In this document: in pieces, positions 1 through 64,000 of the stretch
Layout of the letters: the number at the start of each line of letters is the position of its first letter
Numbering within the stretch: the stretch's first letter is position 1
Assembly: GCA_016188965.1 (NCBI GenBank)
Contig: JACPGT010000002.1
Location: 84,125 to 148,124 of the forward strand
Origin: Candidatus Micrarchaeota archaeon
GTDB lineage: Archaea; Micrarchaeota; Micrarchaeia; Norongarragalinales; Norongarragalinaceae
DNA: 64,000 nucleotides
Reading direction: 5' to 3'
Translations under genes and position numbers: made by a program
Notes under the pieces: model-generated
Told to the model about the DNA's origin: nothing
Database searches by the model: none
What the model saw: the letters and a program-made list of their open reading frames with translations, nothing else

Positions 1-39
1 AAGGAACTCCAGGACGAGCGAAGGAGAACGTGAAGTCGC

Positions 40-417
40 ATGACTCAATATTTGTTGGATGCCAGCGCCATCCTGCACATCGTGGGCGGCACGCCTCAAG
101 GCGCTCGCATCCGCGACTTGGTCCGGAACGGCGAATCCGCGACCAGCATCATCTGCTACTGCGAGGTCTTGAACAAGGCGGATTTGGATAAGCTGGCCAA
201 GGCGGAGGCATTCATGTCCAACTTGCTTGTCTTTCCTTTTGACGTTTCGGACGGCTCGACGGCCAAGAAAATCCAGTTGGACTGCCGCCGAAACGGCGGA
301 TACGTTCCGACGTTGGATTGCATGGTCGCCGCCACCGCCATCCAGTATGACTGCGAATTGGTCACGTCCGATTCGGACTTCGAACGCATCGGCGGCCTAA
401 AGAAACACCTCTTCTAA
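40..417 (+). CDS. PIN-domain ribonuclease (VapC-like toxin)
   Basis: 125-aa ORF with ATG at 40. N-terminal LLDAS and C-terminal VTSDSDF acidic motifs fit the PIN fold. Any partner antitoxin would lie before the window edge. Confidence 0.65.
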   Translation: MTQYLLDASAILHIVGGTPQGARIRDLVRNGESATSIICYCEVLNKADLDKLAKAEAFMSNLLVFPFDVSDGSTAKKIQLDCRRNGGYVPTLDCMVAATAIQYDCELVTSDSDFERIGGLKKHLF

Positions 418-426
418 AGGTATCCT

Positions 427-1104
427 ATGCCGGATGGACTTGTTTTCGACCCCCAATTGTCCGCTTCCGGCCAATTGCAAATCTTCATCGACGACCGCGA
501 ACTGAAATCCGCCGTAGCCAAGTCCCTCTTCCGCCAGAACGTGGTGCTCAAGCCCGTCCGCCTGCCCGTGGCCGACTTCGTCGTCTCCGACCGCGTCGCG
601 GTGGAACGCAAGATGGATGCGGATTTTGAAGCCTCCATTTTGGACGGCCGCCTTTTCACGCAAGCCGGCGAACTCAAATCCACTTTCGAATCGCCGATGA
701 TCGCCCTGGTCGGCTCGACGTTCCAACGCATTCAACCCAACGCGCTTCGCGGCGCCCTCATATCGCTTGCCGTGGACTACAAACTGCCGTTGTTCTTCTT
801 CGACACGGACGCGGAATTGGCCGACTTCCTGTATGCCTTGGCCCTGCGGGAACAACTGGCGCCGGACCGGCTGCATCGCGTTCAATTCGCCAAGAAAGGC
901 GACTTGGTTGCCGACCAGCAACGCCTGCTGGCTGAAAGCCTGCCGAGCCTGGGCCCTAAGACGGCCCTTTCCTTGTTGAAGCACTTCAAGACCCTTCAGA
1001 ACATCGCCAACGCCTCACAAAAAGACTTAGAATCCGTCGAAGGCATCGCCAAGAACCGCGCGAATGCCATCCGGAAGGTATTTGAGGCGGAATACCGCGA
1101 TTGA
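427..1104 (+). CDS. ERCC4-type structure-specific nuclease (short archaeal XPF/Hef-like) with C-terminal HhH2
   Basis: ADFVVSDRVAVERKMDADF matches the GDxnERKxxxD ERCC4 signature. The C-terminus (LPSLGPKTALSLLKHF..LESVEGIAKNRA) looks like tandem helix-hairpin-helix. Confidence 0.75.
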   Translation: MPDGLVFDPQLSASGQLQIFIDDRELKSAVAKSLFRQNVVLKPVRLPVADFVVSDRVAVERKMDADFEASILDGRLFTQAGELKSTFESPMIALVGSTFQRIQPNALRGALISLAVDYKLPLFFFDTDAELADFLYALALREQLAPDRLHRVQFAKKGDLVADQQRLLAESLPSLGPKTALSLLKHFKTLQNIANASQKDLESVEGIAKNRANAIRKVFEAEYRD

Positions 1105-1119
1105 TTCAGCCGTGATTCC

Positions 1120-2625
1120 ATGCCGTTGAGTGATTTTGACCGTGGCCGCCTTCATCAGTTCGAAAAGGGGAAAACGGCACGTAGGATTCGTTCCAATTTT
1201 GAAAGACTGAGCCGCTTCGAAGCCCATGCCACGGGCGAACGGGAAGAGCGCGAGCGTTTCATTCAGAAATACGACGGCCTGCTGAACCTAAACGACAGGC
1301 AAATCGAGATTTTGAACGGGTTGTCTTTGCCGGAACTGAAAGCGTTGGACCTTATTCCTCCTCGTTTCCGCAAGCCCTTCATTACCCAGTTGCCCGTTCT
1401 TGTCCAACGTGACTTGGAACGGTGGAAAAAACAGGAAAGTCCTGTCCTGCATAACGACCACGTTCGCCTAGACTTCACTTTGAAAAAAGGCGGCGGCGAT
1501 GAAATTCCCAGTACTGGCGGGGACTCCTCTGATCTTCTTGGCATCGATGATCGCCATGGGCTTTTCACCATGTTGGACTTCGAAGGCAAGGGCGCTTCCG
1601 CTAATGAGCCCCGCGGAATGGTTCAAGGCCTGTTGCGCGGTCACGTCAATTCGGTGCGTTGGGTGGCCAATGGAGTCCGCAAGCTCACAGGCAACCGCGT
1701 GAATTTGCTTAACCTCCTGCCTCAAAAGACCCTACATCGGCTGTTGCTGTTCATGTTGAACAGCACGGAACGCACGCATGACTTGCATTTTCCCGACGTT
1801 TCCTGCTATGGAACCGCGGGGCTATTCCAAGTTGACCCCAAGCGGAAACAGGTGACGCTTCACTATGTGCATTTGGGTGGTGAACCTTTGTTTGTATTGC
1901 GTAAACAAGGCGACGGCTCTTTCAAGGTAGAGGCGCACGGTGTCGCGGGCCCGGTTCCAGAAAACCCGGAAACGGAAGTTGAAGGCTGGGACGAGGGAAT
2001 CGGTGAACGTCCCTTTGGAAACGAACTGTATCGATCCACCATGGGCGGGGTCTTCGAATCGTACGCCACTACTTCCGATTTCCTCAAGAAGCTTGATGTC
2101 TATCGGAAGAAACATCCCAATCTTAATCCTCCGAAGATGACCGCAAAAAGCGCCCAAAAATTGTTCGAATTGCAAGATGGTCAGATGATGCAACTCAATT
2201 CGAATTATGCTGTCAAGTATGAGAAGAATCGCTTCCATATGCTATCCGCGGAAGGCAGCCCGTTTACCAAAGTCAACACCCTCAAGCTCGGCGTTGGAGA
2301 CAAGGTCGTATCCTTTACGGACGGACTTACCGAGGCGATGAGCCATGACGGCGAACCGTTTGGCCACCACCGCATCCTTTCGATTCTGCGCGAAAATGGC
2401 CACTTGAATGCCGAAGAACTCTCCGGCGTACTCAAAACCGCTCGCGAAGAGCATATAGGCTCCAACATCCAGGAAAACGGCTACACGCCGGACGACATGC
2501 GCATCCGCGTGTTTGAAGTGGCTGAAAATACGAGTGTGCCCAGGCCCCGCGTTCCCTTCGGAGAGCGCTGGCAACGCTTCAAAGACCGAGTAATGCAATC
2601 CTGGAAACGTTCAAGAGCTGCCTAA
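1120..2625 (+). CDS. hypothetical protein with PP2C/SpoIIE-like phosphatase region
   Basis: 501-aa ORF. LDFEGKGASA and FTDGLTEAMSHDGEPFGHHRI resemble SpoIIE/PP2C metal-binding motifs. The N-terminal half is unassigned. Confidence 0.4.
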   Translation: MPLSDFDRGRLHQFEKGKTARRIRSNFERLSRFEAHATGEREERERFIQKYDGLLNLNDRQIEILNGLSLPELKALDLIPPRFRKPFITQLPVLVQRDLERWKKQESPVLHNDHVRLDFTLKKGGGDEIPSTGGDSSDLLGIDDRHGLFTMLDFEGKGASANEPRGMVQGLLRGHVNSVRWVANGVRKLTGNRVNLLNLLPQKTLHRLLLFMLNSTERTHDLHFPDVSCYGTAGLFQVDPKRKQVTLHYVHLGGEPLFVLRKQGDGSFKVEAHGVAGPVPENPETEVEGWDEGIGERPFGNELYRSTMGGVFESYATTSDFLKKLDVYRKKHPNLNPPKMTAKSAQKLFELQDGQMMQLNSNYAVKYEKNRFHMLSAEGSPFTKVNTLKLGVGDKVVSFTDGLTEAMSHDGEPFGHHRILSILRENGHLNAEELSGVLKTAREEHIGSNIQENGYTPDDMRIRVFEVAENTSVPRPRVPFGERWQRFKDRVMQSWKRSRAA

Positions 2626-2963
2626 TCCTTCTTGAGCTTCAGGATGGCTTCGGCCAAGTCGCCGCCGGATTCTTCCAACGCTTTTTCGGCTTCTTCCTTG
2701 GTGCAGCCCGTTTCGTCCATGACCAAGTCCGCGTCCGTGGGCGTGGCGTCGCCTTCCGAGCCGGCTTCTTCGCGGAACGTGCCGGAGACTTGGAGGCTTT
2801 TCTGGCCCTGCATTTCGACGAGGATGACTTGCGCCGGTTCGACGACCGTTTTGGTGCCGTCGGCCTTCTCGACGATGACGCGCACGGCGTCGACGGGCTC
2901 GTTCTTGATGCCCATCTGCTTCATGATCTGGGCCATCTGTTTCGGATTCATGTTGGGTAGCAT
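2622..2963 (-). CDS. nac: nascent polypeptide-associated complex protein (archaeal NAC, NAC+UBA)
   Basis: MNPKQMAQIMKQMGI..VEMQGQ NAC domain and a C-terminal UBA-like TKEEAEKALEESGGDLAEAI. Start moved to ATG 2963, which is preceded by GGTGA. Confidence 0.85.
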   Translation of the reverse strand: MLPNMNPKQMAQIMKQMGIKNEPVDAVRVIVEKADGTKTVVEPAQVILVEMQGQKSLQVSGTFREEAGSEGDATPTDADLVMDETGCTKEEAEKALEESGGDLAEAILKLKKD

Positions 2964-3276
2964 ACCTTTCACCTTATTGGATTCGCAGGACAAGACCATT
3001 TTCTTTTCGGCAGGCCGCCTTTCCCGGGCAATTGCATTCGCAATTGCTGGGCCCCGCAAAGCCAAATGCTTTGCGCGGGTCTTTTTTGAAAAGAAAAGGC
3101 GACCGGGCCATTTGTTTGGGGTTCATATTCGGCAACATGAGGTTCACCTGTTTGATTCGCGCGCTTTTTTTTAAATGGCGAGATTGGTTTTTCGCATCGC
3201 CTTATTTTTCTTTTCGGGCTTTTTCGTCATCGGAATCGGCGGGCTTTAATTCCGCCTCCGCCATTACGCACTAGCC

Positions 3277-3705
3277 ATGTCTTCCAAGCGCTTTAAGTTT
3301 TTCGACCACACGGCGGACATCCTTTACGAAGGATACGGCTCTTCATATGGGGACGCCTTGCAGAACGCGGCCGCGGCCTTGTTTGAAACCATTGCCGACT
3401 TGAAAAAAGTCAAAGCCACCAAAACCGTCAAGATTCGCGAATGGGCGCCGAACCGCGACGAATTGGCCGTCCGCGTGCTGTCCGACTTGGTGGCGCAACG
3501 CGACGCGCAAAGCCTGTTCTTCAAGACGTTTACCGTGACGAGCATCGTGGAAAAAGACGGCGGGTTTGCCTTGGAAGGCGTGGCCAAGGGCTCGGCCATG
3601 TCGCCGGAAGCTGGGATGCTGGACGTCAAGGCCGTGACGCACCACGAGACGAAAGCGTTTGAAAACAAGGGCAAGTGGACGGTGCGCGTCCTGTTGGACA
3701 TCTAA
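3277..3705 (+). CDS. archease (RtcB tRNA-ligase cofactor family)
   Basis: N-terminal FKFFDHTADILYE signature and C-terminal VKAVTHHE, 142 aa. Confidence 0.85.
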   Translation: MSSKRFKFFDHTADILYEGYGSSYGDALQNAAAALFETIADLKKVKATKTVKIREWAPNRDELAVRVLSDLVAQRDAQSLFFKTFTVTSIVEKDGGFALEGVAKGSAMSPEAGMLDVKAVTHHETKAFENKGKWTVRVLLDI

Positions 3706-3719
3706 AGGGTCACGTACGG

Positions 3720-4073
3720 ATGAAGTGGGTCAAGCCATCGCAGGAAAAAATCAACGTGTTCTTGAAGATACTGCCACAGGGCGCACGCGTCGAGCCGCGC
3801 AAGATGTTCGGCTATCCCTGCGCTTTCGTCAACGGCAACATGTTCTGCGGCATGCATGGCAACGACGTCGTCGTCCGGCTGCCGGAAAACCGGCGTAAGG
3901 CGCTGGTGGCTTCCGGTTGGACTCCCTTCGAGCCGATGCCGGGCCGGTTCATGAATGAATACCTCGTCATCCCCGAAAAAGTGCTGTCCAGACCCAAGGA
4001 CGCGGCGGACGTGTTGCTGGAGTCGTTGGAATTCACGGCGATGTTGCCCAAGAAAGTCAAGACGCCGAAGTGA
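3720..4073 (+). CDS. TfoX N-terminal domain protein
   Basis: RKMFGYPCAFVNGNMFCGMHGNDVVVRL is TfoX_N-like. Start set at ATG 3720 to avoid overlap with archease. Confidence 0.55.
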   Translation: MKWVKPSQEKINVFLKILPQGARVEPRKMFGYPCAFVNGNMFCGMHGNDVVVRLPENRRKALVASGWTPFEPMPGRFMNEYLVIPEKVLSRPKDAADVLLESLEFTAMLPKKVKTPK

Positions 4074-4128
4074 ATCGCTTCCCCGTTTTTCCGGCTGGTT
4101 TTTAACGCACGGCTTCGTTCAGTGTTGT

Positions 4129-4854
4129 ATGCTGAAGACGACGTTTCCCTGCGAGTTGCTGTCATGGGACGACATGTATGAATACGGCCGCATCCTGGCG
4201 GGCAAGATTCGCGAGGAACATTTCAAGCCGGATGCCATCGTCGCGATTGCCCGCGGCGGCTACGTGCCGGCCCGGACGTTGTGCGACTTTCTCATGGTCG
4301 ACCGCTTGTACTCAGTCCAAGTGCGCCACTGGGGCCAAACGGGCCAGAGAAGCAAGAACGCCAAGCTGTGGCATCCGCTGTCCGCCGATTTGAAAGGCAA
4401 GAACGTCCTCATCGTGGACGACTTGGCCGACACGGGACAGAGCTTCGACATCGCGCTGGCCGAAGTCCGCAAACACGATCCGAAAGCCGTCAAGACGGCG
4501 GCGTTGTTCGTTCTGGAAAACAGCAAATTCGTTCCGGATTATTACGTGGCCATGCGGCCGTGGAAGTGGTTCGTTTTTCCGTGGAACTTCACGGAAGACG
4601 CGTGCAACCTCGTCGCGGGTCTGTTCGAAGCCAAATCGGAAGATAAGAAGAGCATCGACATGGTGGCGGAAGAGCTGTTCGTCAAGCACGGCATCCGATT
4701 GCCGCAGGACAAGCTCAAAGGCGTCATGACTGAACTGGTCCACCGCAAAGTCCTGCAGCCGTACTGGGTTTCGGGCCACTTGATGCGGTGGATGGCGGCT
4801 CAGACGCCCAAAGGCGGCACGCTGCACGGCGGACGAAAAATCGTCAAACGGTAA
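4129..4854 (+). CDS. purine phosphoribosyltransferase-family protein with C-terminal extension
   Basis: PRPP-binding loop NVLIVDDLADTGQS and AIARGGYVPAR. Start at ATG 4129; the upstream part of the ORF is Arg/Cys-rich junk. Confidence 0.7.
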   Translation: MLKTTFPCELLSWDDMYEYGRILAGKIREEHFKPDAIVAIARGGYVPARTLCDFLMVDRLYSVQVRHWGQTGQRSKNAKLWHPLSADLKGKNVLIVDDLADTGQSFDIALAEVRKHDPKAVKTAALFVLENSKFVPDYYVAMRPWKWFVFPWNFTEDACNLVAGLFEAKSEDKKSIDMVAEELFVKHGIRLPQDKLKGVMTELVHRKVLQPYWVSGHLMRWMAAQTPKGGTLHGGRKIVKR

Positions 4855-4966
4855 GCCGCAATCGTTTACGTGTTTTCTTTTTGTTTTTTGTACAGGCGTA
4901 ACGCTCGTGCTTCAAAAAATAAGAAAAGGATTCAAGCTTTTTGCCGTCTGGATTGAAAAATGGCTT

Positions 4967-5182
4967 TTAGTACCGGCGGTAGGGCAAAATCTCGTCGATC
5001 AAGTCGACTTGGGATAGCATCATGCGGCGGCAGCAGTAGCGGTCGAATCCCAGTTCGTCCAATACCACGGCTGCGTCTTCGGCTTGTCCGCCTTCTTCGT
5101 GCGAGCGCGTGCGCTTCTTGAACTCGTCCCACCATTCGGCGACGGGTTTGCCGCATGTGAAGCAACGGACGGGGATCAGCAT
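4967..5182 (-). CDS. rpoN: DNA-directed RNA polymerase subunit N (Rpb10)
   Basis: [21 protein letters not shown] zinc motif, 71 aa, downstream of S9 as in the archaeal operon. Confidence 0.92.
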
Positions 5183-5300
5183 GGTTTAAGGCACCTTCAT
5201 GGCTTGCGACTGGAACGGGGCTTTTTTTTGATTTTTTTTTTCGGAATTGCGTTTGTTGTTTTCCTTTTTTTTGCTTTTGGCTTCTTTTTTCTTTCCGGAT

Positions 5301-5744
5301 TTAACGGTACGACTTGGTGAAGCGTGCGCGAGCTCCCGGGCCTCGGAACTTTTTGGGCTCGACGCGGCGGCTGTCTTCGACCAAAAGCGAGCGGTCCTGT
5401 TCCATCATCTTGGCTTTCAACTCGTCGCCTTCGTGGGCGACCAGCAGGTTGGCGATGGCGACGCGGGCGGCTTGGGCCTGGCCCATGGAGCCGCCGCCGT
5501 GCGTGGTGACGTAGACGTCGTATTTCGAGCCGTCCGTCAGGCGCAACGGCTCGGTGATGATCTGGCGCACGTACGCGGAGGGGATGGCGTCCAGCGCCAG
5601 TCCGTTGTAGTAAAGGTTTCCCTTGCCCGGATTCAAGTAGGCACGGGCCGTGGCTTCCTTTCGTTTTCCGCGCAACACGCCGACTCCCTTCTTCTTGCGG
5701 CTGGACGTCTTACGGGTTTTGGAAGCGGGTTGTGCAGTGCTCAT
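5301..5744 (-). CDS. rps9: 30S ribosomal protein S9 (uS9)
   Basis: GGGSMGQAQAARVAIA and C-terminal PGARARFTKSYR. Confidence 0.95.
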   Translation of the reverse strand: MSTAQPASKTRKTSSRKKKGVGVLRGKRKEATARAYLNPGKGNLYYNGLALDAIPSAYVRQIITEPLRLTDGSKYDVYVTTHGGGSMGQAQAARVAIANLLVAHEGDELKAKMMEQDRSLLVEDSRRVEPKKFRGPGARARFTKSYR

Positions 5745-5758
5745 AATCGTTGAACCTC

Positions 5759-6190
5759 TTACGCGGCTTTGGGCGCCTTCCAGCCAAGGCGTTCGCAGAC
5801 TTCCTCAAGGCTGACGTGCGCGCGGGCCAGTTGCTGGGACGTGTTGACGAATGGCTTGGCGTCTTTCGTGCCGTGTGGCACGCCCATGTAGATGCGCAAA
5901 TTGCCTAAGGCTGCCTTCATGCGGGCGTTGCGCTTGGGAAGCATGCCGCGGATGATGCGCTTCAAAAGCAAATCGGGGCGGCGGGGCCATTTGGCGCTGT
6001 GTTCGGGATTCGCCTTGTCCATCATCTCGCGGCGTCGGGAGTAGATGCCGGCGACGTATTCCGCCTTTCCGCTGAAGACGGCTTTTTCGGCGTTGACGAT
6101 GACGACGGACTCGTTCTCCGCGACTTTCTTGGCCACGTAGGCTCCGAGGCGTCCGACGATGGCATCTTTGGCATCGATTACAAGGGTCAT
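5759..6190 (-). CDS. rpl13: 50S ribosomal protein L13 (uL13)
   Basis: VIDAKDAIVGRLGAYVAK..RIIRGMLP motif set; sits between L18e and S9. Confidence 0.95.
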   Translation of the reverse strand: MTLVIDAKDAIVGRLGAYVAKKVAENESVVIVNAEKAVFSGKAEYVAGIYSRRREMMDKANPEHSAKWPRRPDLLLKRIIRGMLPKRNARMKAALGNLRIYMGVPHGTKDAKPFVNTSQQLARAHVSLEEVCERLGWKAPKAA

Positions 6191-6191
6191 G

Positions 6192-6542
6192 TCAAATCAC
6201 GATCTTGATGTTCTTCGCGGCGGCGTTCTTTTCCAAGAAGACCGACAGCGGCATGGCGTTGGACTTGCTTTCCTTCAAGCCATCCAGGGCCGTCTTGGAG
6301 GCGTCGACGTAGGCCAGCGTGAGCGGGTGCGACAGCTTGCCGACGGCCAGGATTTTTCCGGGTACCACGACGACGTCATTGGCCGCGGTGACTTGGTCCA
6401 GCTTGCGGAGGTTGACTTCGACTTCGCGGCGCTTGGGCTGCAGCAACAGTTCGCGCACGCGCGCCCAGACGGGCCGCTTGGCCTTGCGCAGCTGGTTGGC
6501 GAGACGGAGTTTGACGATGTTCTCGATTCCTTTTTTGACCAT
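6192..6542 (-). CDS. rpl18e: 50S ribosomal protein L18e (eL18)
   Basis: 116 aa with RPVWARVRELL..EVNLRKL..VVVPGKILAVG; position upstream of L13. Confidence 0.9.
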   Translation of the reverse strand: MVKKGIENIVKLRLANQLRKAKRPVWARVRELLLQPKRREVEVNLRKLDQVTAANDVVVVPGKILAVGKLSHPLTLAYVDASKTALDGLKESKSNAMPLSVFLEKNAAAKNIKIVI

Positions 6543-6566
6543 GTGTGTTTCACTTCGCTAAAAATA

Positions 6567-6675
6567 TGCAGGGGCTGGGATTTTCACGCCGCTTGCGGGG
6601 CGTTTTGAACCCAGGCACTCGCTAGGAGACTAGCACCTCAAGCTAGCGCATTTGACCAAGCTCTGCCACCCCTGC
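6567..6675 (-). tRNA. tRNA-Leu(GAG) with 23-nt intron in the T-loop (59/60)
   Basis: Acceptor GCAGGGG/CCCCTGC. Anticodon arm CTAGC-TTGAGGT-GCTAG. Long variable arm. T-stem CTGGG/CCCAG encloses 30 nt; removing 6581-6603 leaves the loop TTCAAAT. No encoded CCA. Confidence 0.85.
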
Positions 6676-6698
6676 ATCAAAAACCTCTTGTTTCCTCG

Positions 6699-7427
6699 CT
6701 ATGCGGATTTGGTGAATTCCGCCAACGCCTTATAGCGTTCCTCCAGCACCTTGACGGCGCGGAAGAACTGCTGGCGGGCCGGAATGTTGTTGTACGATTC
6801 GACCAGGAAGATGACGTCGTCCTTGGCCGGCGGCTCAACCTTGCCTTCGCAGCTTTCGCACACCTGCGACATTTCCGGCAGGTCGTCGACTTTTCCGACC
6901 AGTTCGGACTGCGCGGCCACCATGACTTTGGCGCATTTCTTGCATTTCTGCGAAAGCTTGAACTCGTGAACCAGGCCGTAGCTTGCGATGGCGCTTTGGA
7001 ACTTGGCGTTGGCTTTCGCCGTTCCCACCGAGGCGGTCGCTTCCAAGCGGAGGCGCTGTCCTTTACCCAGCTTCATCAGCGGGATGTGCACGAACGCCGG
7101 CTTGATGACTTCGTCCTGCGACACCAAGTCGCCGGAGTACACGGTCTTTTCCTCGTCCGTCGCCTCGGCATCCAGCGAAAAAGACACCTGCGCGCCGGCC
7201 GATGCCTCTTCGAACGTCAACGGAATCTGTCCCAGGCGGTTGGCCAGGTACTCGTTGAACAATGCCGACGTGTTCTCGTAGAAGTTGACCTCGTCGATGG
7301 CGAACGACGGCACGTCGGCGATGATGGCGCGGCGCAAGGCGTTGAGGAACGAAAGGCGGGCTCCGCTGATGCGGTACCAAGCCCGGTTCGTGCCTTTTTC
7401 CGCCAACAGTTGGACTTTCATGGCCAT
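6699..7427 (-). CDS. rpoD: DNA-directed RNA polymerase subunit D (Rpb3-like)
   Basis: LSFLNALRRAIIADVPSFAIDEV and a Cys-rich insert (KCKKCAK..CESCEG). Follows S11. The ORF start is TTG, so the first ATG (7427) is used. Confidence 0.9.
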   Translation of the reverse strand: MAMKVQLLAEKGTNRAWYRISGARLSFLNALRRAIIADVPSFAIDEVNFYENTSALFNEYLANRLGQIPLTFEEASAGAQVSFSLDAEATDEEKTVYSGDLVSQDEVIKPAFVHIPLMKLGKGQRLRLEATASVGTAKANAKFQSAIASYGLVHEFKLSQKCKKCAKVMVAAQSELVGKVDDLPEMSQVCESCEGKVEPPAKDDVIFLVESYNNIPARQQFFRAVKVLEERYKALAEFTKSA

Positions 7428-7434
7428 GAGCAAA

Positions 7435-7953
7435 TCAAACCCTGCGTCCGCGTTTTCCGCCCGGCCGCTTGGTGCTGTCCGTCGGAATCGGCGTCACGTC
7501 TTCGATGCGTCCCACCCGCAGGCCTGAGCGGGCCAAGGCGCGGATGGCTGCCTGTGCGCCCGTGCCCGGGGTCTTTGATCCGTGGCCGCCGGGGGCGCGC
7601 ACGCGGATGTGGATGCCGACGAGGCCGCGTTCTTTCGCGGTCTCGGCCGCCTTGAACGCGGCCTGCATGGCGGCGTACGGCGAGCCTTCCTCGCGCGAGC
7701 TCTTGACCATCATGCCGCCGGAAGCAACCGCAATGGTCTCGGCGCCGGACAGGTCGGTGATGGTGATGATGGTGTCGTTCTTGGACGAGTACAAATGCGC
7801 GATGCCCCACTTGCCTTCCTTGGGCATCACTTTCGTCGGCCGCTCGTCGAAGCGACGGGGTCCGCGCGGCGCGTTGCGGCCATCGGTGCGTGGAGCCGGG
7901 GCGCTGGGCGCGGCGGGGGTGTTGGTGTCAGGAGTTTTTGCGTCCATAATCAT
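7435..7953 (-). CDS. rps11: 30S ribosomal protein S11 (uS11) with Ala/Pro-rich N-terminal extension
   Basis: [47 protein letters not shown]. Confidence 0.95.
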
Positions 7954-8528
7954 GCCGCCTCAGGTTGGGCCTCTGCGGGCGTTGCCGGCTCTTCGGCCGC
8001 TTCCGCCTTGACCGGAGTCGAAGCGGTGCCTTCCGCAGGCGCGGCCAGCTGGATGGGCTTCTTGAACCACGAAATCTGGTCTTCTTCGGAAAAGCTGACC
8101 AGATACGACGGCGACGTGACCTTGTTGCCGCTGACCGCGATGTGTCCGTGGGTGATCAGTTGGCGGGCGCCGCGCACCGTCTTGGACAAATGCTTGCGCG
8201 CCACGATGGTCTGCAGGCGCCGGCCCAGGATGTCCTTTGTCGTCAGCAACAGCACGTCGTCGACTTTCAAATCGGGATTGCGGATAAGGAATTTCTTGAC
8301 GCGGCCCAGCAACTGTTCGGTGCGGCGTTCCAAATCCTTGCCCTTGCTCGACAACAAACGTCTGGCCTCGCGGCGGATGCGGCGCAACATCGTCTGCATG
8401 CGCCACAGTTCGCGGGCGTTCTTCAAGCCGAATTCCGTCCGTAGGGCCTTTTCGTCTTCGATGCGCTTTTTATCCCACAAGCGTTTGGGGCCTTCAAAGC
8501 GTTTGCGCAATCGTCCAGGGTCTCCCAT
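7950..8528 (-). CDS. rps4: 30S ribosomal protein S4 (uS4)
   Basis: [20 protein letters not shown] and S4 domain [31 protein letters not shown] overlap with S11. Confidence 0.95.
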
Positions 8529-8534
8529 TCAAGC

Positions 8535-9185
8535 TCACTTCTTCTCCGCTTTCTTGTCGCCGGCAGCCGGAGCGGCGGTGGCACCCTTCTTGAGCGACTT
8601 CTTCATCACGCCGACGGTCATGCCCGAGCGGCCCGTGGATCGCGTGCGCTGGCCCCGCGTCTTCTGGCCCATCTGGTGGCGCCAGCCGCGGTACGAACGC
8701 ATGTCGACGTGCTTTTCGATGTCCTGCTTGACGGAAAAACGCAAATCCGACATGACGCGGTGCATGGGTTTTCCCGACTCGGGGTCGATGGGCCGGTTCA
8801 AAAGGAACGTGGGAACGCCGTAATTCGTCGGGTTCTTGATGATGTCTTCGAACGACTTGAGTTGTTCATCCGTCAGGTTGCCGACGATTTCGTCGCCAGC
8901 AAAATCGCTCTTGGCCAAGACGGCACGCGTCAGGGACGCCGAAAGGGTGTGGCCGATGCCAGGAATGTGGCGCAAGGCGTGCTTGACTTGGACTTGGCCC
9001 GGCATGTCCTTGCCGACGATGCGGATGATGCCTCGGAAATTCTCCTTTTCCTTGCCGGTCTTCTTGGCGATCGGCTTCGGGGCGTTCGGAGCGCTTTTGG
9101 CAGCCGGACCTGCGGCGGCCGCGGCCTGCTTCTGGTTGAACTTGGGCTTGGATTTTTCGTCTTTTGTCGTTTCAATCTTTTCCAT
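8535..9185 (-). CDS. rps13: 30S ribosomal protein S13 (uS13) with Lys/Ala-rich N-terminal extension
   Basis: FRGIIRIVGKDMPGQ..ALRHIPGIGHTLS..YRGWRHQMGQKTRGQRT. Start set at ATG 9185. Confidence 0.9.
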   Translation of the reverse strand: MEKIETTKDEKSKPKFNQKQAAAAAGPAAKSAPNAPKPIAKKTGKEKENFRGIIRIVGKDMPGQVQVKHALRHIPGIGHTLSASLTRAVLAKSDFAGDEIVGNLTDEQLKSFEDIIKNPTNYGVPTFLLNRPIDPESGKPMHRVMSDLRFSVKQDIEKHVDMRSYRGWRHQMGQKTRGQRTRSTGRSGMTVGVMKKSLKKGATAAPAAGDKKAEKK

Positions 9186-9226
9186 GCGTGCATTCCTTTT
9201 TTGTAATCCGCGTCTTGAAAATAAAA

Positions 9227-9482
9227 CGCCGGGACTGAGACTTTCAGCGAAGCGAGCTGACCTGCGGGTCATTCGCAACTTGGGTTCGCGTTCGAACTCA
9301 GAAGGGCTTGCGCCCACAGACTTAACGGCCCGATGACGACCTATTCAGCACAGCGATGGTCTTGCGACCATCGCATGCTCCTGCGGTCCTTCCTTCTAGG
9401 AATCGGGTTTCCAGGTCTGCGCATTGCCGTTCTGCCATCCCGGCGTGAAAAGCAAAACGAATGCCTTCTGGCATTCGCATCT
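9227..9482 (-). ncRNA. candidate structured non-coding RNA (class unresolved)
   Basis: Gene-free gap of about 430 nt. Minus strand has a TTTAAATA box at 9504-9511. Terminal 8-bp pairing CGCCGGGA/UCCCGGCG, nested GACCUG/CAGGUC and CCCGAU/AUCGGG. Two GCAA-capped hairpins. Followed by a U-run at 9218-9226. Confidence 0.3.
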
Positions 9483-9503
9483 TCCTCTCTTTGCCCGTGT
9501 AGG

Positions 9504-9511
9504 TATTTAAA
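9504..9511 (-). promoter_or_regulatory. TATA-like box upstream of the candidate ncRNA
   Basis: TTTAAATA on the minus strand, roughly 22-28 nt upstream of the proposed 5' end. Confidence 0.3.
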
Positions 9512-9617
9512 CCTCTTCGGAGGCACAATCGGCGCTAACTGAATTCTTCTACTTACATGACCGGAGGCATTTTTAAACCAATCGTCGCAGCGGGTGTATT
9601 AGACTCGGAATTCGCGC

Positions 9618-10520
9618 TCATCCGGCTCTGGCGCTGCGCGAGGTGCCCATGATATTAGCGACGTACTTTTGCGTTTCATCATATGGCGGGATTCCGCGGT
9701 ATTTTTCCACGGCGCCGAATCCGGCGTTGTAGGACGCAAGAGCGCAGGCGTATTCCTTTCCTTTGCAGTAGGCTTTTTTCGCGGAGGATTGGTAGACCTG
9801 GGCCATGTGTTTGGCCCCTGCGCACAACGCCGGCAATGGGTCGAACGGATTTGCAAGGCCGACGGATCTGGCAGTGTCCGGCATGAACTGTGCGATGCCC
9901 TGCGCACCGGCCTTTGATCGTGCGTTCGGGTCGAAGCCGCTTTCGATTTCGATTTGCTTTTGGTAGTAGCCAGGGTTTATTCCGAATTGAGCGGCCGCGG
10001 TTAAGGTGAGCTTCCGGTAGAGCTGGGGTCCTGGTTTGCCTTTGGCCTCTCGCTTCAATTGCTGAATGCAGGCCTCTAAAGTGACTCGGTTGGGGTCCGG
10101 CCGGTCGACCGATGACGTCGGGGTCGAAGCCATTGCTCCATAGGCCTGGGCTAATCCTTCCGCGATTTGTTCGGCCAGCTGTTGTTGGCGGGCTTCGGTT
10201 GCAATCGCCGGCTCGTCGATGGAGCCCATTTCGACCAGGACGGCCGGCATCTGGGTGTTGCGCAGCACGCCGAGCGTGATGGGCTTGTAGGGTTTGCCTG
10301 TGACGTAGGTGCCCACGAAGGCGGATGCCGCCCCGTCCGGATAGACTCCTTTGCCCTCTTTTTCCAGTAAAACGTCCAAGCCCATGGTTTTGGCGATGGT
10401 TTGCGCCAGGGTCTTGCTTTGTTCCGAGCGGCCGTCCTTGGTATCCGGGTAGATGACTCCGGCGGAACAAAGCCGGTGGTCCTGCAAGCCGATGCCTGCG
10501 AATTGGCTGATTTGCGCCAT
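9618..10520 (-). CDS. murein hydrolase fragment: C-terminal part of amidase_3 plus SLT lytic transglycosylase (downstream part of a frameshifted gene)
   Basis: VLRNTQMPAVLVEMGSIDEP is the amidase_3 C-terminus. EIESGFDPNARSKAGAQGIAQFMP..ASYNAG are SLT motifs. This reading frame stays open upstream of the ATG through ADVSLNKRAGIAN..FLSLHVN. Confidence 0.8.
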   Translation of the reverse strand: MAQISQFAGIGLQDHRLCSAGVIYPDTKDGRSEQSKTLAQTIAKTMGLDVLLEKEGKGVYPDGAASAFVGTYVTGKPYKPITLGVLRNTQMPAVLVEMGSIDEPAIATEARQQQLAEQIAEGLAQAYGAMASTPTSSVDRPDPNRVTLEACIQQLKREAKGKPGPQLYRKLTLTAAAQFGINPGYYQKQIEIESGFDPNARSKAGAQGIAQFMPDTARSVGLANPFDPLPALCAGAKHMAQVYQSSAKKAYCKGKEYACALASYNAGFGAVEKYRGIPPYDETQKYVANIMGTSRSARAG

Positions 10521-10561
10521 TTCCTTTACGGCTTTGACCCGATCGCAGTTGACGTGGAGGC

Positions 10562-12577
10562 TTAAAAACGCGTCGGGTTTTGGTTGTTGTGCGTTGGCGA
10601 TTCCGGCCCTTTTGTTGAGCGATACGTCTGCCTCGCCTTGAGTTGCTCTACCAGGCGTTCCGCGACTTTGAGCGTGACTTGGTGTTCGTGCAGCGTGGCT
10701 TCCTGCGGGTTGGCCCCGACGTATGAGCCTTGGCCTTCCGAATAGGGTGTTCCGTGCCCGGCGTCAATCACGAATTTCTTCCCCTGGAGGCTCGCGGCGG
10801 TGGCCGTTTGCGTGCTGAACGTCTGGCAGGTCAGTTTGCCGGCGATTTTCTGGTCGGTGCGGGGTTTGCGGCTGATGCCTTCTTTTTCCGTGTACTTGGA
10901 AAAATCGGTGGTGGCGTCGCTGAGGTACATGTTCAAGACGAGGCCGTTGACGGCGTTGCCGAAGTTCTGCCGGATGGGTACCTCGACGTAATAGAACCCT
11001 GCGTAATTCGGCCGTTCCGAAAGCGCCTGGATGTAGACCGGTGTTGTGCCGGCCGGCAGGTTGCGGTATTGTTCAGGGTATTGCACGCCGGGCTTGTGCA
11101 GGACGGCACGAGCGGCGAAACATCCGCCTTTGTCGTTGCCGTAGCCGGAGAACGCGACGTCGAAGAAAGCGTCTTTGGCGCCGTCTTTCTGGTCGACGTA
11201 GAAATAGACGCACGCTTTGTTGCCGCCGGAAAAATCGGGAAGCGTCTGGAACGATGCGTCTTGGGGGCACGATCCCGGGTTTGACTTGATGGCGACGATG
11301 CGGGTTTTCTGCGTCTGCGTTTCCGCGAACTCCATCGTTTCTTGAGAAGCCGTCTTGCCGGCGAATTCCAGCAACGCGTCTTTGGCGGCTAAGACTCTCG
11401 GAGCATACCCGTTGGCCAGGTACGGCTTGGGGTTGACGGCGCAGGATGCTTCCACGCATCCGATGCGCACGCCGTAATGCAGGTGGACGGCTCCGTTGGC
11501 GCTTCCGGTGCCTCCCATGGTGCCGAGGGTTTGTCCTTGTTTGACGGCTTGGCCGACTTTGAGTGACGGAACGTCTTGCAGGTGACAGAACGTGCCGTAG
11601 ATGGGTTTGCCCATGGTGGCTGAACAGCCCGTGAATTCCATGCTCATCCCGTTGCCGCACGCGCCGCCTTCGTGCGCTCCGAAGACGCTGACGATTTTTC
11701 CGTCAGCCGGCGCGATGATGGTCGGATTTCCCACGATGTCGATTCCATCGTGCGAGTAGCTTCGGCCGTTGTACTGCCTCGGGGTGCCGAACTCGCTGGT
11801 GATTTCGGGGTTTTTCAGTGGCGGGATGAACCGGCACCGCTCTTGGATTTCCGCAGAAGGCAAGAGGGATTCTGACAGCAATCCATACCGCAGTCCGGTG
11901 GGGGTGTCGTCCGTCGACGGCGCGTCCGTCAAGCGGCCGCTTGTTTCGGCGACGGATTCCGCGTTCGTTCCTTCCGTGGATGCGTGCGTCCCATCTGCGT
12001 TGCTTTGCCGGGTGTTCGCATCGGCGCGGGCGTTTTGGACCGGTGGCGTTTTGGGCACGCAGTTCTTGAATGCCACCGCCCTGGCGTCGGTTGATACCTG
12101 GATTTGGCAGGCGGGGTTGACCGCGGCCGGGTACGTTTCATCCAGCATGGTGGTGAGGATCGTCGTGGCGGCGGCCGTGGCATCCGGCGCCGCATACACG
12201 CGCAGGATGTCCCGGTCCAGGAAAATGACGTTGTAGTCTTTTCCGGAAGCGGGGAACGAGAACCGTTCTGACGCCGGGGCGTTGTCTACCGGGTCCGGTA
12301 GCGCGAATGGCATGGGGTTGGCCGATACGCGTTGGAGGTATCCCGTGCCGATGCGGATGTCGATTCCCACTTCTCCTTCGAACGTCTTGTCCTTGATGGC
12401 GCAGTACAGGTAGGATTCCGGCGTCAGCGAGGCGCCGGCGCAGTTGCCGGAAATGGCGGAAATGCCGTGGATTCCCAGCTTGTTCAGGTCGAACAGCGTC
12501 GTGGCGGGTGCGGCCAGGATTGATGGCAATGCGATGACCAGAAAGACCAGCGGGAGTGGACTTCGTGCTGACGCCAT
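10562..12577 (-). CDS. secreted murein hydrolase fragment: signal peptide, M23 peptidase, N-terminal part of amidase_3 (upstream part of a frameshifted gene)
   Basis: MASARSPLPLVFLVIALPSILA signal. M23 HxxxD/HxH motifs (SHDGIDIVG, AVHLHYGV). C-terminal FVIDAGHGTPYSEG begins amidase_3 and then runs into a stop. Start at ATG 12577 because the ORF start is TTG. Confidence 0.8.
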   Translation of the reverse strand: MASARSPLPLVFLVIALPSILAAPATTLFDLNKLGIHGISAISGNCAGASLTPESYLYCAIKDKTFEGEVGIDIRIGTGYLQRVSANPMPFALPDPVDNAPASERFSFPASGKDYNVIFLDRDILRVYAAPDATAAATTILTTMLDETYPAAVNPACQIQVSTDARAVAFKNCVPKTPPVQNARADANTRQSNADGTHASTEGTNAESVAETSGRLTDAPSTDDTPTGLRYGLLSESLLPSAEIQERCRFIPPLKNPEITSEFGTPRQYNGRSYSHDGIDIVGNPTIIAPADGKIVSVFGAHEGGACGNGMSMEFTGCSATMGKPIYGTFCHLQDVPSLKVGQAVKQGQTLGTMGGTGSANGAVHLHYGVRIGCVEASCAVNPKPYLANGYAPRVLAAKDALLEFAGKTASQETMEFAETQTQKTRIVAIKSNPGSCPQDASFQTLPDFSGGNKACVYFYVDQKDGAKDAFFDVAFSGYGNDKGGCFAARAVLHKPGVQYPEQYRNLPAGTTPVYIQALSERPNYAGFYYVEVPIRQNFGNAVNGLVLNMYLSDATTDFSKYTEKEGISRKPRTDQKIAGKLTCQTFSTQTATAASLQGKKFVIDAGHGTPYSEGQGSYVGANPQEATLHEHQVTLKVAERLVEQLKARQTYRSTKGPESPTHNNQNPTRF

Positions 12578-12622
12578 GAGCAAATAGAAGGCGGCTTCCA
12601 ACTAAAAAGGCTTTTCCGAGCC

Positions 12623-13552
12623 TTAAGCGCCGCTTTTATGCGTCCGGATGACGCGTTCGATGTCAAACGCCATGCCTTTTTTCTGGTTCCGGATTTGTTC
12701 GCCGCCCAGCAGGGCTTTCGCGAGGCAGACTAATTCGCCTTTTCCGGACACGATTTGGACTGGCTCATCGACCTTGATGCCTTCATCCAGCGCCAGGATG
12801 CCGGGAATGGCGAGGTTGGCGCCGGTGGTGATGGGCTGGATGGCGCCGTCGGACACGACTACTTTCTTCAGCGCGATGGCCTGCTCGACGGGCACCAGCA
12901 TGGCGCGCAACGTCTTTTCGTCGCCTTTTTCTTTGTAGAGCCAGACTGCGTCAGAAACGTCCTGCAAGGGGTGCGCTTGGCTTTCGGTGAATCCGGCGGC
13001 CACCGTGCGGCGCAGTTCGGCCATGAGGCCTCCGCATTGCAGCACTTCACCCATGTCGTAACAGAGCTTGCGGATGTACGTGCCGGCCTCGACTTCTGAT
13101 TCAAACAGGACGAATTGGCCGTCGTTTTCCAGCAATTCGAGCCGGTAGACGTGGCGGGTGCGCAGGACGCGCTTGACGGCGCTTTTTTTCGGCGGCGTCT
13201 GGAAAATGGGTCCGCGGAAGCGCGAAAAGACGCGTTCCAACTCGGCGTCTGCTTTCGCCTCGCGCAGCTTCATGAGCGCGATGTAGGTCTTCCGGTCCTT
13301 CAGCAGGAAGCCGGCGGCTTTCGTGGCTTCCCCCAGCAAAACCGGCAAGACGCCGGAGACTTCCGGATCCAAGGTGCCTGAGTGGCCTGCCTTTGGCACG
13401 TTGAGCATGCGTTTGACCCACGCGGAGACTTCGTGCGACGACGGCCCGCAGGGCTTGTCAATGACGGCGATGCTGTAGGGCAGCAAATCGGCGACGGTCT
13501 TTTCGGAAAGCATCTTGCCCCAGGTGGATTCTTCCTCGTGCAGCGTAATCAT
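12623..13552 (-). CDS. cbf5: H/ACA RNP pseudouridine synthase Cbf5 (TruB family, PUA domain)
   Basis: IDKPCGPSSHEVSAWVKRML..AGHSGTLDPEVSGVLPV catalytic Asp motif, with a C-terminal PUA-like region. Confidence 0.92.
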   Translation of the reverse strand: MITLHEEESTWGKMLSEKTVADLLPYSIAVIDKPCGPSSHEVSAWVKRMLNVPKAGHSGTLDPEVSGVLPVLLGEATKAAGFLLKDRKTYIALMKLREAKADAELERVFSRFRGPIFQTPPKKSAVKRVLRTRHVYRLELLENDGQFVLFESEVEAGTYIRKLCYDMGEVLQCGGLMAELRRTVAAGFTESQAHPLQDVSDAVWLYKEKGDEKTLRAMLVPVEQAIALKKVVVSDGAIQPITTGANLAIPGILALDEGIKVDEPVQIVSGKGELVCLAKALLGGEQIRNQKKGMAFDIERVIRTHKSGA

Positions 13553-13649
13553 GTGTGTATCCTACGGTATGTGCGTTGGCTTGATAGAAAAAGATGCGTG
13601 CGCCCGGAAAACCAACGGGCGTCAAGAAGGCTGGCGAACGGTTTGTCGT

Positions 13650-13817
13650 TTACGCCGGCAAAGGTTCGATGTGCGCCATGTTGACGCGTTTTTGCTTGCC
13701 TTTGGCGTCCGTGACTTCCACGAAGTGCTTGTCGATCAGCTTGCTGACCGTCACGGTTTCGCCTGCTTTGCGTCCGCGCAGAAGGATGCATTTGCGGCCG
13801 ACGTCGATTGCTGCCAT
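13650..13817 (-). CDS. rpl14e: 50S ribosomal protein L14e (eL14)
   Basis: Hand-translated 55-aa ORF missed by the track: MAAIDVGRKCILLRGRKAGETVTVSKLIDKHFVEVTDAKGKQKRVNMAHIEPLPA (KOW-like). Classic position next to cbf5. Confidence 0.85.
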   Translation of the reverse strand: MAAIDVGRKCILLRGRKAGETVTVSKLIDKHFVEVTDAKGKQKRVNMAHIEPLPA

Positions 13818-13887
13818 GGTTCAGACTCACCTGTAAGTTGAATAAACTTGTTTCTTTAACGGTGGCCGGAGGGGTTTTTCAACGTTG

Positions 13888-14184
13888 TCATTCCGTCAGC
13901 ACGACCCACGTGCGCGGCTGCCGTGGATCCTGCCGGGGATGCGGATAGAACGATACGGTCTTCGATTTTTCAGCCTGCCGCGCCTTGAACTCGTCCAAGT
14001 GCCGGCGCACGTCGCGGGCTTCTTGCGGGCTGACGTCGCCTTTGCCGTCTTTCGTGAACAGCCTCGCCTTTGCGGCTTCCAACTTGGGCGCGTCTTTGCG
14101 CTTCAGACCGGTTGGCAACTTTAGCGGCCCCATGTCCAAGTGGAGGTAGCCGAGGGACTTCAAAGCGGAGCGGAGGGTTTGCAT
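13888..14184 (-). CDS. hypothetical protein
   Basis: 98-aa ORF. Its N-terminus MQTLRSALKSLGYLH resembles that of the next gene. Confidence 0.4.
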   Translation of the reverse strand: MQTLRSALKSLGYLHLDMGPLKLPTGLKRKDAPKLEAAKARLFTKDGKGDVSPQEARDVRRHLDEFKARQAEKSKTVSFYPHPRQDPRQPRTWVVLTE

Positions 14185-14232
14185 GGCCTTGGGTCTCGTC
14201 CGGCCGCTTTTCGGTCTTGCGGCAGGTTTACC

Positions 14233-14652
14233 TCATCTTCCAATGATGCGCTTCAGGATTGCCATGATGCCGGTTTGCGGCTTGGCTTCGAATGCGAATG
14301 CGTATACGTCCGGCGTCTGGGGTGTGCGATGTCCTGTGATTTCGGCCGGAGCCACGTGATTCAGCCGCTGCAGCCCGTCTTTGCCCTGCTTCCCGTGGAG
14401 TTCGAATGCCTCGTGCGCCCCTTCGATGGCTCGGTCGCGTTGCGTTCCTTTTTCCTTTCGGAGTTCAGGATTTGACGAAAAGAAGTGGATTGACGCCACT
14501 TGCCCCTTATCCATCGCTTCCACGATGGGTATGGCTTTGCCAGGCTGCGCTTTGATTGTCTCGCTCTGCAGGTGTTTTTTTCGGTATTCTTCGGGAGTCA
14601 GGACGTGGTGGGCGTACCCCAGTGCCGTCATCCGGTTGATCAATTCCTGCAT
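14233..14652 (-). CDS. hypothetical protein
   Basis: 139-aa ORF. Its N-terminus MQELINRMTALGYAH is paralogous to 13888-14184. Confidence 0.45.
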   Translation of the reverse strand: MQELINRMTALGYAHHVLTPEEYRKKHLQSETIKAQPGKAIPIVEAMDKGQVASIHFFSSNPELRKEKGTQRDRAIEGAHEAFELHGKQGKDGLQRLNHVAPAEITGHRTPQTPDVYAFAFEAKPQTGIMAILKRIIGR

Positions 14653-14662
14653 ATGGGGCGGT

Positions 14663-15244
14663 TCACTTTTTCTTTGTTTTTCGGGCGGCCTTGACTTTCT
14701 TGGCGCAGGCGATGATCAGTTCGGCCACTTGTTCGGCCGTGAAGCGTTCCGTGTTGACGGTGAGGTCGACGGCGCGGGCAAATCGTGCCACGTTGATGCC
14801 GTACAGCGACAAATAACGCTGCTCGTTCTCCTCGTCGCGGAAAAGCGTGTCCTCCAAGACGCGGGCGAACGTCTTTCCCTCGCGCTTGCTGATGCGTTTG
14901 GCCCGCTCGTTCAGCGGCGCGTAAATCCACACCTTCAAGTCGAACGCGGGGGCCTGCACGCCGATCTTGTTGCGGATGCGTTCATCGTCCAGCCAGACGG
15001 ACAGGCGCGAGCCCACCACGCAGTCCTTCGTCTTTTCGATCAGCGCCACTTGGCGGCGGTCGACGTCGTAATCGTATTTCGGCGTGGCTTTGGATTCGGC
15101 TTGGATTTTCTCGAACGGCATCTTCAAGTCGATGGCGAGGTTTCTGAACGTATAGTTGATGAACTGCAAGCCAAGCCGTTCGGCCACGAGGCGGGAGACC
15201 GTGGTGTTGCCGCAACCGGACAATGAGGAAATGGCGATGCGCAT
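14663..15244 (-). CDS. cmk: archaeal-type cytidylate kinase
   Basis: MRIAISSLSGCGNTTVSRLVAERLGL P-loop region, 193 aa, in the conserved L34e-cmk-L14e context. Confidence 0.75.
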   Translation of the reverse strand: MRIAISSLSGCGNTTVSRLVAERLGLQFINYTFRNLAIDLKMPFEKIQAESKATPKYDYDVDRRQVALIEKTKDCVVGSRLSVWLDDERIRNKIGVQAPAFDLKVWIYAPLNERAKRISKREGKTFARVLEDTLFRDEENEQRYLSLYGINVARFARAVDLTVNTERFTAEQVAELIIACAKKVKAARKTKKK

Positions 15245-15400
15245 GGGAAAGATAAGAAAAACGGGTTTAAATCACGTTCGTTCGGATTCGGAATTGATCG
15301 CTATGCCGGAGGCAGTGGTGGGAAAACAAGAACGAAAAAGCGCCGTCTTTTTTTTGGGAAAGGCCGGCGTGCGATGGCGTTTGGCGAATTTCAGGCGTGA

Positions 15401-15727
15401 TTACGCCTTGAGCATCTTGACGTATTTCATGAGCGTCAAGGGCACCGTCGTCTCGTCCGTCACGCCGCTTTGCAGGCGGGTGCGCGTCTTGATGACGTGC
15501 GCCGTGCAGTTGCCGCACAAGACGCCTCCGAAGGTGCGTTGGGGCCGGCGTTGCGTGGCCGAGAGCTTGGCCATGCCGGCGCGCGATTCGCGGGGCACGG
15601 CGGCCAAGGGCTTGCGGCAGAGCGCGCAGTGGGCCTGCTTGGGCTTCTTGTTCTTCGTCAACAACGCCGTGCGGCCGGACGGCGTGCGGCGGGAGAGTTT
15701 CTTCATGCGGTAGCGGGAGCGGTTCAT
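15401..15727 (-). CDS. rpl34e: 50S ribosomal protein L34e (eL34)
   Basis: MNRSRYRMKKLSRRTPSGR..CALCRKPL..GGVLCGNC. Only the last 108 codons of the 210-aa ORF are used; ATG 15727 verified. Confidence 0.9.
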   Translation of the reverse strand: MNRSRYRMKKLSRRTPSGRTALLTKNKKPKQAHCALCRKPLAAVPRESRAGMAKLSATQRRPQRTFGGVLCGNCTAHVIKTRTRLQSGVTDETTVPLTLMKYVKMLKA

Positions 15728-15794
15728 TTCGGTTTCACACCTGTTTTTCGGTAATTGCGGTTCTAAGGCAAAGCAAGGGCTGTGGCCTTTAATC

Positions 15795-16313
15795 TCATTG
15801 TTTTTGCTGGTTGGGGCCGTACAAAAGCCTTTCGATGAACGGGGCGGCGGCCAATTGCAGGACGATGCCGGAGAAGAACAGTACGACGAGGAAGTATCCC
15901 CGCACGCCGTAGACGCTGTCGTGCAGGATGTTGAGGCCCAGCAGTTCCTGGCCGTTGAGGTGCAAGGCGATGGGCAGTTGGATGAGAAACTGGGGGTAGA
16001 TTTCGTTGAGGATGCCGGCGAATCCAAAACCACCGAAGAGGATGATGAACGTGGGCAGGATGACGAGCATGGGCTTGAATTGGTATTTCATGGATTCGAA
16101 CATGAGCCCCGTCATGGCTTTCTGCCTTTCGTCGAGGCGCTTGAGCTCTTTTTCGTCGCCGTCTTTGGCGGCTTTCTGGAATTCCTTTTGCAGGTCTTGC
16201 ATTTCCTTCTGGATTTGCTGCACGCGGCGGCGGTTGCCCAGCGTGTACTGGAGGGCCATCGAGAAGACCGAGTACGCCAGGGCCATGGCGGTGATGATCA
16301 GCGTGTCGGACAT
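15795..16313 (-). CDS. DUF106 membrane protein (archaeal Oxa1/YidC-like insertase family)
   Basis: TM, coiled-coil (QQIQKEMQDLQKEFQKA) and TM architecture. Conserved position after secY. ATG 16313. Confidence 0.75.
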   Translation of the reverse strand: MSDTLIITAMALAYSVFSMALQYTLGNRRRVQQIQKEMQDLQKEFQKAAKDGDEKELKRLDERQKAMTGLMFESMKYQFKPMLVILPTFIILFGGFGFAGILNEIYPQFLIQLPIALHLNGQELLGLNILHDSVYGVRGYFLVVLFFSGIVLQLAAAPFIERLLYGPNQQKQ

Positions 16314-16326
16314 GGTAGTGTGCAAC

Positions 16327-17784
16327 CTATTGGACGACGGATTTGAGCACGGGATACATCTCGAACAGCTGCTGCTGTGCTAATTCTTCGTAGAACCGGT
16401 AGACGATGCCGACGGTCAGCAGGATGCCCGTGCCGGTGCCCAAGGCGCCGGTGATGTCGGCAAACCAAGCCAAGAGGCCGACGAAGATGCTGCCGAGGAT
16501 GGTGATGATGGGGATGTAGCGTTCCAGGATGCCTTGCGTGATGCGCGGGTCCTGTCGGAAGCCGGGAATCTGGAGGCCCGACCGTTCCAGTTGTTTGGCC
16601 ACGTCGGAGGCGCCCATGCCGGTGCTTTCGATCCAGAACCATCCGAAGATGATGCACAACAGGATCAGCGCGATGCCGTAGGTGAAAATGTGGATGATTT
16701 CGTTGGGTTGCGTGATGATTTGCAGGTATTGCTCGTAGCCGCCCAAGAGCAGGGGATTCGGCAGGGCGTTGATGTAGTAGGCAAATCCGTCGACGGGTTG
16801 GTTGTTCTGGAACGTGCCGAACAGGCCCATTTTGATGTCCGGCTGGCCGGCGACGGGCGCAGCCATGACCGCTCCCAGCAACTGGATGTTCAAAAGGACG
16901 GCCGATGCCAGGATGACGGGGATGTTCGACACGTAGAGGAACTTGATGGGATAGCGTGCGCCCAATCCGCGGGCGCGTCCGTACGCCAGGGGTAGTTCGA
17001 TTTTCATGCCTTCGGCAAAGACGACGATCAGGAAAATCAGTATGGTGAAGACGATGGGTACTAAGCTGAACACGGCGGTGTTGATGCTGCCGGCGGAGTT
17101 GATTAGGTTCCAGATGAAGCGCGGGATGAGGCCGGACGGCTCGCCGGACGCGCTCAACGACACGAAGCTGAACGCGCCGACGAAGACGGCTTTGCTCACG
17201 CCGGCGGCGATGAACAGGGAAATGCCCGAGCCGATGCCGTAGCGCTGGCATACTTCGTCCAGGTACAACAGGAGGATGGCACCCAGAGCGATTTGGAACA
17301 TGACGAGCAGTTGCGTGATGAATATGCTGCCGAACAGCGGCGAGGCTGCGTCGATGGGGATGTAGCCGGAAAAGGAGAAGATGGCGGCTTCGAACAGGGC
17401 CAGGACGATGGCGAGCATTTTCTGCAGGCCTTGGAAGAGTTTCTTGTTCTCCGGGTCGGACATGTCCAGGTTGATGAGTTTGGCGCCGACGGCCAGCTGG
17501 AGGAAGATGGAGGACAGCACGATGGGGCCGATGCCGGCGGTGATCAAGCTACCGGTGGACGAACCCAGCAGGATGTCGAGGCGTTCGAACGTGGCCGCAA
17601 TCTTGGACGGGTCGGAGCCAATGGGGAAAATCTGGCCCAGGATGAAGAATACCAACAAGCAGGCCAGCGTCCAGAGCAGCCTCTGTGTCAGCGGCGGCGC
17701 GCGGTCCGGTTTCTTGACTTCCGGCAGGAGCCGGGTAATCGGGCGAAAGATGTCCAATAATCCCATAAAGAGTTTCTCTACCAT
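16327..17784 (-). CDS. secY: preprotein translocase subunit SecY
   Basis: About 10 TM segments, LPEVKKP..LLWTLACLLVFFILGQIFPIG N-terminus, YGIGSGISLFIAAGV. ATG 17784 used because the ORF start is TTG. Confidence 0.95.
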   Translation of the reverse strand: MVEKLFMGLLDIFRPITRLLPEVKKPDRAPPLTQRLLWTLACLLVFFILGQIFPIGSDPSKIAATFERLDILLGSSTGSLITAGIGPIVLSSIFLQLAVGAKLINLDMSDPENKKLFQGLQKMLAIVLALFEAAIFSFSGYIPIDAASPLFGSIFITQLLVMFQIALGAILLLYLDEVCQRYGIGSGISLFIAAGVSKAVFVGAFSFVSLSASGEPSGLIPRFIWNLINSAGSINTAVFSLVPIVFTILIFLIVVFAEGMKIELPLAYGRARGLGARYPIKFLYVSNIPVILASAVLLNIQLLGAVMAAPVAGQPDIKMGLFGTFQNNQPVDGFAYYINALPNPLLLGGYEQYLQIITQPNEIIHIFTYGIALILLCIIFGWFWIESTGMGASDVAKQLERSGLQIPGFRQDPRITQGILERYIPIITILGSIFVGLLAWFADITGALGTGTGILLTVGIVYRFYEELAQQQLFEMYPVLKSVVQ

Positions 17785-17862
17785 TTCAAGCAAGTTTTAA
17801 TAAAAAGGTTGTGGCTTTTGGGTTTTGCCGTCCGCGGCGGATTCCGCACGCATGATGCGCCG

Positions 17863-19023
17863 TCATTTGGTTCGGAATGCTTCGCCGGGGATGGCGGTGG
17901 CCAACTCCTGGCGGGCTTCTTTCCGCGTGCGGTCGATGGCGTTGAACAATCCGGGGTACGGCCCCAGCTGGGCGTGGTGGTAGCGGGGAAATCCCAACCA
18001 GTCCAGCACGCGCTGGATGGGTCGCATGCGCGTCAGCCGGTTGTTCCACCGGACGATGCGTTTGACTCCTTCGATTCTGTTCTGTTCGTCGGGGTGCTGC
18101 ATGAACGCGTCCATGAGGGCGCGCAGGCGGTGGACTTGTCGGGAGGCGACCAGGACGCTGGATGCCGGGTCTTCCGGCACGTAGGCCAACGCCGCAGGTC
18201 CGGGCGCGGGGCCGGCGTGTCGGGTGTACGTCGCGGGCCAGAGCCTTTCCAAGAGGTCTTTCGACGGGTTGTGGCCGATGGCCAATCCGCCGTGTTCCAT
18301 GCCGGCGAATAGCATGTCCGTGTCGGTCACGCTGTCGCCCACGACGATGAGCGGCTTGGATTCGCTGTTTTGGCCCAAGCGTTCGCGTTTGAATATCTTG
18401 CGGAGGGACTCGACTTTGTAGGGGCCCGCGTTGGTGGCGCCGGTGACGCGGATGACCCGGCCGGTCTTGGCGTCGTGGTTCACCACCGTGGCGTAGACGT
18501 TCTTCTCGGGGATTCCGAGGCGTTTGGCGATTTCGTTTGCCGTGGGTTTCCACGACGCGCTGTTGATGTATACCGACTTGACCTGCGGGTGGTGGTTCAG
18601 CCAGCGGATGAGTTCGGCGGCGCCATCCATCAATTCAGCGTCGCGTCCCAATTGCCGCAGTTCGTCGATGTGCATCGGCTTGCCGGCGTTGCGGCGGTGT
18701 TCGATGTAGCGGTTCATGACCGAGCGGATGCCGCGGGCGATGTACGGACCTTTTTTGCGCGTCTTGGCGCTGGCGAAGTGCGTCGGAGTGACCCAGTAGG
18801 ATTCGTGCACCGGCGCGGCGTCGGCGGCCGTCATTTTCCGCACTTGCGCCTGCATCGCTTCAAGCCGCTGGTTTTCCTTTCGGATGGTGTCGATGTATTG
18901 ATTTTCCCAGCCTCGGTGCTTGAAGAAGTCGAACGCTAAGTCTTTCTTGCCGAGGATGCCGTCCAAGTCAAGCACGACGATGAACTTTCGTTCCGGCGGC
19001 GCGCGGCGGGAAAAAAGAGCCAT
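17863..19023 (-). CDS. HAD-superfamily hydrolase-like protein with long C-terminal extension
   Basis: Motif I VVLDLDGIL and motif IV VVGDSVTDTDM. 386 aa, lying between L15 and SecY. Confidence 0.55.
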   Translation of the reverse strand: MALFSRRAPPERKFIVVLDLDGILGKKDLAFDFFKHRGWENQYIDTIRKENQRLEAMQAQVRKMTAADAAPVHESYWVTPTHFASAKTRKKGPYIARGIRSVMNRYIEHRRNAGKPMHIDELRQLGRDAELMDGAAELIRWLNHHPQVKSVYINSASWKPTANEIAKRLGIPEKNVYATVVNHDAKTGRVIRVTGATNAGPYKVESLRKIFKRERLGQNSESKPLIVVGDSVTDTDMLFAGMEHGGLAIGHNPSKDLLERLWPATYTRHAGPAPGPAALAYVPEDPASSVLVASRQVHRLRALMDAFMQHPDEQNRIEGVKRIVRWNNRLTRMRPIQRVLDWLGFPRYHHAQLGPYPGLFNAIDRTRKEARQELATAIPGEAFRTK

Positions 19024-19133
19024 GGGTTAATCCGGGTGCGTACGGGGTAATATGCGATTTGTTTGTTTTCCACGCGGACGCTGGAAGCCAAAAAATGAAG
19101 AAGCCTCGTTTGGAGGCGCTTGAAGGAAAAGTA

Positions 19134-19559
19134 TCAGTCCGTTGCCGTCGTTCCGCCGGCCTTTTCGATTTTTTCTTTAGCTTTGGCGGAAAACGCGTAG
19201 GCCTTGACGGCGGCTTTGTGCGACAGGGTGCCGCCGGAGAGAATCTTGGTCTTCGGCAGGCTGACTTGGAACAGGCCCTGGTCGTTCTTCGGAATCTTGC
19301 CTTCGGACAGGACGCGGTCCAGTTCCTGCAGGCTCAACGTGGCGTAAATCTTGCGCGTCGGGTTGTGGAATCCGGAAAGACCTTTGTCCTTCTTGTTCGT
19401 GCCTTCTTCCTTGATGGTGCGCAGCCAGTTGTGCTTGTGGTAGCCGGCGCGTCCTACGCCGCCGCGGTTGCCTTTGCCCCGGCGGTTCTTCGTGTTGCCG
19501 CCGCCGTGCGTGCGGTTGCCGCGGTGCTTGAATCGTCTGGAAACGTTGCGTCTTGCCAT
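19134..19559 (-). CDS. rpl15: 50S ribosomal protein L15 (uL15)
   Basis: HRGNRTHGGGNTKNRRGKGNRGG N-terminus; operon position. Confidence 0.95.
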   Translation of the reverse strand: MARRNVSRRFKHRGNRTHGGGNTKNRRGKGNRGGVGRAGYHKHNWLRTIKEEGTNKKDKGLSGFHNPTRKIYATLSLQELDRVLSEGKIPKNDQGLFQVSLPKTKILSGGTLSHKAAVKAYAFSAKAKEKIEKAGGTTATD

Positions 19560-19566
19560 AATCGAA

Positions 19567-19902
19567 TCACATCATCTTCGAAGCGAGGTCGTTGATTTTC
19601 TCGCCCCAGTTGCCGTAGGCGCCGCCTTGTGCATGGCTGCGCTTGACGCGACCGGGAAACCCGCCGCGGGGCGAGTGGAGCCTGAACGGCGCGCCGCCTT
19701 TGGCTTCTAAGGCTTTGACGGTGGCGTCGTTGGCCGGACCCCACGCCACGAGCGTCAGCACGGTGCGCAGTTTCTGGTTGAGTTGTTCGCTTTCCGGCAG
19801 CAGCGCGGCGTGGTAGTTGCGCGTGAGGCCGAATTGCTTGAGCGTGTCCTTGAGGGGTTGGCGCACGTTGCGCAGTCCGCGGACGAGGATGACGAGCATC
19901 AT
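19567..19902 (-). CDS. rpl30: 50S ribosomal protein L30 (uL30)
   Basis: LVILVRGLRNVRQPLKDTLKQFGLTR; lies between S5 and L15. Confidence 0.9.
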   Translation of the reverse strand: MMLVILVRGLRNVRQPLKDTLKQFGLTRNYHAALLPESEQLNQKLRTVLTLVAWGPANDATVKALEAKGGAPFRLHSPRGGFPGRVKRSHAQGGAYGNWGEKINDLASKMM

Positions 19903-19914
19903 GTCAAATCACTC

Positions 19915-20577
19915 TTATTGGGCTTTCAAGTCGGTGCCCGTCTTGAGGTGGTTCAGCGAATCCAGTGCGCTGATGCAGGCCTGCGCCACGTTCAGCACGT
20001 TGCGGGTGCGCCCTTTCGTGAACGTCCAGGCGTCCTGCATGCCGGCTAATTCCAGCACTTTCTTGGCGACTTTGCCGGCGACGATTCCGACGCCGCGCGG
20101 CGCCGGGCGGATGGAAATCTGCGTCGATCCGGACTTTCCGATGACGGTGCGGGGCAGCGAATTGGTGAATCCGGCGAGGTCTTCCCACGAACCGGATCCG
20201 AACGGCACGCGCACGAGGCGTTTCTTGGCGTTCTTGACGCCTTCGGCGATGGCGTCGCGGACTTCCGCGCCTTTTCCGATGCCGATGGCGATGACGCCTT
20301 TGCGGTTGCCGACCAGGACGACGGCGCGCATTTGTTGCTTGCGACCATATGCCGTCATGCGTTGCGTGCTTCGGATTTCCAGCACTTCGTCCGCCAAGTC
20401 GGGCAGCAGCGTGTCGATGATTTCCGGTTCGAGGATGGGCTTTTCCGTGGCGAGCAGTTCGTCGTACGTCTTGATCTGCCCGGCTTGTACGGCTTTGCCC
20501 AAGGCCGTCTTGGGTACCCATTTTTGGAGTGCGGACGTGTCGCGTTGCGAGGTGAATCGATCTTTTTTGAACTTCAT
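19915..20577 (-). CDS. rps5: 30S ribosomal protein S5 (uS5)
   Basis: VVLVGNRKGVIAIGIGKGAEVRDAI and GVGIVAGKVAKKVLELAG. ATG 20577 used because the ORF start is GTG. Confidence 0.95.
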   Translation of the reverse strand: MKFKKDRFTSQRDTSALQKWVPKTALGKAVQAGQIKTYDELLATEKPILEPEIIDTLLPDLADEVLEIRSTQRMTAYGRKQQMRAVVLVGNRKGVIAIGIGKGAEVRDAIAEGVKNAKKRLVRVPFGSGSWEDLAGFTNSLPRTVIGKSGSTQISIRPAPRGVGIVAGKVAKKVLELAGMQDAWTFTKGRTRNVLNVAQACISALDSLNHLKTGTDLKAQ

Positions 20578-20581
20578 GGAA

Positions 20582-21079
20582 TCAACCACTGAGGATTTTT
20601 TGTTTGGCAGCCAATACGGCGTCCTTCTGCTTGACGTGCTCGCCCATCATGCGGGCTTCGGAGGGGAATGCTTCGGGCGAGAAGCGCGTGGACAGGCCGG
20701 CGTCGACGGCTCCCTTGCAGGCGGCGAAGACGAGGCTGCCCTTGGTCGGCGCGTGCAGGCCGATGTCCAGGACGAAGTCCTTGACGCCGGCTTTGGCCGC
20801 GATTTTGCCCACCAGCAGGCCCGTCAGATAGGCCGAATGCGTGTTGCGTTTTCCGGCGAATCCGTAATCGGAAAGTTGGCGCGAGTCGGCTGATGCCACG
20901 ACGGTGTCGCCTTTTTCGGTGAAGCGAATGACCTGCGCGATGACGGCGCGTAAGGTCTTTCGGACCACCAGGCGCGGTTTGTGGCTCTTCAGCAGGGCCA
21001 GGCGTTTCTGGTAGTCGGTGCGGCCTTCGCGTCTTCGGCGGAAATGCACTTGGTAAAGGGGTCCTTTGGCTTTCGTCAT
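20582..21079 (-). CDS. rpl18: 50S ribosomal protein L18 (uL18)
   Basis: RRRREGRTDYQKRLALLKS..RLVVRKT. Confidence 0.95.
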   Translation of the reverse strand: MTKAKGPLYQVHFRRRREGRTDYQKRLALLKSHKPRLVVRKTLRAVIAQVIRFTEKGDTVVASADSRQLSDYGFAGKRNTHSAYLTGLLVGKIAAKAGVKDFVLDIGLHAPTKGSLVFAACKGAVDAGLSTRFSPEAFPSEARMMGEHVKQKDAVLAAKQKILSG

Positions 21080-21083
21080 ACGT

Positions 21084-21518
21084 TTACGCCCACAACTGGT
21101 TCTCGTCCAGGTATGCTTTGAGGTTCTTTCGGCTGCGGAATGCGCTGCCCTTGATCATCTTGTATACTTTCGGATAGGTGCCTTCCTTGAGGCGGGCCTT
21201 CACGGCGGACAAATACTGGCGTTGCGCGCGGACCAGTTCCATCCAGCGTTCCTTTCGGCTGTGGCCGGCATAGTAGCTGCCTTTCTGGCTGCCCGGGCCG
21301 CGGCGGCGACCTTGTTTGGCACGCTGGGCTTTGGCGCGGGCGTTGGCGCCGCTGGCGTGCTTCTCGGCGAGGATGCCGATGGCGCCTTCGTTGAGCAGTC
21401 CGCGGACGTCGTCGGCGGTGATGGCTTTGCTTGCCGCTTCAGTGTCCAGGATGCGTACGCGGCTTTCGCCGACGTCCAGGATGCGGGCGGCCAATCGTCT
21501 GACGGTTTGCATGGACAT
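21084..21518 (-). CDS. rpl19e: 50S ribosomal protein L19e (eL19)
   Basis: QTVRRLAARILDVGESRVRI and an Arg/Lys-rich middle. Confidence 0.93.
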   Translation of the reverse strand: MSMQTVRRLAARILDVGESRVRILDTEAASKAITADDVRGLLNEGAIGILAEKHASGANARAKAQRAKQGRRRGPGSQKGSYYAGHSRKERWMELVRAQRQYLSAVKARLKEGTYPKVYKMIKGSAFRSRKNLKAYLDENQLWA

Positions 21519-21519
21519 A

Positions 21520-21849
21520 TTAGTTGAGCACCTTGAGTTTCATCTCGGCCGCTTTCTTCTTCAGCGCGAGGTATTTCTTGCGGCCCATCGAGCCGGCGAA
21601 GCGCACGGCGGCGCCTTTGACCTTGGAAAGTTCACCGGCATTGTGTACCAGAATTTCGGCTTGTCCTGACGGGTGGAAGTGCAGCGTGGCATTGGCCTGT
21701 CCGTAGCCGATTTTCGGCAACGCTCCTTGGCCCTTCCATTGGATGCGTTGCTTGTTGTCGATGCCGCGGGGCTTGCGCCAGCCGGTGCGCGCGACGCGCT
21801 TCTTGTACGTGCGGTTCTGTCGGACGAATGAGGGGATCTTGGCTTTCAT
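21520..21849 (-). CDS. rpl32e: 50S ribosomal protein L32e (eL32)
   Basis: FVRQNRTYKKRVARTGWRKPRGIDNKQR. ATG 21849. Confidence 0.92.
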   Translation of the reverse strand: MKAKIPSFVRQNRTYKKRVARTGWRKPRGIDNKQRIQWKGQGALPKIGYGQANATLHFHPSGQAEILVHNAGELSKVKGAAVRFAGSMGRKKYLALKKKAAEMKLKVLN

Positions 21850-21854
21850 AAGGA

Positions 21855-22358
21855 TCACGCGTAGTAGATGCCGTCCTGGAAGACGCGTTCGTCGCGGTGG
21901 CCCACGGACGTGGCTTCGATGAGGCTCGAGGCGGTCTGGCCGACTTCTTCCTTGTTGATGCCCGAAACGGTGATTTCCTGTCCGGCGATGGCGACTTTGA
22001 CTTGGCCTTTGACCTTGACGGTGCGGGGTGTCTTTTCGCCGAGGAAGTTCTTGATCAGCACGGTGTCGCCCTTGCTTTCGACCGTCACGGGAAAGTGCGA
22101 GAAGACCAAAGCGAGCTTGACTTCGTAGCCTTTCTGCACGCCGATGATCATGTTGCGGATGTGCGCTTCGACGGCGCCGGAGGCGGCTTTCAGCGCGCGG
22201 GTGAGCTTCTTGCCGATGGGCGTGACTTTCACGTCGGTACCGTCGATGGATACCGTGATGCGTTTGGCGTTGAAGAGCTTCTGGATCTCACCTTTGGGAC
22301 CCTTGACCTTCAGAAGGCCGGGTTCGATCGTCAGAAAGACGTCTTGGGGGATTTGCAT
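21855..22358 (-). CDS. rpl6: 50S ribosomal protein L6 (uL6)
   Basis: Two-domain L6 pattern (VKGPKGE.., GYEVKLALVFSHFP). ATG 22358. Confidence 0.93.
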   Translation of the reverse strand: MQIPQDVFLTIEPGLLKVKGPKGEIQKLFNAKRITVSIDGTDVKVTPIGKKLTRALKAASGAVEAHIRNMIIGVQKGYEVKLALVFSHFPVTVESKGDTVLIKNFLGEKTPRTVKVKGQVKVAIAGQEITVSGINKEEVGQTASSLIEATSVGHRDERVFQDGIYYA

Positions 22359-22383
22359 AATGGTTTTCACGTTCCAATCTATA

Positions 22384-22767
22384 CTAGTATGCGTATGCCA
22401 GGAGGCGTCCTCCGGTGTTCTTGGATTTGGCCTGCACGTGCGTCATCACGCCCGCGGGCGTGGACACGATGAGGATGCCGGTGTCTTTCGACGGTAAAAA
22501 GCGTTGTTCGAATTTTTCCCACGTGGCCTGCGTGACGGAGAAGCGCGGCTTGACCGGACCGATGGCGTTGAGTTTGCCTTTGAGCTGGACGGTGATGAAG
22601 CCGCCTTGGGCGTCGTTTTGGAATTCGAAGCCGGCAATGTAGCCGGAGTCGGCCAAGACCTGCAGGACTTCTTTGATGAGGCGTGAGGCTGGCTTGATGC
22701 GGGCCGATGCGCGGCCCTTGGTTTCGGCTACTTTCAGGTTGTTCAGTGCGTTGGCGAGGGTGTCCAT
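22384..22767 (-). CDS. rps8: 30S ribosomal protein S8 (uS8)
   Basis: MDTLANALNNLKVAE.. and C-terminal GGRLLAYAY. Confidence 0.95.
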   Translation of the reverse strand: MDTLANALNNLKVAETKGRASARIKPASRLIKEVLQVLADSGYIAGFEFQNDAQGGFITVQLKGKLNAIGPVKPRFSVTQATWEKFEQRFLPSKDTGILIVSTPAGVMTHVQAKSKNTGGRLLAYAY

Positions 22768-22782
22768 GGGGTGCGATCACGT

Positions 22783-22935
22783 CTATGAGTATTTCTTGAA
22801 TCCGATGTCTTCGGCGCGTTCGCGGAAGCACTTGCGGCAGACGTACAGTCCGTACTTCTGGATGAGGCCGCGGGTTCCGCCGCAGAAGCGGCAGCGGCGC
22901 TTGTCGCGCTTTTTGAACTTGGTTTCCAGTTTCAT
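22783..22935 (-). CDS. rps14: 30S ribosomal protein S14 (uS14, zinc type)
   Basis: Hand-translated 50-aa ORF missed by the track: [50 protein letters not shown]. Lies between L5 and S8. Confidence 0.9.
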
Positions 22936-22944
22936 CATAATGTT

Positions 22945-23451
22945 TCAGACCACGTTGATGCCGAATGTCTTTTTCATGAATTCTTCCGCTTCGGCCGTGC
23001 TCACGCGTTGCTTCTTCGGCAGCGAGCGCGGCGCAATCTTGCGGCGCTTGATGCGCGTGCCGGGTTTTTCCAGGGTGAGGCAGACGTCGAATCCCAGGAT
23101 GCCGATTTCGGGCTGGTATTTCATGCCGGGAAAGTCGATGTATTCCGGCACGCCGAAGGCGACGTTGCCGGTGCGGTCGAAGTTCGTGCGGGCGACCTTG
23201 TTCTCACGCGCCACCAGGGCCTTCTTGACGAACTCGACGGCCGGCGTCCCGCGCAGCGTGACCTTGACGCCGATGGGTTCGCCCTTGCGGAGGTTGAACG
23301 TGGGGTTGCGCGTGCGCGACAGCGTCTGGATGGCTTTCGCGCCGGTGAGCTGTTCCAGCAGTTTCTTGGCGTTCTCCAGCGGCTGGCCGCCTTGGCCTAC
23401 GCCGATGTTGACCGTCACTTTTTCCAATTGCACGTCGTTCATGGCCGTCAT
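22945..23451 (-). CDS. rpl5: 50S ribosomal protein L5 (uL5)
   Basis: KVTVNIGVGQGG..GVKVTLRG..GFDVCLT. Confidence 0.95.
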   Translation of the reverse strand: MTAMNDVQLEKVTVNIGVGQGGQPLENAKKLLEQLTGAKAIQTLSRTRNPTFNLRKGEPIGVKVTLRGTPAVEFVKKALVARENKVARTNFDRTGNVAFGVPEYIDFPGMKYQPEIGILGFDVCLTLEKPGTRIKRRKIAPRSLPKKQRVSTAEAEEFMKKTFGINVV

Positions 23452-23452
23452 G

Positions 23453-24166
23453 TCATTTCACGGTGAATCCCGGTTCTACCACGAACAGGTAGTCCTTGAG
23501 GGTGATCAGTTTGTGGCCGTCGGCGGAGAGGTTGGCTTCGGCGCGGCGGGAGCCTTCGCGGTCTACGATCTCGTCCAGCTGGGCGGTCTGGCCCGAGTGG
23601 CGGCCTTGGTGGATGTAGCAGGTCGCGCCTTTTTCCATTTTGAGGAATCCTTGGACGCCTTGTTTCGGGATGCCGAGCTTGACGGTGTCGCCGGTCTTGA
23701 ACCGGTCCTCTTCGCGGACCATGAGTAAGTTGCGGCCGTCATGCAGGTGCAGTTGGATGCGTCCGCCGGGCAGGACCGTCTTGTCCATGATGCGGCAGAA
23801 CTTGGTCTGTGCTTGGGCCGCCGGGATTTCGACGGGCAATAGCTGGCCGCTTTTGACGAGCATGACGTAGTGCTTGTCCAGGGCGGGAATCGAGATGACG
23901 TCCATCAGGCCGATGGGCATCTTGGCGTTATCGACGTTGCGGCCGTCGACCTTCACCTTGCCGTGCGTGATGAGCTTCTTGACCAGGCGTTGCGTCTCGC
24001 ACACGTGCAGTTGCTCGACCAGCAACGTGCCCAATGCGACGCTGTGCTGTTTGCCGTGCGCGCCGGCACTGGGCTTCTGAAGCCACACGTGGGTCTTGCG
24101 GGCGACGGGCAGTACGGCCGGCGCGGCCATGCGTTTTTGGTGTTTGGAAGAACCATGCGATGCCAT
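23453..24166 (-). CDS. rps4e: 30S ribosomal protein S4e (eS4)
   Basis: GSSKHQKRMAAP..VKVDGRNVDNAKMPIGLMDVISI. Confidence 0.95.
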   Translation of the reverse strand: MASHGSSKHQKRMAAPAVLPVARKTHVWLQKPSAGAHGKQHSVALGTLLVEQLHVCETQRLVKKLITHGKVKVDGRNVDNAKMPIGLMDVISIPALDKHYVMLVKSGQLLPVEIPAAQAQTKFCRIMDKTVLPGGRIQLHLHDGRNLLMVREEDRFKTGDTVKLGIPKQGVQGFLKMEKGATCYIHQGRHSGQTAQLDEIVDREGSRRAEANLSADGHKLITLKDYLFVVEPGFTVK

Positions 24167-24180
24167 TTCAGGGGTTTACC

Positions 24181-24513
24181 TCATTGTTTCTTGCGTTCGG
24201 ACAACTGCGTGATCAGGACGTTGGACGGGTCAATCGGTGCGGGAATTTCCTTGCCGGTTTGCTTCTTGACGTTGACGCCTTCGATGGAAACCGTCCGGGC
24301 GGATAGGTTGACGCGGATGACTTTTCCGGAGCGGCCAAAGAAGCGGCCGCGCAGGATCTTGACGGTGTCGCCCTTGCGGACAGGCATCGAGCGTTTCTTC
24401 TGCGTCGCGCGCAGGTCCTTGGCCAAGTGGGCGGCGACCTGTTTCTGGCGCACGTGCAACGGGGCGTTGTAGCGGGCGAGGCGTTGTTTGCGGGGCAGGG
24501 AACTTTCGACCAT
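24181..24513 (-). CDS. rpl24: 50S ribosomal protein L24 (uL24)
   Basis: KOW motif VRKGDTVKILRGRFFGRSGKV. ATG 24513 used because the ORF start is TTG. Confidence 0.93.
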   Translation of the reverse strand: MVESSLPRKQRLARYNAPLHVRQKQVAAHLAKDLRATQKKRSMPVRKGDTVKILRGRFFGRSGKVIRVNLSARTVSIEGVNVKKQTGKEIPAPIDPSNVLITQLSERKKQ

Positions 24514-24523
24514 TTTTCTCACT

Positions 24524-24919
24524 TCAGACGACGCTGGAGGCAATTCCGACGACTTTCGGGAAGCGCTCGGCGATTTCGCGCGCGACGCAGCCTTTGATTT
24601 CGGTTCCTTTGGGCAGGCCTTGGTCGTCGATGATGACGCAGGCGTTGTCCTCGAACTTGACGCGGGTCTTGCCGCGGCGGAATTCCTTGCGCTGGCGGAT
24701 GATGACTGCTTTTTCCTTCTTCTTGACCATGTCGGGTTTGCCTTTCTTGACGGCGACGATGACGATGTCGCCGATGCCGGCCTTCGGATAGCTGCGCAGA
24801 CGTGCGCGGTAACCCTTGACGCCGATGACGGCGACCACTTTGGCGCCGGAGTTGTCGTCGCACCAAAGCGACGTGCCGATCGTGATGCCCTTAGTCGGTT
24901 TGGCGGTCAGTCCGAGCAT
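24524..24919 (-). CDS. rpl14: 50S ribosomal protein L14 (uL14)
   Basis: CDDNSGAKVVAVIGVKG..VIIRQRKEFRR. Confidence 0.95.
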   Translation of the reverse strand: MLGLTAKPTKGITIGTSLWCDDNSGAKVVAVIGVKGYRARLRSYPKAGIGDIVIVAVKKGKPDMVKKKEKAVIIRQRKEFRRGKTRVKFEDNACVIIDDQGLPKGTEIKGCVAREIAERFPKVVGIASSVV

Positions 24920-24920
24920 G

Positions 24921-25205
24921 TCATTGACCTCCCAATACCTCGAGCAGAACGAAGGACTTGGTCTTGCTGATCTTGCGCGTCTCGCCCGCGCGGACCTTCT
25001 GGCCGACCTGCACGCTCATGCCGTCCGGCACGTGGATGGCCAGGCGCGAGCGGCGTTTTTCCAGGCGCTCGTACTTGGGCACCTTCTTGACGTAAGCGAT
25101 TTGGATGATGGCCGTCTTCTTGGGACGCGTGCTGACCACGGTGCCTTCGACGATGGCGCCGCGCACGCGCAGCGGTTGGTGTTCCTTCTTCTGTTTTTCT
25201 GTCAT
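24921..25205 (-). CDS. rps17: 30S ribosomal protein S17 (uS17)
   Basis: VEGTVVSTRPKKTAIIQIAY..YERLEKRRSRLAIHVP. Confidence 0.93.
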   Translation of the reverse strand: MTEKQKKEHQPLRVRGAIVEGTVVSTRPKKTAIIQIAYVKKVPKYERLEKRRSRLAIHVPDGMSVQVGQKVRAGETRKISKTKSFVLLEVLGGQ

Positions 25206-25221
25206 GAGTTTTTCCTTCCTT

Positions 25222-25494
25222 TCACCGGCGCTTGAGGCGCTCGGACGGAGCGTTCTGGATGTCGTTCCCGTCCAGCACGCCGAACGGGAACGAGAAGCGG
25301 GCGCCTTTTTTCGGCACGCGTTTTGGACCGCGTTCGGTCTGGATGAGGAAAGTGAACTTCGTCTCGTCCACTACCACGCCGCGCAAATCTCGGACGTCTT
25401 TGCAGGACGAGTCCAGCACGCGGACCGTTTGACCGATCCGCTCCTGTCGGATGATTTCCTGCTTTCGACGCGCCGGAGGCACGGGCGTGTTCAC
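25222..25494 (-). CDS. rnp1: RNase P protein component 1 (Rpp29/Pop4)
   Basis: 90-aa C-terminal part of the 186-aa ORF: IGQTVRVLDSSCKDVRDLRGVVVDETKFTFLIQT..KRVPKKGARFSF. Proposed GTG start overlaps the SUI1 stop as GTGA. Canonical position between L29/SUI1 and S17. Confidence 0.75.
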   Translation of the reverse strand: MNTPVPPARRKQEIIRQERIGQTVRVLDSSCKDVRDLRGVVVDETKFTFLIQTERGPKRVPKKGARFSFPFGVLDGNDIQNAPSERLKRR

Positions 25495-25793
25495 GTTTTG
25501 ATGATCTCTCGCGGATAACCCAGCTTGACCAGGTATTCGATGGTCTTCTGCAAATGATCGCCTTGCAGGACGATCACGCCGTCCTTGACGGACCCGCCGC
25601 AGGCCAGCTTGCGTTTGAGCTCCTTGGCCCCGGTCTCCAGTTCGTTTCCCTGCAGTCCTTCGACCACGGTGACCAGCTTGTTGAACCGTTTCTTGGTGGT
25701 GTACACCTTCAATTTGGTTGTGGTTTCCTTTTCGATGGTTTGGCATGCACAAATCTCTTTGGGCAGGCCGCACGTGGAACAAATTTCCGACAT
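25491..25793 (-). CDS. translation initiation factor aSUI1 (eIF1 family)
   Basis: N-terminal CxxC..CxC zinc knuckle, VTVVEGL..KELKRKLACGGSVKDGVIVLQGDH. Confidence 0.9.
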   Translation of the reverse strand: MSEICSTCGLPKEICACQTIEKETTTKLKVYTTKKRFNKLVTVVEGLQGNELETGAKELKRKLACGGSVKDGVIVLQGDHLQKTIEYLVKLGYPREIIKT

Positions 25794-25869
25794 TGTGATA
25801 TGTATCCTTTCGCTTTTTCGCGGAGTACTATTCTGGAAGGGTCCGTTTAAAAACGCTTTCCCGTCCCGT

Positions 25870-26079
25870 TCACTCCGTCCTGATGCCTTTCTGGTTCAGT
25901 TTGGTGATGAGCCTCGCGATCATGCGGCGCAGCTGCTTGTAGCGGCCGGGGTTCTTCGGCTTCTGGCCGGAGCCCTTGGCCGCGATTTCGGCCCGCAGTT
26001 CAGAGCGGACCTTGGACAGTTCCGTCTGCATGTCCGTCGCGGTCATTTCCTTGAGCTTGCTTTTCTGGATGATGGCCAT
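25870..26079 (-). CDS. rpl29: 50S ribosomal protein L29 (uL29)
   Basis: MAIIQKSKLKEMTATDMQTELSKVRSEL. The ORF start at 26091 is GTG, so ATG 26079 is used. Confidence 0.9.
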   Translation of the reverse strand: MAIIQKSKLKEMTATDMQTELSKVRSELRAEIAAKGSGQKPKNPGRYKQLRRMIARLITKLNQKGIRTE

Positions 26080-26087
26080 ACAATGTG

Positions 26088-26918
26088 TCACTTCGTTTCG
26101 GAGGTGGCCGCTTCGGGCCCATTCTTAGGAACGTCAGCTTTCGGTTCGGCCGCTTCGCTTTCGGTTTTCTTGGCCTTGCGGGCGGGCCGCTTCTTGGCCG
26201 GTGCCTTCTTGGAGTCGCTTTCGACGGGTTTGACCGTCTCTTCCGCTTGCACTGCCTGGGCCGCGGATTCGCTTTCAGCAGCCAACGCCGCGTCGGCGAA
26301 GATTTTTTCCGTCTCTTCCGACGGCTTCGGCACGCTGATGGTGTCGGGAAAGACGGCCGTGGGCGGGACGATCTTGACCAGTACGCCGATGGCGCCGGCC
26401 TTGAGGTACGCGACGTAGTGGCCCTTGCGGACTTGCTTCATCGGCTCGCCGGACTTGCGGAGGTACCCGCTGCGCATGCGCAGCGATTTGGCCTTTCCGC
26501 CCTTGCCGACGACTTTGCCCGCGACCTGGATTTCGACGCCCAATGCGCCGGCTTCCATGATTTCGCGCATGGCCATGCGCATGATGGGTTTGATGTTGGG
26601 GCGCATCTCGATGCGCTGTCCGATTTTCTCAGCCATCAGTTTGGCATCCAGCGTGGGTTGGGCGACTTCGATGACTTCGAACTGCGGGTTCTCGATGCCG
26701 AAGCGGCGGGAGAGCTCATCGCAGACTTCCTTGATGGTGGTACCCTTCTTGCCGACGACCATGCCCGGCTTGCGCACGCGGGCCGTAATGCGCGTGGCGA
26801 TGGGCGTGCGCTGGATTTGGATGTCGGACACGCCGGCTTTGGACAAATCCTTGTACAGGAACGTCTTGACCATGAGGTCGTCCAGGGCTTTCTGCAGCAT
26901 CTTGCGTTGAACGGTCAT
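26088..26918 (-). CDS. rps3: 30S ribosomal protein S3 (uS3) with Ala/Glu/Lys-rich C-terminal tail
   Basis: KH domain MVVGKKGTTIKEV and GALGVEIQVAGKVVGKGGKAKS. Start ATG 26918; the upstream Arg-rich part overlaps L22. Confidence 0.93.
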   Translation of the reverse strand: MTVQRKMLQKALDDLMVKTFLYKDLSKAGVSDIQIQRTPIATRITARVRKPGMVVGKKGTTIKEVCDELSRRFGIENPQFEVIEVAQPTLDAKLMAEKIGQRIEMRPNIKPIMRMAMREIMEAGALGVEIQVAGKVVGKGGKAKSLRMRSGYLRKSGEPMKQVRKGHYVAYLKAGAIGVLVKIVPPTAVFPDTISVPKPSEETEKIFADAALAAESESAAQAVQAEETVKPVESDSKKAPAKKRPARKAKKTESEAAEPKADVPKNGPEAATSETK

Positions 26919-26928
26919 GTCATCATCC

Positions 26929-27603
26929 TTATGCTTTCGGCGCTTCGGCCTTGGCCGGCGTCTTGACTTCGGCCTTCGCGGGGGCTTTCTTGCCTTCGTC
27001 CTTCGGCGCCGCGGGCTTCGCTTCCGCTTTGGCTTCATTTTTCTTCGCTTCAGCCGCCTTGGGCTTTTGAGCGGTCGCGGCTTGCGTTTCCGCTTTTGCG
27101 CCCGTGGCTTTCTCGGCTTTGGGCGCGGCTTTTCCGCCGACGACGATTTCCATCCAGGCCGTCACGTAGTCGGCCCACATGGCGTGCTTGCCGTAGCCCA
27201 GCGTGGTGCTGCCCACCCAGAAGGTGCGGTAGCGGCGGAACGTGTTCTGCTTGTTGGCCGCTGCGTGCTTGACGACCAGCGAGTTTTCCTCCAGTCCGAC
27301 GTGCACGGCGTTGGCCGCGGCGTTCTTGAGCGTGGCATAGACCATCTTGCATTCCTTCTTCGGGTAGCGGCCCTTCTTGCCGCCCAGTTCCGAGCGGTGG
27401 CCCGATCCCTTGTTGAACTTGGTGTACAAAATGGCGTGCTCGCCTTTGATGGCGGCCTCCAGTTTGGCGTACGCCTTGGCGACCGGCAGGCCCTTGATGG
27501 CGCGGCAGACCTGGGTGAGGTCCTTGTAGGACGCGTCCAAATCGTGCGCTTGCGCTCGGCCGGTCTTCTCGGCGGACTTGGTCGAGTACTTGTACAATCC
27601 CAT
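26929..27603 (-). CDS. rpl22: 50S ribosomal protein L22 (uL22) with Lys/Ala/Glu-rich tail
   Basis: GRAQAHDLDASYKDLTQVCRAIKG..RYPKK; about 70-aa low-complexity C-terminus. Confidence 0.93.
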   Translation of the reverse strand: MGLYKYSTKSAEKTGRAQAHDLDASYKDLTQVCRAIKGLPVAKAYAKLEAAIKGEHAILYTKFNKGSGHRSELGGKKGRYPKKECKMVYATLKNAAANAVHVGLEENSLVVKHAAANKQNTFRRYRTFWVGSTTLGYGKHAMWADYVTAWMEIVVGGKAAPKAEKATGAKAETQAATAQKPKAAEAKKNEAKAEAKPAAPKDEGKKAPAKAEVKTPAKAEAPKA

Positions 27604-27624
27604 TTTCGTTTTCAGCTCGGTTCT

Positions 27625-28011
27625 CTACTTCAGTTCGACGGACTTCGAACCGCGCGTGGCGCCGATACCCGGACCGGAGTGGCGGACCATCTGCACCGGG
27701 TTGGAGAATTCGCCCAGGCGGTGTCCCAGCATCGCGATGTCCGCGGTGAAGTCGATGTACTGCTTTCCGTTGTAGACCTGGAAGCGGAATCCCAGCATCT
27801 CCGGGATGATGACCATCTCGCGGAAGTGCGTCTTGAACGGCTTGTTCCTCTTCATCTTGCGATGGAAGGACTTCAGGAAACGCTTGGTCTGCACGCCGTT
27901 GCGCTTCATCGTGCGCCGCGTCTTGGACGGCAGGATTTCGACGAACTGCTCCAGCGGCATGGCTTTGAGCTCGTCCACGGTCTTTCCTTTGTAGCGGGTC
28001 AGTTTGGCCAT
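27625..28011 (-). CDS. rps19: 30S ribosomal protein S19 (uS19)
   Basis: YNGKQYIDFTADIAMLGHRLGEFS.. Confidence 0.95.
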   Translation of the reverse strand: MAKLTRYKGKTVDELKAMPLEQFVEILPSKTRRTMKRNGVQTKRFLKSFHRKMKRNKPFKTHFREMVIIPEMLGFRFQVYNGKQYIDFTADIAMLGHRLGEFSNPVQMVRHSGPGIGATRGSKSVELK

Positions 28012-28016
28012 ACGGG

Positions 28017-28754
28017 TTAGTCTCCTTCGTTCTTGATTTCAACGCGGCCACGGCGCCGGCCCGTGCGGCTGGACGCGATGTGGCCGACTTTCTGGCCCGG
28101 AGGCGCGTTGCGCGACACGGACGAGGACTTGCCGAAACTGCGGCCGCCGTGCGGGTGGTCATAAGCTGACTTGGCCGTGCCACGGACGACGGGCCAGTAC
28201 TTGTTGCGCGACTTCATCGCGTAGAAGCTGTTGCCGGCCTTCTGCAGGGGCTTTTCCAGCCGGCCGCCGCCCGAAGCGACGCCGACGGTGGCCCAGCATT
28301 CCGGGGAAAGGGTGCGCACGCGCTTGGACGACAGGCGCACGCTGACCTGGTTGGTGTCCTCATCGTGGCCCACGATCAGAGAGGACGAGCCGGACGCGCG
28401 AGAGACGCGGCCGCCGTCGCCGGGGCGCAATTCGAGGTTGAAGACGGACACGCCTTCCGGCACTTTTTCCAACGGCATCACGTTACCTGACCTCAAGGCC
28501 GCGTCGGTTCCTACTTGGATCAAGTCGCCGGCTTTCAGGCCTTCGGCGGCCAGGTACGTCATGCGTTTGCCGTTCTCGAGCAGGATGTCAGCCATGACGG
28601 TGGAATGCGCAGGGTCGGTGAGCAACCGCATGACCTGTCCGCGCATGGTGCCGGACACGTGGACGTATTGCGTGGCGTCATAGAAGCGGTGCGACGGTGT
28701 CTTGAACGCCGGTCCGCCCTTGCCTCTGCGCTGCGGGATGAGTCGAGTGCCCAT
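28017..28754 (-). CDS. rpl2: 50S ribosomal protein L2 (uL2)
   Basis: RPGDGGRVSRASGSSS..GTAKSAYDHPHGGR. Confidence 0.96.
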   Translation of the reverse strand: MGTRLIPQRRGKGGPAFKTPSHRFYDATQYVHVSGTMRGQVMRLLTDPAHSTVMADILLENGKRMTYLAAEGLKAGDLIQVGTDAALRSGNVMPLEKVPEGVSVFNLELRPGDGGRVSRASGSSSLIVGHDEDTNQVSVRLSSKRVRTLSPECWATVGVASGGGRLEKPLQKAGNSFYAMKSRNKYWPVVRGTAKSAYDHPHGGRSFGKSSSVSRNAPPGQKVGHIASSRTGRRRGRVEIKNEGD

Positions 28755-28769
28755 TCTAAATGCACCTAA

Positions 28770-28845
28770 GCCCCAGGGGGCACCAAGGTTCCCCCTTGGC
28801 GCTTAGTCCGCCTCGTCCCCCTCCTTGCGGAAGGGTGTTGGGGGT
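28770..28845 (+). repeat. short copy (X1) of the G/C-tract hairpin repeat family X
   Basis: CCCCAGGGGG-N10-CCCCCTTGG hairpin followed by TCCGCCTCGTCCCCCTCCTT. Aligns to the first ~65 nt of X2 (44091-). Sits in the 113-nt L2-L23 spacer. Confidence 0.6.
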
Positions 28846-28867
28846 GTTGTTGAATCGTGTTTTCATT

Positions 28868-29116
28868 CTAAATCACTTTGAGTTTGCCGGCCAGCTCCGT
28901 GGCGGCGCCTTTGCGTGCGAACCGGACGACGGCCTTCTTGTGGCCCCGGATGCTGTGCAGCGTCCGGACGGCCTTGACTTTTTCCTTGTATTCCGTCTCA
29001 AGCTCGGCCTTGATCTGCGCTTTGGTCGCGTTTTCGCGCACCACGAATACCAGCTGGTTGTCGCGTTCGATGCCGGCCACGGCCTTTTCCGTCGTCAGTA
29101 CGTGTTGGATGATCAT
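28868..29116 (-). CDS. rpl23: 50S ribosomal protein L23 (uL23)
   Basis: LTTEKAVAGIERDNQLVFVV, 82 aa. Confidence 0.93.
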   Translation of the reverse strand: MIIQHVLTTEKAVAGIERDNQLVFVVRENATKAQIKAELETEYKEKVKAVRTLHSIRGHKKAVVRFARKGAATELAGKLKVI

Positions 29117-29123
29117 CGTTTTT

Positions 29124-29921
29124 TCACTCGAACAGTTTTTCCTGGCTCATCTCGTCCAACGCGTCCTGCGTCCAGACGATGAGCCGTCCGGCATCGCCGC
29201 CGGGAGCCAGCAGTTCGGCGTTGAGGTTCTTGACGTCCACCGCATCCACGCCGGGCAGGTTGCGCACGGCCTTCTGGATGCCCTTGTCCTGGGCGTAGAC
29301 GATGAGCACCGACTTAGGCTCGTAGTAACCGCCCTTGCGCAGGCGGGCGCGGCCCGAACGCATCTTGCGGCCTTCGTGGGCCTTCTGCAGGTCAGCATCC
29401 AGACCGAGCGCGTCCAGCACCTTGCGGGCGTCCTGCACGCGCTTGACTTCCTCGAATTGAGCGGTAATCACGATGGGCAAGGCGCCGACGAAGCGGTGGC
29501 GTCTTTCGACCAGCGGTTTTTCTAGGCTTGCGTTCAAGGCGCTGCGGATGGCCTTGTATTTTTCCTTGCGGTTGATGCGCTCGCGCAGGATCTTCCACGG
29601 CTTCGGCGGGTGCGCGCGACGGCCCTTGTTCGAGTGCGGCACGATGCGGACGTGTCCGCTGCGGCCGCCGGGGATTTTCTCGCGCGGCAGGTGGGATTGG
29701 CCCGTGTTGATCATCTGGCGCCAGGCATGGCGGCGGCCGTAATACGCGGCGGTCGTCTGGAGACCGGCCAGCGGATACGCGCCTTTGGGCTGGTAGAATT
29801 GCGTGCGGTGCGCGTGGTAGGCGCGGCGGATGAGATCTGGCCGGTACGGCTCGGAGAACTGCAACGGCAGTTCCACTTCGCTCATCGCTTTTCCATCCAG
29901 TGCTACGACTTTGGCTTTCAT
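29124..29921 (-). CDS. rpl4: 50S ribosomal protein L4 (uL4)
   Basis: GRRHAWRQMINTGQSHLPR..GGRSGH.. Confidence 0.95.
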   Translation of the reverse strand: MKAKVVALDGKAMSEVELPLQFSEPYRPDLIRRAYHAHRTQFYQPKGAYPLAGLQTTAAYYGRRHAWRQMINTGQSHLPREKIPGGRSGHVRIVPHSNKGRRAHPPKPWKILRERINRKEKYKAIRSALNASLEKPLVERRHRFVGALPIVITAQFEEVKRVQDARKVLDALGLDADLQKAHEGRKMRSGRARLRKGGYYEPKSVLIVYAQDKGIQKAVRNLPGVDAVDVKNLNAELLAPGGDAGRLIVWTQDALDEMSQEKLFE

Positions 29922-29923
29922 GT

Positions 29924-30865
29924 TTAGACGACCACTTGTTTGAGTTCGACTTTCGCCGCGGCCTGGTTCTGCAGCGGCTTGCGGAAACGGATGAGCCGCT
30001 TAGCGGGCCCCGGCAGGCTGCCTTCAATCATAACAAAGGCGCCGGAGAGATTGCCGAAGTGCGGAAAGCCCGATTTGGGCTGGTAGGCCTTGGCATCGTC
30101 CGTAATGACCAGCACGCGCTTGTTGCGCTCGGTGCGGCGGTGGAATCCCATCTGGCCCGCACGCGGCACGGTGAACATGACTTTGGCCTGCGTCTCTCCA
30201 CCCAACGCACCGCCGTGGCGGCGCGCTCCGGTGGACTTGTGCGTGTTGAGTGCGACGCCGAAGCGCTTGACGACGCCCTGCCAGCCGTGGCCCTTGGTCA
30301 CGGCGACTACGTCCGTCGCGTCGCCTTCCTTGTAGACGTCCTTGAAGTTGACTTCCTTGCCCAGCACGCTTTTTGCGTATTCCAGGGCTTCCGCGGGGGT
30401 GCCACCGAGAGCGATTTCCAGCACTTCCGGCGTTTTCTTAAAGCCGGTCTTGTGCGGTTGCGTAAACGTGATGAGGCGGTAGGAATCGGCATTCGCGATG
30501 GATTCCAGCGTCTTGGTCGTCTTCTTGGCCACCGGGCGCATGCGCGTCAATTCCTTGGGCGCGCCCACGGACGGCACTTCGCCGACGACTTTCCATCCGT
30601 ACGGCGTCAGCTGGTATGCGACGACGGCATAGACAAAGAGCGGAGGCGTCAAGACGAACGTGACGGCTTTGGCCACTTCCTGGCCCTTGAACGGGCTTTC
30701 GTTGTACTCCGTCATCAGCACGTGAGCCATTCCGACTTTGTAGCCGGCGAAGCCCTGCATGCCTTTGCCAAAGCTGGGCCAAGCGCGGATGCGCGGAGCC
30801 ATGGAAGGGGCGCGTTTGCGGTGCCAGTAGGCACGGGATCCGCGTTTCGGACCTTTCTTACCCAT
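29924..30865 (-). CDS. rpl3: 50S ribosomal protein L3 (uL3)
   Basis: FAGYKVGMAHVLM..VTKGHGWQGVVKRFG.. Confidence 0.96.
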   Translation of the reverse strand: MGKKGPKRGSRAYWHRKRAPSMAPRIRAWPSFGKGMQGFAGYKVGMAHVLMTEYNESPFKGQEVAKAVTFVLTPPLFVYAVVAYQLTPYGWKVVGEVPSVGAPKELTRMRPVAKKTTKTLESIANADSYRLITFTQPHKTGFKKTPEVLEIALGGTPAEALEYAKSVLGKEVNFKDVYKEGDATDVVAVTKGHGWQGVVKRFGVALNTHKSTGARRHGGALGGETQAKVMFTVPRAGQMGFHRRTERNKRVLVITDDAKAYQPKSGFPHFGNLSGAFVMIEGSLPGPAKRLIRFRKPLQNQAAAKVELKQVVV

Positions 30866-30913
30866 AACATCAACACGTTGTTCTTCTTCGCATCAAAGAT
30901 GCGGCAAAGCGTT

Positions 30914-31045
30914 TCAGATTGCCTTGACTTTCTTGACCGTCGGCGGGGTCTGCTTGTTCAAGACCTTGCTGGAGCAGTACGGGCAACGCACGAACGTCAA
31001 CTCGTCGTCGGCGAAGACTTTCCCGCACTTGGCACACACATACAT
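30914..31045 (-). CDS. rpoP: DNA-directed RNA polymerase subunit P (Rpb12)
   Basis: Hand-translated 43-aa ORF missed by the track: MYVCAKCGKVFADDELTFVRCPYCSSKVLNKQTPPTVKKVKAI (CxxC..CxxC zinc ribbon). Confidence 0.8.
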   Translation of the reverse strand: MYVCAKCGKVFADDELTFVRCPYCSSKVLNKQTPPTVKKVKAI

Positions 31046-31280
31046 GGTTCTGAAAACCCGCGTTCTGGCTATCGGAATTATTCCGCTAATTGGCGTTGGA
31101 CCAAAATAAGCGTCGTAAATTCGCGGAGTTACTCTTTTCCGAAGATATTAATAAAGCTTCCGGCCCCCAAAATTCCTACGCAGGCACTGGCTCTGCTTTT
31201 ACCGAAATCCGAAGGCCGTTATGCCTTTTTTTGGCTTTTCCGGCCTTCTTGTCGCTTTTCTTCTTTCCGTCTCTGGGGGT

Positions 31281-31760
31281 TCAGAGCTTGCGGCTGTAGT
31301 CCATGCGGATGTCCTGGGTCAGTTCCAGCGCGCGTTTGTGCAGCAGGCCCACGTCGTTCATGACCACGGCAAACTCCGTTTTGTACGCCGTCACCGCGTT
31401 CGCCTCGAGGCCGGTTTTCTTCTTGGACAACACGGCGGTGAACAGGGTGTCTTGGAAGCGCGCCGCCTGCAAGTGCAACGCCTGCAACCGCAGAATAAGC
31501 GTGTCCACGTCCAGCGTGAGCAGGAATATCTTCTTGTTGACGGCGTCGGAATAGTACTGGTTGGTCCCGAGGTACTGCACGAATTCCTGCACGGCGTGCA
31601 GCGATTCATCCAGTTCTTTCAGGAGCGTCATGCTCACGCCGTACTCCGTCAGGAGCCGCTTGTTGACTTCGAATTCTTCCTTCTGCATCGAAAACGAACC
31701 TGGTATGTCATCCGCCGGACCCCGAGCGCTATTCGGAATGCTGTCTATCCGGCGTTTCAT
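31281..31760 (-). CDS. hypothetical protein (predicted helical)
   Basis: 159-aa ORF with ATG 31760. No recognisable motif. Confidence 0.45.
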   Translation of the reverse strand: MKRRIDSIPNSARGPADDIPGSFSMQKEEFEVNKRLLTEYGVSMTLLKELDESLHAVQEFVQYLGTNQYYSDAVNKKIFLLTLDVDTLILRLQALHLQAARFQDTLFTAVLSKKKTGLEANAVTAYKTEFAVVMNDVGLLHKRALELTQDIRMDYSRKL

Positions 31761-31911
31761 CTTCTTTCCTTATCCCTGGCTGAAAAGCCTTTGCTTTTTT
31801 TTCCGGGCACGGCGCAGACGCGTGACGCCTTGAGAAAAACCAAACGGTTATTATTATTCCGCATATTGTATACGCCATACGTTTTCTCTATAGGTGGAGG
31901 TAGTTTATTCA

Positions 31912-32655
31912 ATGACTGAAAAAGCAATCATGATCTTGGCCGTGGCCATGGTCGTATCGTCCCTCATGCTCTCGATGGCCGTCTGGACCGCGGGCAATAC
32001 CATCGGTTCCGGCCTGTCCAAAGTCCAGCTGAACCTGGCCGCCGGCTCCGGTTCCGGCGGAGCGGCCCCACAACTGCAGCCCACGGCCGCGCCCACGCCG
32101 CAAGTGGATTACCGGGACTTGGTCAAGTCGTTCGCAGGCTCGGAAGGCTCCGACAGCGCCGCGGTGACGGTCGTCGAGTTCTCCGATTACCAGTGTCCCT
32201 TCTGCCGCCGCGCCTTCGAAGACGCCGTGAAAGGCATCCGCGAGGACTACGTCAAGACCGGCAAGGTCAAGCTGTACTACAAGGACTTCCCGCTTTCGTT
32301 CCACCCCGACGCGCCCAAGGCTGCCAACGCCGCCCGTTGCGCCGGAGAACAAGGTAAGTACTTCGACATGCACGACAAGATTTACGCCGGACAGGGGCCG
32401 GCCGAATTGGGTACCGTGGCGATTAACGCGTCGGTCTACTTTACGTACGCCAAGGAACTGAAACTCAACGAAGCCCAGTTCAAGACGTGCGTGGACTCGG
32501 ACAAGTACGCCGCGCAGGTCCAAACCGATTTGAACCAGGGCATCGCCGCCGGCGTCTCCGGAACCCCGACGTTCTTCGTGAACAACCAGCAGATCGTCGG
32601 CGCCCAGCCGTACGCCGTCATCAAGCAGGCCATCGAGGCCGAACTGGCCGGTTAA
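31912..32655 (+). CDS. membrane-anchored DsbA-like thiol:disulfide oxidoreductase
   Basis: N-terminal TM, thioredoxin-fold active site FSDYQCPFCRR, DsbA-like C-terminus GVSGTPTFFVN. ATG 31912 preceded by GGTGGAGG. Confidence 0.8.
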   Translation: MTEKAIMILAVAMVVSSLMLSMAVWTAGNTIGSGLSKVQLNLAAGSGSGGAAPQLQPTAAPTPQVDYRDLVKSFAGSEGSDSAAVTVVEFSDYQCPFCRRAFEDAVKGIREDYVKTGKVKLYYKDFPLSFHPDAPKAANAARCAGEQGKYFDMHDKIYAGQGPAELGTVAINASVYFTYAKELKLNEAQFKTCVDSDKYAAQVQTDLNQGIAAGVSGTPTFFVNNQQIVGAQPYAVIKQAIEAELAG

Positions 32656-32856
32656 GCCGCCCTCCGCTTCGGGCATTCTTTTGACGCCGGTTTTCCGGCA
32701 ACTTCCTTCTTTTCCAATCCTCTTTGCGTTCTTTTCTTTGACGCGGGCTTTCGTCCGGAAATGAAAACGCTTTAGAACGCTTCGTGACAAAAGGAAAGAA
32801 CTTCGAAAGCCAAGGTGTTTGCCGCCGATTGCAGGAATCGGCGGTTTCGCTCAATT

Positions 32857-32969
32857 GCCCCTGTAGCTCAGCCTGGTACAGACGCGGTCGCCTTTTTCTT
32901 TCCGAAAGAAAAATGCGGCCTGCCGAAAAAGAAACGAAGAAAAAGGAATAAACCAAGAGTAAACGAATT
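32857..32969 (+). repeat. 22-nt duplicate of the tRNA-Thr(GGU) 5' end plus hairpin element Y1
   Basis: 32857-32878 is identical to 32970-32991 (GCCCCTGTAGCTCAGCCTGGTA, and the preceding AATT is also shared). It is followed by GC-rich sequence, TTTTTCTTT-CCG-AAAGAAAAA, GC-rich sequence and an AAAAAGAAAC A-rich tail. Confidence 0.7.
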
Positions 32970-33079
32970 GCCCCTGTAGCTCAGCCTGGTAGAGCGCGTC
33001 CATGGTAACACGCGATGGTCGAAAGACTGCCGCGTGCCCATACAGGACGAGGTCGCGCGTTCAATTCGCGTCGGGGGCT
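32970..33079 (+). tRNA. tRNA-Thr(GGU) with 36-nt canonical (37/38) intron
   Basis: Acceptor GCCCCTG/CGGGGGC. Anticodon stem CGTCC/GGACG. Loop AT-GGT-A then intron 33008-33043 forming a relaxed BHB (ATGG/CCAT central helix, CACGCG/CGCGTG inner helix). T arm GCGCG-TTCAATT-CGCGT. Confidence 0.85.
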
Positions 33080-33130
33080 TTCCGACTGGTTTTTAATTTT
33101 TTCCTACCTCGTTCGTTTAGGTGATTGTTC

Positions 33131-33454
33131 ATGGAAGAACGCAGAGTCGCTGCCGGTGCTCAAGTGGTAATCGACCATCTGAAAAAGGGCGGTATCGTTC
33201 GGGTTGTCAACTGGCCCAAAGCGAACGATCGAGTCCGCTCCGGTCTGAAAAATCGCGTCGCAACGAAGTACACGTCTACTGCTTGGACGGGCCATTTTCT
33301 TCCAGTACGAGACGATGAAGTGAAAGGGAAAGATTTAAAGGAATTGATAGGCGTCGCCTTGGTTCACGAACCAGAATCGGATAAAGATATGAAATATTCG
33401 GGCATCATTGGAACCCTCGCATTGCACCCGGATTGGCGGGACCGACGGAAGTAA
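33131..33454 (+). CDS. hypothetical protein
   Basis: ORF with ATG 33131 (track start 33125 is TTG). No motif recognised. Confidence 0.35.
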   Translation: MEERRVAAGAQVVIDHLKKGGIVRVVNWPKANDRVRSGLKNRVATKYTSTAWTGHFLPVRDDEVKGKDLKELIGVALVHEPESDKDMKYSGIIGTLALHPDWRDRRK

Positions 33455-33659
33455 TCCGAAGGGCTCGTTATTTTCCAGTTCAAATTTGTTCGAGGTGCGT
33501 ATCATCATGGAACGATCATCCGATCTTCGAGTCAACCGCGCCGCCCGCCGCGTGCTTGACCAACTGGCTCGCGGTCTGCCGGCCGCTATCGTGGATTGGA
33601 CTCGGCCTAATTGCGTCCTTAAACCTTTGTGATTGGGACGTGATCCCGTGCCGGTCACT

Positions 33660-33863
33660 ATGGGCCGGGGCCAACGCAGCATTTTAGCCGTTACTCAATC
33701 CGAACGGGACGCGCACTTGCTGGACCTGCTTGAACGCGGCGTCCTGATGGAGAAACGCGCTGCCGAAGAACACGCCCGCGCGGGCGTGACCCATTTTCTC
33801 CAGCTGGCTTCCGACTGGCAAGAACGCTTGCCTCCGGCGGGGCAGCAGCCACGGCGCCTCTGA
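33660..33863 (+). CDS. hypothetical small protein
   Basis: 67-aa ORF from ATG 33660. Weak support only. Confidence 0.25.
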   Translation: MGRGQRSILAVTQSERDAHLLDLLERGVLMEKRAAEEHARAGVTHFLQLASDWQERLPPAGQQPRRL

Positions 33864-33942
33864 TTCAACAGGCTCTTGCGTAACTTGCCGGACGCTTCAT
33901 TTTTCCTCCGGTTTTTTTAATTCGTCGGTCCTTAGGCCGTGC

Positions 33943-34266
33943 GTGAAACTCTTCGGCTTTGGACTGAAACCGTCGTCCCTCGCTTTTCTGGCCGGCGTCT
34001 GGCTCATCGTCGACGCGTTTGTCAGCCTGATTTATTCGACCGACCTGATTTGGCTCTTCGGCGTGGGTCGCATCGTCCGCCTCGCCGTCGGCCTGTTGTT
34101 GCTCGCGGACCGTTTTCCCAAGTCGTACGCGCCTTGGATTGGACTTTACCTCGCGTTGGAAGCCATCGGCTCGACGATCATCTCTCCGGACGACGCCCCC
34201 TTGTGGCAAGCCGGAAGAATCGGACGCGTCTTCATCGGCGCGTGGCTTTACGAGTATTACAAATAG
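33943..34266 (+). CDS. small membrane protein
   Basis: 107-aa ORF (GTG start) with about 3-4 hydrophobic helices (LAFLAGVWLIVDAFVSLIY, LAVGLLLLA, IGLYLALEAIG). Confidence 0.4.
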   Translation: MKLFGFGLKPSSLAFLAGVWLIVDAFVSLIYSTDLIWLFGVGRIVRLAVGLLLLADRFPKSYAPWIGLYLALEAIGSTIISPDDAPLWQAGRIGRVFIGAWLYEYYK

Positions 34267-34319
34267 TCGGTGCTGGTTGCAGGTCTTCAAGCTGGGCGCC
34301 AGGATTTTTAGGCTGCTTT

Positions 34320-35483
34320 TCAAGCAATCTTCTGCATTGCTTTTTCCCAAGCCGCCGTGATGCTGACGACGTAGTTGCGCGTCTCGCCAAAGCGGTGGTT
34401 GCGGCAGGTGTTGGCGTTTTTGGTTTGAACTTCGCGGTCGTAGGGTCCGGCGTTGTAGGCGGCCAAGGCGCATTCGACGTTGCCGCTGGTCCTCAATTGG
34501 CGGGAGAGATATTCGACGCCGCCGCATATGTTGAAGTACGGGTCGAATACTTTGTCCTGTCCGATGCCCATGCCGGCCGCCGTCCCCGGAGTCATCTGGG
34601 TGTAGCCCTGCGCGTATTTCGATTCGGCGAACTGCCTCCCGCCGCTTTCCTGACCCAAGACCGATCGCAGCAGTGAATACGGAACGTGGTACAATTCGGA
34701 CGCCTTCTTGAAGATGCAGGTCGGATCCGCCGTGCGCCATGAGCGGCCGCGGTAAGTCGCCGTGCCCGTCTGGGGGCAGGCGGATTCAACCTGCTTGACG
34801 CAGGCAGTCACGCCGGCTAGCTGGACTTGCGTTGTCTGGAATTCCGCCCGCGTTCTGACATCGTACGCGCCCGCCGTGGTCACGGGCTTGGGCTGCGTTG
34901 GCGTCACGGTTGCTGGGGCGGTTTTGCAGATGGTTTCGACGTCGCGTTGTGCGATGCCGGCGCGGCGGAGTTCGAAGTAGAGGGAGGGAAATGCGTTGGC
35001 TTCGGATTTTCCGGTTTTGCCGATGGTTTCGCCTTTTTTGACGTCGCTGCCTTCGGTTGGGTTAGGTCCGGTTTGGAGGTAGCCGTATGTTGTTTCGACC
35101 GTCGGGTTTGTCGCGTGTCGGATGGTGACGTATCGTCCGTAACCTAGCAAGTCGGTTCTGCCCGAGGCGATGACTTTGCCTCCGCTTGCGGCCCGTACGT
35201 CTGTTCCTTCGGGTAGGCGGATTTCGACGCCTTGGCGGATGCGTTTTTCGTTGTTGAGGTTTTTGTATTCGGCTCCGTATGCGCCGGTGACCGGTGCGTT
35301 GACGGGGCAGGTGAAGCTGGTGGTGGAGTAGGTGGTGCCGGTGGGTCCGGGTTTGATTTGTTCTAGTGTGAATCCGGAGAATAGGCAGATGTGGTTGGAC
35401 GGGCAGGATGGAAGCGTGAGGGCGAAGATGAGGCTGGAGTAAAGCAGGACGATTAGGATTGCAATCCCCGCAATGCGCCGCAT
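34320..35483 (-). CDS. secreted murein hydrolase: degenerate M23/LytM-like module plus SLT lytic transglycosylase
   Basis: Signal/TM MRRIAGIAILIVLLYSSLIFA. LytM-like core GVEIRLPEGTDVRAA..GYGRYVTIRH..LYFELRR lacks HxH. C-terminal SLT motifs VLGQESGG, YTQMTPGTA, LAAYNAG. ATG 35483. Confidence 0.8.
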   Translation of the reverse strand: MRRIAGIAILIVLLYSSLIFALTLPSCPSNHICLFSGFTLEQIKPGPTGTTYSTTSFTCPVNAPVTGAYGAEYKNLNNEKRIRQGVEIRLPEGTDVRAASGGKVIASGRTDLLGYGRYVTIRHATNPTVETTYGYLQTGPNPTEGSDVKKGETIGKTGKSEANAFPSLYFELRRAGIAQRDVETICKTAPATVTPTQPKPVTTAGAYDVRTRAEFQTTQVQLAGVTACVKQVESACPQTGTATYRGRSWRTADPTCIFKKASELYHVPYSLLRSVLGQESGGRQFAESKYAQGYTQMTPGTAAGMGIGQDKVFDPYFNICGGVEYLSRQLRTSGNVECALAAYNAGPYDREVQTKNANTCRNHRFGETRNYVVSITAAWEKAMQKIA

Positions 35484-35538
35484 GCGCAAAGCAGGGAGCG
35501 GCACCTTAAAAGAGTTCTTTTGCTTTGGACGCAAACAA

Positions 35539-36597
35539 TCATGAGATGTACTTCGTGGGAAGCAAAAAGGCGCCGTAGTCGCCACCGGTGCGCAGTTCAA
35601 AATGCAGGTGGGCTCCCCGCGAGCTTCCACGGTCCGGATCGCTTGACGCTCCCCCGGTCAGACCCACTGCCTGCGATGTACTGACACGCTGGCCTTTGAT
35701 GACGTCGCGGCGTTTGAGATGGCCGTACCGTGCGAAGACCGGTTTTCCGTTCATGCGGCAGTCGCACTGGATCACGACTTCGCCGCCGTAACCGCCGACG
35801 TCCTCCGCCCAACTGGTGTGCACGACTCCATCGCATGCCGCCGTTGCCACGGTTCCGGAAGCCACTCCGACATCGTCCCCTTTATGGTACCGGTAGCCTC
35901 CTGAACCCGTGGGCCGCAACTCCCCGGCGTGACTTCCCACCAAGGCCGGATAGTTGCCCGGCACCGGAGACTTGAAGTGGCAAGCGCCGGTCTGGGGCAG
36001 CAATGCAGCGGCCGGCGGAGCCGTGGCCTTGGTTTTGCAGATGTTTTCGACGTCGCGCTGCGCGATGCCGCCGCGGCGCAACTCAAAATAAAACGAAGGA
36101 AACGCGTTGGCTTCGGATTTTCCGGTTTTGCCGATGACTTCGCCTTTTTTGACATCGGTGCCTTCGACTGGGTTGGGGCCGGTCTGAAGATACCCATACG
36201 TCGTTTCGACCGTCGGGTTCGTCGCGTGGCGGATGGTGACGTACCGGCCGTAGCCGAGTAGGTCGGTTCTGCCGGAGGCGATGATTTTTCCGCTGGCCGC
36301 TGCTCGTACGTCTGTGCCTTCTGGTAGGCGGATTTCGACGCCTTGCCGCACCCGCTTCTCGCCATTGAGATTGACATATTCGCCGCCGTATGCGCCGGTG
36401 ACGGGTGCGTTGACGGGGCAGGTGAAGCTGGTGGTGGAGTAGGGGGTGCCGGTGGGTGTGGGTTTGATGGGTTCGAGGGTGATTCCGGAGAAGAGGCAGA
36501 CGTGGTTGCCCGGACACGACGGCAAGGTTAATGCCGATGCGGCGGCTGCCGAAAAAACCAAAGCGAATACAGCCGCCAGTACGGCGCGGTTTTCCAT
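35539..36597 (-). CDS. secreted murein hydrolase: degenerate M23/LytM-like module plus catalytic M23 peptidase
   Basis: The N-terminal ~190 aa are nearly collinear with 34320-35483. The C-terminal module has YHKGDDVGV (HxxxD) and GAHLHFELR (HxH). Confidence 0.8.
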   Translation of the reverse strand: MENRAVLAAVFALVFSAAAASALTLPSCPGNHVCLFSGITLEPIKPTPTGTPYSTTSFTCPVNAPVTGAYGGEYVNLNGEKRVRQGVEIRLPEGTDVRAAASGKIIASGRTDLLGYGRYVTIRHATNPTVETTYGYLQTGPNPVEGTDVKKGEVIGKTGKSEANAFPSFYFELRRGGIAQRDVENICKTKATAPPAAALLPQTGACHFKSPVPGNYPALVGSHAGELRPTGSGGYRYHKGDDVGVASGTVATAACDGVVHTSWAEDVGGYGGEVVIQCDCRMNGKPVFARYGHLKRRDVIKGQRVSTSQAVGLTGGASSDPDRGSSRGAHLHFELRTGGDYGAFLLPTKYIS

Positions 36598-36620
36598 GTT
36601 GGAAAAGAAGGTTCAGAGGC

Positions 36621-37352
36621 TTAAGTGCCTTTCGAAACCGGCATGGCGGAAACCGGCGAATGCCCAGCACGAGGTTTGCGCAAGAAACTCAAATACGCCG
36701 TGTGCAGTAACCCCGAATTCTCTGGACGGAATCCCCGCTCGCGCACGAGCATGGGCCGCACGATGACTTCGATCGTCTCGCCTTGCTCAAAACCCGCGGC
36801 AAGAGCCGCCTTGACGAACGTCTGCACTTGCTCGGCATGCGGCAAGTAACCCGCGCAGAAACCCCCGGCTTTCAGCGAAGAAAAGGCATGCGGCAACGCC
36901 AACGACGAGTCGCCCATGTCCAGCGTGACCAAATCGACGTCTTTTTCATCGAAGCCTTCGGCAATGACGTCCCGGAGGCTGACCCGCACGACGGAATCCA
37001 GGCCTGCTTTCTTGACGTTGGCTTCGGTTAGCTTTTGGAATTCCTCCCGCTTCTCGTACGAAAAGACCTTTCCTGACGGCGCCACGATGGAACCCAGATA
37101 GCAGGACAGGAACCCCGAGCCGGCGCCGCAATCGATCACCCGGTCGCCGGACTGCAAGCCGGTCAACGCCGAAATCATGGCGGCGTCTTTCAGCAAAATG
37201 ACTTGCGGCCCGCGGCGGAGCTTCTTCCAGATGGACGGGTTGAACATGATGGCGTTGATGTCCCGCCGGCTTTGTAAAGCTTGCCTTCCTGCATCAGCAA
37301 GGCCCAAGGAAAACGTTTTAGAACGCATGGGCTCAATAAAAAAGTCCGTCAT
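36621..37352 (-). CDS. trmI: tRNA (adenine-N1)-methyltransferase TrmI/Gcd14 family
   Basis: GPQVILLKDAAMISALTGLQSGDRVIDCGAGSGFLSCYL SAM motif I and an overall length of about 243 aa. ATG 37352 chosen because the longer ORF runs into the tRNA-fragment repeat. Confidence 0.75.
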   Translation of the reverse strand: MTDFFIEPMRSKTFSLGLADAGRQALQSRRDINAIMFNPSIWKKLRRGPQVILLKDAAMISALTGLQSGDRVIDCGAGSGFLSCYLGSIVAPSGKVFSYEKREEFQKLTEANVKKAGLDSVVRVSLRDVIAEGFDEKDVDLVTLDMGDSSLALPHAFSSLKAGGFCAGYLPHAEQVQTFVKAALAAGFEQGETIEVIVRPMLVRERGFRPENSGLLHTAYLSFLRKPRAGHSPVSAMPVSKGT

Positions 37353-37465
37353 TTGCGCCTTATCCTGACGTCGGCCGCCTTGCGTCCGCCGTTGCCCGAA
37401 TCGGGTCGTAAAGGTCATGCAGAACTTGCGTTTGCGCCCGGCAGGGCCAAACGCTTTGCTCAAAA

Positions 37466-37603
37466 GCCTCGGTAGCTCAGACGAGCCCATCTTTTCTTTG
37501 CGAAAGAAAAGCTAGGCGCCCCAAAAGAAACAACAAGAAAAGCCGGATAAAGGAAAAACGAAGCTTCAAAAACAGCGCACAACCAAAAAAGCAATGCAAA
37601 ATT
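37466..37603 (+). repeat. 15-nt duplicate of the tRNA-Thr(CGU) 5' end plus hairpin element Y2
   Basis: 37466-37480 is identical to 37604-37618 (GCCTCGGTAGCTCAG). It is followed by GAGCCCAT-CTTTTCTTT-GCG-AAAGAAAAG-CTAGGCGCCCC-AAAAGAAAC.., which shares 14-nt and 28-nt identical blocks with the tRNA-Leu(UAA) intron. Confidence 0.7.
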
Positions 37604-37675
37604 GCCTCGGTAGCTCAGCGGTAGAGCACCTGTTTCGTAAACAGGGGGTCACGAGTTCGATCCTCGTCCGGGGCT
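37604..37675 (+). tRNA. tRNA-Thr(CGU), intronless
   Basis: GCCTCGG-TA-GCTC-AGCGGTA-GAGC-A-CCTGT-TTCGTAA-ACAGG-GGGTC-ACGAG-TTCGATC-CTCGT-CCGGGGC-T cloverleaf. Confidence 0.9.
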
Positions 37676-37856
37676 TTCTATCTTTTTTTCCATCTTTTTC
37701 TTCGTCCGGTTTGTCTTCTTTCTCTTTGTCCGGGTTGAGTAGAACGAAGTTCTACCCAACGCTTTTCTTCTGTCCGCGAATCCGTCTTTTTGACGAATGC
37801 CCGAATCCATCCGAACGCTTAATTATGTGTTGACACATATTTGAGTGGGTGGTCGT

Positions 37857-38072
37857 ATGGCGAACATGACGTTGTCCGTTCCGGATGCATTGCAGAAGAA
37901 AATGAAAAAATATCCCGTGAAGTGGAGCGAAGTGGCACGAAAAGCGTTCGAGCGGCAGGTGTGGGTGTTGGAGCACATGGACGAGCTTTTCAGTGAGAGC
38001 ACCTTGACGGAAGAAGATGCGGAACGTATCGGACACAAGTTGAAAGCCGAGATACGGAAGCGGTTCAAATGA
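37857..38072 (+). CDS. putative antitoxin (VapB-like) upstream of a PIN toxin
   Basis: 71-aa ORF with ATG 37857. Its stop overlaps the PIN gene start (ATGA). N-terminus MANMTLSVPDALQKKMKK resembles RHH/CopG-type antitoxins. Confidence 0.55.
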   Translation: MANMTLSVPDALQKKMKKYPVKWSEVARKAFERQVWVLEHMDELFSESTLTEEDAERIGHKLKAEIRKRFK

Positions 38073-38479
38073 GGCTCGTCGTGGACACCAACCGGCTGAT
38101 GGCCGCTTTGATCAAGGATTCGGTGTCTCGACGGATTCTGTTTAGCCCCCGGTTTGAATTTCATACCGTGGCCCTCCTGCGGCAGGAGATTTCAAAGCAC
38201 GAAATTGAAATCGCGGAAAAATCCTCTTTGCCCCTTTCTCTTTTCTATCGCCTTACCGAGTCACTATTTCAGCGCACGCTCGTGGTCGATGAAATCCAAG
38301 TTCAGGCATGTATGCCGCCGGCAAAAGACGCCATGGATTCGATTGACCCGGACGACACGCCTTTCATCGCAGCCGCGTTGGCCATTGGTGCCGACGGCAT
38401 CTGGTCGGACGACCGGCATTTCGAACGCCAGAATCTTGTGCCGCTCTTCAAGACGCAGGATTTGTTCCGGCTTCTTTGA
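38069..38479 (+). CDS. PIN-domain ribonuclease (VapC-like toxin)
   Basis: MRLVVDTNRLMAAL.., DPDDTPFIAAALAIGADGIWSDDRHF acidic PIN residues. Confidence 0.7.
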   Translation: MRLVVDTNRLMAALIKDSVSRRILFSPRFEFHTVALLRQEISKHEIEIAEKSSLPLSLFYRLTESLFQRTLVVDEIQVQACMPPAKDAMDSIDPDDTPFIAAALAIGADGIWSDDRHFERQNLVPLFKTQDLFRLL

Positions 38480-38544
38480 AAGAGGCTTTCACCGGCCAGC
38501 TGCCCTCTCTTCTCTTTTATTCCCCCATCCGCCTTGTCGTTTCC

Positions 38545-39192
38545 ATGCGCCTGACCCTGTTGCCGCCATCCGAGCGTCCCCGTGAACGCCTCTTGAGCAA
38601 AGGCGCGGAGGGGCTCTCCGACGCCGAACTTTTGGCCCTTATCTTGCGCACCGGTTCCAACGGAAAAAATGCGGTCGAACTGGCCCAAGACCTCCTCTTG
38701 ACCCACGGCGGTCTGCAACGGATCTTCGGCCTTTCGTTCAGCCAACTCTGCCGCACCAAAGGCATCGGAATTTCCAAAGCCGTGCAATTCAAAGCCTGCC
38801 TTGAATTGGCTAAACGGATGCTGAATGACGAAAAACCGGCCGCGAGCTTGCAAGCCGCCCTCGAATCCATCCAAGCCGAAACGGCTTTTGCTGAAAAAGA
38901 GCTACTCTTCGCTATTTACCTGGACGCTCGCGGCCGAGTACTCAAAACTGAACGCATCGCCACCGGAACGGTCAACGCCTCGGCTTTCCACCCCCGTGAA
39001 GTCTTCAAAACCGCATTCGCCGAAAACGCGGCCGCCATCGCGCTGGCGCACAACCATCCGTCGGGCAATGCCGAGGCAAGCGAGGCAGATGTGCGGATGA
39101 CGCAGGCCTTCGCCAAGCTATGCTTACGGCTGGGGTTGATTTTTTCCGGGCACTTCGTCCTTGTTTCGGACCGGGTTGGAAGAATAGTTTGA
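38545..39192 (+). CDS. radC: RadC-like JAB/MPN domain protein (UPF0758)
   Basis: RPRERLLSKGAEGLSDAELLALILRTGSNGKNAVELA HhH region and JAMM motif ALAHNHPSGNAEASEADV. Confidence 0.85.
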   Translation: MRLTLLPPSERPRERLLSKGAEGLSDAELLALILRTGSNGKNAVELAQDLLLTHGGLQRIFGLSFSQLCRTKGIGISKAVQFKACLELAKRMLNDEKPAASLQAALESIQAETAFAEKELLFAIYLDARGRVLKTERIATGTVNASAFHPREVFKTAFAENAAAIALAHNHPSGNAEASEADVRMTQAFAKLCLRLGLIFSGHFVLVSDRVGRIV

Positions 39193-39199
39193 TTTTCGG

Positions 39200-39880
39200 C
39201 TAAACTCGTTGTGCTTCGGGCATCCGGTTGCCGACCCTCTCGCGGGCTTTGATTAGGAATATCATGCTTTTACCCTGGCCTACTGGAAAAACGGTTAGGT
39301 GATCGACCTTCGCATAATCGTAAAGTCTCGGGTAATCGTGTTGCCAGTCCCAACGCAGGGGTGTTTGGCCCGTAATGTAGTTTTTCACTCGACCTGCCAG
39401 CGCTCGTGACGATTCAGGTACGGGTAGCAAAGGGTCGATGTGAATCAGATATTTTTTTGCCAGGCGTTGGGCCTTATGCAACACGATTTGGATTTGACCG
39501 GGCGGAAAATGCAGGAATACTTCCGAAACCAATACGATGTCGCTTGGCTCGAACGGTTCTGTCCGAAAGTCCGCCGTACGTGTTTGAATGCGGTTTCCGT
39601 ATTTTTCCTTTGTTGCCTTGATTTGTTCCGGACTGATGTCGACCGCCTGGTATCGCGCGGCAGTTTCTAATTTTTTCAGCATCATTCCCGTCATTCGGCC
39701 GAATCCGCAGCCGATTTCCAAAACGGATTCGACTTCCGAGAAATCAATCCGGTCTAACATTTGGCGGAATCGGAATTCCTGTTCACAGAAGAAGCGCCGA
39801 AGTTCAGGCGTGTGCCTTTCAAATTCCTCCGGGTAGTGCTTTGACCGGTTCTTCCAATAAGCGGCTTGATCAAATACCAT
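39200..39880 (-). CDS. class I SAM-dependent methyltransferase
   Basis: Motif I VLEIGCGFGRMTG, post-I AVDISPEQI. ATG 39880. Confidence 0.7.
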   Translation of the reverse strand: MVFDQAAYWKNRSKHYPEEFERHTPELRRFFCEQEFRFRQMLDRIDFSEVESVLEIGCGFGRMTGMMLKKLETAARYQAVDISPEQIKATKEKYGNRIQTRTADFRTEPFEPSDIVLVSEVFLHFPPGQIQIVLHKAQRLAKKYLIHIDPLLPVPESSRALAGRVKNYITGQTPLRWDWQHDYPRLYDYAKVDHLTVFPVGQGKSMIFLIKARERVGNRMPEAQRV

Positions 39881-39900
39881 GTCTTTTTTCCTCGTTTTTT

Positions 39901-40551
39901 TCACATCATTCGGCGGTATATGTAGTCTAACGCGTCGCATACGTGCCCCACTTCGTTGGGGTGTGGTATCTTCCTCTCGACGTGCAGTCCCATCCCTTCG
40001 GCTTGGATGGCGGATAACGACTTGACTCCTAGCAACTCCCACGGAAGGTCAACTAAATTGCGATGCGATTCCAATTCTTGAAAGAAACGTTCCTGCGGCA
40101 TTCTTGAAATAGTTTGAATCGGCGTATACCGTGCATTTTCTTCCCACCATACGTCGTTCTTTACCGGGTTCGGAACGTACAGCGCGTTAGGGCACCACTT
40201 GGCCAAATCCGGCGTGGAAACTAAATGCGGCTTCTTGTTGCCCGTCACGCAGCAACCACGGTACCGCACGTCTGAGCCATGGTGGTGGTAGATGATTTGC
40301 TTGCCTCGCATCAGGGGCCACAGATTGGAATCAAGGTAAAACGGCCACATGCTGCACGAGTGCAGGTGGAATATGTCAAATGCTTGGTATGGAAGCAGAA
40401 GCCGCTGGATAAGGGAGACCTGTCCGTCGTTCTTGAACCCGTACGGGTGGCGGTGCAAGTCGAAGACTAGTGCGTCATGGCCGCGCCTGCGTTGCTCGCG
40501 GGCCAACGTGGCGGGGACGTTGGCGACGTTGTTCAAGTGCAGTATCCTCAT
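39901..40551 (-). CDS. hypothetical protein (weak glycosyltransferase-like N-terminus)
   Basis: 216-aa ORF from ATG 40551. MRILHLNNVANVP..HLHSC pattern is reminiscent of GT-B N-domains, but the assignment is not secure. Confidence 0.35.
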   Translation of the reverse strand: MRILHLNNVANVPATLAREQRRRGHDALVFDLHRHPYGFKNDGQVSLIQRLLLPYQAFDIFHLHSCSMWPFYLDSNLWPLMRGKQIIYHHHGSDVRYRGCCVTGNKKPHLVSTPDLAKWCPNALYVPNPVKNDVWWEENARYTPIQTISRMPQERFFQELESHRNLVDLPWELLGVKSLSAIQAEGMGLHVERKIPHPNEVGHVCDALDYIYRRMM

Positions 40552-40661
40552 CCCTATGCCTTTCCGCAAGACGACTACCCGGGGCAACCATTAACAAAAC
40601 ATTAACAAATGATGAGTAAAACAAGACAATTGCATTATTAAATGCTTTCGACGTTGCGTTC

Positions 40662-40928
40662 ATGGACTTTACCGACGTCAGCTTCGTTCTTAAGGGCCGC
40701 AAGCGCAAAGACCTGTTGCTGGCGCTGGACCGTCCGCGGACCCCGACGCAGATTTCCAAGGTCATCGACGTCAGCGTGACGAACCTCTGGTCCAAACTCA
40801 AGGCGTTGGAACGCCAAGGCTTGGTCGAATGCCTGACGCCGGAAGAGCAGAAGGGCCGGATCTACGCCTTGACGAAAAAAGGCGACTCCGTCCGTAAAAA
40901 AGTACAACAGATGGACGTCACTACCTGA
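40662..40928 (+). CDS. winged-helix transcriptional regulator (ArsR/MarR-like)
   Basis: RKDLLLALDRPRTPTQISKVIDVSVTNLWSKLKALERQGLVE. Confidence 0.65.
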   Translation: MDFTDVSFVLKGRKRKDLLLALDRPRTPTQISKVIDVSVTNLWSKLKALERQGLVECLTPEEQKGRIYALTKKGDSVRKKVQQMDVTT

Positions 40929-40973
40929 TGTCTTGGTACGTTTCCATATATTCTTCGATTCACTCATTCTGCC

Positions 40974-41321
40974 ATGCGCATCTTCTTCGACGGCTCCGGG
41001 TGGAACGGCAGGTCCAGCGGCTATGCCGTCGTATTCTCTGATTCACACAAGGCGCCCATCGTCGTCCGGTTGCGCGAGGAAAAGACGAACAACGAGATGG
41101 AGTACGCCGGCCTCTTGGAGGCCTTGACGCACGCCGAAGCCGGGGACGAACTGTTCACCGACAGCCAGCTCTTGGTGGGCCAGGTGTTGGGCGGATGGAA
41201 AGTGAATGCGGCGCATCTGAAGCCGCTGGTGGAAAAAGCCAAGGCCCTGGTCTTGGCCAAGCGCGTGACGCTGGTGTGGGTGCCGCGCGAGCAGAACGCG
41301 GCGGGGAAGTTCTTCGAGTGA
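40974..41321 (+). CDS. RNase H (type 1)-like small protein
   Basis: IFFDGSG..TNNEMEYAGLLEAL..LFTDSQLLVGQV..WVPREQNAAG follows the RNase HI D-E-D order. The last carboxylate is not evident. Confidence 0.55.
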   Translation: MRIFFDGSGWNGRSSGYAVVFSDSHKAPIVVRLREEKTNNEMEYAGLLEALTHAEAGDELFTDSQLLVGQVLGGWKVNAAHLKPLVEKAKALVLAKRVTLVWVPREQNAAGKFFE

Positions 41322-41429
41322 ATGCGGGCGGGCTTTAGGCTTTCGTTTTTTTTCTCCGCGTTGCCGTTGCTTTGGTTCGTTTCCCGTCGTAAGAAGGCTT
41401 AAATTGCCTGTCTTCGTCCTGACTCCATC

Positions 41430-41801
41430 ATGTCGGAATGGCTGGATTTCTTGGGTCCGCTGGTGACGAACATCGGCGGAGTCGTCGACGTCTTCGGCAT
41501 CATCGTCATCCTGGCGGCGGCCATCGAGGCGGCGTGGAAGCTGGTGCGCCTGGAAATGCGTTTGGACAAGTCGGCGCGATTGCCGCAGATTGACGAGATC
41601 AAGGAAGCCTTCGTCTACCGCATGATCTTCGGCCTCGACTTTCTCATCGCCGGTGACATCCTCAAAAGCGTCTTTGCCCCCACCATGGACAAGCTCATCC
41701 TCATCGGCGGCATCGTCGTGGTCCGGGGCATCCTCAGCTTCTCGCTCATCAACGAGCTGAAGTCCGATTCGCGGCGCATCGAGCGTGCCGACCAGGCGTA
41801 A
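41430..41801 (+). CDS. DUF1622-like membrane protein
   Basis: IFGLDFLIAGDILKSV..GGIVVVRGILSFSL. Confidence 0.55.
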   Translation: MSEWLDFLGPLVTNIGGVVDVFGIIVILAAAIEAAWKLVRLEMRLDKSARLPQIDEIKEAFVYRMIFGLDFLIAGDILKSVFAPTMDKLILIGGIVVVRGILSFSLINELKSDSRRIERADQA

Positions 41802-41899
41802 GCTTAAAGAACCCGCTTGGACAACTTTCCCAATGCAACCGTAGTTACTTTTCAGTCCGCAGCGCCGGCCTGGGTTTATTCAGAAGGTGAATCGTGTTT

Positions 41900-42064
41900 A
41901 TGGGCAAGTTTCCCGTCGCCGACAAGGCGTTTTTGAGCGTTATCATTTGCAAGAAATGCAAGGCCCGCAACCCCAAAGGTGCCGTGTCCTGCCGTAAGTG
42001 CCACTATCCGAGCCTGCGGCCTAAGAAAGTCAAGCGCAAGGACGCCAAAGGCGGCGCCAAGTAA
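41900..42064 (+). CDS. rpl40e: 50S ribosomal protein L40e (eL40)
   Basis: Hand-translated 54-aa ORF missed by the track: MGKFPVADKAFLSVIICKKCKARNPKGAVSCRKCHYPSLRPKKVKRKDAKGGAK. Confidence 0.85.
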   Translation: MGKFPVADKAFLSVIICKKCKARNPKGAVSCRKCHYPSLRPKKVKRKDAKGGAK

Positions 42065-42223
42065 TCGGGCCGTTTTTTCGGCTTTCTTTTTCCAACGCCC
42101 AGCCTCCGGCTTTTTTTTTCTTTCCGTCGGCCGCCGGGGTTTGGTTTTTCCCACTTCCTTTTTGTCGTCTTTCATGGCGAAGGCTTTTTCTTTGACGTTT
42201 CCGTGATGTAGCGCGTTGTCTTC

Positions 42224-42841
42224 ATGAGAATCCTCCTTGTCCGCCACGCCCAAACGATTGAGAATGCCGAACACCGGTTCCAAGGCCACATCCACGGCCG
42301 ACTCTCCGCTTTGGGCAGACGTCAGACCAAGGCTCTGGGCAAGGCGTTGGCCGGCGAGAAGATCGATTACTTCTTCGGAAGCCCGCTGGATCGCGCCCGC
42401 GACACGCTGGAAGCCGTCCGCAAACACCATCCCCATTTGCAGGCCGTGTTCATCGACGACTTGAAGGAACGTGGCAAAGGCGTGTGGGAAGGCTGGCGCA
42501 TCCAGGACGCTTACGCGAAAGACCCCCGGTTGCGTGACGACTTCCGAAAGTCCAGTTTCCGGCCCAAAGGCGGCGAAAGTCTTTTGGACGTGCGCAAGCG
42601 CATCCGGCGCTTCCTGAAACTGATCAAACCCCTGGACGACGAATCCACCGTTTTCATTGCAGGCCACGGTATCCTCAACGGCGAACTGCTCCGGTTGTTG
42701 CTCAAGACGCACGGCCACTTCAGCCAGGCCAACGCCTGCATCAACGAGCTGTGGTGGGAAAAATCCGGCACGTACGTCGTCCGCCTCAACGACGTCGCCC
42801 ACCTTTCGGCGCTCAAAACAAAGGCGTCGCGCGGGTATTGA
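42224..42841 (+). CDS. histidine phosphatase family protein (phosphoglycerate mutase-like)
   Basis: MRILLVRHAQTIEN..RFQG RHG motif, and later HG in IAGHGIL. Confidence 0.8.
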   Translation: MRILLVRHAQTIENAEHRFQGHIHGRLSALGRRQTKALGKALAGEKIDYFFGSPLDRARDTLEAVRKHHPHLQAVFIDDLKERGKGVWEGWRIQDAYAKDPRLRDDFRKSSFRPKGGESLLDVRKRIRRFLKLIKPLDDESTVFIAGHGILNGELLRLLLKTHGHFSQANACINELWWEKSGTYVVRLNDVAHLSALKTKASRGY

Positions 42842-42942
42842 ATCTTCGTCCATCCGCGAATTCGGCGAGCGTAAATACCTCTTTTTCCACCATATCCCTC
42901 GCGGGAAAAAAGACCATCCGGATTTATTGGAGGGGTTTGTAC

Positions 42943-43062
42943 ATGGCGAAAAAAACGCGAGGAACGCGCATGGCCGCCGCCATCCGCCGCGCGGCGAAGA
43001 AAAAAGGCGGCAAAGGACGCGTCCGCAGCCGCGCCATCGGAAAACGCATCATGAAGACCTGA
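42943..43062 (+). CDS. candidate small basic protein
   Basis: 39-aa ORF MAKKTRGTRMAAAIRRAAKKKGGKGRVRSRAIGKRIMKT, preceded by GGAGGGG 6 nt upstream. Confidence 0.3.
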   Translation: MAKKTRGTRMAAAIRRAAKKKGGKGRVRSRAIGKRIMKT

Positions 43063-43117
43063 ACCGCGTTCCCTGACTGCATCGGGAACCGGATTCTTTT
43101 TCATTTTCCTTTCTCTT

Positions 43118-43519
43118 TCATTCCGTTTTAATGACTCGTGTATCCGCGATTCCTTTGAAGTCGGAATCCCTCGTCACCAACGTCGCGTTGAGTTTTCGTG
43201 CCGTGGCCAGAGACAGCGCGTCAACGGTGGAAAACTGTGGGTGGCGTAACTTAAGCTGGAGCGCATGGAACACGATTCCCTCGTCCAATCCAATTAGCTT
43301 GCTGCGGTTCTTGATTTGGCCGCCGACGTATTCCACTTCTTTGGGTTTTCGTTGCTGGTAGTATCGCAGCACTTCGTACAGCGTGAGCAGGGAGCAGTAC
43401 CGCTCCGCGTTATTTTCAAGGATCCTTTCCGCTTGGCTCGCGCCGGGATGGTCGTCGAAGAGTGCGATCCATACTCCGCTGTCAATGAAAATCCTTTTCG
43501 AATCGCCCATGGAATTCAT
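43118..43519 (-). CDS. vapC: PIN-domain ribonuclease (VapC toxin)
   Basis: IFIDSGVWIALFDD.., LVTRDSDF. Overlaps the upstream AbrB-type gene. Confidence 0.75.
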   Translation of the reverse strand: MNSMGDSKRIFIDSGVWIALFDDHPGASQAERILENNAERYCSLLTLYEVLRYYQQRKPKEVEYVGGQIKNRSKLIGLDEGIVFHALQLKLRHPQFSTVDALSLATARKLNATLVTRDSDFKGIADTRVIKTE

Positions 43520-43703
43520 TCCAGTCCTGCTCGGTTGCGCCGGTCTTGAATGCGCCGCGCAGCTTCTTCAGCGGCAGCACGGGTACCAGTACGAAGCGCG
43601 CCGGCTCGTATTCGATGATTTCGAATTTGGTGGCTCCCGTCTTTTCCCGGACTTCCTTTGGGATTACGCACCTACCTTTTTCATCCAGTTCCACGTACGC
43701 CAT
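43482..43703 (-). CDS. vapB: AbrB/SpoVT-type antitoxin (VapB)
   Basis: VELDEKGRCVIPKEVREKTG swapped-hairpin motif, 73 aa, overlaps the PIN gene. Confidence 0.75.
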   Translation of the reverse strand: MAYVELDEKGRCVIPKEVREKTGATKFEIIEYEPARFVLVPVLPLKKLRGAFKTGATEQDWNEFHGRFEKDFH

Positions 43704-43773
43704 ATTTTCCCACTTATTCCTATTTAGTGGGAATCGTATTTATGGGTTCGGATTCAAAAACCTCAACCTGACC

Positions 43774-43780
43774 TTTTAAA
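43774..43780 (+). promoter_or_regulatory. TATA-like box for tRNA-Leu(UAA)
   Basis: TTTTAAA lies 24-30 nt upstream of tRNA position 1. Confidence 0.4.
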
Positions 43781-43803
43781 CTCCCCGAGGCATCAATTCC
43801 TGC

Positions 43804-43986
43804 GGAGGAGTGTCCTGAGTCTGGCCAAAAGGGCAGGACTTAAGAGCCGCCCATCTTTTCTTTTTGATAAAAAGAAAAGCTAGGCGCCCCAAAAGAAAAA
43901 CCGTCTAGCGCGCGAATCATACAGCTTCAGCGGCTAAGTCATCCTGTGGCTTTGTGCCTTCGGGGGTTCAAATCCCCCCTCCTCCA
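43804..43986 (+). tRNA. tRNA-Leu(UAA) with 96-nt canonical (37/38) intron carrying hairpin element Y3
   Basis: Acceptor GGAGGAG/CTCCTCC+A. Anticodon stem CAGGA/TCCTG, loop CT-TAA-G. Intron 43845-43940 forms a strict hBHBh' (central CTTA/TAAG, bulges AGA and TCA, inner GCCGC/GCGGC). Long variable arm. T arm GGGGG-TTCAAAT-CCCCC. Mature length 87 nt. Confidence 0.88.
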
Positions 43987-44066
43987 CTTTTGATTCGTAA
44001 GACTAAACTCGGGGGTTCGGGGTAACGTAGGACTATAGGGGGCGGAGCCCCCTGTGGTCCCGCGGC

Positions 44067-44089
44067 GGGTTCAAATCCCCCCTCCTCCA
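44067..44089 (+). repeat. 23-nt duplicate of the tRNA-Leu(UAA) 3' end
   Basis: GGGTTCAAATCCCCCCTCCTCCA at 44067-44089 is identical to 43964-43986. No matching 5' acceptor strand lies between the copies. Confidence 0.75.
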
Positions 44090-44090
44090 T

Positions 44091-44336
44091 GGTCGCCCCG
44101 GGGGAAACGCTGTTTCCCCCTGGCGCACCCTCCGCCTCGCCCCCTTCCTTTACGATTCTCAAATACTAGTTTGAGGGAGGGGCTGGAGGACATCACAATT
44201 TCCTGCCGGAAATTGTGTGGGCCCCCAATTCCGTAAGAATTGGGAGCACCTGAAACTGAAGGGGGAAACGTGGTTACCGACGGTCTTGCTTGACCGTCGG
44301 TTTCTTCCGCGCCCCCTGCGGTTCCGGTTGCAAATC
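44091..44336 (+). repeat. full-length copy (X2) of the G/C-tract multi-hairpin repeat family X
   Basis: Modules: GGTCGCCCCGGG, hairpin GGGGGAAAC/GTTTCCCCC, CCTCCGCCTCGCCCCC, GAGGGAGGGGC, hairpin CACAATTTCC/GGAAATTGTG, hairpin CCCAATTC/GAATTGGG, hairpin ACCGACGGTC/GACCGTCGGT, end CCCCCTGCGGTTCCGGTTGCAAATC. Collinear with X3. Confidence 0.65.
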
Positions 44337-44350
44337 CCTACTCCGTTGAA

Positions 44351-44899
44351 TCATCTTCTCTGGATGTCTTGGCATGTGATGCCTTCGCGCTCAAGGCCGT
44401 AAATGGATAGTTTATTGCAGCGGCTGTCCGAATCCGCCTGGCACTTTTCGCAAATGCGTTCGATTTCTTCGAACGCATCGGATTGACGAACGAGCTCAAT
44501 TTTTTCATCCTTCGTCAATGCGCAGTGTTTTTTGTAGTACCACGGATCCGAAGCGACGCAGCCCGCATAGTTGGCGTACTCGCAAGCCCCCGTCAGCGTG
44601 TTCGTGCGAAAATGCGCAGGTGTGATGGCGGTCAAGCATAGTGGCATGAACCACCCCATCAGGACGAATATGGCAAATCCTACGGAAAGCGTTCCAAGGG
44701 AAAAAACAAAACCCATTTTTATGTTTCTTTCGGCGAACGCTTTCACGGCGTGGGCGGCTAGGACTAATATTCCGAAATAACCGATGCTTTGAAGCAGTGA
44801 AGAAACCAATACGTCGGTCAGTGACGAGCCGTGGACGTTTAGCGCCATGGCGAAAACGAACGCGATTCCAAAAAGCCCGACTAGAATCCTTCGATTCAT
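44351..44899 (-). CDS. membrane protein with Cys-rich C-terminal domain
   Basis: About 4 TM helices, then 8+ Cys (CEYANYAGC..HCAL..ICEKCQADSDSRC..ITC). Confidence 0.5.
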   Translation of the reverse strand: MNRRILVGLFGIAFVFAMALNVHGSSLTDVLVSSLLQSIGYFGILVLAAHAVKAFAERNIKMGFVFSLGTLSVGFAIFVLMGWFMPLCLTAITPAHFRTNTLTGACEYANYAGCVASDPWYYKKHCALTKDEKIELVRQSDAFEEIERICEKCQADSDSRCNKLSIYGLEREGITCQDIQRR

Positions 44900-44908
44900 G
44901 AAAAAAAC

Positions 44909-45322
44909 CTAGTGTTCATGCCCGCCGGAGATTTCGGAAGCCCAGCGGGACGCGATGTGGAAGATGTGCTCGTCGATGGAGCCGTCGTCGATCATTTCGG
45001 CGACTTGCAAATCCATGTCGGTCTTCGAGTCGAAACGCCGGCTGATGCGGAAGAGGTAGGCGCCGCCTTTGAACATCTGCACGTCCGGCTCCAATTTGAC
45101 TTCGACGAGGCAGTTTTTCGGCAGCACTTCAGCCAAGGCGGTTTTGACTTGCCGGCTTTCGCCGCCGCCGAAGCGCTCCGCTTCGTCCTCCATGGCCGCG
45201 TAGTGGCGCAAGCGGATGTAGCCGCTTAAGGATAGGGTCTTGTGTTTGGGGATGACGTCCATCTGTAGCCGTGAGGCGTGGAACCGGCGGCTCTTTTTCA
45301 GTGCGGAGAGGACGTCCAGCAT
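44909..45322 (-). CDS. hypothetical protein
   Basis: 137 aa from ATG 45322. The upstream part of the 262-aa ORF is Arg-rich and overlaps the next gene in another frame. Confidence 0.45.
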   Translation of the reverse strand: MLDVLSALKKSRRFHASRLQMDVIPKHKTLSLSGYIRLRHYAAMEDEAERFGGGESRQVKTALAEVLPKNCLVEVKLEPDVQMFKGGAYLFRISRRFDSKTDMDLQVAEMIDDGSIDEHIFHIASRWASEISGGHEH

Positions 45323-45351
45323 TTTCGGATTCCGTTTTTTTTTGTTTCTTT

Positions 45352-45951
45352 TCAGTTCTTGGAGAACTTCGACGCGTCGGCTTTTGCCGGCATGAGGCGG
45401 CTGAAGATGGCCGGACGCAGGCGGGCCATTCGGATTACGTCTTGCCGTTCGGCTTCTTCGTCGTGGTTCTTGATGGCGTTTCGGACTTCTTCGCACATGT
45501 CGTCGAAGTTCATCATCATGATTTCCTTGATGGTGTCTTGGTTTTCTTCCGAACCCCGCCGCAGCTGGTGGTGGAACATGGGGAATTCGATTTGGACCAG
45601 TCGGAAGGGTCCTTCCGGGTGTTGGATCTGGAACGTTTTGGCTTGGACGGCAGGCGCTGTTTTGAATTCGATTCCGTTTTCTTCTGCCGTTTCGCATACG
45701 AAGTCGGTCGTGCGGTTGGCGATTTTCCGGATGGCGTTTTCAAGCGCGAGGTTGTTTTTGGGCCCGGCGCGTGCGACGAATCGTACGGTCAGCGGACCGC
45801 CTTCTTTCCTGCGTTCGTATCGCGTCATTCCAAGCGGTGTCTTTGCTTCCGGGTGCTGCAGGTTCGGGTTCTGCGTCAAGCGGCGGCTTCGATTTGTTTC
45901 GTTGCCGGTGGAAGCTTGGCCGAACAAAGGGTGGGTTTCCGGCTCCAACAT
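45352..45951 (-). CDS. hypothetical protein
   Basis: 199-aa ORF with balanced composition. No motif recognised. Confidence 0.5.
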   Translation of the reverse strand: MLEPETHPLFGQASTGNETNRSRRLTQNPNLQHPEAKTPLGMTRYERRKEGGPLTVRFVARAGPKNNLALENAIRKIANRTTDFVCETAEENGIEFKTAPAVQAKTFQIQHPEGPFRLVQIEFPMFHHQLRRGSEENQDTIKEIMMMNFDDMCEEVRNAIKNHDEEAERQDVIRMARLRPAIFSRLMPAKADASKFSKN

Positions 45952-45993
45952 GGCGGTTTTCCTCGAGTCAAGCTCTTGACGTGGTGGCTGTTT

Positions 45994-48900
45994 TCAATTT
46001 TCTTGGCGGAAGCGGATGGCGACGATGCCGAAGAGGATCAAGCCGGCGAACAGGGCTGCCCAGGGCAGTTGTTCGGGCCACGAGGGCAGGAATAGTTTGG
46101 GCGGGGTGCCGGACGTCGTTGTGGAGGATGACGTGGGGGAAAGAAAAGGGCTGTCGGCGGGCACGCCTTGGCTGGTGCCGTCGGCGTTTCCGCTGTAACC
46201 GATGCCTTGCGTGGCAAAGGCCGGGTTCATGGGCACGTCTTGTCCGTTGTACACGTTGATGGCGCCGGTGGATGGGTTGAACGTCAGCATGCCGTTTTGT
46301 CCGCGCGCGGCCAAAAGCGCCAGGGCTTCTTTGAGTCCGTCAGGCCCTTCCGCGTTGAGGGTGGGTTGTCCGTTTTCGTTGGTCAGGTTGATCTTGAAGG
46401 GCCCTTTTTCCGTGGGGATGACCAGGTTGCCGTTTCCGTCCTTGGTGATGGGCCCGGTGATGGTGTAGTCGGTGGCTTTGCCCGTGTTCTTGTCGATGAC
46501 CCGGAGCTTGCCGTCGGGCGTGATGTAGTAGATGTGGTCCTTCGTTTCGAACGAGGTGATGCCTTCGGTTCCGGCGATCTTGTCCAACGCGGTGTTGAGC
46601 TTGTTGGCCGTGTCTTCCAAGCCGCGTTTGGCTTGGACTTGGATGTCGGCACCTTTGCCGCGCGTTCCCATCGAGATGCTTTGGATGTTCTGCGACGACG
46701 TCTCGAAGATGGAGTAGATGATGAGGCTGATTTGTTGGGTCGCGGAGTCGTAGTGCAGGGCGCCGTTGTCGCCGATGATGCTGACGAGCGTGCCGATGGA
46801 CTGCGAGTTTGAGCCGGCCGTGCCGTAGAGGACGACTTGTCCGTTGTTGCGGACGCTGATGCGTCCTCCTTGCGTGATGGCGGCTCGCAGGTCTTCCGGC
46901 GTGGGCACGGTTGCGCCGACGCCGGTGCGTGAGACGAAGTCGATTTGGCCGTCCATGAGGCTGGCGTCGCCTTCCGACGTCTGTACTTGGCGTACTTTTC
47001 CGATGGCTTGCGTGAAGTCGGAGCCGATCTGCCGTCCGGTCAATTCGAAGATGGCGCGCGAGAGGTCGCATGGCGGGTTGACCAGCACGCTCTGTCCGGT
47101 GGGCGCGATTTCCAAGAAGGCGTCCGAGCCGCCGGCGAGGGTGGATTGGATGATGGTGTTGGGGATGATGATGCGGGCCAGGGCTTGTATCTTGTTGCGA
47201 GCCATGGCGCGCAGTTTCCAGATGTCGTTCTGGAACGAGAGGGCTTTGCTGCCGTCGGCGTTGTTGGCCTCCAGTCCGTCGCCGAAGGTCAAGGACCGGC
47301 CGTCCTTGCTTTGGAGGCGGTCCTGCAGGCCGCAGGCGGAGCGGACCAGTTCGTACAGGCCACCTTTGATGGAGGACGTGGATTGGTCGATGTGGACGTA
47401 GAGCATTTCCGGCGTGCTGACGAATCCGCCTTGGTCCTGCGTGACGGCGCGCAGGTTGAGCACGTCCTTGAGGTTCTTGATGGATGCGGCGGCTTGGGCT
47501 TCTTCCGTCTTCGCGCCGATGACTTTGCTCAAACCCAGCTTGGAGAGCGGTTCGGAGATGGCGGGTAGCTTGTCGGCGACCACGTTGGCCGGTTTGGTCA
47601 CGCGTTCGGGAATGGTCTGCCAGGTCAGGATGTTGTGCATCTGGTCGCGGCAGTTGGACGTGTATCCGATGGCTTGGTTGCCGATGTAGAACTTCCATAG
47701 GTCGGGTGGATTGGTCCAGTCGAGGAACTCCAGGCCGCCGGCGACGGCCGAGGACCAGAAGTCGGTCTGGCGGAGGTAGTTGCGGAACGGCGTGAACGTG
47801 GAGCGGATGATGCTCAAGGCGGATACGGCGACGCTTCCGGCGAATGCGAGGCGGTACTTGTTCTTGAACTCGGCGTATTCGTCCTTGTCGCAGGCCACTT
47901 CCTTGCCGTAGTTCTCGTTGATGTCCAGGAATTCGAGGGTGGTGAGGAAGACGCCGGCGCCCAGGGCGCGTTCGTTCAGTTCGAAGAGCTTGCGGCTGGC
48001 GATGAACGGGATGGTCAGCGAGAAGAGGCTGGTGAGTGACTTGAGGTTGTTGTCCTCCAATGCCGGTTCGGCGATGATGTTGTTGGAAACGAATGCCAGG
48101 CTGGTGGCGGATTCGGGGCTTTGCTTGTTGGCGAAGGTGCGCATGTCTTCGTAGTTCAGCGTGTACGCCGGCCCGCGCCAACGGCTAAGGATGTTGATGC
48201 TGCCGTCGTCCTGGCTTTGCAGGCGCGTGGTCGACTCGTAGTTGGGCGTTTTTTGGGCTTCCGGATAGTTGAGCAAAAGCAGGTTCTTGGCGTAGAACGC
48301 TTTTTCCGGCACGAGTCCGAAGCCGGCGTATTTGGCGGCCAATTCCTGGATTTTGCCGATGCCTAAGAAGCCGGAGGCCTGCTTGAAGTCCGCCAACACC
48401 TTCTTGTTCGCCAGGATGCGCAGGAACTTGTCGTCTTTCTGGTGGCGGGCTTGGAATAGGACGCCGTTGTTGAGCGTGAATCCCATGCGGGCAGGGCCCA
48501 GCCAGCCGCCAGCCAGCATGAAACTGGCGGTGATGCGCGAGTCCAGCGTGGTCTTGACACGCCGCAGGTTCTGGAGGTTGTGTTCGGCTTCCTCGATTTC
48601 TTTGGCCAGGCCGCCTTCATAGTTGACGGGCAGTTTGTTGTTGGCGACGTATTCCTCCAACTTGTTGACGCCGGTAACCGGTGCGCCTACCGGGGTGCCC
48701 ATCGAGTTGTAGTATCGGAGCGTGCCGGTCGCGTCGACGTCGAACGACGAGACGGGGCCGATGCCGGGTATGGTGTGGCCTTCTTTCAGGACGTACCGGT
48801 TGGCGGCGTTTTTCTGCAGTTTGCCGGACAGTTCTTCCTGGATCCGTTGCGCGAGTATCGCGTTGGGCTCGCGGGCCTGGATGTTGACGCGGCGTTCTTC

Positions 48901-50127
48901 CTTGATTTTCTTGATTTGGCTCAAGTCGCGGATGGCGCCGAACGCGGCGATGGAGCCGATGAGCGAGGAGTAGAAGTCCGCTTTGGTGTACGCGTAGCTG
49001 AACACGATCCAATCGCGGTAGAACTCGGGAACGACGAGGTTGCCTCCGCCGTTGAGGTTCAGATAGCCCACGACGCTGGAGCCGTAGATGCGTTGGTTCA
49101 GCGGCTGTCCTCCGCGCTCGGACGTCAGTTCGGCCGTGGCCACGCCGGTGGCCGGTGACGTGTACGTCCCTTTGATCAGTTGCGTGTTTTTGGTGCCGTA
49201 CGTCAGGTCGGCGTCGAGAATGGCGATGTATCCGACGCGGCCGTTGATGATTTCGTCCTTCAAGAGGCAGCTTTCCGGGTCGATTTTGTGGCTGCGGAAC
49301 ACGTCGGCCATGCTGACTTCCTTGCCGGAGCCCGGCATGATCAGCTTGAACCGTTCGTACGGCTCCAGCTGTTTGGCGTCTTGCTTTTCCTGTTCTTCCT
49401 GGCCTTTCTTGTCGGTCTTTTCCTTCAGCAGATCGGTAATCTGGTTGAGCACTTCCTGGTATGGCGATTCTTTCGGCTCCTTGGCCAGGATTTTCTTGGC
49501 TTCCGCGACGCTGATTTCGCCGTTGTTGCGGACCGTCTTCTTCTGGTCGTCCCACAGGCCGAATTTCTTGGCGATTTCCTCGTCGGTCTTGCCGGTCAGG
49601 CCTTGCAGCTTGGCCACGTCGAGTATGTTGATCGTCTTGGACAAATCGGGGTTTTGGCTGTCCTGTTTTTTCCTTTCCTTGCTGAACGGGTCGTTGGGCT
49701 TGTCCGCCGAGCGGGCCAATGCGTCCAAATCGGACAAGTCGTTCAGGAAGTCGCCTTGAAATGCGCCGTTGGGTGAGAACAGGAAGTTCTGCAGTTGGTG
49801 CCGTTCGGAATCCGAAATGGAGTGGATGGTGCAGGCCGGGCCCGTCGTGGCGCCTGCAGGACGGTTCACCGGCGTCGGCGTGGGGGGCGTGGCCGGCGTC
49901 GGAGGAGTGCCGCTCGTCGTTGCGGGTCCAGGGGTCGGGCTGGTGACCGTAGTCGTGGTGCCGCCCGCAGGCACCGGCGTTGGCGTGGCGAAGTACAGTT
50001 CGCGAAGCGGTTCTGAAGCCGCAGGGCTGCTTTGCGCCCACGCCAAGGGGGCGAACATCTCGACGGACAGCATCAGCAGGATGAAGAGGGAAAATACGCG
50101 TTGGCGCATATTTGAATAGTCAGACAT
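45994..50127 (-). CDS. giant secreted surface protein (signal peptide, Thr/Pro linker, C-terminal Ser/Thr linker and TM anchor)
   Basis: 1377 aa from ATG 50127. [21 protein letters not shown] signal. [38 protein letters not shown] linker. C-terminus [36 protein letters not shown]. Confidence 0.7.
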
Positions 50128-50266
50128 CGTGCCTTTATAGTAATGCCGGCAATGGCCGATGCAACCACCCATCGGCGCGCATGGCTGTTCGGCAAAGCCC
50201 CGTTTTGCTGTTGAATCGTTGCTGGTTCCGATGGCATACGGAGCCTTGCGGTCCTGACCAGGCTTT

Positions 50267-50530
50267 TCAGCCCGTCGGTGCGGTGGGGATCGCCTGCACT
50301 ACGTCGGCGAACGTGGCGTCCAAGTATAGGTAGGCGGCCAGGACGGCCAGGAGGGTGCCCAATAGCGTGACGAGGAGGAACCAGACGGGCTTGGGCACGT
50401 GTTCGAACCGATGGCTCAAACTGGCGTAGATGAATGAGCAGAACAGGGCCAAAGGAAAGACGGCGATGCCAATCATGGCGGATAACAGCGTCAATGGCCA
50501 GAGGTCGGAGGCCAGCGTTTCCAGCGGCAT
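50267..50530 (-). CDS. small membrane protein
   Basis: 87 aa from ATG 50530, with three hydrophobic helices. Confidence 0.4.
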   Translation of the reverse strand: MPLETLASDLWPLTLLSAMIGIAVFPLALFCSFIYASLSHRFEHVPKPVWFLLVTLLGTLLAVLAAYLYLDATFADVVQAIPTAPTG

Positions 50531-50558
50531 GTAGGTTCTACAGCAAACGGCTTTTTTA

Positions 50559-51752
50559 ATGGCTCCTGCGTTACGTCTGGATATGGGCGAGTTGGACACG
50601 GCTGCGGCCTTGCTGTATTATCTTTTCATCATCCTCGGTTCCATCAGTCCTGGCTACTTGGCCGTGCGCTACACCTATCCGGACGTGCGTACCTTCAGCC
50701 GAGAGGAAAGGCTCGGCGCATCCGTGCTGCTCGGCGGCTTCATCGCCATCTTGGCCATCTTGGCAGATGTGACGTTCAGCGGGCTTGGCGCGGTCTTTTC
50801 CACGCAGGGTGTCTGGCCCGCGTTCTGGCTGGCCGCGTCCGTCGTAGCCTTTGCCGTCATGTTCGTCGGCCTCCGCAAGCCGGATGGCGTGGAAGTGGCC
50901 GTGCCGACCAGCAAGCGCCTGGCGCTTCTGCAGAAGGAGCTTGAAATCCTGGACCAGAAGCCGCCGGCGGATTCGGAACTCGCGGCCAAGCTGGAGGCGT
51001 TGCGCCGCAAGGGCGTTATTCCCAAGGACGACGTCACTTCTGCCCAGGCTCCGGCCGAAGCGTCTGCTTCGGGCGTCGCGCCTGCCGTGCCTTCCGTTCC
51101 GCAGAACGTGCGTGAGGCCAAACGCGTGCTGGAAAAGGCCCGCGAGTTGGAAGTGGAGACCATCCTGACGGATTTGCAGTTGGATTACCCGGCCGCCGTC
51201 TCCGGTCCGGAAGTGGGACGCCACCGTCGCCTCTACCTGGCCGCCCGCCAGCCGCCGTCGAAGGAAGAGGAAAAGCAGATTGTGGAGGACGTCTACTTGT
51301 CATTCCACGATGCGGCGGAGGCCAACAAGAAAAAGGACGAAGCCAAGGGGTCCAAAGCGCTGGATTTGTTGAAAGACGAGTTGGCGCTCAAGCCCGCGGC
51401 TGCGGCGGCCAAAACGGGTGCTCTTTCCAAGGCCGCGTCAGCGGCTGCGCCGGGAACCGTCAGCATGGCGGACTTGTTCGGCGAGCCCAAGGCCAAGTCG
51501 GTGCAAGCCGCGCCCAAGAGCGTTTTTTCGCAACTGGACAAGGAAGTCACGTCCGTTCCGGTAGCCACGCCGCCGGTGTGTCCCACGTGCAAGCAGAAGA
51601 ATTCGCGCATCGTATTCTGCCCGTATTGCGGTGCCGGCATGTGCGCCAACTGTTCGCCCAAAGTCACGCCGAACCCGGATGGATTCACGTACACGTGTCC
51701 GAAGTGCCAGGAAGACATTCCCGTCAAGAAGAAGCAGACGCCGCCGCTGTAG
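50559..51752 (+). CDS. membrane protein with C-terminal double zinc-ribbon
   Basis: About 4 N-terminal TM helices, Ala/Lys/Glu-rich linker, then CPTCKQK..CPYCGAGMCANC..CPKCQ. Confidence 0.55.
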   Translation: MAPALRLDMGELDTAAALLYYLFIILGSISPGYLAVRYTYPDVRTFSREERLGASVLLGGFIAILAILADVTFSGLGAVFSTQGVWPAFWLAASVVAFAVMFVGLRKPDGVEVAVPTSKRLALLQKELEILDQKPPADSELAAKLEALRRKGVIPKDDVTSAQAPAEASASGVAPAVPSVPQNVREAKRVLEKARELEVETILTDLQLDYPAAVSGPEVGRHRRLYLAARQPPSKEEEKQIVEDVYLSFHDAAEANKKKDEAKGSKALDLLKDELALKPAAAAAKTGALSKAASAAAPGTVSMADLFGEPKAKSVQAAPKSVFSQLDKEVTSVPVATPPVCPTCKQKNSRIVFCPYCGAGMCANCSPKVTPNPDGFTYTCPKCQEDIPVKKKQTPPL

Positions 51753-51775
51753 GCCGTCTGAATCTATTGCCGTCT

Positions 51776-52174
51776 TTACTCCCGACGGGTGGGGTGTCTG
51801 CGATTTTTCCTGCGTTCAACCTGCTGTTGTAGGCGGGCGTTCTGGATCACGAGCTTCAGATGGTCCTTGAGGTGGGCTCGCATTCCTTCTTCGAACCCGG
51901 TATCAAAGCCGTCGATGTGCAGGCGAATGGGCGCCCGGACGCCTTTTTCTTTCAAGTATCCGCGAACCCATCGGCTGATGACGTTCAGCGTGGTTCCGGG
52001 CCGCCCGAAATGGTAAACCACTTCGGAGGGTTTCGGTTCCCTTTCCAGAATGCTGGGACCGGGTAGCTCGTTTTTTCCAAGCTTGCGGTCATGGACTTCG
52101 AAATGGATGCACGGTTCGTATTCCAAGCGGGTGGGCAGGGTGCGCGCCAGGCGTCCTAAGATGTACAGGTGCAT
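51776..52174 (-). CDS. hypothetical protein
   Basis: 132-aa ORF with ATG 52174. Confidence 0.4.
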   Translation of the reverse strand: MHLYILGRLARTLPTRLEYEPCIHFEVHDRKLGKNELPGPSILEREPKPSEVVYHFGRPGTTLNVISRWVRGYLKEKGVRAPIRLHIDGFDTGFEEGMRAHLKDHLKLVIQNARLQQQVERRKNRRHPTRRE

Positions 52175-52356
52175 TGGGGTTAGTTCCGGCTTCTGCTATT
52201 TATAGCAATTCCAGGGGCCGGACGTCGAACGGTTGGCTGTGCGTCGTATGGCGGCCCGGCATAGTGGCGTCCACGTTTTTGAAACTTCGCGGCTTATGCT
52301 CGCTGGTGCGAGTTGCAACTTTCTGCGTCCGTCTTTGCCGTTGTCGTTTGACGGTT

Positions 52357-53193
52357 TTACGGCGCGTTGGGGTCGGGGTGCCAGATGCAGAACGACAATG
52401 CATAGCTGCGCAGCTTGCGGTCGGGCGGGTTGACGGCAGTGTTCACGTAGATGACTTTGAAGGGCACTTGGACAGTGACGACGTCGGGGCTGACGTCTTT
52501 GGCCCCGGCGCAGATGCCGAATTGCGAGGGCGCGCCAACCCTGAGGAACCGGGGATAGTCCGTAATCAGGCGGCTGTTGAGGTACTCTCCGCTGCCTTTG
52601 GGCATCACCCGCACGGCCGCGCCGTCGGCCGAGTCCGTGTCGATGACGTCGAATCCGTAGTAGAATCCGGCGTACCAGAATGGCTTCATCAGTTCCTTGA
52701 CGGCGCACTTGTAGGCCGTGATGCCGGCGGCTTTCGTGCCGTCGAACTCGTCATCCAGCTTGGCGTCGAATTCCGCCAAGTCGCGCTTGAGCAGTTCGGT
52801 GACGGAGAAGCTGCCGCTGTACTTTTCCAGTCCCTTGCATCCGCTCACGGGATCCGCCAGGTCCCGGTAGATTTCCAGCGGCGTGGTGGCGGGGTTGCCC
52901 GCGCGGTTGACGGTGGACTCGCGGTTGTCGATGTTGCGCAACGTCGACGCATCGATGTAGTAGGATGCCTTCACCACGCTCTGCATGTAGTTGAGGATGT
53001 AGGCCGAGCGCAGGACGCGGTCCTGCTGCGTACCGTACGTCGTGACGAAGCTGAAGATCAACGCGGACGAGATGGCGGCCAGCAGAAGCAGGTTGACGCC
53101 GTCAAAGATGGCGGCTTGTCCTCGCTGGAACCGCGGTCTGTAGTGCCGGCCGGTGGCGGCTTTCTTTTTCAGATTTTCCCACGTTCCTTCCAT
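52357..53193 (-). CDS. type IV pilin-like protein (class III signal peptide)
   Basis: MEGTWENLKKKAATGRHYRPRFQRGQ/AAIFDGVNLLLLAAISSALIFSF. ATG 53193. Confidence 0.6.
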   Translation of the reverse strand: MEGTWENLKKKAATGRHYRPRFQRGQAAIFDGVNLLLLAAISSALIFSFVTTYGTQQDRVLRSAYILNYMQSVVKASYYIDASTLRNIDNRESTVNRAGNPATTPLEIYRDLADPVSGCKGLEKYSGSFSVTELLKRDLAEFDAKLDDEFDGTKAAGITAYKCAVKELMKPFWYAGFYYGFDVIDTDSADGAAVRVMPKGSGEYLNSRLITDYPRFLRVGAPSQFGICAGAKDVSPDVVTVQVPFKVIYVNTAVNPPDRKLRSYALSFCIWHPDPNAP

Positions 53194-53789
53194 ACGATCA
53201 CGTTGATGAGGCCCAGGCCGTTGGTGGGCAACCCGTCGATGATGGCACACGGTACGGCGACGGGGTAGGTGAACGTCACGGCGTCCGCCGGCACCTTTAG
53301 GATTTCGTTCGTTCGGGGGTTGGGCACGTTGGTGCAGTACGTCCACGTGTGTCCATATACTTCGTTGGGGTCGCTTGATTCGGTCCGTGTCTTTTCCAGG
53401 TACGTCGGGCTCAAGCGGGCTTCCTGGGGCGCCGGATTCTCCCTCGGATAATAGAACCGTATCCCGTGCTGGCCTGGCGGTTCGACGCAGTATCGTTTGA
53501 TGGTCACGACGAACTGGATGTGGTTGGACAATGCGTATTTCTTGAGGTTGTTGTCACACGTCTTCTTTTCGAATTCGGTCTGGTTTTGGATGAGGCCTTT
53601 TTCCGTCACGATGTATGACAGACCCAACCCGGCTTGCCTTGTTTCCAGCGTCCGGTTCTTTCCCGTGACCAGTCCGTTGGCGTACACGAGGGTGCCGACG
53701 AACAGCAGGACGGCGGCGATGATGGGAAAGATGCTGGGCAGGTCGTCCCCCAATGGGCCTACGAATCCGCGTTTTTGTTTCATACGCAT
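53169..53789 (-). CDS. type IV pilin-like protein (class III signal peptide)
   Basis: MRMKQKRG/FVGPLGDDLPSIFPIIAAVLLFVGTLVYA. Only the last 206 codons of the 466-aa ORF are used. Confidence 0.6.
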   Translation of the reverse strand: MRMKQKRGFVGPLGDDLPSIFPIIAAVLLFVGTLVYANGLVTGKNRTLETRQAGLGLSYIVTEKGLIQNQTEFEKKTCDNNLKKYALSNHIQFVVTIKRYCVEPPGQHGIRFYYPRENPAPQEARLSPTYLEKTRTESSDPNEVYGHTWTYCTNVPNPRTNEILKVPADAVTFTYPVAVPCAIIDGLPTNGLGLINVIVWKERGKI

Positions 53790-54853
53790 TTGGGTCTGCC
53801 TCCCGTGATGGCGTTCGGCGCTCCAGTAGCCGGGTCGTTCGCCAGCGCTTCCCATCCGCAGCATTGCAGGACGGGATTCTGCAGTTTTTCGCTCAACGAC
53901 GTGACGTTGGTGTTGATGCGGGGGTCGCACGTGGCCGGGTTGAGGGCGACGCCCAGCCGCTCGCCGCAAGACCGCGCGTACAGGTAACTGACGCTGCCGC
54001 TTTTCTTGGGCCGGCACTTGGCCATGACCAGGTAGTAGTCCCGCCATTGCAGGTCCGACGGTTTGAGTACCAGGTTTGCCTCGGCTTGCCAGCGCGAGAG
54101 CATGGTGACCGGGTCGGCCAGGATGATGGATTTGTCGTACACCGCGCGTGCGTAACCTTCGCAACCCGAGCCGGACTGGACGTGGACCACCAGCGATCCG
54201 CTGCCTTGGCCGTCCGTTGCGGACGAGGGGATGTTGGTGATGTTGATGGAGTACCGTTCCAGTTGGCTCTTGCCGACGGAAAGCGATGATTCCAGCGTGT
54301 AGACCTTGCGCTCGTCCTCGACCGGCGAGTTGATGACGTTCGTCAGCGTGGCGGCGATGTTGCGGGCCATAGACTGTGCTTGCGTCCGGCAGATGGATTC
54401 CTTCTGCGCGTCGGAAAAGCTCACCATGATGGCCGCCAAGGTGATGATGAAAAAGACCATAGCGAATTTGGTGAGCATGAACAAGGCGATTTGTCCCCGT
54501 AATCCCCGGGGGGCACATGGTTCCCCCCTGGAGATTCCGCACAAGTCCGTGGGGGACTTGTGGGGCCACACAAATTCCCGTGAGGAATTTGTGCTGACTC
54601 CTCCTCGCCCCCCTCCTCGGGAAGTGGTGGAGGCCCAGGGCGGGCCAGGGAGAAACCGAAGGTGTCTCCCGGGGCGACCGCGTGATTTCGTGAGCATGAA
54701 CCAGGCGATTGGTGCCCGGGTTGTCTGGCTTTGCGGGGGTTCTCGGCGAGGGCTTCGGGCCGCGTTGGGCGTTGCCTCGTCGTCGGATGCCATGACAGCA
54801 GAAACGCAGGCCGTTGTTTTAACCGTTTGGCCTTCCACGTGGGTTTGTGGCAC
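53780..54853 (-). CDS. type IV pilin-like protein whose 5' region contains repeat X3 (start codon uncertain)
   Basis: RGQ/IALFMLTKFAMVFFIITLAAIMVSF at 54491-54499 and downstream. Upstream in frame lies the Gly/Arg/Pro-rich translation of X3 and a duplicated IAWFMLTK. Confidence 0.5.
   Translation of the reverse strand: MPQTHVEGQTVKTTACVSAVMASDDEATPNAARSPRREPPQSQTTRAPIAWFMLTKSRGRPGRHLRFLPGPPWASTTSRGGGRGGVSTNSSREFVWPHKSPTDLCGISRGEPCAPRGLRGQIALFMLTKFAMVFFIITLAAIMVSFSDAQKESICRTQAQSMARNIAATLTNVINSPVEDERKVYTLESSLSVGKSQLERYSINITNIPSSATDGQGSGSLVVHVQSGSGCEGYARAVYDKSIILADPVTMLSRWQAEANLVLKPSDLQWRDYYLVMAKCRPKKSGSVSYLYARSCGERLGVALNPATCDPRINTNVTSLSEKLQNPVLQCCGWEALANDPATGAPNAITGGRPKCV
54494..54683 (-). repeat. 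copy X3 of repeat family X, inverted relative to X2, flanked by an imperfect 29-bp direct repeat
   Basis: Collinear with X2 when read on the minus strand: GGTCGCCCCGGG.., CACAAATTCC/GGAATTTGTG, ACAAGTCC/GGACTTGT, CCAGGGGGG../CCCCCCGGGG. Direct repeats 54465-54493 and 54684-54712 match at 25/29 positions. Confidence 0.65.
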
Positions 54854-54863
54854 TCCTTCCTTT

Positions 54864-55577
54864 TCAGCGGTTGGCCGGCACGGCGCACATCTTGATCTGC
54901 GTGTGTCCCCTGAGGTCGCCTACGGAAAGTATCTTGTTGAACGTGATGAGGTATTGCCGGGTGTCCGAGCTTCCCAGCGTCACCCAATTCGAGCGGGCTG
55001 CGATGTCCGGCGAGATGCCCAAATCGGCTTCGCACGCGTGGCTGCCGTCCGAACACGGCGTGACCCGAAGCTCGGTGCAGCCCTGCTGCGTCCCTTGGTC
55101 TTCGATGCTCACCCGTTCGGCCGGCAGTTCGATGCACGTGATGGCGTCGCTGACGCGCTCGAAGCCGTCCTTGGTCTTGGCCACGGGTACGATCTGCCAA
55201 CATCCCGCGTAATGCCCCGGACAACGCTTGCACAGCTCCGGATTAGTGAATTTGACGAATTGGATGCTTTCAATCGTCTGGTCGCCGCAGCGCGGCATGG
55301 AAAACCGCACCGTCTTCTTGCTTCCGGCCGAGCCGAGGCCCACGTCCAGAATGGCTTCCTGCAGTTGCTGCGTCTGGGTCTTGAGCGTGGCCAGGCAACG
55401 GCCCGTCTCGGTCTGGCCCATGACGTAGAACGCCAGGCCCATGCTGGTCACGAGGATGATGATGGCCACGACCAATTCAATCGGGGCGTCCATTTGTCCC
55501 CGAACCGCGGGGGGGACGCTTCCCCTCCCCAGTTTGAGGTTCTTCCGGCCCCTCCCCTCATTTTTGTGCGTGAACAT
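54864..55577 (-). CDS. type IV pilin-like protein with partial repeat X4 in its pre-sequence
   Basis: MFTHKNEGRGRKNLKLGRGSVPPAVRGQ/MDAPIELVVAIIILVTSMGLAF. ATG 55577. Confidence 0.55.
   Translation of the reverse strand: MFTHKNEGRGRKNLKLGRGSVPPAVRGQMDAPIELVVAIIILVTSMGLAFYVMGQTETGRCLATLKTQTQQLQEAILDVGLGSAGSKKTVRFSMPRCGDQTIESIQFVKFTNPELCKRCPGHYAGCWQIVPVAKTKDGFERVSDAITCIELPAERVSIEDQGTQQGCTELRVTPCSDGSHACEADLGISPDIAARSNWVTLGSSDTRQYLITFNKILSVGDLRGHTQIKMCAVPANR
55497..55560 (-). repeat. truncated copy X4 of repeat family X
   Basis: Minus strand GAGGGGAGGGGCCGGAAGAAC..GGGGAAGCGTCCCCCCCGCGGTTCGGGGAC matches the purine-rich module and the 3' end of X3 and X2. Confidence 0.55.
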
Positions 55578-55625
55578 TACCTTTTGTTGACGTGTGCAGC
55601 TGGCTTGCAATTGAATGCGCATGTT

Positions 55626-55892
55626 TCAGCGCCCTCTGACTAAGATGGTTGGTATGGCCCGGATGCCTAGCATTTCAAGGACGGCCGGATTCTTTTTCTT
55701 CAACCATCCTTGGCTGGCCGGCCACAACAAAAGCGGCAGCAAGGATTTGGCGGCGTCTTTCGCGGCCTGCGCGTTGGTCTCGGCCGTCACGGCGGCTTGG
55801 CGGAACATGGGCTTGACGAACGTCACCAGCAGGATGGCGGCGATGGCCAGCACGACCAGCAAGTAAAGAGGGGCCCATTCGCTTCCGCGCAT
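55626..55892 (-). CDS. small type IV pilin-like protein (class III signal peptide)
   Basis: MRG/SEWAPLYLLVVLAIAAILLVTFV, 88 aa from ATG 55892. Confidence 0.55.
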   Translation of the reverse strand: MRGSEWAPLYLLVVLAIAAILLVTFVKPMFRQAAVTAETNAQAAKDAAKSLLPLLLWPASQGWLKKKNPAVLEMLGIRAIPTILVRGR

Positions 55893-55973
55893 ATGCTCAA
55901 GACGGAAGGGACAAAGAAAAAGGTTTCGGGCCCGAAACCGTGCCAAGCTGGCGCGTCCGGACCCGTCTGGGAC

Positions 55974-56468
55974 TTAGCGGAGGCAGGTTTCCGTACAAGT
56001 CGAGCGGGCATCGCTTCCCTGACGGCCCACGGAGATGCAGTACTTGCCTTTCGAGTCGTCGCCGCAAACCACGACATACGCCTTCGTGTTCTTGTTGACC
56101 GTGATGGAACCCGTGCCGGGCGCGTCCTCCAAGTTCAACGGGGCGTCAGAACCCGAGCACAATTCCGTGCTTTGGGAGCCGCATTTGAATTGTACTTCGC
56201 TTTCGGAGACTGCGGCGTCGCCCAGGACGCTCTTGACGTCGATGTACTCGTCCTTCTTGAATTCGACTTGCTTGGGCGAAGACGTGCCGTAACCTGAAGT
56301 GACGATGCTTTTCAGTTCGGTTTTCATGATTTCTTTGGCGCTGTTGGGGTTGAAGTTGAGGCTGTTCAGTACGTTCATCAGCACGGCGAGGATGGCCATG
56401 GCTACCAGCACCGAGATGACCAGCATCATCGTGTCGAATGCTTGCGCGCGCGTTTTTCCGAAATTCAT
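55974..56468 (-). CDS. type IV pilin-like protein (class III signal peptide)
   Basis: MNFGKTRAQ/AFDTMMLVISVLVAMAILAVLM, 164 aa. Confidence 0.6.
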   Translation of the reverse strand: MNFGKTRAQAFDTMMLVISVLVAMAILAVLMNVLNSLNFNPNSAKEIMKTELKSIVTSGYGTSSPKQVEFKKDEYIDVKSVLGDAAVSESEVQFKCGSQSTELCSGSDAPLNLEDAPGTGSITVNKNTKAYVVVCGDDSKGKYCISVGRQGSDARSTCTETCLR

Positions 56469-56623
56469 GAAAACACCCCTGACGTGATGTCGGCCGAACC
56501 GTGCAAATCTTGCCGCCGCTGCGGGCCCGACCGGGCTGGAGGCATTACGGTTGGGCGGTTTTTAAGCCTTGCATACTACGGGCGGAGCCATCCGTTCGCT
56601 CCATGGCGCAAGCGGGTTGCTTT

Positions 56624-58927
56624 TCAGCCGAAGAAGGAACTGGCCAGAAAGACCGTTACACAGTACAGGATGACGGCCAGAGGCACGTTTTTGGCAATCG
56701 ACATGTAGTTGTGCAGTTCGTTGTCCGTATCCTCGATCTGGGCGTTGAAATACGACAGGAGGATGACGACTTCCAGCACGTAGACGCCCAGGATAAGGAT
56801 GAACAATCCCGGTTCGGCCGCTTTTTCCAGGGCCGTGGGGTTGAACAGGTTGCCGAAACCGCCGCCGCCTAACCCCCCCAGGCCTCCGCTGGCTTCGGCG
56901 CCGGCCTCCACGCCCGAGCCGCCTTGTGAGGCGATGCTGGTGATGATGAGCCGCTGCATGGCTGAGACCACGCCCAGCACGATGGGCGCGATGAACGAAG
57001 CCATGGTCCCGAGCATGACCGTCACGTCTTGCAGGAGCTTGCGGAGTGATTCGTTGATTTTTTCCGAGTTGCGAAGCTGCATGGACAGCGAGATGAGCGA
57101 GCGGGCGGCCACGTCCACGCCTAAGTCTACTGAATCGACGAGGAACTGCATGCCGCTGCGGATGATCTGCGATGGCACCAAGCGCAATGCGCCGAAGGTC
57201 TTGTCGAAAATGGACGATTCCAGCGTCATGCCCAGCGTGGAAATGTTCTCGACGATGCGTCGGAAAACGTTGCGGCCGATCTGGCTTTTCGGCAGGAAGG
57301 CGACGGCGGAGCGCAACGCCTCTTCGATGGGTTTGTTCTCGCCCATGCGCGAGGCCAGTACGTACATGGCGTCCTTGAATTCCGTCTCCATGGCGCGGAC
57401 GTCGTCTTGCACCTTCTTGCGGGCGGAGTACTTGCCGGTGAGGTAATTGCTGATGGCAAGTCCGAGGCCGATGATGAAACCGAAGATGGTGAACTGGCCG
57501 ATGAAAAAACCGTTCTGGGCCGCGAGGCGGATGTGCGGAATCTTTTTGTACTCTTCGGCCAGCGCCGAGGGGTTGGCGTCCGCGGAAGACGATGCCTCCA
57601 ATACCGGCAAAGCGTCTAAAATGCGTTCCTGCCGCTCACTGGGTTGTACCAGGAACGGATCGATTCCGCCTAAGGTGCCCGTGATGCGGATGCCTTCGGC
57701 CAGGGGGCTGGACGGGTCGAAGCCGGGATTGTCCGGCTCGATTAAGTGCATCAATGGCAGGTACGCGGCGTTGTTGACTACGTCTTGCGTCACGCCGATG
57801 TCGGTGAAGTAGCCCAGCGCCAGGGCGCCGATGACCAACAACAGCGCCGTCATGCCGAACGGAGGCGTGGGGGGTAGGCCGGGAAAGTTTGCCGGAATGC
57901 GGGGAGGGCGGTTCGTCGGCGGCTTGTTGGCCAGGATGCTTTTTCCGAACATGAACACGCCGATGGGAATGACGAATACGTACAACGCGATGAGGAAGAA
58001 CGGGCTCGAAATGAGTTCGTTGTTCGCAAGGGATGCGCCGATGGGCAGCAGGATGGCCATCAGAAGCGGAAGCAGGATTCCGAAGTAATACAGATAGACC
58101 GTGGGCTGCTGTAGCTTGCGGGCGTACAAATCCATCTTTTCCTTGCTGCCTTCCAACACGTCCTGGCCGGCCTTGTCCAACAAGGCGAAGCGGCGTTCCT
58201 TGTCGCCTTCCAGGATGGATGCGCGGATCATCATCAACGCATGTTTGAAGTCGTCGTTGTACACGCCCCAGCGGTATGCCAGTTCATCGAGGCCTTCCTC
58301 TACGGACTCGTAGCGGCCGATCTGCACGTCCCAAACGATTTTCTTGAGGTCTTCGGCAATCTTGCCTTGCCCGTGGTTCGCCGCGAATTCTACGGCCCGC
58401 TCCAAATTGGGCGTCAGGCGCATGCTCATGGTGAGGTAGTTGACGATTTCCGGAACGTACGCCAGGCTCTCGATCTTCTCTTTCTCGACTTGTGAGAACG
58501 GAATCTTGCGGTACATGCGCGAGATGACGAATGGCAACGCGACGAGTACCAGGCCGATGCCGCCTTTGATGGTGATGTCGACGCTTTCGCCGGCTACGAA
58601 GAATATCGTCGCGGCCAGCACCAAGCCGATCCACATACCGGTGCCTTGGATGCCTTTGTACGCCGCGCAGAACTGCTCGGGCGTGATGTCCCAGCCCAGA
58701 AAAGCGATGGCGTCCGCTTCGTCGTCGGTGAACTTGCCGCCTTTTCCGTACGACGCGAAGGATTTGGCCAGGTTATGTGTGGTCTTGACGAACGCCGGCG
58801 TCTGCGGCGGGCCTTTGTGGGTATCCTCGAAGTCCGAGTACGCGGCGGCGCCTTGCGAGTAGAGGCCTTGCGGCTTACCTGGCTTTTCGGGCTTTACGCT
58901 TCGCGCCGGTTTGTCGGAAGGGGGCAT
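56624..58927 (-). CDS. polytopic pilus/archaellum platform protein (FlaJ/TadC/GspF-like)
   Basis: 767 aa with many TM helices and two cytoplasmic T2SS-F-like helical regions (YLTMSMRLTPNLERAVEFAANHG..; FKDAMYVLASRMGENKPIEEALRSA). Directly downstream of the ATPase. Confidence 0.65.
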   Translation of the reverse strand: MPPSDKPARSVKPEKPGKPQGLYSQGAAAYSDFEDTHKGPPQTPAFVKTTHNLAKSFASYGKGGKFTDDEADAIAFLGWDITPEQFCAAYKGIQGTGMWIGLVLAATIFFVAGESVDITIKGGIGLVLVALPFVISRMYRKIPFSQVEKEKIESLAYVPEIVNYLTMSMRLTPNLERAVEFAANHGQGKIAEDLKKIVWDVQIGRYESVEEGLDELAYRWGVYNDDFKHALMMIRASILEGDKERRFALLDKAGQDVLEGSKEKMDLYARKLQQPTVYLYYFGILLPLLMAILLPIGASLANNELISSPFFLIALYVFVIPIGVFMFGKSILANKPPTNRPPRIPANFPGLPPTPPFGMTALLLVIGALALGYFTDIGVTQDVVNNAAYLPLMHLIEPDNPGFDPSSPLAEGIRITGTLGGIDPFLVQPSERQERILDALPVLEASSSADANPSALAEEYKKIPHIRLAAQNGFFIGQFTIFGFIIGLGLAISNYLTGKYSARKKVQDDVRAMETEFKDAMYVLASRMGENKPIEEALRSAVAFLPKSQIGRNVFRRIVENISTLGMTLESSIFDKTFGALRLVPSQIIRSGMQFLVDSVDLGVDVAARSLISLSMQLRNSEKINESLRKLLQDVTVMLGTMASFIAPIVLGVVSAMQRLIITSIASQGGSGVEAGAEASGGLGGLGGGGFGNLFNPTALEKAAEPGLFILILGVYVLEVVILLSYFNAQIEDTDNELHNYMSIAKNVPLAVILYCVTVFLASSFFG

Positions 58928-59022
58928 GGATTACATTAGGCACGGAAAACGGGGTTTTAAGGGCATCGATTTTGAGGCGGCCAAAAAGCGGTGGCGTCAG
59001 GGAATGCTTTGCCGGCCCGGAT

Positions 59023-62000
59023 TTATTCGGCCGCGACGGTCGCCTGTTTCTGCCGCACCAGGTCGGCGACGAGTTCGGAGTCGACCCAGGCCTTCCAGTC
59101 GGCCATCAGCTTGGGGTAATCCAAGTTGCCGGTCTCCTCGCGCTGCTTTTCCGTCAAGATCAGGTAATGCATGTGGGCCCGCACGGCGTACTCGGCTTCC
59201 AAGAGCCGGGGGATGCCGTACTGGTTCTTCTGGTCCACCAAGTATTGTTTGGTCTGGCCGCGGGCGAGGATCTCGTTCCACACTTCGTCCGCATCCAGGC
59301 CGCGCATGCGCTGGACTTTCTTGAGCCACTCGCTTTTGCCTATGATGTCGTCCTTGAAGATCTCCAAATCATCCTTGTTGGCGTCGAACGTCATCCAGTT
59401 GACGAAACCGTGCTCTTTGCCGGGGTCGGACTCCCAGTCCTTGAGCACTTCCGTCACCTCGATGAGGCGGCGGTGGCGCTTGAGCGAGCCTTTGAACCGG
59501 ATGGGTGCGGCCACCACGCAGAAGTCCGTGGCCTTGAAACTCGTCGTCGGCACGCCCAAGTCGTTCACCACACGGTCCCAGATGGAATATGCGGATTCGC
59601 CGTGGATGGTGCCCATGACGACGTTGCCCACGGCACCGACACGCATGGCCTCGTACAATGCCTTGGCTTCACCCGAACGCACTTCGCCCACGATCAGCAC
59701 CGAGTCTCCCAGACGCAAGGCCGTACGGAGGGCGTCTTCGGCCGACACTTCCGACTCCGTGCCGCCGCCCAAAGGAGGCCGCGTCTTCATGCGCTGGATG
59801 GAGAGGCCCAATTTTTTCATCTGCGGAACGGGAAGCTCCTGCGTGTCTTCTTGCACGAGTACCCTCAAGTTTTGAGGCAGTTCCAGCATCATGGCCTGCA
59901 GAAGCGATGTGTTGTGGGCGATGATGCCGTTGGCCACGAAGGAGTGCGTCCCGTCAACAGTGAGGTCGTAGACGTATGGTCCGGATGGCGCGACTTTTTC
60001 GATTTGGACGACTCGGTCCCAGTACAGTTCGGAGTGCGCCAGGTTGTGCATCTGGCGGATTTTTTCATCATCCGGCTTTTTTTCGAGGGCATCGTGGGCG
60101 ATTTGTTGCAATTTGTTCCGGCCGATTTCGTGCTGATCAAGGCTCGTTTTTCCGAAGCCGTATTCCTTTTTCGTGTGTTCCAGCAAGGCCCACGCGTTCG
60201 GAATGACGTCGACGTTGGAGTTGAATTTCCGTCCCTTCAGCATGTCCTCTAAGCGTTTTTGCTTGTCGGGGTGGCCGAATCCGATGCGTTGGGCAAACCG
60301 CAGGCAGTTATCCCCCCGGATGAAGCCACGGTAATACTCGGTCCCGTTGACTTGTTTGGGTTTCCGGATGCTTTGGATTCCGAAGCGGAGCAGCGCGTAC
60401 TGCATTTGCTCGGCCATTTTAGGGCTTGCGGTGCAGAACTCGATTTCCGTCTTGTCTTTCCGGACGCTGGAGTCGCAATCGAAATATCCCTTGATGAATT
60501 CGGCCAAGCCGGCGTCGGATGCGGACAAGATTTCGTTCGGCATTTCTTGGAACGGCGCTTTTTTCCCACTGGGCAGGCCGAAACGGCCCCGCACCATCCG
60601 GCTGACGGCCCGCGAGGACACTTGGTACATGGGCGAGCGATTCTTGGGATGGCGGATTTTACCTTTTGCGCCGAAGACTTGTTCCGACAATTTCTGGAAG
60701 TCGGCCAGCAGTGTCGGGTGGGTGTTGGTGAACGTCAGCTCCACGTCATCGACGTGACCGTCGCCGTACAACAGCCCCAGAAGCCGGGCGTATTCCATCG
60801 TCATCCGGTCCGTCAGGATTCCTGCGTTCATCACGTGGTTCGAGTTGTTGGATTTGACGTCATTCAGTTGGCTGACGTATTGGCCAATCTCACTGCCGGT
60901 GTATTGCGCGATTTTTTCCATTTCTTCGAACGAAACAGCATTGCGGACGCCGTTCTTGAGGTTGGCCGCGGTCCTGTAATTCATCCCCATGGCGGCGGCT
61001 GCAATGTTCAGCGGCGTTTTTTGCTGTATTCGAGTCAATCTCTCCCTGGCAAGGGGTGCCAGTTCGGGGTATTTGAGTCCGAAAAGGTGAGACTGTTCCC
61101 GCATCCGGTCCAAATCAAGGCCTTTGGTTTGGCCCGAGTGCGTCGGAATCGTCCTGGGCGTGGCGACGAATCCTCCGGTCTTAAGTTCATCCGCTCGGAT
61201 TTGCGTCACGAATCCTTCTTTGACCGTGAAGAAGGGGTGTTCCGGCGTCGTGGTGATTTGCTTTCCGGAGGCCAGCATGATTTTGAACATTTCGGCGGGT
61301 GCGCTGCGACGCCAAACCTTCTCAACCGGCGCAGCTCGGACTTTCAAATCCGACGTCATGGTCAAAATATCCAATCCGTTGCATTCGGCGTAGCATCCGT
61401 CTTCGATTAACGTCGGGTTGTGGAGGTTTTCTTCCACAAGCTGTTCGATCCGTTTCAGGCTTCCGTCGGCCATCTGGATAAGCGTATCGCCTTCCAGGCA
61501 TTTTCCGGCGCCACGACTGCCCACGATGAGCATGGATGCCTGGGCGTCGACGAAGAAGGACAGCATGCCGGCGGCAAAGCTGCCGAATGCCTTGCCATCG
61601 ACGAACTGCGCCAGGGTCCACGGCGTCTGCTTGTGCAACCGTAAGGCAAACGCGATGCCGTCGAGCGCAAGGGGTTTTCCGATGACGGCGATGCGCGTCT
61701 GCAAGTCCTCCAGGTCGAAGTCCAGGATGGGGTGCGCCTCGTCAAACGGCCGGCCGGAGAGGGCGCGGAATCGTGAGACGATGCTTCTGGCTTCTTCGTT
61801 GGAAAAGATGACGTTCGTCTGGCATTGGCCGTACTTGCCGTGCACCAGGTAGATGGGTTTGTCGCCCAAGGGCGAGTCGATGTATACGTCGGTCACGCGG
61901 CGGTCGGACAGAAGCACTTCCATGATGCCGTAGCCGATAGTGTAGCGCGCCACGATGGACGCCAAGTCTTCTTTTTCTTCGACGGAGAGCTTGATGTTGT

Positions 62001-62886
62001 TCTTCAGCGCCAAGTCGGCGATGGTCGCCACATAGACCTTGCGGAAGTACTTGCGGGCTTGCGTGATGTCCAAGAATTGCACGCTTTCCGGCCGGTGCTG
62101 CGCCACCACTTCCTTGGTCTTTTCCAGCAGGAAGTATTTTTCCGGCGGCAGGCTGTACTCCGGAGGATTGATGAAGTAAAGGTACTGCACCTGGTCGGGG
62201 TGGCGGTAGATGTAGACCTTGCTGCCGCCCACGTCGTACTGGTCGACCAGTTCGAGCTGCTCGGTCGCGGAAAAGAAGATGCGCGAGCCGATGAAGGACG
62301 GCTTGATCGAGCTTTCGAAGAACGCGTGGTACGCGGTGCGGCCTTCCGGGATGCTGCCCAGCTGGGACAAATAGTCTTTCATGGCCTGGATGAGCTTCAT
62401 CTCTTCCATCTTCTGCCGCATGTAGCGCAGCGTGCCCAGGTAAATCTGCACGTCTTCGGCATTGGGCCCGGCGGCGGCTGCCTGCGCGGCGACGGTTTTC
62501 ATCTCCTGCACCAGCGTCAGGTAGGCCTTGAACGGGTCGGACTTGATTTGGGCCATGATGCGCAACACGGCGTCATGTCGCGGGCCCAAGGTCTTGGATT
62601 CCGTCGTCTTGCCCAGGTGCGACGGGCTCCAGACGGCGTCGGCTTCCAGGTTGTTGACCAAGTCGGCGACTTCGCGCAGCCAGCCGGTCTGCTTCTCATC
62701 GTAGATGCGTTCGTAGTACTCGCTGAGCACCACTTCGTCCGCGTCGGCTTCGCGCAGCTTCTCGACGACGTCTTGGAATGCCTGGCCGTACTGGGCGATG
62801 TCGGGGCCCCAGGCCATGCCGCGGTAGTCGATGACCAGTCGCTTTTTGCCGCCGTCGCTTTTCACGACGGCCTGTCCGGGAGCCAT
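59023..62886 (-). CDS. GspE/VirB11/FlaI-family secretion or pilus ATPase interrupted by an intein
   Basis: Walker A GSRGAGK|..|TSLLQ. After the intein come VLVQEDTQEL (Walker B/Asp box), LRLGDSVLIVGEVRSGEA and GTIHGESAYS (His box). The extein totals 757 aa. Confidence 0.85.
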   Translation of the reverse strand: MAPGQAVVKSDGGKKRLVIDYRGMAWGPDIAQYGQAFQDVVEKLREADADEVVLSEYYERIYDEKQTGWLREVADLVNNLEADAVWSPSHLGKTTESKTLGPRHDAVLRIMAQIKSDPFKAYLTLVQEMKTVAAQAAAAGPNAEDVQIYLGTLRYMRQKMEEMKLIQAMKDYLSQLGSIPEGRTAYHAFFESSIKPSFIGSRIFFSATEQLELVDQYDVGGSKVYIYRHPDQVQYLYFINPPEYSLPPEKYFLLEKTKEVVAQHRPESVQFLDITQARKYFRKVYVATIADLALKNNIKLSVEEKEDLASIVARYTIGYGIMEVLLSDRRVTDVYIDSPLGDKPIYLVHGKYGQCQTNVIFSNEEARSIVSRFRALSGRPFDEAHPILDFDLEDLQTRIAVIGKPLALDGIAFALRLHKQTPWTLAQFVDGKAFGSFAAGMLSFFVDAQASMLIVGSRGAGKCLEGDTLIQMADGSLKRIEQLVEENLHNPTLIEDGCYAECNGLDILTMTSDLKVRAAPVEKVWRRSAPAEMFKIMLASGKQITTTPEHPFFTVKEGFVTQIRADELKTGGFVATPRTIPTHSGQTKGLDLDRMREQSHLFGLKYPELAPLARERLTRIQQKTPLNIAAAAMGMNYRTAANLKNGVRNAVSFEEMEKIAQYTGSEIGQYVSQLNDVKSNNSNHVMNAGILTDRMTMEYARLLGLLYGDGHVDDVELTFTNTHPTLLADFQKLSEQVFGAKGKIRHPKNRSPMYQVSSRAVSRMVRGRFGLPSGKKAPFQEMPNEILSASDAGLAEFIKGYFDCDSSVRKDKTEIEFCTASPKMAEQMQYALLRFGIQSIRKPKQVNGTEYYRGFIRGDNCLRFAQRIGFGHPDKQKRLEDMLKGRKFNSNVDVIPNAWALLEHTKKEYGFGKTSLDQHEIGRNKLQQIAHDALEKKPDDEKIRQMHNLAHSELYWDRVVQIEKVAPSGPYVYDLTVDGTHSFVANGIIAHNTSLLQAMMLELPQNLRVLVQEDTQELPVPQMKKLGLSIQRMKTRPPLGGGTESEVSAEDALRTALRLGDSVLIVGEVRSGEAKALYEAMRVGAVGNVVMGTIHGESAYSIWDRVVNDLGVPTTSFKATDFCVVAAPIRFKGSLKRHRRLIEVTEVLKDWESDPGKEHGFVNWMTFDANKDDLEIFKDDIIGKSEWLKKVQRMRGLDADEVWNEILARGQTKQYLVDQKNQYGIPRLLEAEYAVRAHMHYLILTEKQREETGNLDYPKLMADWKAWVDSELVADLVRQKQATVAAE
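59911..61500 (-). mobile_element. 530-aa intein with LAGLIDADG homing-endonuclease domain
   Basis: Residues 463-992: block A CLEGDTLIQMADGS, block B TTTPEHPF, LAGLIDADG motifs LLGLLYGDGHV and LAEFIKGYFDCDSS, blocks F/G YVYDLTVDGTHSFVANGIIAHN, then Thr+1. Confidence 0.85.
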
Positions 62887-63001
62887 GAATCAGAAAACCG
62901 GAGGTCTTACGCCGTCTGGCTATAAAATATGCGGCCCCCGGGCCGGGTTTGGTTCAGTGGCGTCGCCAGCGGAGTTTTCCGACAATCGCTCCTTTCGTCT
63001 T

Positions 63002-63550
63002 TCAGGACTTGCCTGACTTCGCGGCTTCTTTTTTGTCCAATGCCAAGCCGGCTTGCAGGATGCCGGCTACCAAATCATAAGGGGATGGCGGGTTACCAGG
63101 TACGTGCACGCTCACGGGAACGACTTCGTCCACGCGGCCGCTTTTGTACACGGCATAGCTGTGCTTGAAGAGGCCGCCGGTGCACGCGCCGTCGCCTGCG
63201 GCAACGACCGCGCGCGGCTCGGCCATGGCGGCATACGTTTTTTCCAACGCGCGGCGCATGTTGAGCGTCACGGGGCCGGAGACCAACAGCACGTCGGCAT
63301 GGCGCGGCGACGCGACGAAGTGGATGCCGAAGCGCTCGCAGTCCACCTGCGGCGCGTTCATGAGTCCTTCCTCGACTTCGACGTCGTTGGACGAACCTGC
63401 ATCCACCATGCGCACGTGGATGGAGCGCGAGAACACGCCCCCGCTCCGGCGGCGCAACAGAGCGGCCACTTTCCGGATGGCGGGGTCCGTCGCCTCTTCG
63501 CTGATTTCGTCCGTCCGGGGGGCGCGCAACAACGCGGATAGTTCATGCAT
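63002..63550 (-). CDS. NuoB / group-4 hydrogenase small-subunit-like protein lacking most Fe-S cysteines
   Basis: FGIHFVASPRHADVLLVSGPVT, GDGACTGG and VPGNPPSP align to the NuoB/HycG/EchC family. The usual CxxCxxC region reads DAGSSNDVE, and PGCPP reads PGNPP. Confidence 0.7.
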   Translation of the reverse strand: MHELSALLRAPRTDEISEEATDPAIRKVAALLRRRSGGVFSRSIHVRMVDAGSSNDVEVEEGLMNAPQVDCERFGIHFVASPRHADVLLVSGPVTLNMRRALEKTYAAMAEPRAVVAAGDGACTGGLFKHSYAVYKSGRVDEVVPVSVHVPGNPPSPYDLVAGILQAGLALDKKEAAKSGKS

Positions 63551-63559
63551 GGGCTCACG

Positions 63560-64000
63560 TCACAAATCGGTTCCTGCGTAGGACAGGTTGAAGCTCTTGT
63601 TGATCAGTGGGAAATCCGGTATGATGTTGCCGTTTACGGCTCTCTCCAGGCCACGCCAGTTGCGGAAGGACGCCGTCCGGATGGACAGCCGGCTGATCCG
63701 GCCTTTGTCGGTCCTCACGAAGATGGAGCAGGAACCCCGCGGCGCTTCACACCAGCCCCAACCGAAACCGTGACCGGTCCTCTTCTCGCCCGTGTGGGTG
63801 GGCCCGGAGGGCATTTGGTTGATTTCCGAGCGGATCAGGCGTGCTGATTCCTTGACTTCGTTGGCTTTGACGTTGAACCGCGCGAGCACGTCCCCGCTGG
63901 CCGCCATGGATTCGCAAACCGCCCTTTTTTTGTAGGCACCGTACGGAAAATGCCGGCGCAAATCGCACGACTTGCCGCTGGCGCGGGCCACGGGACCGAC
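63560..64000 (-). CDS. NuoD / group-4 [NiFe]-hydrogenase large-subunit-like protein, C-terminal part (gene continues past the window)
   Basis: GPVARASGKSCDLRR.., GDVLARFNVKANEV, EAPRGSCSIFV, RLSIRTASFRNW. The C-terminus SFNLSYAGTDL replaces the DPCxxCxDR nickel ligands. Confidence 0.7.
   Translation of the reverse strand, partial: VGPVARASGKSCDLRRHFPYGAYKKRAVCESMAASGDVLARFNVKANEVKESARLIRSEINQMPSGPTHTGEKRTGHGFGWGWCEAPRGSCSIFVRTDKGRISRLSIRTASFRNWRGLERAVNGNIIPDFPLINKSFNLSYAGTDL

Follow-up and report, generated by a model that had tools for sequence, protein, structure and literature searches.

Repeat family X, a set of hairpin-rich sequences in a Candidatus Micrarchaeota (DPANN) archaeon, is probably composite, made up of non-coding DNA insertions nested in one another and spread through one Micrarchaeota clade, with no single RNA gene behind it. 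On the best reading, the X elements form a new family of non-autonomous, MITE/REP-like DNA, and our literature search returned no description of X-type elements. We compared the window (the whole 64-kb stretch of DNA analysed here) with about 330 kb of related DNA from nine related genomes, whose loci are labelled L121-L142; L2 and L23, by contrast with these labels, are ribosomal proteins. Every layer of the composite (referred to as H1, U and DHE) occurs in filled and empty versions at orthologous sites among these relatives. Copies are also flanked by direct repeats of their target, be it a tRNA 3' end, a pilin leader or the L23 stop/L2 start, and these repeats span 10 to about 37 nt (10, 12, 14-15, 21 and 34 nt being among the lengths observed). 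The X elements themselves measure 102-245 nt and are overlapped by spurious ORFs only.

The initial annotation described X as one multi-hairpin element with two long copies, X2 and X3, and two shorter ones. The family is real, as are both long copies, all of the hairpins, a compensated base pair and the two short copies in the places assigned to them. The single unit, however, has to be given up; X is a patchwork of nested insertions, with hairpins A and B inserted separately. X2 and X3 are indeed homologous and collinear, and their similarity is weak but real (64% identity over 186 nt, E = 2e-9 with sensitive blastn). A sensitive scoring scheme is required to see this, as blastn-short returned only 12-mers and no link between the two. 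Both copies start with GGTCGCCCCGGG; the pattern GGTCGCCCCGGG-N8-24-CCCTGGC has two matches with zero expected, and the same is true of the hairpin A pattern (2 matches, 0 expected). X2 is identical across two independent assemblies (SRR12113422 and SRR12113385), and intragenomic X copies are only 64-75% identical to one another.

DPANN archaea have very small genomes, which are usually regarded as streamlined. If our reading is right, one DPANN clade tolerates layered selfish hairpin DNA in its ribosomal protein operon, tRNA flanks and pilin signal peptide, where insertions would find "safe harbours", stretches that are later removed by the cell: introns, the leaders and trailers of tRNAs, and a protein leader that is cleaved off. 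The X family would then provide markers of strain-level evolution in Micrarchaeota. Annotation pipelines should also expect X elements: ORFs are inflated, with pilin A called with a leader of ~100 aa, and the elements adjoin intron-bearing tRNAs, which ARAGORN missed here.

Layers of the X2 locus

X2 adjoins its target, a tRNA-Leu(UAA) gene (43804..43986, plus strand) with a 96-nt bulge-helix-bulge intron (43845-43940). ARAGORN did not call this gene, with a weak tRNA-like/tmRNA match over 43804-43989; orthologues are found in L131, L136 and L142. The intron is framed by an anticodon stem (CAGGA/TCCTG), a central helix (CTTA/TAAG), two 3-nt bulges (AGA and TCA) and an outer helix (GCCGC/GCGGC). 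Since this junction is a canonical bulge-helix-bulge, the 96-nt insert is an intron, and we rejected the idea that it was a transposon insertion.

Directly after the tRNA lies unit U (43987..44089, plus strand), which runs TTTTGATTCG...GGGGGTTCGGGG and continues into a partial tRNA-Leu copy, with a 23-nt exact repeat of the tRNA 3' end. The tRNA-Leu part consists of an anticodon-arm-like stretch, a small hairpin (GGGGGCGGAGCCCCC), the T arm and the acceptor 3' strand, and it terminates exactly at the discriminator base. We considered whether U could be the 3' half of a functional split tRNA, but dropped this because the parts of U corresponding to an anticodon loop and a T arm have degenerated, and a 5' acceptor strand that would match it is missing. 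Unit U is also found behind tRNA-Leu in L134, in L142 and, as a tandem pair, in L131.

X2 itself begins with module H1 (44091..44129, plus strand), a 17-bp G/C-tract hairpin with the base GGTCGCC...GGCGCACC, scoring 67.4 bits with covariance model R1. Together with its C-rich tail, this H1 is identical at 57/61 positions to a copy in L134 that is sited after a different tRNA-Leu (CAG), and the first 60 nt of X2 are 100% identical to L136. The middle of X2 (44130..44190, plus strand) opens with a block rich in C and T, continues with what is left of the tRNA trailer (ACGATTCTCAAATACTAG) and a purine-rich block (GAGGGAGGGGCTGGAGGA), and is collinear both with L136 (95/98 identity, first 100 nt) and with unit U of L131. 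It is followed by a DHE (44191..44245, plus strand), made up of CAT, hairpin A (44194-44217), the linker TGGGCC, hairpin B (44224-44244) and a final A. The right part (44246..44333, plus strand) contains the G-tract hairpin H3 (GGGGG at 44261-44265, CCCCC at 44312-44316), a hairpin nested in its loop (44276-44301) and the terminus GCGGTTCCGGTTGCAA. Perfect hairpins in X2 are located at 44100-44120 (9 bp), 44194-44217 (10 bp), 44224-44244 (8 bp) and 44276-44301 (10 bp).

The extent first given to X2, 44091-44336, needs a small correction: the element reaches to about 44333, and 44334..44345 (plus strand) is a flanking direct repeat, in which the tRNA-Leu end recurs in degenerate form (ATCCCTACTCCG). 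In L136, this repeat is intact, with 14 nt matching perfectly (TCCCCCCTCCTCCA). L136 is the closest relative, and its X2 orthologue has no hairpins A and B (the junction reads GGAGGA followed by GCGTG); H3 is present there without the nested hairpin. In the L133 orthologue, the nested hairpin is present, and the right terminus, ...CCCCCTTTGGGCGACC, is the GGTCGCC end in inverted form.

The DHE (double-hairpin element) is a ~55-nt element composed of hairpins A plus B, which is nested within other layers in either orientation. Its stems have a conserved CAA...TTG base, the linker is TGG(G)CC, and the hairpins are 19-26 nt long and without GTAG. Stems with the same CAA...TTG base and TGGGCC linker recur at unrelated sites. 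We counted eight DHEs in about 250 kb, and three adjacent double hairpins were observed in the window vs 0.10 expected. The presence of the DHE varies at five orthologous sites. Any target duplication is at most 1-3 nt, and all of the resolved CAT-type insertions (3/3, a small sample) lie just after GGA, while those of a second subtype are sited after CCTTT. Hairpin A bears out the compensated pair claimed for it, with CACAATTTCC/GGAAATTGTG in X2 vs CACAAATTCC/GGAATTTGTG in X3, differing at one pair. The stem of hairpin B in X3 is the same stem as that of hairpin A in a relative's copy.

Insertions in the ribosomal operon, pilin leaders and tRNA flanks

H1 is a ~50-nt module that starts with GGTCGCC and forms a long G/C-tract hairpin with GGTCGCC at its base. 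It occurs solo in X1, and at both ends, inverted, in X3 and in the L133 orthologue of X2. Four H1 modules were counted across the 64 kb of the window; five related genomes, covered over about 150 kb, yielded none. After tRNA-Leu, H1 is found in the window, L136 and L134, and is missing in L131 and L142.

X1 (28762..28863, plus strand) consists of an H1 module and a C-rich/purine hairpin; it separates the L23 stop from the L2 start and is antisense to the ribosomal operon. One of the short copies in the initial annotation (28770-28845) falls here, and its match to R1, the covariance model of the 5' hairpin, stands at 69.8 bits. The X1 insertion measures 102 nt, and its target is duplicated perfectly over 10 bp (CATTCTAAAT, at 28752-28761 and 28864-28873). 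The empty site (...GTGATTTAGAATGGGCAC...) is seen in L121, where ribosomal protein L2 is 95% identical, and the L23/L2 spacer is 1-10 nt long in L123, L126 and L129 and 0-10 nt in L139-L141. Relatives also have A-rich inserts in the spacers of their ribosomal operons, which proved to be unrelated to X and without duplication. X1 and the L137 copy lie away from tRNA genes, and the solo H1 insertions (X1, L137 and L138) have right ends that are unconserved.

X3 (54500..54684, minus strand) comprises a left H1 (54632-54682), a purine block, a DHE (about 54537-54598) and an inverted right H1 (54496-54545 on the plus strand), with perfect hairpins at 54540-54562 (9 bp) and 54569-54593 (10 bp). Model R1 matches X3 on both strands (58.4 bits on the minus strand, 58.1 bits on the plus strand), and hence the ends of X3 are roughly 50-nt inverted terminal modules. 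Terminal-repeat alignment gives X3 a score of 15 vs 8.2 +/- 1.5 for shuffles; support for terminal inverted repeats is weaker in X2 (12 vs 7.6 +/- 1.4 for shuffles), and the L134 X copy has none.

X3 sits between two 34-nt direct repeats (repeat family D9, 88% identity). The downstream one (54466..54499, minus strand; RGQIALFMLTKF) is the functional start of mature pilin A, and the upstream one (54685..54718, minus strand; RAPIAWFMLTKS) is a decayed copy. Pilin A of L134 has no insertion, its mature-start codons coming directly after the start codon (MRAQIALWMLTKF). The same duplicated pilin leader, with a GGTCGCC junction, is found in L133 and L142, with only about 23 nt between the repeats in L142. 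An open frame of 98 codons runs from the ATG at 54793 through the upstream repeat and X3 to RGQ, and X3 appears to be translated in frame as part of the pilin leader. All of the upstream-ATG-to-RGQ stretches are open (5/5), with a chance of 0.07-0.27 per case, each ATG being chosen as the in-frame one.

X4 (55499..55560, minus strand) is a partial X element (purine block, G-tract hairpin and right end GCGGTTC) located directly before the RGQ codons of pilin B. It corresponds to the other short copy (55497-55560), which matches the 3' half of the L136 X element (51/59 identical, at positions 79-138) with a score of 37 vs 9 +/- 1.5 for shuffles. The L131 orthologue of pilin B carries an extra 60-nt inverted DHE within the hairpin, with the frame kept, and L134 has a plain MARGQ leader. 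We also considered a shared T-loop-like target motif, TTCAAAT (the pilin RGQ codons, CGGGGACAAAT, resembling GGGTTCAAAT), and dropped it because the L137 and L138 targets are without the motif. GGTTGCA is the X element's own right end and no feature of the target.

Besides tRNA-Leu, unit U follows tRNA-Thr(GGU), in L123 and L129 only; this site is empty in the window, L126 and L139. The repeats at the tRNA-Leu and tRNA-Thr ends are 14-15 nt long, and each target tRNA has a 15-mer repeat of its own, the tRNA-Thr version differing from the tRNA-Leu version. Target duplication therefore fits better than a pre-existing attachment site on the element. Upstream of tRNA-Thr lies a Y module, related to the X modules, which equals the tRNA exons in conservation and includes a T·G pair that is itself conserved; the Y cassette at this position is about 100% conserved in five genomes. 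Given their age and conservation, the old pieces (U after tRNA-Leu, the pilin-leader duplication and the Y modules) may be serving the host now, or may be held by gene conversion.

Possible movement and alternative origins

The absence of a transposase from the window, as first reported, is upheld, with no transposase/integrase domain among 30 window proteins. More broadly, neither a transposase, an integrase nor a casposase was found in these 30 proteins or annotated in the related loci, where the one gene annotated as anything like a recombinase is a truncated resolvase, which lies at the L126 edge. The 30 window proteins contain no Y1 transposase domain, and Cas1 and PolB domains were absent from the window proteins tested and not seen in the available loci. 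Neither the window nor the related loci contain an IS200/IS605 copy, and no autonomous element with X-type ends turned up there, the related loci amounting to about 330 kb. IS200/IS605 elements are present in >65% of Micrarchaeota genomes (PMC13343696), and the literature searched held no report of casposons in Micrarchaeota. Phage and plasmid BLAST and viral-contig scans gave no match to X. A genome-collection scan with GGTCGCCCCGGG-N8-24-CCCTGGC returned >118 chance matches in high-GC bacteria, with no hairpin A among the matches listed.

As mobile elements, the H1, U and X layers would be moved by a trans-acting enzyme encoded elsewhere in the genome, which would recognise the GGTCGCC hairpin ends and integrate them at staggered cuts, so that direct repeats measuring between 10 and about 34 nt are left. 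The length and variability of the target duplications suggest that an integration enzyme is at work. Given its minimal duplication and its position after GGA, the DHE may instead move as a folded single strand, like IS200/IS605 and REP elements. Copies of all layers would survive only where the host removes or ignores them, that is, in tRNA leaders and trailers, a tRNA intron, intercistronic spacers and a pilin leader cut by the prepilin peptidase.

Several observations count against the mobile-element reading. The spread of repeat lengths, from 10 to ~37 nt, is given by no single known transposase family. No enzyme was found in the 30 window proteins or the related loci, the copy number is low, the copies are diverged, and the solo H1 insertions have unconserved right ends. 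The old, conserved pieces named above, which may by now be of use to the host, also weigh on this side.

A doubtful alternative is that the tRNA-linked parts (U, the 3'-end repeats and perhaps H1) are scars of tyrosine-integrase viruses or plasmids, or of casposons, which lost their bulk by deletion, like solo terminal repeats. tRNA-Leu 3' ends are targets of casposons and integrase elements in Methanosarcina (PMC4779613), and such scars would suit the partial tRNA copies that stop at the discriminator base, the tandem arrays after tRNA-Leu and the repeat lengths (14-15 nt beside tRNA 3' ends, about 34 nt for the pilin leader). X1 is difficult to accommodate, however, as it is 102 nt long with a perfect 10-bp duplication in an essential ribosomal operon, where a large element is unlikely. 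The tRNA-Thr 15-mer is also unlike the tRNA-Leu one, genes for an integrase, Cas1 or PolB are not seen in the available loci, and scars leave the nested DHE polymorphisms unexplained.

More doubtful again is a specific form of mobility, in which the GGTCGCC-ended modules (H1, X, U and Y) are miniature elements mobilised by an integrase with unusually long staggered cuts, either casposase/Cas1-like or of an unknown type. It would produce duplications of ~14-15 and ~32-37 nt and target exact tRNA ends and the first codons of secreted proteins, and some copies, such as Y, would have been co-opted as tRNA expression or processing signals. If true, this would be the first long-staggered-cut integrase system in DPANN archaea.

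The possibility of a functional RNA ranks below both. The initial annotation observed that structure is kept while sequence drifts, and this is correct: hairpin B has 4/8 pairs, and the 5' hairpin (H1) 7/17 pairs, altered on both sides. In hairpin B, 100% of cells are paired, although this is partly built in, because the DHE hairpins were chosen as perfect hairpins. We counted covariation for hairpin B and H1 only, since the MAFFT register was inconsistent for full-length X and for hairpin A of the DHE. Pair changes in these two hairpins always affect both sides and never one; they are full Watson-Crick swaps, with no G·U intermediates among the paired cells. Folding z-scores are -7.7 (plus strand) and -6.9 (minus strand) for X2 and -4.0 and -3.1 for X3, and the X4 segment alone has no excess folding energy (z about 0). 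The modules are found in both orientations relative to host transcription, and their strands fold about equally.

These data had first been taken to indicate either a functional RNA or DNA hairpins recognised by a protein. DNA hairpins of a mobile element fit them, whereas a functional RNA is unsupported and, in our view, unlikely. Such an RNA would be a tRNA-linked small RNA or a cis-regulatory pilin leader, and the compensation would stem from selection on the RNA fold. Strong folding and compensated stems are what it would lead one to expect, and H1 is strongly conserved in sequence between distant genomes. X3 and X4 are sense-oriented in pilin 5' regions, the Y module by tRNA-Thr is as conserved as the tRNA exons and has its T·G pair, and X2 directly follows a tRNA with which it is probably co-transcribed, as no long T run precedes H1. 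On the other hand, G·U pairs are missing from the paired cells of H1 and hairpin B, both strands fold equally, X1 is antisense to its operon, and H1 occurs in both orientations within X3. The copies also lie in mutually unrelated genomic contexts and are missing at orthologous sites in close relatives, and X4 alone shows no folding excess. Finally, the Rfam search proposed as a check on X matched no family; at the gathering score Rfam 15 returned nothing but tRNA-Thr, and permissive thresholds gave only sub-threshold matches on X.

Very improbable is a purely local origin without any mobile element, in which slipped replication or template switching acted on the G5/C5 hairpin of the T arm and on similar sequences. 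In its favour, the T arm of tRNA-Leu (GGGGG TTCAAAT CCCCC) forms a G5/C5 hairpin comparable to H1 and H3, flanking-repeat length varies as slippage predicts, and the L142 pilin-leader repeats are only about 23 nt apart. Against it, loci with nothing else in common, some of them in distant genomes, share near-identical H1 modules (57/61 for the window vs L134), and the DHE base and linker are common to unrelated sites; local slippage is unable to bring in one sequence time after time.

Comparison with known systems

If it is non-autonomous mobile DNA, X invites comparison with MITEs, which are likewise small (100-250 nt) and non-coding, make target duplications, vary in presence among relatives and nest in one another. 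X3 and the L133 copy also share with MITEs the inverted terminal modules. However, MITEs have one fixed, short duplication length, whereas that of X ranges from 10 to about 37 nt. In X, moreover, the terminal repeat is itself a 17-bp hairpin, the copies are few and diverged, and no insertion sequence sharing its ends is known as a parent.

The DHE, with its two hairpins of conserved stem base and variable upper stem, recalls the REP/BIME/REPIN-RAYT system and the PATEs derived from IS200/IS605: short hairpins and compensated changes are common to them, and, going by the few insertions resolved, so may be insertion adjacent to a short motif with no clear target duplication. RAYTs have been described in bacteria. 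Unlike REPs, the DHE has no GTAG-type tetranucleotide, and there are only 8 DHEs in about 250 kb, against the many extragenic copies of REPs. Its hairpins abut rather than standing at the ends of a longer element, as in REPs and PATEs, and no linked RAYT/TnpA gene was seen. The H1/U/X layer is different again, as it carries duplications, and HUH transposition makes none.

Casposons of Methanosarcina and Aciduliprofundum integrate at tRNA 3' ends, including that of tRNA-Leu, where they duplicate 14 bp or 35 nt, insert in tandem and also occur as solo terminal repeats (PMC4779613). The X elements are partly similar, in their inverted ends, their tandem arrays sharing a duplicated target and their repeats of 14-15 and about 34 nt. 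Yet they are about 100 times smaller than casposons and non-coding, and they also have duplications of 10, 12 and 21 nt. Integrase attachment remnants would be expected to have an identical core shared by element and tRNA, whereas the X repeats are target-specific, and no integrase was found.

Rickettsia palindromic elements (RPEs) are palindromic selfish elements that are tolerated in frame inside protein-coding genes. X3, its L133 counterpart and the DHE in the L131 pilin B leader all keep the frame and may be comparable to RPEs in this. The X insertions, however, lie in a cleaved leader peptide and not in the mature protein, and they are unrelated to RPEs in both host lineage and sequence.

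X2, X3 and the double-hairpin element

The features that the initial annotation listed for repeat family X are all present in X2 (44091-44336, plus strand, after tRNA-Leu(UAA)) and X3 (54494-54683, minus strand, in the pilin A leader). Their homology also holds: a sensitive search aligned the two at 64% identity over 186 nt (E = 2e-9), with an overall similarity low enough that a short-word BLAST missed it. The 5' motif pattern and the hairpin A pattern each match X2 and X3 only, with no matches expected by chance. Perfect hairpins with a stem of at least 8 bp occur 20 times in the 64-kb window, six of them within the 435 nt of X2 and X3. Against dinucleotide shuffles, folding energies gave z = -7.7 for X2 and -4.0 for X3 (-6.9 and -3.1 for the opposite strands). 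As X2 is identical in contigs from two sequencing runs, independently assembled, it is not an assembly artefact. Directly upstream of tRNA-Leu lies a toxin-antitoxin-like pair (43118-43703, minus strand; translations read by eye), an AbrB/VapB-like ORF with a PIN/VapC-like ORF.

X had been described as one unit. Instead it is a nested, modular composite whose layers were inserted separately, flanked by target duplications that the initial annotation overlooked. Ribosomal protein L2 assigns the window, part of a 392-kb contig, to a Candidatus Micrarchaeota archaeon. We compared the window with orthologous loci of nine relatives (~330 kb in total), with L2 identities to the window from 95% to 72%. 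In the closest relative (L136), the X after tRNA-Leu(UAA) is identical to X2 at 95 of 98 positions across the first 100 nt, and lacks hairpins A and B as well as the hairpin nested in the last G-tract hairpin. At tRNA-Thr(GGU), the unit in L129 has no double hairpin, while that in L123 has one at the equivalent position. The double hairpin is a separate element (DHE) of ~55 nt: hairpin, TGG(G)CC linker, hairpin.

Eight DHEs were found within ~250 kb, three of these in the window (vs 0.10 adjacent double hairpins expected). Five orthologous sites carry a DHE in some genomes and none in others. X2 has one in the window but not in L136, and the unit after tRNA-Thr(GGU) has one in L123 but not in L129. 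X4, the partial X of the pilin B leader, contains one in L131 but none in the window. The other two sites are Y modules, T-rich-hairpin modules that carry a tRNA 5' fragment: the module at tRNA-Thr(CGU) is filled in L129 and empty in the window, and that at tRNA-Thr(GGU) is filled in L123 and empty in L126, L129, L139 and the window. DHEs are seen in both orientations. Junctions leave at most 1-3 ambiguous nt, and all three resolved insertions lie directly after GGA. The hairpin B stem of X3 (CACAAGTCC/GGACTTGTG) is the hairpin A stem of the L123 copy, and "A" and "B" are therefore two instances of one hairpin type. A further DHE (GCAATTGC... and CGCAAAGC..., linker TGGGCCC) lies at 3022-3081 (plus strand) inside an inverted Y-type T-rich hairpin, with near-identical arrangements in L129 and L131. 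Two perfect hairpins also occupy an intergenic stretch at 9340-9480 (plus strand): GCGATGGTC TTGC GACCATCGC (9353-9374) and CGAATGCC TTCT GGCATTCG (9458-9477). The first is of a CGAYGGTC/GACCRTCG type; hairpins of this type are nested in X2 and L133 too, and in the intron of tRNA-Thr(GGU).

H1 and U modules and their insertion sites

Beside the DHE, X consists of two parts. H1 is a long hairpin with the base GGTCGCC...GGCGCACC. Searching ~300 kb of Micrarchaeota sequence with its covariance model gave eight strong matches (58-70 bits): X1 (28762-28863, between L23 and L2), X2, the two ends of X3 (in opposite orientation), and single copies in L134, L136, L137 and L138. U begins with native tRNA trailer (TTTTGATTCG) and ends with a partial copy of a tRNA 3' portion, its last nucleotide being the discriminator base.

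The insertion sites can be seen directly. In L121 (L2 95% identical), the L23 stop and L2 start form an empty site, GTGATTTAGAATGGGC. At the same site the window carries X1 as 102 extra nt with a perfect 10-bp flanking duplication, which keeps both the L23 stop and the L2 start codons; this spacer is at most 10 nt in seven relatives. X3 has H1 modules in inverted orientation at its two ends, and 34-nt repeats (88% identical) adjoin it directly on either side. The repeats are the opening codons of mature pilin A, which in L134 come straight after the start codon (MRAQ...), with no insertion. Repeats are ~12 nt at the L137 copy of H1 and ~21 nt at the L138 copy.

That the tRNA-linked units are scars of integrase elements is a partial alternative; the repeat at tRNA 3' ends consists of the final 14-15 nt of the tRNA, and tRNA-Leu and tRNA-Thr have different repeats, which points to target duplication rather than to an attachment site borne by the element. 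Copy number of X is low, and copies inside one genome have diverged. H1 with its C-rich tail is identical at 57 of 61 positions between the window and L134, despite only 72% L2 identity, implying either strong constraint or recent horizontal spread.

Spacers of the ribosomal operon also hold A-rich inserts of 100-340 nt in some relatives (L123 11132-11322, 13151-13400, 15124-15417, 17161-17501 and 19964-20266, and spacers of L129), which are missing in L121 and L126. These are unrelated to X, and target duplication is not visible.

Pilin leaders and tRNA genes

All copies sit where the host discards or ignores sequence: tRNA trailers (X2, U), an intercistronic spacer (X1) and pilin leaders (X3; X4 at 55499-55560, minus strand). 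The related Y hairpins sit in tRNA 5' regions and one tRNA intron. Among the proteins encoded in the window, which is archaeal, are pilins whose class III signal peptides have RGQ and RAQ sites, an intein-split secretion ATPase and a TadC-like membrane protein. A TATA-like box lies 22-23 nt before the pilin A ATG, an arrangement conserved between the window and L131, which suggests that the mRNA may be leaderless. From this ATG the frame is open for 98 codons, through the upstream repeat, then X3, as far as the RGQ cleavage site. In L133 the counterpart is open as well, and so are both pilin B leaders, including that of L131 with its 60-nt DHE; the chance of an open frame is 0.07-0.27 per leader, with ATGs picked as the in-frame ones. 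From these frames we infer that X3- and X4-type insertions would be translated, then cleaved off together with the signal peptide. The window, L133 and L142 share the pilin A leader duplication and its GGTCGCC junction, and the two repeat copies of each genome have derived states in common, suggesting repeated insertion at one site or gene conversion. L142 has only GGTCGCCACTCAAAAAAGATT (~23 nt) between its ~34-nt repeats, and its pilin A precursor (12250-12400, plus strand) has a cleavage region tandemly duplicated in frame (RGQIALWMLTKS, SGRHSKKI, RAQIALWMLTKF).

The ATPase (59023-62886, minus strand; 1287 aa, T2SSE domain) is of the type IV secretion/pilus kind, and its intein carries a LAGLIDADG homing endonuclease. 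At 753-759 aa, the L131 and L134 orthologues are shorter and hence lack the intein. Elsewhere, a 300-nt direct repeat (34920-35219 and 36031-36330, 84% identity) lies inside two adjacent Peptidase_M23 genes, which are probably paralogues.

The tRNA-Leu(UAA) gene (43804-43986, plus strand), unreported by ARAGORN, has a canonical 96-nt bulge-helix-bulge intron at position 37/38 (43845-43940). This intron contains a T-rich hairpin and GGCGCCCC AAAAGAAA, as found upstream of tRNA-Thr(CGU), where a Y-type module with a 15-nt tRNA 5' fragment lies at 37466-37603 (plus strand). The latter module recurs in the most distant relative (L2 72% identical; L141 2925-3010, minus strand), with an inverted H1-type module just upstream. 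In another Y module (32857-32968, plus strand), a 22-nt copy of the tRNA-Thr(GGU) 5' end is followed by CAGRCGC-GGTCGCC, a T-rich hairpin, GCGGCC and an A-rich tract. The complete, intron-bearing tRNA-Thr(GGU) (32970-33078) follows immediately downstream, as also in L126, L139, L129 and L123. The module is ~100% conserved across the five genomes, while its flanks and the tRNA intron are not. It has the look of a functional element, perhaps a promoter/terminator or a processing cassette.

DNA hairpins and known mobile systems

Structure is indeed kept while sequence drifts, as originally proposed. Hairpin B pairs in every alignment cell, a rate partly built in as DHE hairpins were picked for being perfect, and four of its eight pairs changed on both sides; the common CAA...TTG base, linker and size of the DHE were not selection criteria. 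Its covariation score was 0.571 (vs 0.154 in shuffles). In H1, 89.9% of cells are paired, seven of 17 pairs changed on both sides, and the score was 0.286 (vs 0.104). None of 500 shuffles scored as high in either case.

The initial annotation left two readings, a functional RNA or DNA hairpins of a mobile element, and the data fit the second better. Neither H1 nor hairpin B has one-sided pair changes, and therefore no G·U intermediates. Orientation is mixed: X1 is antisense to its operon, X3 has H1 both ways, and in L141 the copy lies in the opposite orientation to its tRNA. Rfam gave no match for X, permissive thresholds included. These points, with both strands folding about equally, argue against selection at the RNA level. 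Together with the insertion differences, they favour palindromic DNA of a mobile element.

Among 30 window proteins there was no transposase, integrase or Cas1. The annotations of the related loci list none either, and their sole recombinase-like entry is a truncated resolvase gene at the L126 edge. In its behaviour the DHE resembles single-strand elements that depend on hairpins, for example REP/RAYT or derivatives of IS200/IS605; IS200/IS605 elements are reported in >65% of Micrarchaeota genomes (PMC13343696). The H1/U/X layer acts like a small inverted-repeat transposon, except that its duplications are long and variable (10 to ~37 nt). Among the families compared, casposons are closest in target choice and repeat length, with tRNA-Leu 3'-end integration, 14-bp or 35-nt duplications, tandem arrays and solo terminal repeats (PMC4779613). 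However, the 10-, 12- and 21-nt repeats at H1 insertions do not match, and our literature search found nothing that ties casposons to Micrarchaeota. The libraries and literature searched hold no earlier description of the X family, which is best filed as new MITE/REP-like elements in DPANN archaea, with a putative partner enzyme.

Follow-up and report, generated by a model that had tools for sequence, protein, structure and literature searches.

A hairpin-rich repeat family at gene ends in Micrarchaeota and its probable insertion into the leader of a pilin-like gene

Rickettsia palindromic elements (RPEs) are short, structured, lineage-restricted non-coding repeats that lie in frame within open reading frames and are translated at tolerated positions (PMC10969869). 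A repeat family with some of these habits, referred to here as X, was found in the window, the whole 64,000-nucleotide stretch of Candidatus Micrarchaeota DNA that was analyzed, and one of its copies (X3) lies in the leader region of a gene for a type IV pilin-like protein, pilin A. The leaders of known archaeal class III signal peptides mostly have fewer than 30 amino acids (aa). To our knowledge, SINE-like or target-primed retroposons have not been described in archaea. The repeats of X are small, non-coding, and rich in hairpins; they occur at the ends of genes, each beside a partial copy of the gene end. The anatomy of X, which combines a fixed 5′ end, long and variable duplications, strict orientation, and an association with tRNA ends, fits no standard transposon class. 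A search of the literature on repeats in Micrarchaeota and DPANN, MITEs, target-site duplication, and introns returned no X-like element, and the family is apparently undescribed and possibly new to that literature.

All 26 distinct copies of X share an invariant 5′ end, GGTCGCCCCGGG, and vary on the 3′ side. The core of 55 to 60 nt has the form GGTCGCCCCGGG-hairpin-CTGG-hairpin-GCCTCGCCCC(T)TCC, and long forms extend to 145 to 240 nt. Both core hairpins show compensatory changes, one pair being GC in 12 sequences and CG in 11. By eye, approximately 8 to 9 of 13 positions are alike between GGTCGCCCCGGG and the reverse complement of the long-form 3′ end; the short forms lack this end. The cores are at least 95% identical between loci whose duplications have diverged by 15 to 25%.

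The family is restricted to Micrarchaeota in genome, metagenome, and viral scans. A pattern built on the 5′ core gave 8 matches in 596 Gb of GTDB genomes, all 8 in metagenome-assembled genomes of Candidatus Micrarchaeota, and recovered 19 metagenome loci with the same anatomy. The same pattern had no match among the viral sequences of IMG/VR, and a viral origin of X was rejected on this ground. Rfam 15 applied to the whole window returned a single tRNA above the gathering score, and a sensitive Rfam search of X3 and a second long-form copy, X2, gave nothing near threshold and only tRNA-like T-arm echoes. An HDV-like or other 5′-cleaving ribozyme was considered and set aside, as no P1 partner for GGUCGCC could be seen by eye and no Rfam match was found.

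Relatives of X3 are present in the window and at 27 loci of other Micrarchaeota (numbered L), each flanked by a target duplication of 14 to 95 nt (median 39 among the 26 distinct copies), which supports an earlier suggestion of element insertion with a long target duplication. The partial gene copy, copy 1, abuts GGTCGCC with a junction of −2 to +5 nt (0 to 5 nt of filler or 1 to 2 nt of overlap), and the 3′ end of X faces the intact gene in approximately 20 protein-gene events, with no exceptions. About 8 family members are antisense to the flanked gene. Genes with such sites include TrpG-like, AtpD-like, and UvrA-like ones. The duplicated block can differ in length between events in one and the same gene (80 nt in L022, 45 nt in L026).

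X2 lies on the plus strand at 44091..44310 (core E = 5e-12) and begins 1 nt downstream of the duplicated 3′ end of a tRNA-Leu (44068-44090). Its surroundings comprise an intron-containing tRNA-Leu(UAA) gene (~43804-43988), a tRNA-like remnant (44011-44090), and a degenerate third tRNA-end copy (44311-44345). The same order of tRNA-Leu, a single t, and GGTCGCC is found in L017, and X starts 1 to 4 nt after the tRNA discriminator base in X2, L017, L018, and L021. A degenerate copy, X1 (28766..28862, plus strand), has an antisense orientation in the space between rpl23 and rpl2, and a 13- to 14-nt duplication, GTG(C)ATTTAGAATG (28752-28765 and 28863-28875), flanks it. One copy of this duplication holds the rpl23 stop codon and the other the rpl2 ATG.

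X3 is a 180-nt G/C-hairpin element on the minus strand (54500..54679), assigned to the long forms of X by profile search, blastn, hairpins, and fold. It starts with GGTCGCC at 54679; the 60-nt 5′ core (54679-54620) is followed by more hairpins and a 3′ hairpin, and the element ends in GGGGATTA. The core was matched by an nhmmer profile of 24 distinct cores with E = 2e-10, and blastn showed resemblance to X2, L002, and L017. X3 is more stably folded than shuffled sequences, with z scores of −3.7 for the coding strand and −2.4 for the opposite one. The initial annotation had bounded a structured element at 54494-54683; the structured element stands, while its true start is 54679, preceded by a 5-nt junction filler, CACGC (54680..54684, minus strand), between copy 1 and X3.

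The element is bracketed on the minus strand by copy 1 (54685..54718; CGGGCACCAATCGCCTGGTTCATGCTCACGAAAT, read as R-A-P-IAWFMLTK; repeat search and codon comparison) and copy 2 (54466..54499; R-G-Q-IALFMLTK; repeat search and orthologue alignment). The two are identical at 30 of 34 positions (88%; 54718-54685 against 54499-54466) at a spacing of 219 nt, or 73 codons; by our own estimate, such a match within 300 nt is expected by chance approximately 2e-6 times per 64 kb. The 25/29 direct repeat reported at first is real and sits inside this longer repeat. The described junction was likewise confirmed in the sequence: on the minus strand, the element end CCCCCCGGGGATTA is followed by CGG GGA CAA (54499-54491, R-G-Q) and then by IALFMLTKFAMVFFIITLAAIM. 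Copy 1 is a decaying partial copy adjoining the 5′ end of X3, and differs from copy 2 by three nonsynonymous changes and one synonymous change. It had been considered that the duplicated 29-mer might be an assembly artefact; this is ruled out by two independent Logan assemblies from other sequencing runs (L035 and L036), which are 100% identical to the window over the promoter, both copies, and X3.

Copy 2 carries the predicted functional class III cleavage motif, RG/QIALFMLTKFAMVFFIITLAAIMVSF (cleavage at the slash), and the start of the mature helix, a hydrophobic stretch of approximately 20 residues that follows directly. The motif (V)RGQ or RAQ with IALWMLTKFAMVFF is kept in 15 orthologues, the shortest leaders being MRA/Q. 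From Q101 to the stop, the mature pilin-like protein A would be encoded at 53780..54493 (minus strand). Pilin A, the neighbouring pilin-like gene B, and their neighbours had no match in the curated pilin and archaellin families of Pfam and NCBIfam.

An ATG overlooked before lies at 54791..54793 on the minus strand, and the frame that it opens continues without a stop across both copies and X3 to the pilin. The pre-sequence counted from this ATG is 100 aa and replaces the earlier figure of approximately 68 aa. The claim that no ATG lies between the two copies needs amending, as there is one at 54518-54516, although it is out of frame; an in-frame GTG is at 54571-54569. A BRE/TATA-like box, CCAAACGGTTAAAA (54817..54830, minus strand), ends approximately 23 nt upstream of ATG 54793, and a corresponding box, AAACGGTTTAAAA or TTTAATAC, lies equally far from the first ATG in the orthologous loci L001-L007 and L037. 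The spacing of archaeal TATA boxes is an established basis for reading such a box as a putative promoter, and the distance to the ATG suggests a leaderless mRNA. Between this ATG and copy 1 lies a leader segment (54719..54790, minus strand) translated as ASDDEATPNAARSPRREPPQSQTT. This segment is acidic in the window, not basic, and the RGQ motif of copy 1 is now R-A-P.

Orthologous loci showed how regularly this arrangement recurs. In L001, L002, L003, and L007, X-derived inserts lie after MLTK, at the same codon as in the window, between duplicated RGQIALWMLTK. The spacings between the copies (99 nt in L001, 279 in L002, 60 in L003, 132 in L007) are all multiples of 3, and the inserts are stop-free from the conserved ATG, downstream of the promoter-like box. 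The pilin A inserts are 27, 66, 99, 186, and 246 nt long. Leaders with an X insert have 27 to 117 aa in the orthologues and those without an insert 3 to 26 aa. The window's leader of 100 aa is not of the short class III type. Two close relatives, L004 and L005, are empty at the X3 site, L005 coming from the same metagenome as L002; empty sites had been proposed as a check in related genomes, and these two loci supply them. The duplication lacks a start codon at 10 loci (five of pilin A, four of pilin B, and L015), and all 10 are in frame; as some of them share ancestry, the number of independent events is below 10. Frames are mixed at the loci with the ATG inside the duplication, 2 of 9 being in frame. 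The inserts conserve nucleotides and hairpins, not peptide, and other genes use other frames, the same X element being read as GRPG in pilins and as VAPG in a TrpG-like gene. The comparison with orthologues, proposed earlier as a test, thus favoured a mobile element. A translated leader, also suggested then, draws support from the pilin and pilin-like inserts whose duplication lacks a start codon, all of which can be read in frame and without a stop from an ATG conserved upstream.

Gene B (54864-55622), immediately upstream, provides a second case. Most of its leader is an X-derived segment (55499..55570, minus strand) recognized by blastn, with 83% identity over 58 nt to the 3′ part of the X copy in L017; L002 was also matched. 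The segment joins RGQ at CCGCGGTTC/GGGGACAA. The native form of this gene, MRGQ-ADAPIELV, is found in L004 and L005, and in-frame inserts are also present in L002, L006, and L007. Leaders of 1 to 25 aa had been ascribed to the neighbouring pilins, a range exceeded by the X-derived leader of gene B, which has up to 42 aa. Upstream of the row of pilin-like genes, the Pfam scan located pilus machinery (56624..62886, minus strand), comprising a T2SSE-type ATPase with an intein (59023-62886; PF00437, E = 6e-11) and a polytopic protein (56624-58927) with a weak T2SSF match, PF00482, at E = 0.006, below the curated cut-off. The same scan returned no mobile-element match in six large open reading frames of the pilus locus and two neighbours.

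These observations of anatomy, family membership, taxon restriction, recurrence in orthologues, and conservation of frame and promoter probably reflect an insertion of X in the class III leader of pilin A, tolerated since the leader of approximately 100 aa is cleaved off. X would have inserted after the codons ..MLTK of the type IV pilin-like protein, and the 33 to 34 nt with the codons for the prepilin-peptidase motif and for the beginning of the mature helix would have become duplicated on both sides. The gene would stay under its original promoter and the leaderless ATG at 54793, and the ribosome would read copy 1 and X3 in frame, X3 adding an Arg/Gly/Pro-rich stretch. Translation into copy 2 would give a pre-pilin of 337 aa with a leader of approximately 100 aa, to be removed at R-G/Q of copy 2, the sole copy with a transmembrane helix after it. 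A class III leader that is discarded may accept almost any basic extension, which would allow the insertion to persist. The discarding of the leader would also explain why X inserts recur in pilin leaders, always in frame, and why later internal deletions kept the frame. Both the use of ATG 54793 and cleavage at copy 2 appear probable from the sequence comparisons. The length of the leader next to that of known class III leaders, the failure of the pilin-like proteins to match curated pilin families, and the X cores that are far more alike than the duplications around them weigh against this account.

Other readings of the leader were weighed against this insertion into a translated and discarded leader. 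Translation might not start at 54793, and X3 would then be an untranslated or incidentally open 5′ leader, possibly regulatory, with initiation at the in-frame GTG 54571, at a TTG, or at the ATG of MLTK, where NCBI places the start (HYV43_01185, only 232 aa). The loss of R-G-Q from copy 1 in the window and the acidic segment before it may reflect decay of the upstream part and use of another start, and in other genes the short forms of X often end in a Shine-Dalgarno-like GGTGA just before the downstream start codon. An internal start is nevertheless unlikely. Frame and openness have outlasted independent internal deletions at all five loci of pilin A, at four of pilin B, and at L015, the promoter box and ATG hold a conserved fixed spacing, no Shine-Dalgarno-like sequence is near GTG 54571, and a start at MLTK would drop the R-G-Q processing site kept in all orthologues. 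Splicing is far less probable still. X3 and one repeat copy would form an intron, removed by a splicing endonuclease of broad specificity, as in ARMAN-type archaea, acting on a bulge-helix-bulge or by other RNA excision, and a normal short-leader pilin mRNA would be restored. Such a reading draws on the long introns that ARAGORN missed in tRNA genes of this genome, and translation of both spliced and unspliced forms would place selection on both copies, in keeping with the protein constraint. A scan for the hBHBh′ motif, with two 3-nt bulges set 4 bp apart between helices, at equivalent positions of the copies gave no consistent match in 22 loci, the best being X3 with 8 of 10, which is chance level, and a bulge-helix-bulge intron was rejected accordingly. 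Direct repeats are unable to pair with each other, the members antisense to their genes would need an RNA mechanism working on both strands of X, the absence of an Rfam match for X also weighs against it, and the strict in-frame, stop-free pattern in pilins would be unneeded if the insert were removed.

Divergence between the flanking copies bears on how they arose. Across the family, the copies differ by 87 synonymous and 14 nonsynonymous codon changes, a count for which the reading frame of L001 was set by hand, whereas 17% synonymous changes are expected under neutrality; the excess has P < 1e-15 even against an expectation of 40%. Simple target duplication followed by neutral decay is thereby ruled out. 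Gene conversion alone would, by our own reasoning, still predict approximately 60% nonsynonymous changes and was rejected as the source of the bias. The differences have no consistent GC direction, and a copy 1 recognizable as foreign by base composition was discarded; a diversity-generating retroelement was dismissed as well, the differences being mostly synonymous with no consistent GC/AT direction. A large horizontally transferred tract ending at X was also rejected for two filled and empty pairs, as sliding identity between L002 and L005 and between L001 and L004 shows no step at the insert. The two flanks of X are 81% and 86% identical between L034 and L029. The predominance of synonymous change implies that the gene-end copies either come from other lineages or are still used in some way. 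If they come from other lineages, X would be a tracer of recombination between uncultivated DPANN populations.

The almost purely synonymous differences would also suit a recombination scar, in which the left and right sides of X come from different pilin alleles or lineages joined at X through cassette exchange or homology-facilitated illegitimate recombination, not duplication in situ. Its far stronger conservation than that of the flanks would suit X as an anchor for crossovers. The L003 locus looks recombinant across the insert: its leader and copy 1 have the RGQ form and are nearest to those of L002 and L007, and its copy 2 has the RAQ form of short-leader genes, with ATT in the place of the ATG start of L037. 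For the gene shared by L022 and L026, manual reading suggested a crosswise likeness at synonymous positions, copy 1 from one locus being similar to copy 2 from the other. For the window, the cassette-exchange scar raised by the initial annotation is not needed: both copies carry a derived TTC (F) where every other compared copy has TGG (W), and they are mutually closest, with 4 differences. Filled and empty relatives show no divergence step across the insert, and the arrival of X in the first place would be left unexplained, which makes a scar here quite improbable. Less credible again is programmed DNA excision between the 34-nt copies in part of the population, which would switch the leader length or the expression of the pilin in the manner of phase variation. 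One groundwater metagenome contains both a filled allele (L002) and an empty one (L005), and loss of the DNA between the copies would preserve the frame and give a normal gene. These two alleles are only approximately 85% identical over 7 kb, as expected of different populations and not of switching variants; the insert is present in all three assemblies of the window's population; and the repeats, imperfect at 30/34 and down to 75% elsewhere, are too diverged for efficient recombination.

For the movement of X itself, we tentatively prefer one-ended copying in which the 5′ end of the template is fixed, a proposal drawn from the fixed 5′ and variable 3′ ends, the carried 3′ flank, the starts at tRNA ends, and the strict orientation. 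Target-primed or break-primed synthesis could run off at GGTCGCC, the template perhaps being the 3′ trailer that RNase Z cuts from a tRNA; a nick at the GGTCGCC site could instead start the process. The copy would take along a variable 3′ flank and be joined at a break 14 to 95 nt inside the adjacent gene. The long forms finish in a diverged version of the T-arm and acceptor end of tRNA-Leu, which is alike to the pilin target at 15 of 19 positions (GCGGTTCCGGTTGCAAATC against GCGGTT-CGGGGACAAATC). It is possible, though doubtful, that X represents a novel type of archaeal mobile element, copied or transferred one-endedly from its fixed 5′ terminus and joined inside a resident homologue of the flanking gene. 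Were it so, each event would leave behind part of a gene terminus in a second and often xenologous copy, and X would be a SINE-like or transducing element in DPANN as well as a marker or driver of gene-end exchange between related genomes. Pilin leaders would then serve as safe in-frame landing pads, and the long leaders of "empty" orthologues would in part be old X insertions.

The X3 case indicates that a signal-peptide leader can grow when selfish DNA lands in a part of the protein that is discarded. Automated annotation shortens such genes; the NCBI start at MLTK omits the processing site of pilin A. The source of copy 1 and its continued use are both testable with existing groundwater metagenomes and metatranscriptomes.

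Compared to RPEs, X is also short (~100-150 bp), structured, and lineage-restricted, and it can lie in frame at a tolerated position. It differs in sitting mostly at gene termini and not inside genes, and in having target duplications of 14 to 95 nt, a fixed 5′ end, and a variable 3′ end. X belongs to DPANN archaea, and its in-frame cases are confined to cleavable pilin leaders. We know of no sequence relationship between the two.

With SINEs and other products of non-LTR retrotransposition, X shares target duplications of variable length, truncated copies, junction filler or microhomology, a co-mobilised flank, an association with tRNA genes, and a non-autonomous, multicopy, RNA-like structure. 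It is truncated at the 3′ end and not the 5′ end, lacks an A-rich tail, and has flanking copies that are not simple decaying duplicates. The 3′ truncation is the reverse of the 5′ truncation of LINEs and SINEs and weighs against the copying proposed above.

Archaeal MITEs, such as the SM elements of Sulfolobus, haloarchaeal MITEs, and PATEs, resemble X in being small, non-autonomous, multicopy, hairpin-forming, and lineage-specific. However, the long forms of X have by eye only a weak terminal inverted repeat of approximately 13 nt and the short forms none, the duplication is 14 to 95 nt and not fixed whereas typical MITEs have 2 to 10 nt, and the orientation of X relative to the flanked gene is strict.

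Elements that integrate at tRNA genes or other gene ends and bring a replacement gene fragment (att duplication) likewise have a partial copy of the gene end on one side and the intact gene on the other, use tRNA 3′ ends as sites, and show mainly synonymous differences between the displaced and the intact copy. Only 55 to 240 nt separate the copies in X, with no integrase inside; many unrelated genes are targeted, and the duplicated block varies within one gene.

Pilin A itself agrees with class III signal peptide proteins in having a basic leader with R-G/A at its end, followed by Q and a hydrophobic helix of approximately 20 residues, and in its operon with a PilB-like ATPase and a weakly PilC/T2SSF-like protein. 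It stands apart from them in a leader of approximately 100 aa that is built largely from a mobile repeat and carries a second, decayed copy of the motif.

The 5' region of pilin A, a pilin-like gene on the minus strand with its stop at 53780, is interrupted by X3, a copy of the small hairpin-rich repeat family X. On the minus strand, a promoter-like box, CCAAACGGTTAAAA (54830-54817), lies upstream of an ATG at 54793-54791, which is followed by 24 further codons and then by the upstream direct repeat, copy 1 (CGGGCACCAATCGCCTGGTTCATGCTCACGAAAT, 54718-54685), encoding R-A-P-I-A-W-F-M-L-T-K. A five-base filler, CACGC, separates copy 1 from X3, a 180-nt G/C-tract hairpin element (54679-54500) with GGTCGCCCCGGG at its start and GGGGATTA at its end. 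The downstream repeat, copy 2 (CGGGGACAAATCGCCTTGTTCATGCTCACCAAAT, 54499-54466), encodes R-G-Q-I-A-L-F-M-L-T-K and leads directly into the hydrophobic helix FAMVFFIITLAAIMVSF. A direct-repeat search found the copies identical at 30 of 34 positions with a spacing of 219 nt (73 codons), and X3 folds more stably than shuffled sequence on the coding strand (z = -3.7), confirming a structured G/C element between imperfect direct repeats at the 5' end of a pilin gene. The whole region is identical in two assemblies from other sequencing runs; the duplication and the element are real, and not the assembly artefact that the initial annotation had considered. The ATG at 54793 and the stop at 53780 bound a single open reading frame. 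This ATG and the promoter-like box had been overlooked when the start site was first considered, and the pre-sequence, put at ~68 aa, becomes 100 aa counted from ATG 54793. The statement that no ATG lies between the copies holds in frame, but an out-of-frame ATG is present at 54518-54516.

Hypothetical proteins from Candidatus Micrarchaeota (DPANN archaea) are the nearest database entries to the pilin A reading frame. In 15 orthologues, (V)RGQ or RAQ precedes IALWMLTKFAMVFF, and the R-G/A motif itself comes after a leader of 2 to about 25 residues; the shortest precursor starts MRA|Q. Judged by sequence, the conserved motif and helix are characteristic of an archaeal class III (type IV pilin-like) signal peptide. 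Pilin A is located in a row of similar small genes; upstream of the row are a T2SSE-type ATPase and a membrane protein that matches T2SSF weakly. Curated pilin families gave no match to pilin A or its similar neighbours, and the label "pilin" for these putative pilins rests on motif and genomic context. The T2SSE-type pilus ATPase (59023-62886, minus; 1287 aa) carries an intein splicing domain with a LAGLIDADG homing-endonuclease domain at residues about 471-992, N-terminal to the ATPase core.

X-derived inserts occupy the identical pilin A codon in four other Micrarchaeota genomes, between duplicated RGQIALWMLTK, at spacings of 60, 99, 132 and 279 nt. Read from an ATG whose distance to the same promoter-like box is fixed, all four keep the frame and contain no stop. 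A check for related alleles lacking the insert found them in the closest relatives: the nearest relatives of the filled genomes are without it, and one empty allele shares its metagenome with a filled one. The neighbouring pilin B (54864-55622, minus) has an X-derived leader in the window and in three other genomes; the leader in the window (55499-55570) derives from the 3' portion of a long-form X, and the native form in relatives is MRGQ-ADAPIELV. The in-frame pilin B inserts of those genomes (L002, L006 and L007) may be independent or shared events. Another pilin-like gene, at locus L015, shows the same insert pattern. The element is translated as G-R-P-G in pilins versus V-A-P-G in a TrpG-like gene, which indicates that nucleotides and not a peptide are conserved, the distinction on which the initial annotation had made the mobile interpretation depend. 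The empty pilin A alleles L004 and L005 carry ..GCGGTTCGGGGACAA (compare 54500-54510 in the window), the same junction as that between the X 3' end and RGQ in pilin B and L002. By sequence comparison, earlier X insertions into an ancestral MRGQ or MRAQ gene may have given rise to their 20-25-aa leaders.

As the immediate explanation, it is well supported that a lineage-specific mobile repeat inserted in frame into a dispensable pilin leader and that a long stretch of the target was duplicated; this was one of the explanations proposed at the outset. A class III signal-peptide leader would be a safe landing site, being cut off and expected to be basic, and the Arg/Gly/Pro-rich translation of X would suit it. 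Cleavage would take place at copy 2, the sole copy preceding a transmembrane helix; copy 1 in the window has already lost R-G-Q (RGQ to RAP). We infer that ATG 54793 is used, that translation reads through X3 and that the pilin A precursor is cleaved.

The main rival in this window is an internal translation start of pilin A. An in-frame GTG lies inside X3 at 54571-54569, and the identical NCBI protein, HYV43_01185, has its annotated start at the M of MLTK. Across loci, the insert is in frame in 10 of 10 cases in which the duplication is without the start codon (some share ancestry), and frames are mixed where the duplication includes it; this restriction is what selection would produce if the original ATG is used and X must be read through. 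A bulge-helix-bulge intron at X was attractive because the lineage is rich in odd tRNA introns, but a motif scan of 22 loci gave it no consistent support and about eight X members are antisense to their gene. Phase-variable deletion between the repeats finds no support in three assemblies, and repeats at other loci are down to 75% identity. Identity profiles give no support to a large foreign tract ending at X.

ARAGORN reported one tRNA in the window, where several more tRNA genes are present (43804-43988; also 32853, 32966, 37449 and 37587). By eye, the tRNA-Leu(UAA) gene at 43804-43988 is split at the canonical 37/38 position by an intron of roughly 100 nt. Part of this intron, 28 nt at 43871-43898, recurs at 100% identity at 37503-37530, after the tRNA-like 5' end at 37449; the two may mark related, possibly mobile, introns. 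The window also holds a 300-nt direct repeat (34920-35219 and 36031-36330; 84% identity, spacing 1111 nt).

Within the window, Blastn and an nhmmer profile picked up two X relatives. X2 (44091-44310, plus) begins one base past the duplicated 3' end of the intron-containing tRNA-Leu(UAA) gene. X1 (28766-28862, plus) lies antisense between rpl23 and rpl2, flanked by duplicated GTG(C)ATTTAGAATG (28752-28875 with flanks; 13-14-nt duplication); one copy supplies the rpl23 stop codon and the other the rpl2 ATG, so that both essential genes remain intact. The core consists of GGTCGCCCCGGG, a variable hairpin, CTGG, a second hairpin and GCCTCGCCCC(T)TCC, with compensatory changes in both hairpins (at one pair, 12 sequences have G-C and 11 have C-G). 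Searched against 596 Gb of species-representative genomes, the shared 5'-core pattern matched at 8 places, every one of them in a Micrarchaeota MAG, and metagenomes gave 19 loci of the same anatomy; the pattern had zero matches in IMG/VR, and an Rfam search gave X no family match. A tRNA-like module (CGGGGGTTCGGGGTAAC.TAGGACTA.AGGGG..CCCCT.GGTCC..GGGTTC..ATCC) is conserved, accompanies long forms of X and is present within the L002 pilin B insert; its positions are 44011-44090 in the window, about 1270-1340 in L018 and about 2050-2100 (reverse complement) in L002, and its Rfam echo is a weak tmRNA/T-arm one. At L003, a further X-like fragment (GGCACAATTCCCGCGGGAATCGTGTGGCCCGCAAG) in the long intergenic region upstream of the pilin A promoter (2590-2800), together with the absence of the usual pilin B neighbour, suggests rearrangement.

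A survey of 26 distinct X copies found a direct target duplication of 14 to 95 nt around every one. The upstream duplicate always adjoins the invariant GGTCGCC end, either overlapping it by 1-2 nt or set off from it by 0-5 nt of filler, and the 3' side is variable: many copies stop after 55-61 nt and others have extra sequence, with long forms of 145-240 nt. At its outer edge, the duplication coincides with a gene terminus, lying 0-13 nt upstream of a start codon (as in TrpG-like, V-ATPase D-like, UvrA-like and SerB-like genes), directly at a stop codon or a few bases from it (P-type ATPase and TrxB-like gene, among others), or between the T-loop and 3' end of a tRNA. Without exception in about 20 cases involving protein genes, the intact gene is on the X 3' side and the partial copy on the 5' side. 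The tRNA-Leu T-arm and acceptor end recur, in diverged form, as the 3' end of the long forms, which indicates that flanking sequence was carried along from a tRNA-Leu site; this 3' end is like the pilin target at 15 of 19 positions. In the P-type ATPase gene of L016 (6417-6512), the duplication ends just short of the native stop codon, and the intact gene extends five codons (KGGEA) into X, where its stop codon lies. Among 8 antisense insertions at gene 3' ends, 6 (L008, L014, L016, L022, L033 and X1) have their copies spaced by a multiple of 3, which may be chance (one-sided binomial P about 0.02). At L022, by eye, the frame past the stop codon stays open through X into the second C-terminal copy.

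If the flanks were ordinary target duplications, the partial copy would be expected to decay neutrally. In 19 events with the frame fixed by the protein (L001 corrected by hand), the flanking copies differ by 87 synonymous versus 14 nonsynonymous codons, against a neutral expectation of 17% synonymous; the synonymous differences include TCA/AGC (Ser) and AGA/CGT or AGG/CGA (Arg). X cores are at least 95% identical across loci and genomes, and the surrounding duplications are 15-25% diverged. TrpG-like genes of three genomes share the junction ..CAAACGG|TCGCC, and their functional copies differ by 11-26%. At L003, different pilin lineages are represented on either side of the insert, and manual reading of a gene shared by L022 and L026 showed copy 1 of one locus resembling copy 2 of the other at synonymous positions. 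Clearly damaging changes occur in a few partial copies (RGQ to RAP in the window, HNLKN to HNLNN in a UvrA-like gene, L to P in a TrpG-like gene), which makes the downstream copy the working one. Among the simplest ways to reconcile this pattern are recombination with diverged relatives that often replaces one side of X, with X as a conserved crossover anchor; arrival of X together with flanking DNA of another lineage; and continued use of the partial copies.

As to mobility, we tentatively suggest, as a possibility that may well prove wrong, one-ended copying from a template ending at GGTCGCC. This idea draws on the constant 5' and variable 3' ends, the 3' flank carried along, the junction filler or microhomology, the variable duplication length, the strict orientation and the start of X 1-4 nt past the tRNA discriminator base. 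In one version, a break in a T-loop or beside a gene end would prime synthesis, which would continue to the template 5' end and run off there; in another, strand transfer would follow a nick at the GGTCGCC site. RNase Z, in releasing a tRNA 3' trailer, would generate a 5' end of just this kind.

Literature searches found no description of an X-like element. The anatomy of the family fits no standard class of prokaryotic mobile element, and there is a real chance that its mechanism of mobility is new. For the in-frame insertion of X, the Rickettsia palindromic elements (PMC10969869) are a known analogue.

Follow-up and report, generated by a model that had tools for sequence, protein, structure and literature searches.

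The 64-kb window (the whole stretch of DNA analysed, 64,000 nucleotides) contains a putative pilus locus, in which an ORF at 59023-62886 matches T2SSE above threshold and has an intein inside, an ORF at 56624-58927 weakly matches T2SSF (E 0.006; 16.9 bits, under the 25.2-bit cut-off), and p1, p2 and p3 lie on the minus strand (Table 1). This synteny of ATPase, membrane protein and pilins is conserved among relatives; no prepilin peptidase gene was identified within the 64-kb window. The homologues of p1 (n=34) all come from Micrarchaeota. Its AF2 model (pLDDT 86.8) has a disordered leader, then a 49-residue helix at 33-81 and then a beta head, and a Foldseek comparison of this model with the PDB gave no match at E <= 0.001. 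A hydrophobic stretch follows the RGQ motif of p1 directly (RGQ, then MDAPIELVVAIIILVTSMGLAFYV), as in class III/type IV prepilins; Pfam class III signal and NCBIfam pilin models gave no match, even at E = 10 with N-terminal peptides. The probable pilin identity of p1 and p2 rests on motif, locus and model architecture.

Table 1. Coordinates of the genes, X copies and duplicated targets in the window
Feature	Position	Strand	Remarks
X1, H1 hairpin and pyrimidine-tract module alone	28767..28831	+	between uL23 and uL2 genes
tRNA-Leu(UAA)	43805..43990	+	96-nt bulge-helix-bulge intron 43845-43940; read by eye
mini-X unit (TTTTGATTCGTAAGAC..GGGGGCGGAGCCCCCTG)	43991..44057	+	
X2, full-length non-coding copy behind tRNA-Leu	44091..44336	+	fold z -7.75
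p3	52357-53193	-	leader string CGCGGTTCCAGCGAGGACAA (..PRFQRGQ) at 53116-53135
p2, pilin-like gene	53780..54793	-	RGQ at 54491-54499; mature part starts QIALFMLTKFAMVFF
X3/Xp2, large X form within p2 leader	54500..54684	-	nhmmer vs X2 E = 7e-10
Upstream copy of duplicated p2 target	54685..54718	-	reads ..RAPIAWFMLTK
p1, pilin-like gene	54864..55622	-	mature part from QMDAPIELVV; called 252 aa in L001
X4, copy of small X form	55503..55601 (approx.)	-	read as ...MFTHKNEGRGRKNLKLGRGSVPPAV
Degraded upstream copy of duplicated p1 target	55602..55622	-	ATGCGCATTCAATTGCAAGCC vs GTTCGGGGACAAATGGACGCC at 55485-55505

A sequence-only reading of this DNA had placed an Arg-Gly-Gln motif (CGG GGA CAA) of p1 at 55494-55502, after a partial copy of a repeat family, X, and its coordinates and translation are confirmed: on the minus strand the codons run from 55502 to 55494, with the partial X copy right before them and MDAPIELVV right after, and the translation across the motif, MFTHKNEGRGRKNLKLGRGSVPPAVRGQ followed by MDAPIELVVAIIILV, is the one quoted at the time. 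One ATG stands behind the motif (55493-55491), a further in-frame one lies upstream (55577-55575), and a third, ATG 55622, is 3 nt beyond the stop of the upstream gene. The real start is probably ATG 55622, not ATG 55577, which makes the leader 43 aa instead of 28. Neither gene has the short leader of a few to ~30 residues: that of p1 takes 43 aa from ATG 55622 (28 aa from ATG 55577) and that of p2 100 aa from ATG 54793. The p2 ATG is ~25 nt downstream of a conserved TATA-like box, GGTTAAAA; this box, or GGTTTAAATCG, precedes the p2 ATG in four genomes. Gene callers disagree on these starts, making p1 252 or 237 aa and calling p2 from the Met after RGQ.

Family X is present in the window as four copies (X1, X2, X3/Xp2 and X4), plus mini-X. 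The full-length X2 consists, in order, of hairpin H1, pyrimidine tract, A, G, H2, H3, C, an H4 interrupted by a terminator-like hairpin with a T run behind it, and the end GCGGTTCCGGTTGCAAATC. X4 has the AT-rich module A, the purine-rich G (GAGGGGAGGGGCCGGAAGAAC), C (CTCAAACTG), hairpin H4 (GGGGAGGGG..CCCCCCC) and the end GCGGTT, and corresponds to X2 without two internal hairpin blocks. In local alignment it scores 32.2 against X2, a value reached by none of 500 dinucleotide shuffles (18.9 +/- 2.9; z 4.6), and it aligns more strongly still with a complete copy from a different genome (L050 1140-1340; z ~13); with nhmmer it is found at 5e-12 against L049, 5e-7 against L044 and 3e-4 against L050. 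X4 thus is the partial copy it had been taken for, and most of the 28-aa pre-sequence is, as had been proposed, X translated in the pilin frame. The larger Xp2 (z ~16 against X2) contains H1 (GGTCGCCCCGGGAGACACC..), a pyrimidine tract, a purine tract, H2 (54569-54593), H3 (54540-54562) and H4. X2 has homologues at L050 1140-1340 (z 26) and L004 19652-19716, and X1 sits in a 113-nt gap between two minus-strand ribosomal protein genes, uL23 and uL2. Mini-X is flanked by an exact duplication of the tRNA-Leu 3' end (23/23 nt; 43964-43986 and 44067-44089); its homologues lie behind tRNA-Leu in L003 and L004 and, reversed, inside the p1 leader of L050. The tRNA-Leu gene is the target of both the mini-X and the X2 insertions. 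A tmRNA-model match at the tRNA-Leu locus reflects a tRNA-like molecule carrying the insert. The third pilin had been credited with a related string before its RGQ. The string is there, and its alignment to X is not significant: a ~10-nt GCGGTTCC signature is all that the p3 leader and X have in common, and 24/500 and 141/500 shuffles reach the score, so that the leader was dropped as an X copy. It may be the scar of an X 3' end. In the p3 of L041, GCGGTTCCGA is present twice, in tandem.

The 3' end of X reads GCGGTTCCGG, continued by TTGCAAATC in the copies flanking tRNA genes. It resembles the pilin GCGGTTCGGGGACAAATC region, and to this extent the suggested homology between the X 3' end and the pilin signal-peptide region stands; it does not extend to the RGQ, which is native to the pilin. 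X2 was said to end without a pilin body, and indeed its end, CTGCGGTTCCGGTTGCAAATC at 44316-44336 (+), occurs once in the window with no hydrophobic ORF after it. A leftover of a local pilin body was rejected as the origin of this end, given the lack of such an ORF and the recurrence of the same 19-mer at the end of the copy behind tRNA-Tyr in L050, where a copy of the tRNA acceptor end follows.

The source of the RGQ is decided by comparing empty with filled sites. (K/R)(G/A/S)Q and the adjoining xAPIEL are kept in ~70 p1 orthologues, most of which, among them all close relatives without X, have leaders of a few residues such as MRGQ; the motif and Q+1 are nearly invariant (33 aligned homologues, ~70 loci), whereas position +2 takes V, A, M, T or E. 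Orthologues free of X (L041, L045 and ~60 others) carry ATG CGC GGA CAA. In L041 and L045, whose sites are empty of X, MRGQADAPIEL lies 6 nt past the upstream gene, Xp2 is missing, and the gap between p1 and p2 is 50-62 nt against 370 nt in the window; the p2 orthologue of L041 reads MAQKEAKKKPRSDSHHPVRGQ followed by IALWMLTKF, again without X. At filled sites the RGQ codons belong to the duplicated piece of the pilin gene beside X, and X ends before them in GCGGTT(CCGG), whose translation is Ala-Val or Arg-Phe-Arg. Because the motif is conserved in ~70 orthologues, close relatives without X among them, these sequence comparisons indicate that RGQ is the pilin's own motif and is translated, and that X supplies the residues ahead of it, which overturns the earlier view of an RGQ drawn from the repeat. 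A translation start at the ATG after RGQ, which that reading itself had named as fatal to its case, is excluded by the conserved (K/R)(G/A/S)Q and the variable +2 residue. The bodies of p1 and p2 are intact, with dN/dS of 0.13-0.4 in lineages with and without X alike.

It could be argued that long leaders are the ancestral condition in this clade, that X2 and its like are decayed duplicates of pilin 5' ends, X having come from a pilin leader, and that the short leaders of relatives are deletions: recombination between flanking direct repeats would remove X precisely, and the tRNA-flank copies end GCGGTTCCGGTTGCAAATC, like a decayed ..AVRGQI of p2. We regard this history as improbable. Apart from one unrelated case (L090), long leaders are confined to the window's clade, and those that bear X are found nowhere else; most of the ~70 orthologues from beyond the clade have leaders just a few residues long. 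Besides, the original ATG and a copy of RGQ... still lie upstream of X, lineages differ in the insertion point, and X modules also occur alone (X1) and reversed.

Within pilin genes, X is bounded by direct repeats of 21-34 nt that comprise the RGQ codons and the first 4-10 mature codons. Their two copies agree at 25/25 nt in L044 p1, at 33/34 nt in L050 p1, where they take in the original ATG and RGQADAPIELV, and at 26/31 nt in L044 p2; the insertion points of L044 and L050 differ, so the events are independent. In the window, the upstream p2 copy pairs with 54466-54499 (RGQIALFMLTK; 34 nt, 88% identical, 30/34), and at p1, 15/21 positions are identical; here the upstream segment is taken as a target copy by analogy with the intact duplications of L050 and L044. 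The spacings in the five pilin inserts are 99, 117, 132, 174 and 219 nt, four of them computed, among these the 219 nt of window p2, and the 117 nt of window p1 read from coordinates, and every one is a multiple of 3. The pilin frame is free of stops through all five inserts, as for an RPE-like in-frame element, while stops occur in both other frames of L044 p1, L050 p1 and window p1, in one other frame of L044 p2 and in neither of window p2. The 5' end of L005 p2 bears a tandem duplication without X, which would allow duplication and insertion to be two distinct steps. To our knowledge, such long and variable duplications match no known transposase.

An insert between direct repeats could leave without a scar, and X with one duplication copy might be excised from the RNA as a bulge-helix-bulge (BHB) intron by the tRNA splicing endonuclease, restoring a short-leader mRNA. 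Large BHB introns do occur in the tRNA-Leu of this genome, and intron-like 'Y' elements adjoin duplicated tRNA 5' ends. Our scan recovered the tRNA-Leu intron 43845-43940 as a control (H=4, h=6, h'=5) and found none at the exact duplication spacing in the five pilin inserts. The one relaxed candidate, in window p2, has 3/4 central pairs and, as it falls outside the target duplication, splicing there would not restore the leader; moreover, a spliced-out X would have no need of stop-free, in-frame inserts. We give splicing hardly any credence.

Several observations speak for X as an entity at the DNA level. Non-coding copies lie behind tRNA-Leu, behind tRNA-Tyr and within a ribosomal protein operon, p1 and p2 read the modules in different frames, and the X-coded residues differ between the window and L049 by 10 nonsynonymous against 2 synonymous codon changes, i.e. 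with no constraint at the protein level. The same three findings tell against X as a dedicated signal module, the role that had been offered for it. Retention of the hairpins, with compensatory pairs in H4 and stable folds of X2 and Xp2, likewise speaks for a DNA-level entity. As with MITEs, there are several non-coding copies and differences in presence among relatives (two copies each in L050 and L044, empty sites in L041 and L045). Clear terminal inverted repeats were not found, the ends being GGTCGCCCCGGG or TTTTGATTCG and GCGGTTCCGG with just a 6-7 nt CACGCGG / CCGCGGT likeness, nor was a short target duplication of fixed length, those of X varying over 21-34 nt. Among 20 window ORFs, Pfam identified no transposase, integrase, reverse transcriptase or Cas1. 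A viral or proviral origin was discarded after pattern scans of IMG/VR gave chance matches alone (3 without the hairpin, 1 in an AT-rich phage). X would be mobile, judging from its multiple copies and its presence or absence; the comparison loci were gathered around pilin genes, which biases this survey of X positions, and the nearest locus among GTDB representatives is 62% identical.

The strong structure of X raises the question of whether the pilus operon has instead recruited it as a functional RNA acting in cis (for attenuation, stabilisation, processing or translational regulation), its fold being what is kept and its translation incidental. The folds are strongly stable (z -7.75 for X2, -4.1 for Xp2), H1-H4 are retained across copies with compensatory changes (H4 has 3 such pairs; for H2 and H3, X2 was set against Xp2), and X2 carries the terminator-like hairpin with its T run. 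The largest copy occupies the operon's only long gap, and the X4 of the window shares 85% identity with that of L049 even though the gene dS is ~0.83 and the protein level is unconstrained. Recent spread from a master copy accounts equally well for this similarity, however, and the same operon exists in close relatives entirely without X. X also occurs in unrelated places and in both orientations (L050), its module content varies from copy to copy, and Rfam 15 yielded nothing meaningful for X2, Xp2 and X4 at E <= 10, a single tRNA reaching the gathering score. A regulatory RNA therefore seems to us unlikely, if less so than ancestrally long leaders.

On balance, we favour the view that family X is a modular, hairpin-forming, non-autonomous dispersed repeat, limited to one Candidatus Micrarchaeota clade, and that it was inserted in frame, with target duplication, into the cleaved leader, to be read through and removed by the prepilin peptidase. 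X copies have entered the 5' coding region of pilin-like genes just past the class III signal-peptide cleavage site; the 21-34 nt duplication rebuilds an intact cleavage site and N-terminus downstream of X, leaving the upstream copy to decay. Translation would start at the original ATG (55622 in p1, 54793 in p2) and run on through X in frame. The leader would thus be lengthened by a cytoplasmic stretch, disordered and rich in Arg, Gly and Lys (43 aa in p1, 100 aa in p2), which the prepilin peptidase would cut off between G and Q. The insertion would be tolerated because it sits in the discarded part of the protein. Insertion with target duplication is of the same kind at tRNA gene ends. With their common 3' end, variable mosaic 5' parts, use of either orientation and duplications of variable length, the copies look more like products of a copy-in process (template switching or something akin to retroposition) than of a classical cut-and-paste transposase. 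No prepilin leader known to us comes near the 100 aa of p2; p2 might therefore be impaired, or start at an unrecognised internal GTG or TTG codon within H2/H3.

Short hairpin-forming repeats within genes are not unprecedented: Ogata et al. are said to have described Rickettsia palindromic elements (RPE) in 2000. Like RPE, X is short and non-autonomous, forms hairpins, and occurs both between genes and in frame within protein genes, where RPE are, and X would be, translated and tolerated. In contrast to RPE, to which it is unrelated in sequence, X belongs to an archaeal (DPANN) host, comes with long target duplications of 21-34 nt and, in proteins, is restricted to a leader that would be cut away, whereas RPE stay in the mature protein. 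X shares with MITEs, BOX and REP/BIME its small size, multiple copies, modularity (H1-pyrimidine, A-G-C-H4, optional H2/H3), strong structure and non-coding nature, but is set apart from them in having no clear terminal inverted repeats, short fixed target duplication or identified partner insertion sequence. The repetition of the last ~23 nt of tRNA-Leu and tRNA-Tyr around inserts recalls integrative elements at tRNA 3' ends (attL/attR), and the X duplications (~21-34 bp) fall within the CRISPR-repeat size range, as in casposon/CRISPR-spacer integration. Unlike integrative elements and casposons, X inserts are non-coding and just 70-250 nt long, each target (p1, p2, tRNA) has its own duplicated sequence, and neither an integrase nor Cas1 turned up in the window. 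We know of no described insertion mechanism that fits long target duplications recurring at the ends of pilin and tRNA genes. As for the cleavage site, RGQI is the EppA-type site of M. maripaludis EpdA, in which the +1 Gln is essential (PMC4187195). The leaders studied here resemble EppA-type class III signals in their basic residue, Gly/Ala, predicted cut before an invariant Gln and hydrophobic helix; their genes, likewise, lie near those for a probable pilus ATPase and a polytopic membrane protein. They differ from them in length (43-100 aa owing to X, versus a few to ~30 aa) and in lacking an acidic +5 residue and any match to the Pfam class III signal.

We tentatively propose, as a possibility that we still rate below even, that X and perhaps the AT-rich, tRNA-intron-like 'Y' are undescribed tiny mobile elements that integrate at gene ends with a duplication of ~21-34 bp, which heals the gene, X hiding in the cut-off signal peptide; the gene ends meant in this proposal are the 5' end of pilin genes and the 5' and 3' ends of tRNA genes. 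If true, a cut-off signal peptide would be a safe harbour for selfish DNA, similar in effect to an intein or intron, by way of the host signal peptidase. Since gene callers disagree on the p1 and p2 starts, automated annotation conceals that these pilins carry class III signal peptides. If the favoured explanation of insertion and read-through is correct, prepilin peptidases handle leaders several times longer than those described, and in DPANN archaea, with their very compact genomes, repetitive DNA can land in a cleaved signal peptide and be tolerated there.

Family X, a GC-rich, modular, hairpin-rich dispersed repeat, appears from our comparisons to have entered cleavable pilin leaders without breaking the reading frame. 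The passages quoted in the sequence-only reading are all present at the positions it gave; its observation is confirmed and its interpretation partly supported. The host belongs to Candidatus Micrarchaeota (DPANN), and the homologues of the pilin-like gene p1 all (34/34) come from Micrarchaeota or Norongarragalinales MAGs. Minus-strand genes at 52.3-62.9 kb form a type IV pilus-like locus, with an ATPase, a membrane protein and six small genes encoding products in which a basic residue and Gly or Ala come first and a hydrophobic helix follows. The p1 protein matches no Pfam or NCBIfam profile and its AlphaFold model (pLDDT 86.8) has no significant match in a fold search against the PDB; the predicted architecture (residues 1-29 disordered, a 49-residue helix at 33-81, a beta-rich head) is pilin-like. 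The ATPase intein carries a LAGLIDADG homing endonuclease domain, and in the orthologue (1466 aa) from L041, one of the comparison loci (L numbers) from other genomes, Pfam lists the intein splicing domain twice. Behind the first pilin-like gene, at 55893-55973 (minus), a terminator-like hairpin GGTTTCGGGCCCGAAACC is followed by TTTTTCTTT; it may be an intra-operon attenuator setting the major/minor pilin ratio.

Coordinates of family X copies and genes of the pilus-like locus in the window
Feature	Position	Strand	Remark
X1	28767-28831	+	family X copy
X2	44091-44336	+	family X copy
X3/Xp2	54500-54684	-	family X copy
X4	about 55503-55601	-	family X copy
ATPase	59023-62886	-	T2SSE match; intein inside
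Polytopic membrane protein	56624-58927	-	T2SSF match weak, below threshold
Small pilin-like gene	55974-56468	-	MNFGKTRA/Q (slash, cleavage)
Small pilin-like gene	55626-55892	-	MRG/S
p1	54864-55622	-	one of six small genes
p2	53780-54793	-	one of six small genes
p2b	53169-53801	-	MKQKRG/F
p3	52357-53193	-	one of six small genes

The homology between X2 and Xp2 is clear, with an nhmmer E of 7e-10 and a z of 16 relative to dinucleotide shuffles. That X4 also belongs to the family, as had been proposed, holds: its alignment with X2 skips two X2 hairpin blocks and runs over three others (purine tract; AAACTG plus G-run; C-run plus GCGGTTC), scoring 32.2 against 18.9 +/- 2.9 for shuffles (0/500 reach 32.2), and a full copy in L050 (1140-1340) ties the two more firmly (z = 13 with X4, z = 26 with X2). 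A full X comprises hairpin H1 (GGTCGCCCCGGGGGAMAC..GTTTCCCCCTGG), a pyrimidine tract (CCTCCGCCTCGCCCCCTTCC), an AT-rich module A, a purine tract G, optional hairpins H2 and H3, module C (GTGAAACTG), hairpin H4 (G-run, loop, C-run) and the end GCGGTTCCGG; p1 copies hold the A-G-C-H4 part only. Hairpin structure has been preserved: the fold z-scores of X2 and Xp2 are -7.75 and -4.1, the differences between the two in H2 and H3 are paired changes, and three H4 pairs are changed on both sides among seven copies. Non-coding copies lie directly behind tRNA genes (tRNA-Leu(UAA) in the window, tRNA-Leu(CAG) in L004, tRNA-Tyr in L050), and a single module stands alone between uL23 and uL2. A related 67-nt unit, mini-X, follows tRNA-Leu in the window, in L004 and, as two tandem units, in L003; reversed, it also lies within the L050 p1 insert. 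A small-form profile finds copies only in p1 leaders (5 lineages), p2 leaders (2 lineages) and tRNA flanks, an enrichment biased by its scope, ~1 Mb of Micrarchaeota loci picked around pilin genes.

Empty and filled sites argue that X in the pilin leaders is an insertion. L041 and L045 have the window's gene order without X: in L041, p1 (protein 85% identical) begins ATG CGC GGA CAA six bases past the upstream gene, the p1-p2 gap is 62 nt (370 nt in the window) and the p2 leader reads MAQKEAKKKPRSDSHHPVRGQ; the L045 site is likewise empty. Filled sites are flanked by duplications: (i), in L044 p1, an exact 25-nt direct repeat GCGGTTCGGGGGCAAGTGGACGCGC around a 74-nt X4-like insert; (ii), in L044 p2, a 31-nt repeat (26/31 match) around 101 nt of X; (iii), in L050 p1, the original ATG and RGQADAPIELV, then a 140-nt insert and a second 34-nt copy (33/34); (iv), in window p2, a 34-nt repeat (54685-54718 / 54466-54499, 88% identical) around Xp2; and (v), in window p1, a decayed upstream copy (ATGCGCATTCAATTGCAAGCC vs GTTCGGGGACAAATGGACGCC, 15/21 match) starting at ATG 55622, 3 nt past the upstream stop, as in L041. 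Insertion follows codon +5 in L044 and codon +10 in L050; the events were therefore independent.

The cleavage motif Arg-Gly-Gln (RGQ) had been thought to be drawn from the repeat. It is instead the pilin's own: (K/R)(G/A/S)Q followed by x(D/S/E)APIEL is present in all 33 homologues and in ~70 distinct orthologous loci, most with leaders of just a few residues (MRGQ, MKGQ, MKKRGQ), and X-free L041 has it. EpdA of Methanococcus maripaludis, an EppA substrate, is cleaved at RGQI and requires Gln at +1 (PMC4187195). Nor is the ATG right after RGQ (55491-55493) a conserved start, because the +2 residue varies (V, A, M, T or E). GCGGTT before RGQ is limited to the X-bearing clade, outgroups carrying ATGCGGGCGCAAATC, AAAGCCCAAATC and similar, which marks it as probably a scar left by the 3' end of X, in p3 and the 'X-free' p2 genes of L041 and L045 as well. 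The p3 leader itself has only ~10 nt in common with X (GCGGTTCC), and the alignment is not significant. The claim that the X 3' end and pilin leaders are homologous holds in a limited sense: the 19-mer ending X2, GCGGTTCCGGTTGCAAATC, is similar to the p2 leader GCGGTTCGGGGACAAATC. It is identical behind the window tRNA-Leu and the L050 tRNA-Tyr, which makes it part of the element itself; in L050 it precedes TTGGCCAGCGGGA, a copied tRNA-Tyr acceptor end. Either the 19-mer could be a degraded ..AVRGQI brought in from a copy residing in a pilin gene, or the likeness could guide X to pilin leaders.

The five duplication spacings (99, 117, 132, 174 and 219 nt; four computed, the 117 nt of window p1 read from coordinates) are all multiples of three, and the pilin frame has zero stops across all five inserts; the other frames both have stops in three, one does in L044 p2 and neither in window p2. 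The p2 ATG at 54793 lies ~25 nt downstream of a TATA-like GGTTAAAA; L041, L045 and L050 all conserve an equivalent box, GGTTAAAATCG or GGTTTAAATCG. The position of the box points to a transcript with little or no leader, whose translation has to begin at that ATG. Gene callers disagree on public contigs (p1 of 252 or 237 aa; p2 from the Met after RGQ). In lineages with X and in those without, the p1 and p2 bodies are complete and evolve under purifying selection (dN/dS 0.13-0.4). From frame, start and intact bodies we infer that the ribosome would read X as added leader, and that a cut between Gly and Gln would discard 43 aa in p1 and 100 aa in p2. A portable signal module, as had been suggested, does not fit the non-coding copies behind tRNAs or the purine tract, read as E-G-R-G-R-K-N in p1 and as G-G-E-R-G-G-V in p2. 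X4 of the window and its L049 counterpart differ at 13/84 nt (10 nonsynonymous, 2 synonymous codon changes) and the flanking gene has dS ~0.83, which argues that X is either younger than the split of these lineages or constrained at the nucleic-acid level. X is neither constrained as a peptide nor a protein module.

Two tRNA genes have 5' ends duplicated 138 and 113 nt upstream (37449-37480 / 37587-37618; 32853-32878 / 32966-32991, the latter 26 nt and exact); the duplicates enclose 'Y', an AT-rich hairpin element (..CCCATCTTTTCTTTGCGAAAGAAAAGCTAGGCGCCCCAAAAGAAA..) whose sequence also forms the tRNA-Leu intron, and the insert at 32871 starts CGCGGTCGCC, resembling the X 5' end. Long-intron tRNA genes (window 43805-43990 and 32966-33075; L050 about 955-1137; L003 about 20019-20221, minus), with introns of 96 nt in tRNA-Leu(UAA) and ~115 nt in L050 tRNA-Tyr, are missed by ARAGORN and Rfam (gathering score), one tRNA being reported in the whole window. 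At 43962-44092, a 16-bp BHB-like pairing with many G-U would join the tRNA-Leu variable arm to mini-X and a second tRNA 3' end copy; it is probably chance, and if real would mean an alternative 3' half. A 300-nt direct repeat (34920-35219 and 36031-36330, 84% identical) lies in adjacent minus-strand ORFs, one with Peptidase_M23, probably tandem paralogues.

How might X insert? It has no inverted termini and no fitting BHB motif, no transposase, integrase or reverse transcriptase turned up among 20 window ORFs, and no viral contig with X was found. A copy-in process is suggested by the shared 3' end, the mosaic and variable 5' parts, the use of both orientations and duplications that range from 21 to 34 nt. 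X may also have entered in two steps, with the duplication preceding the insertion: L005 has tandem repeats of the p2 5' end that contain no X. There, at about 10700-11110, the leader plus RGQIAMWMLTK forms three or more in-frame units of 72 nt, an array that runs into Ns and could reflect misassembly or extend further than seen. In another Micrarchaeota clade, p2 leaders (L012 about 10690-10760; L064 about 1580-1650) carry another GC-rich palindrome, GCTGCATCC(C)GCGG(G)ATGCAGC, flanked in L064 by a ~10-nt direct repeat GCATGCGYCC and absent from L015 and L010; small palindromes therefore seem to collect generally in pilin leaders. X would resemble the Rickettsia palindromic elements as a repeat sitting in frame, here in cleavable pilin leaders; unlike them, it has unusually long target duplications.
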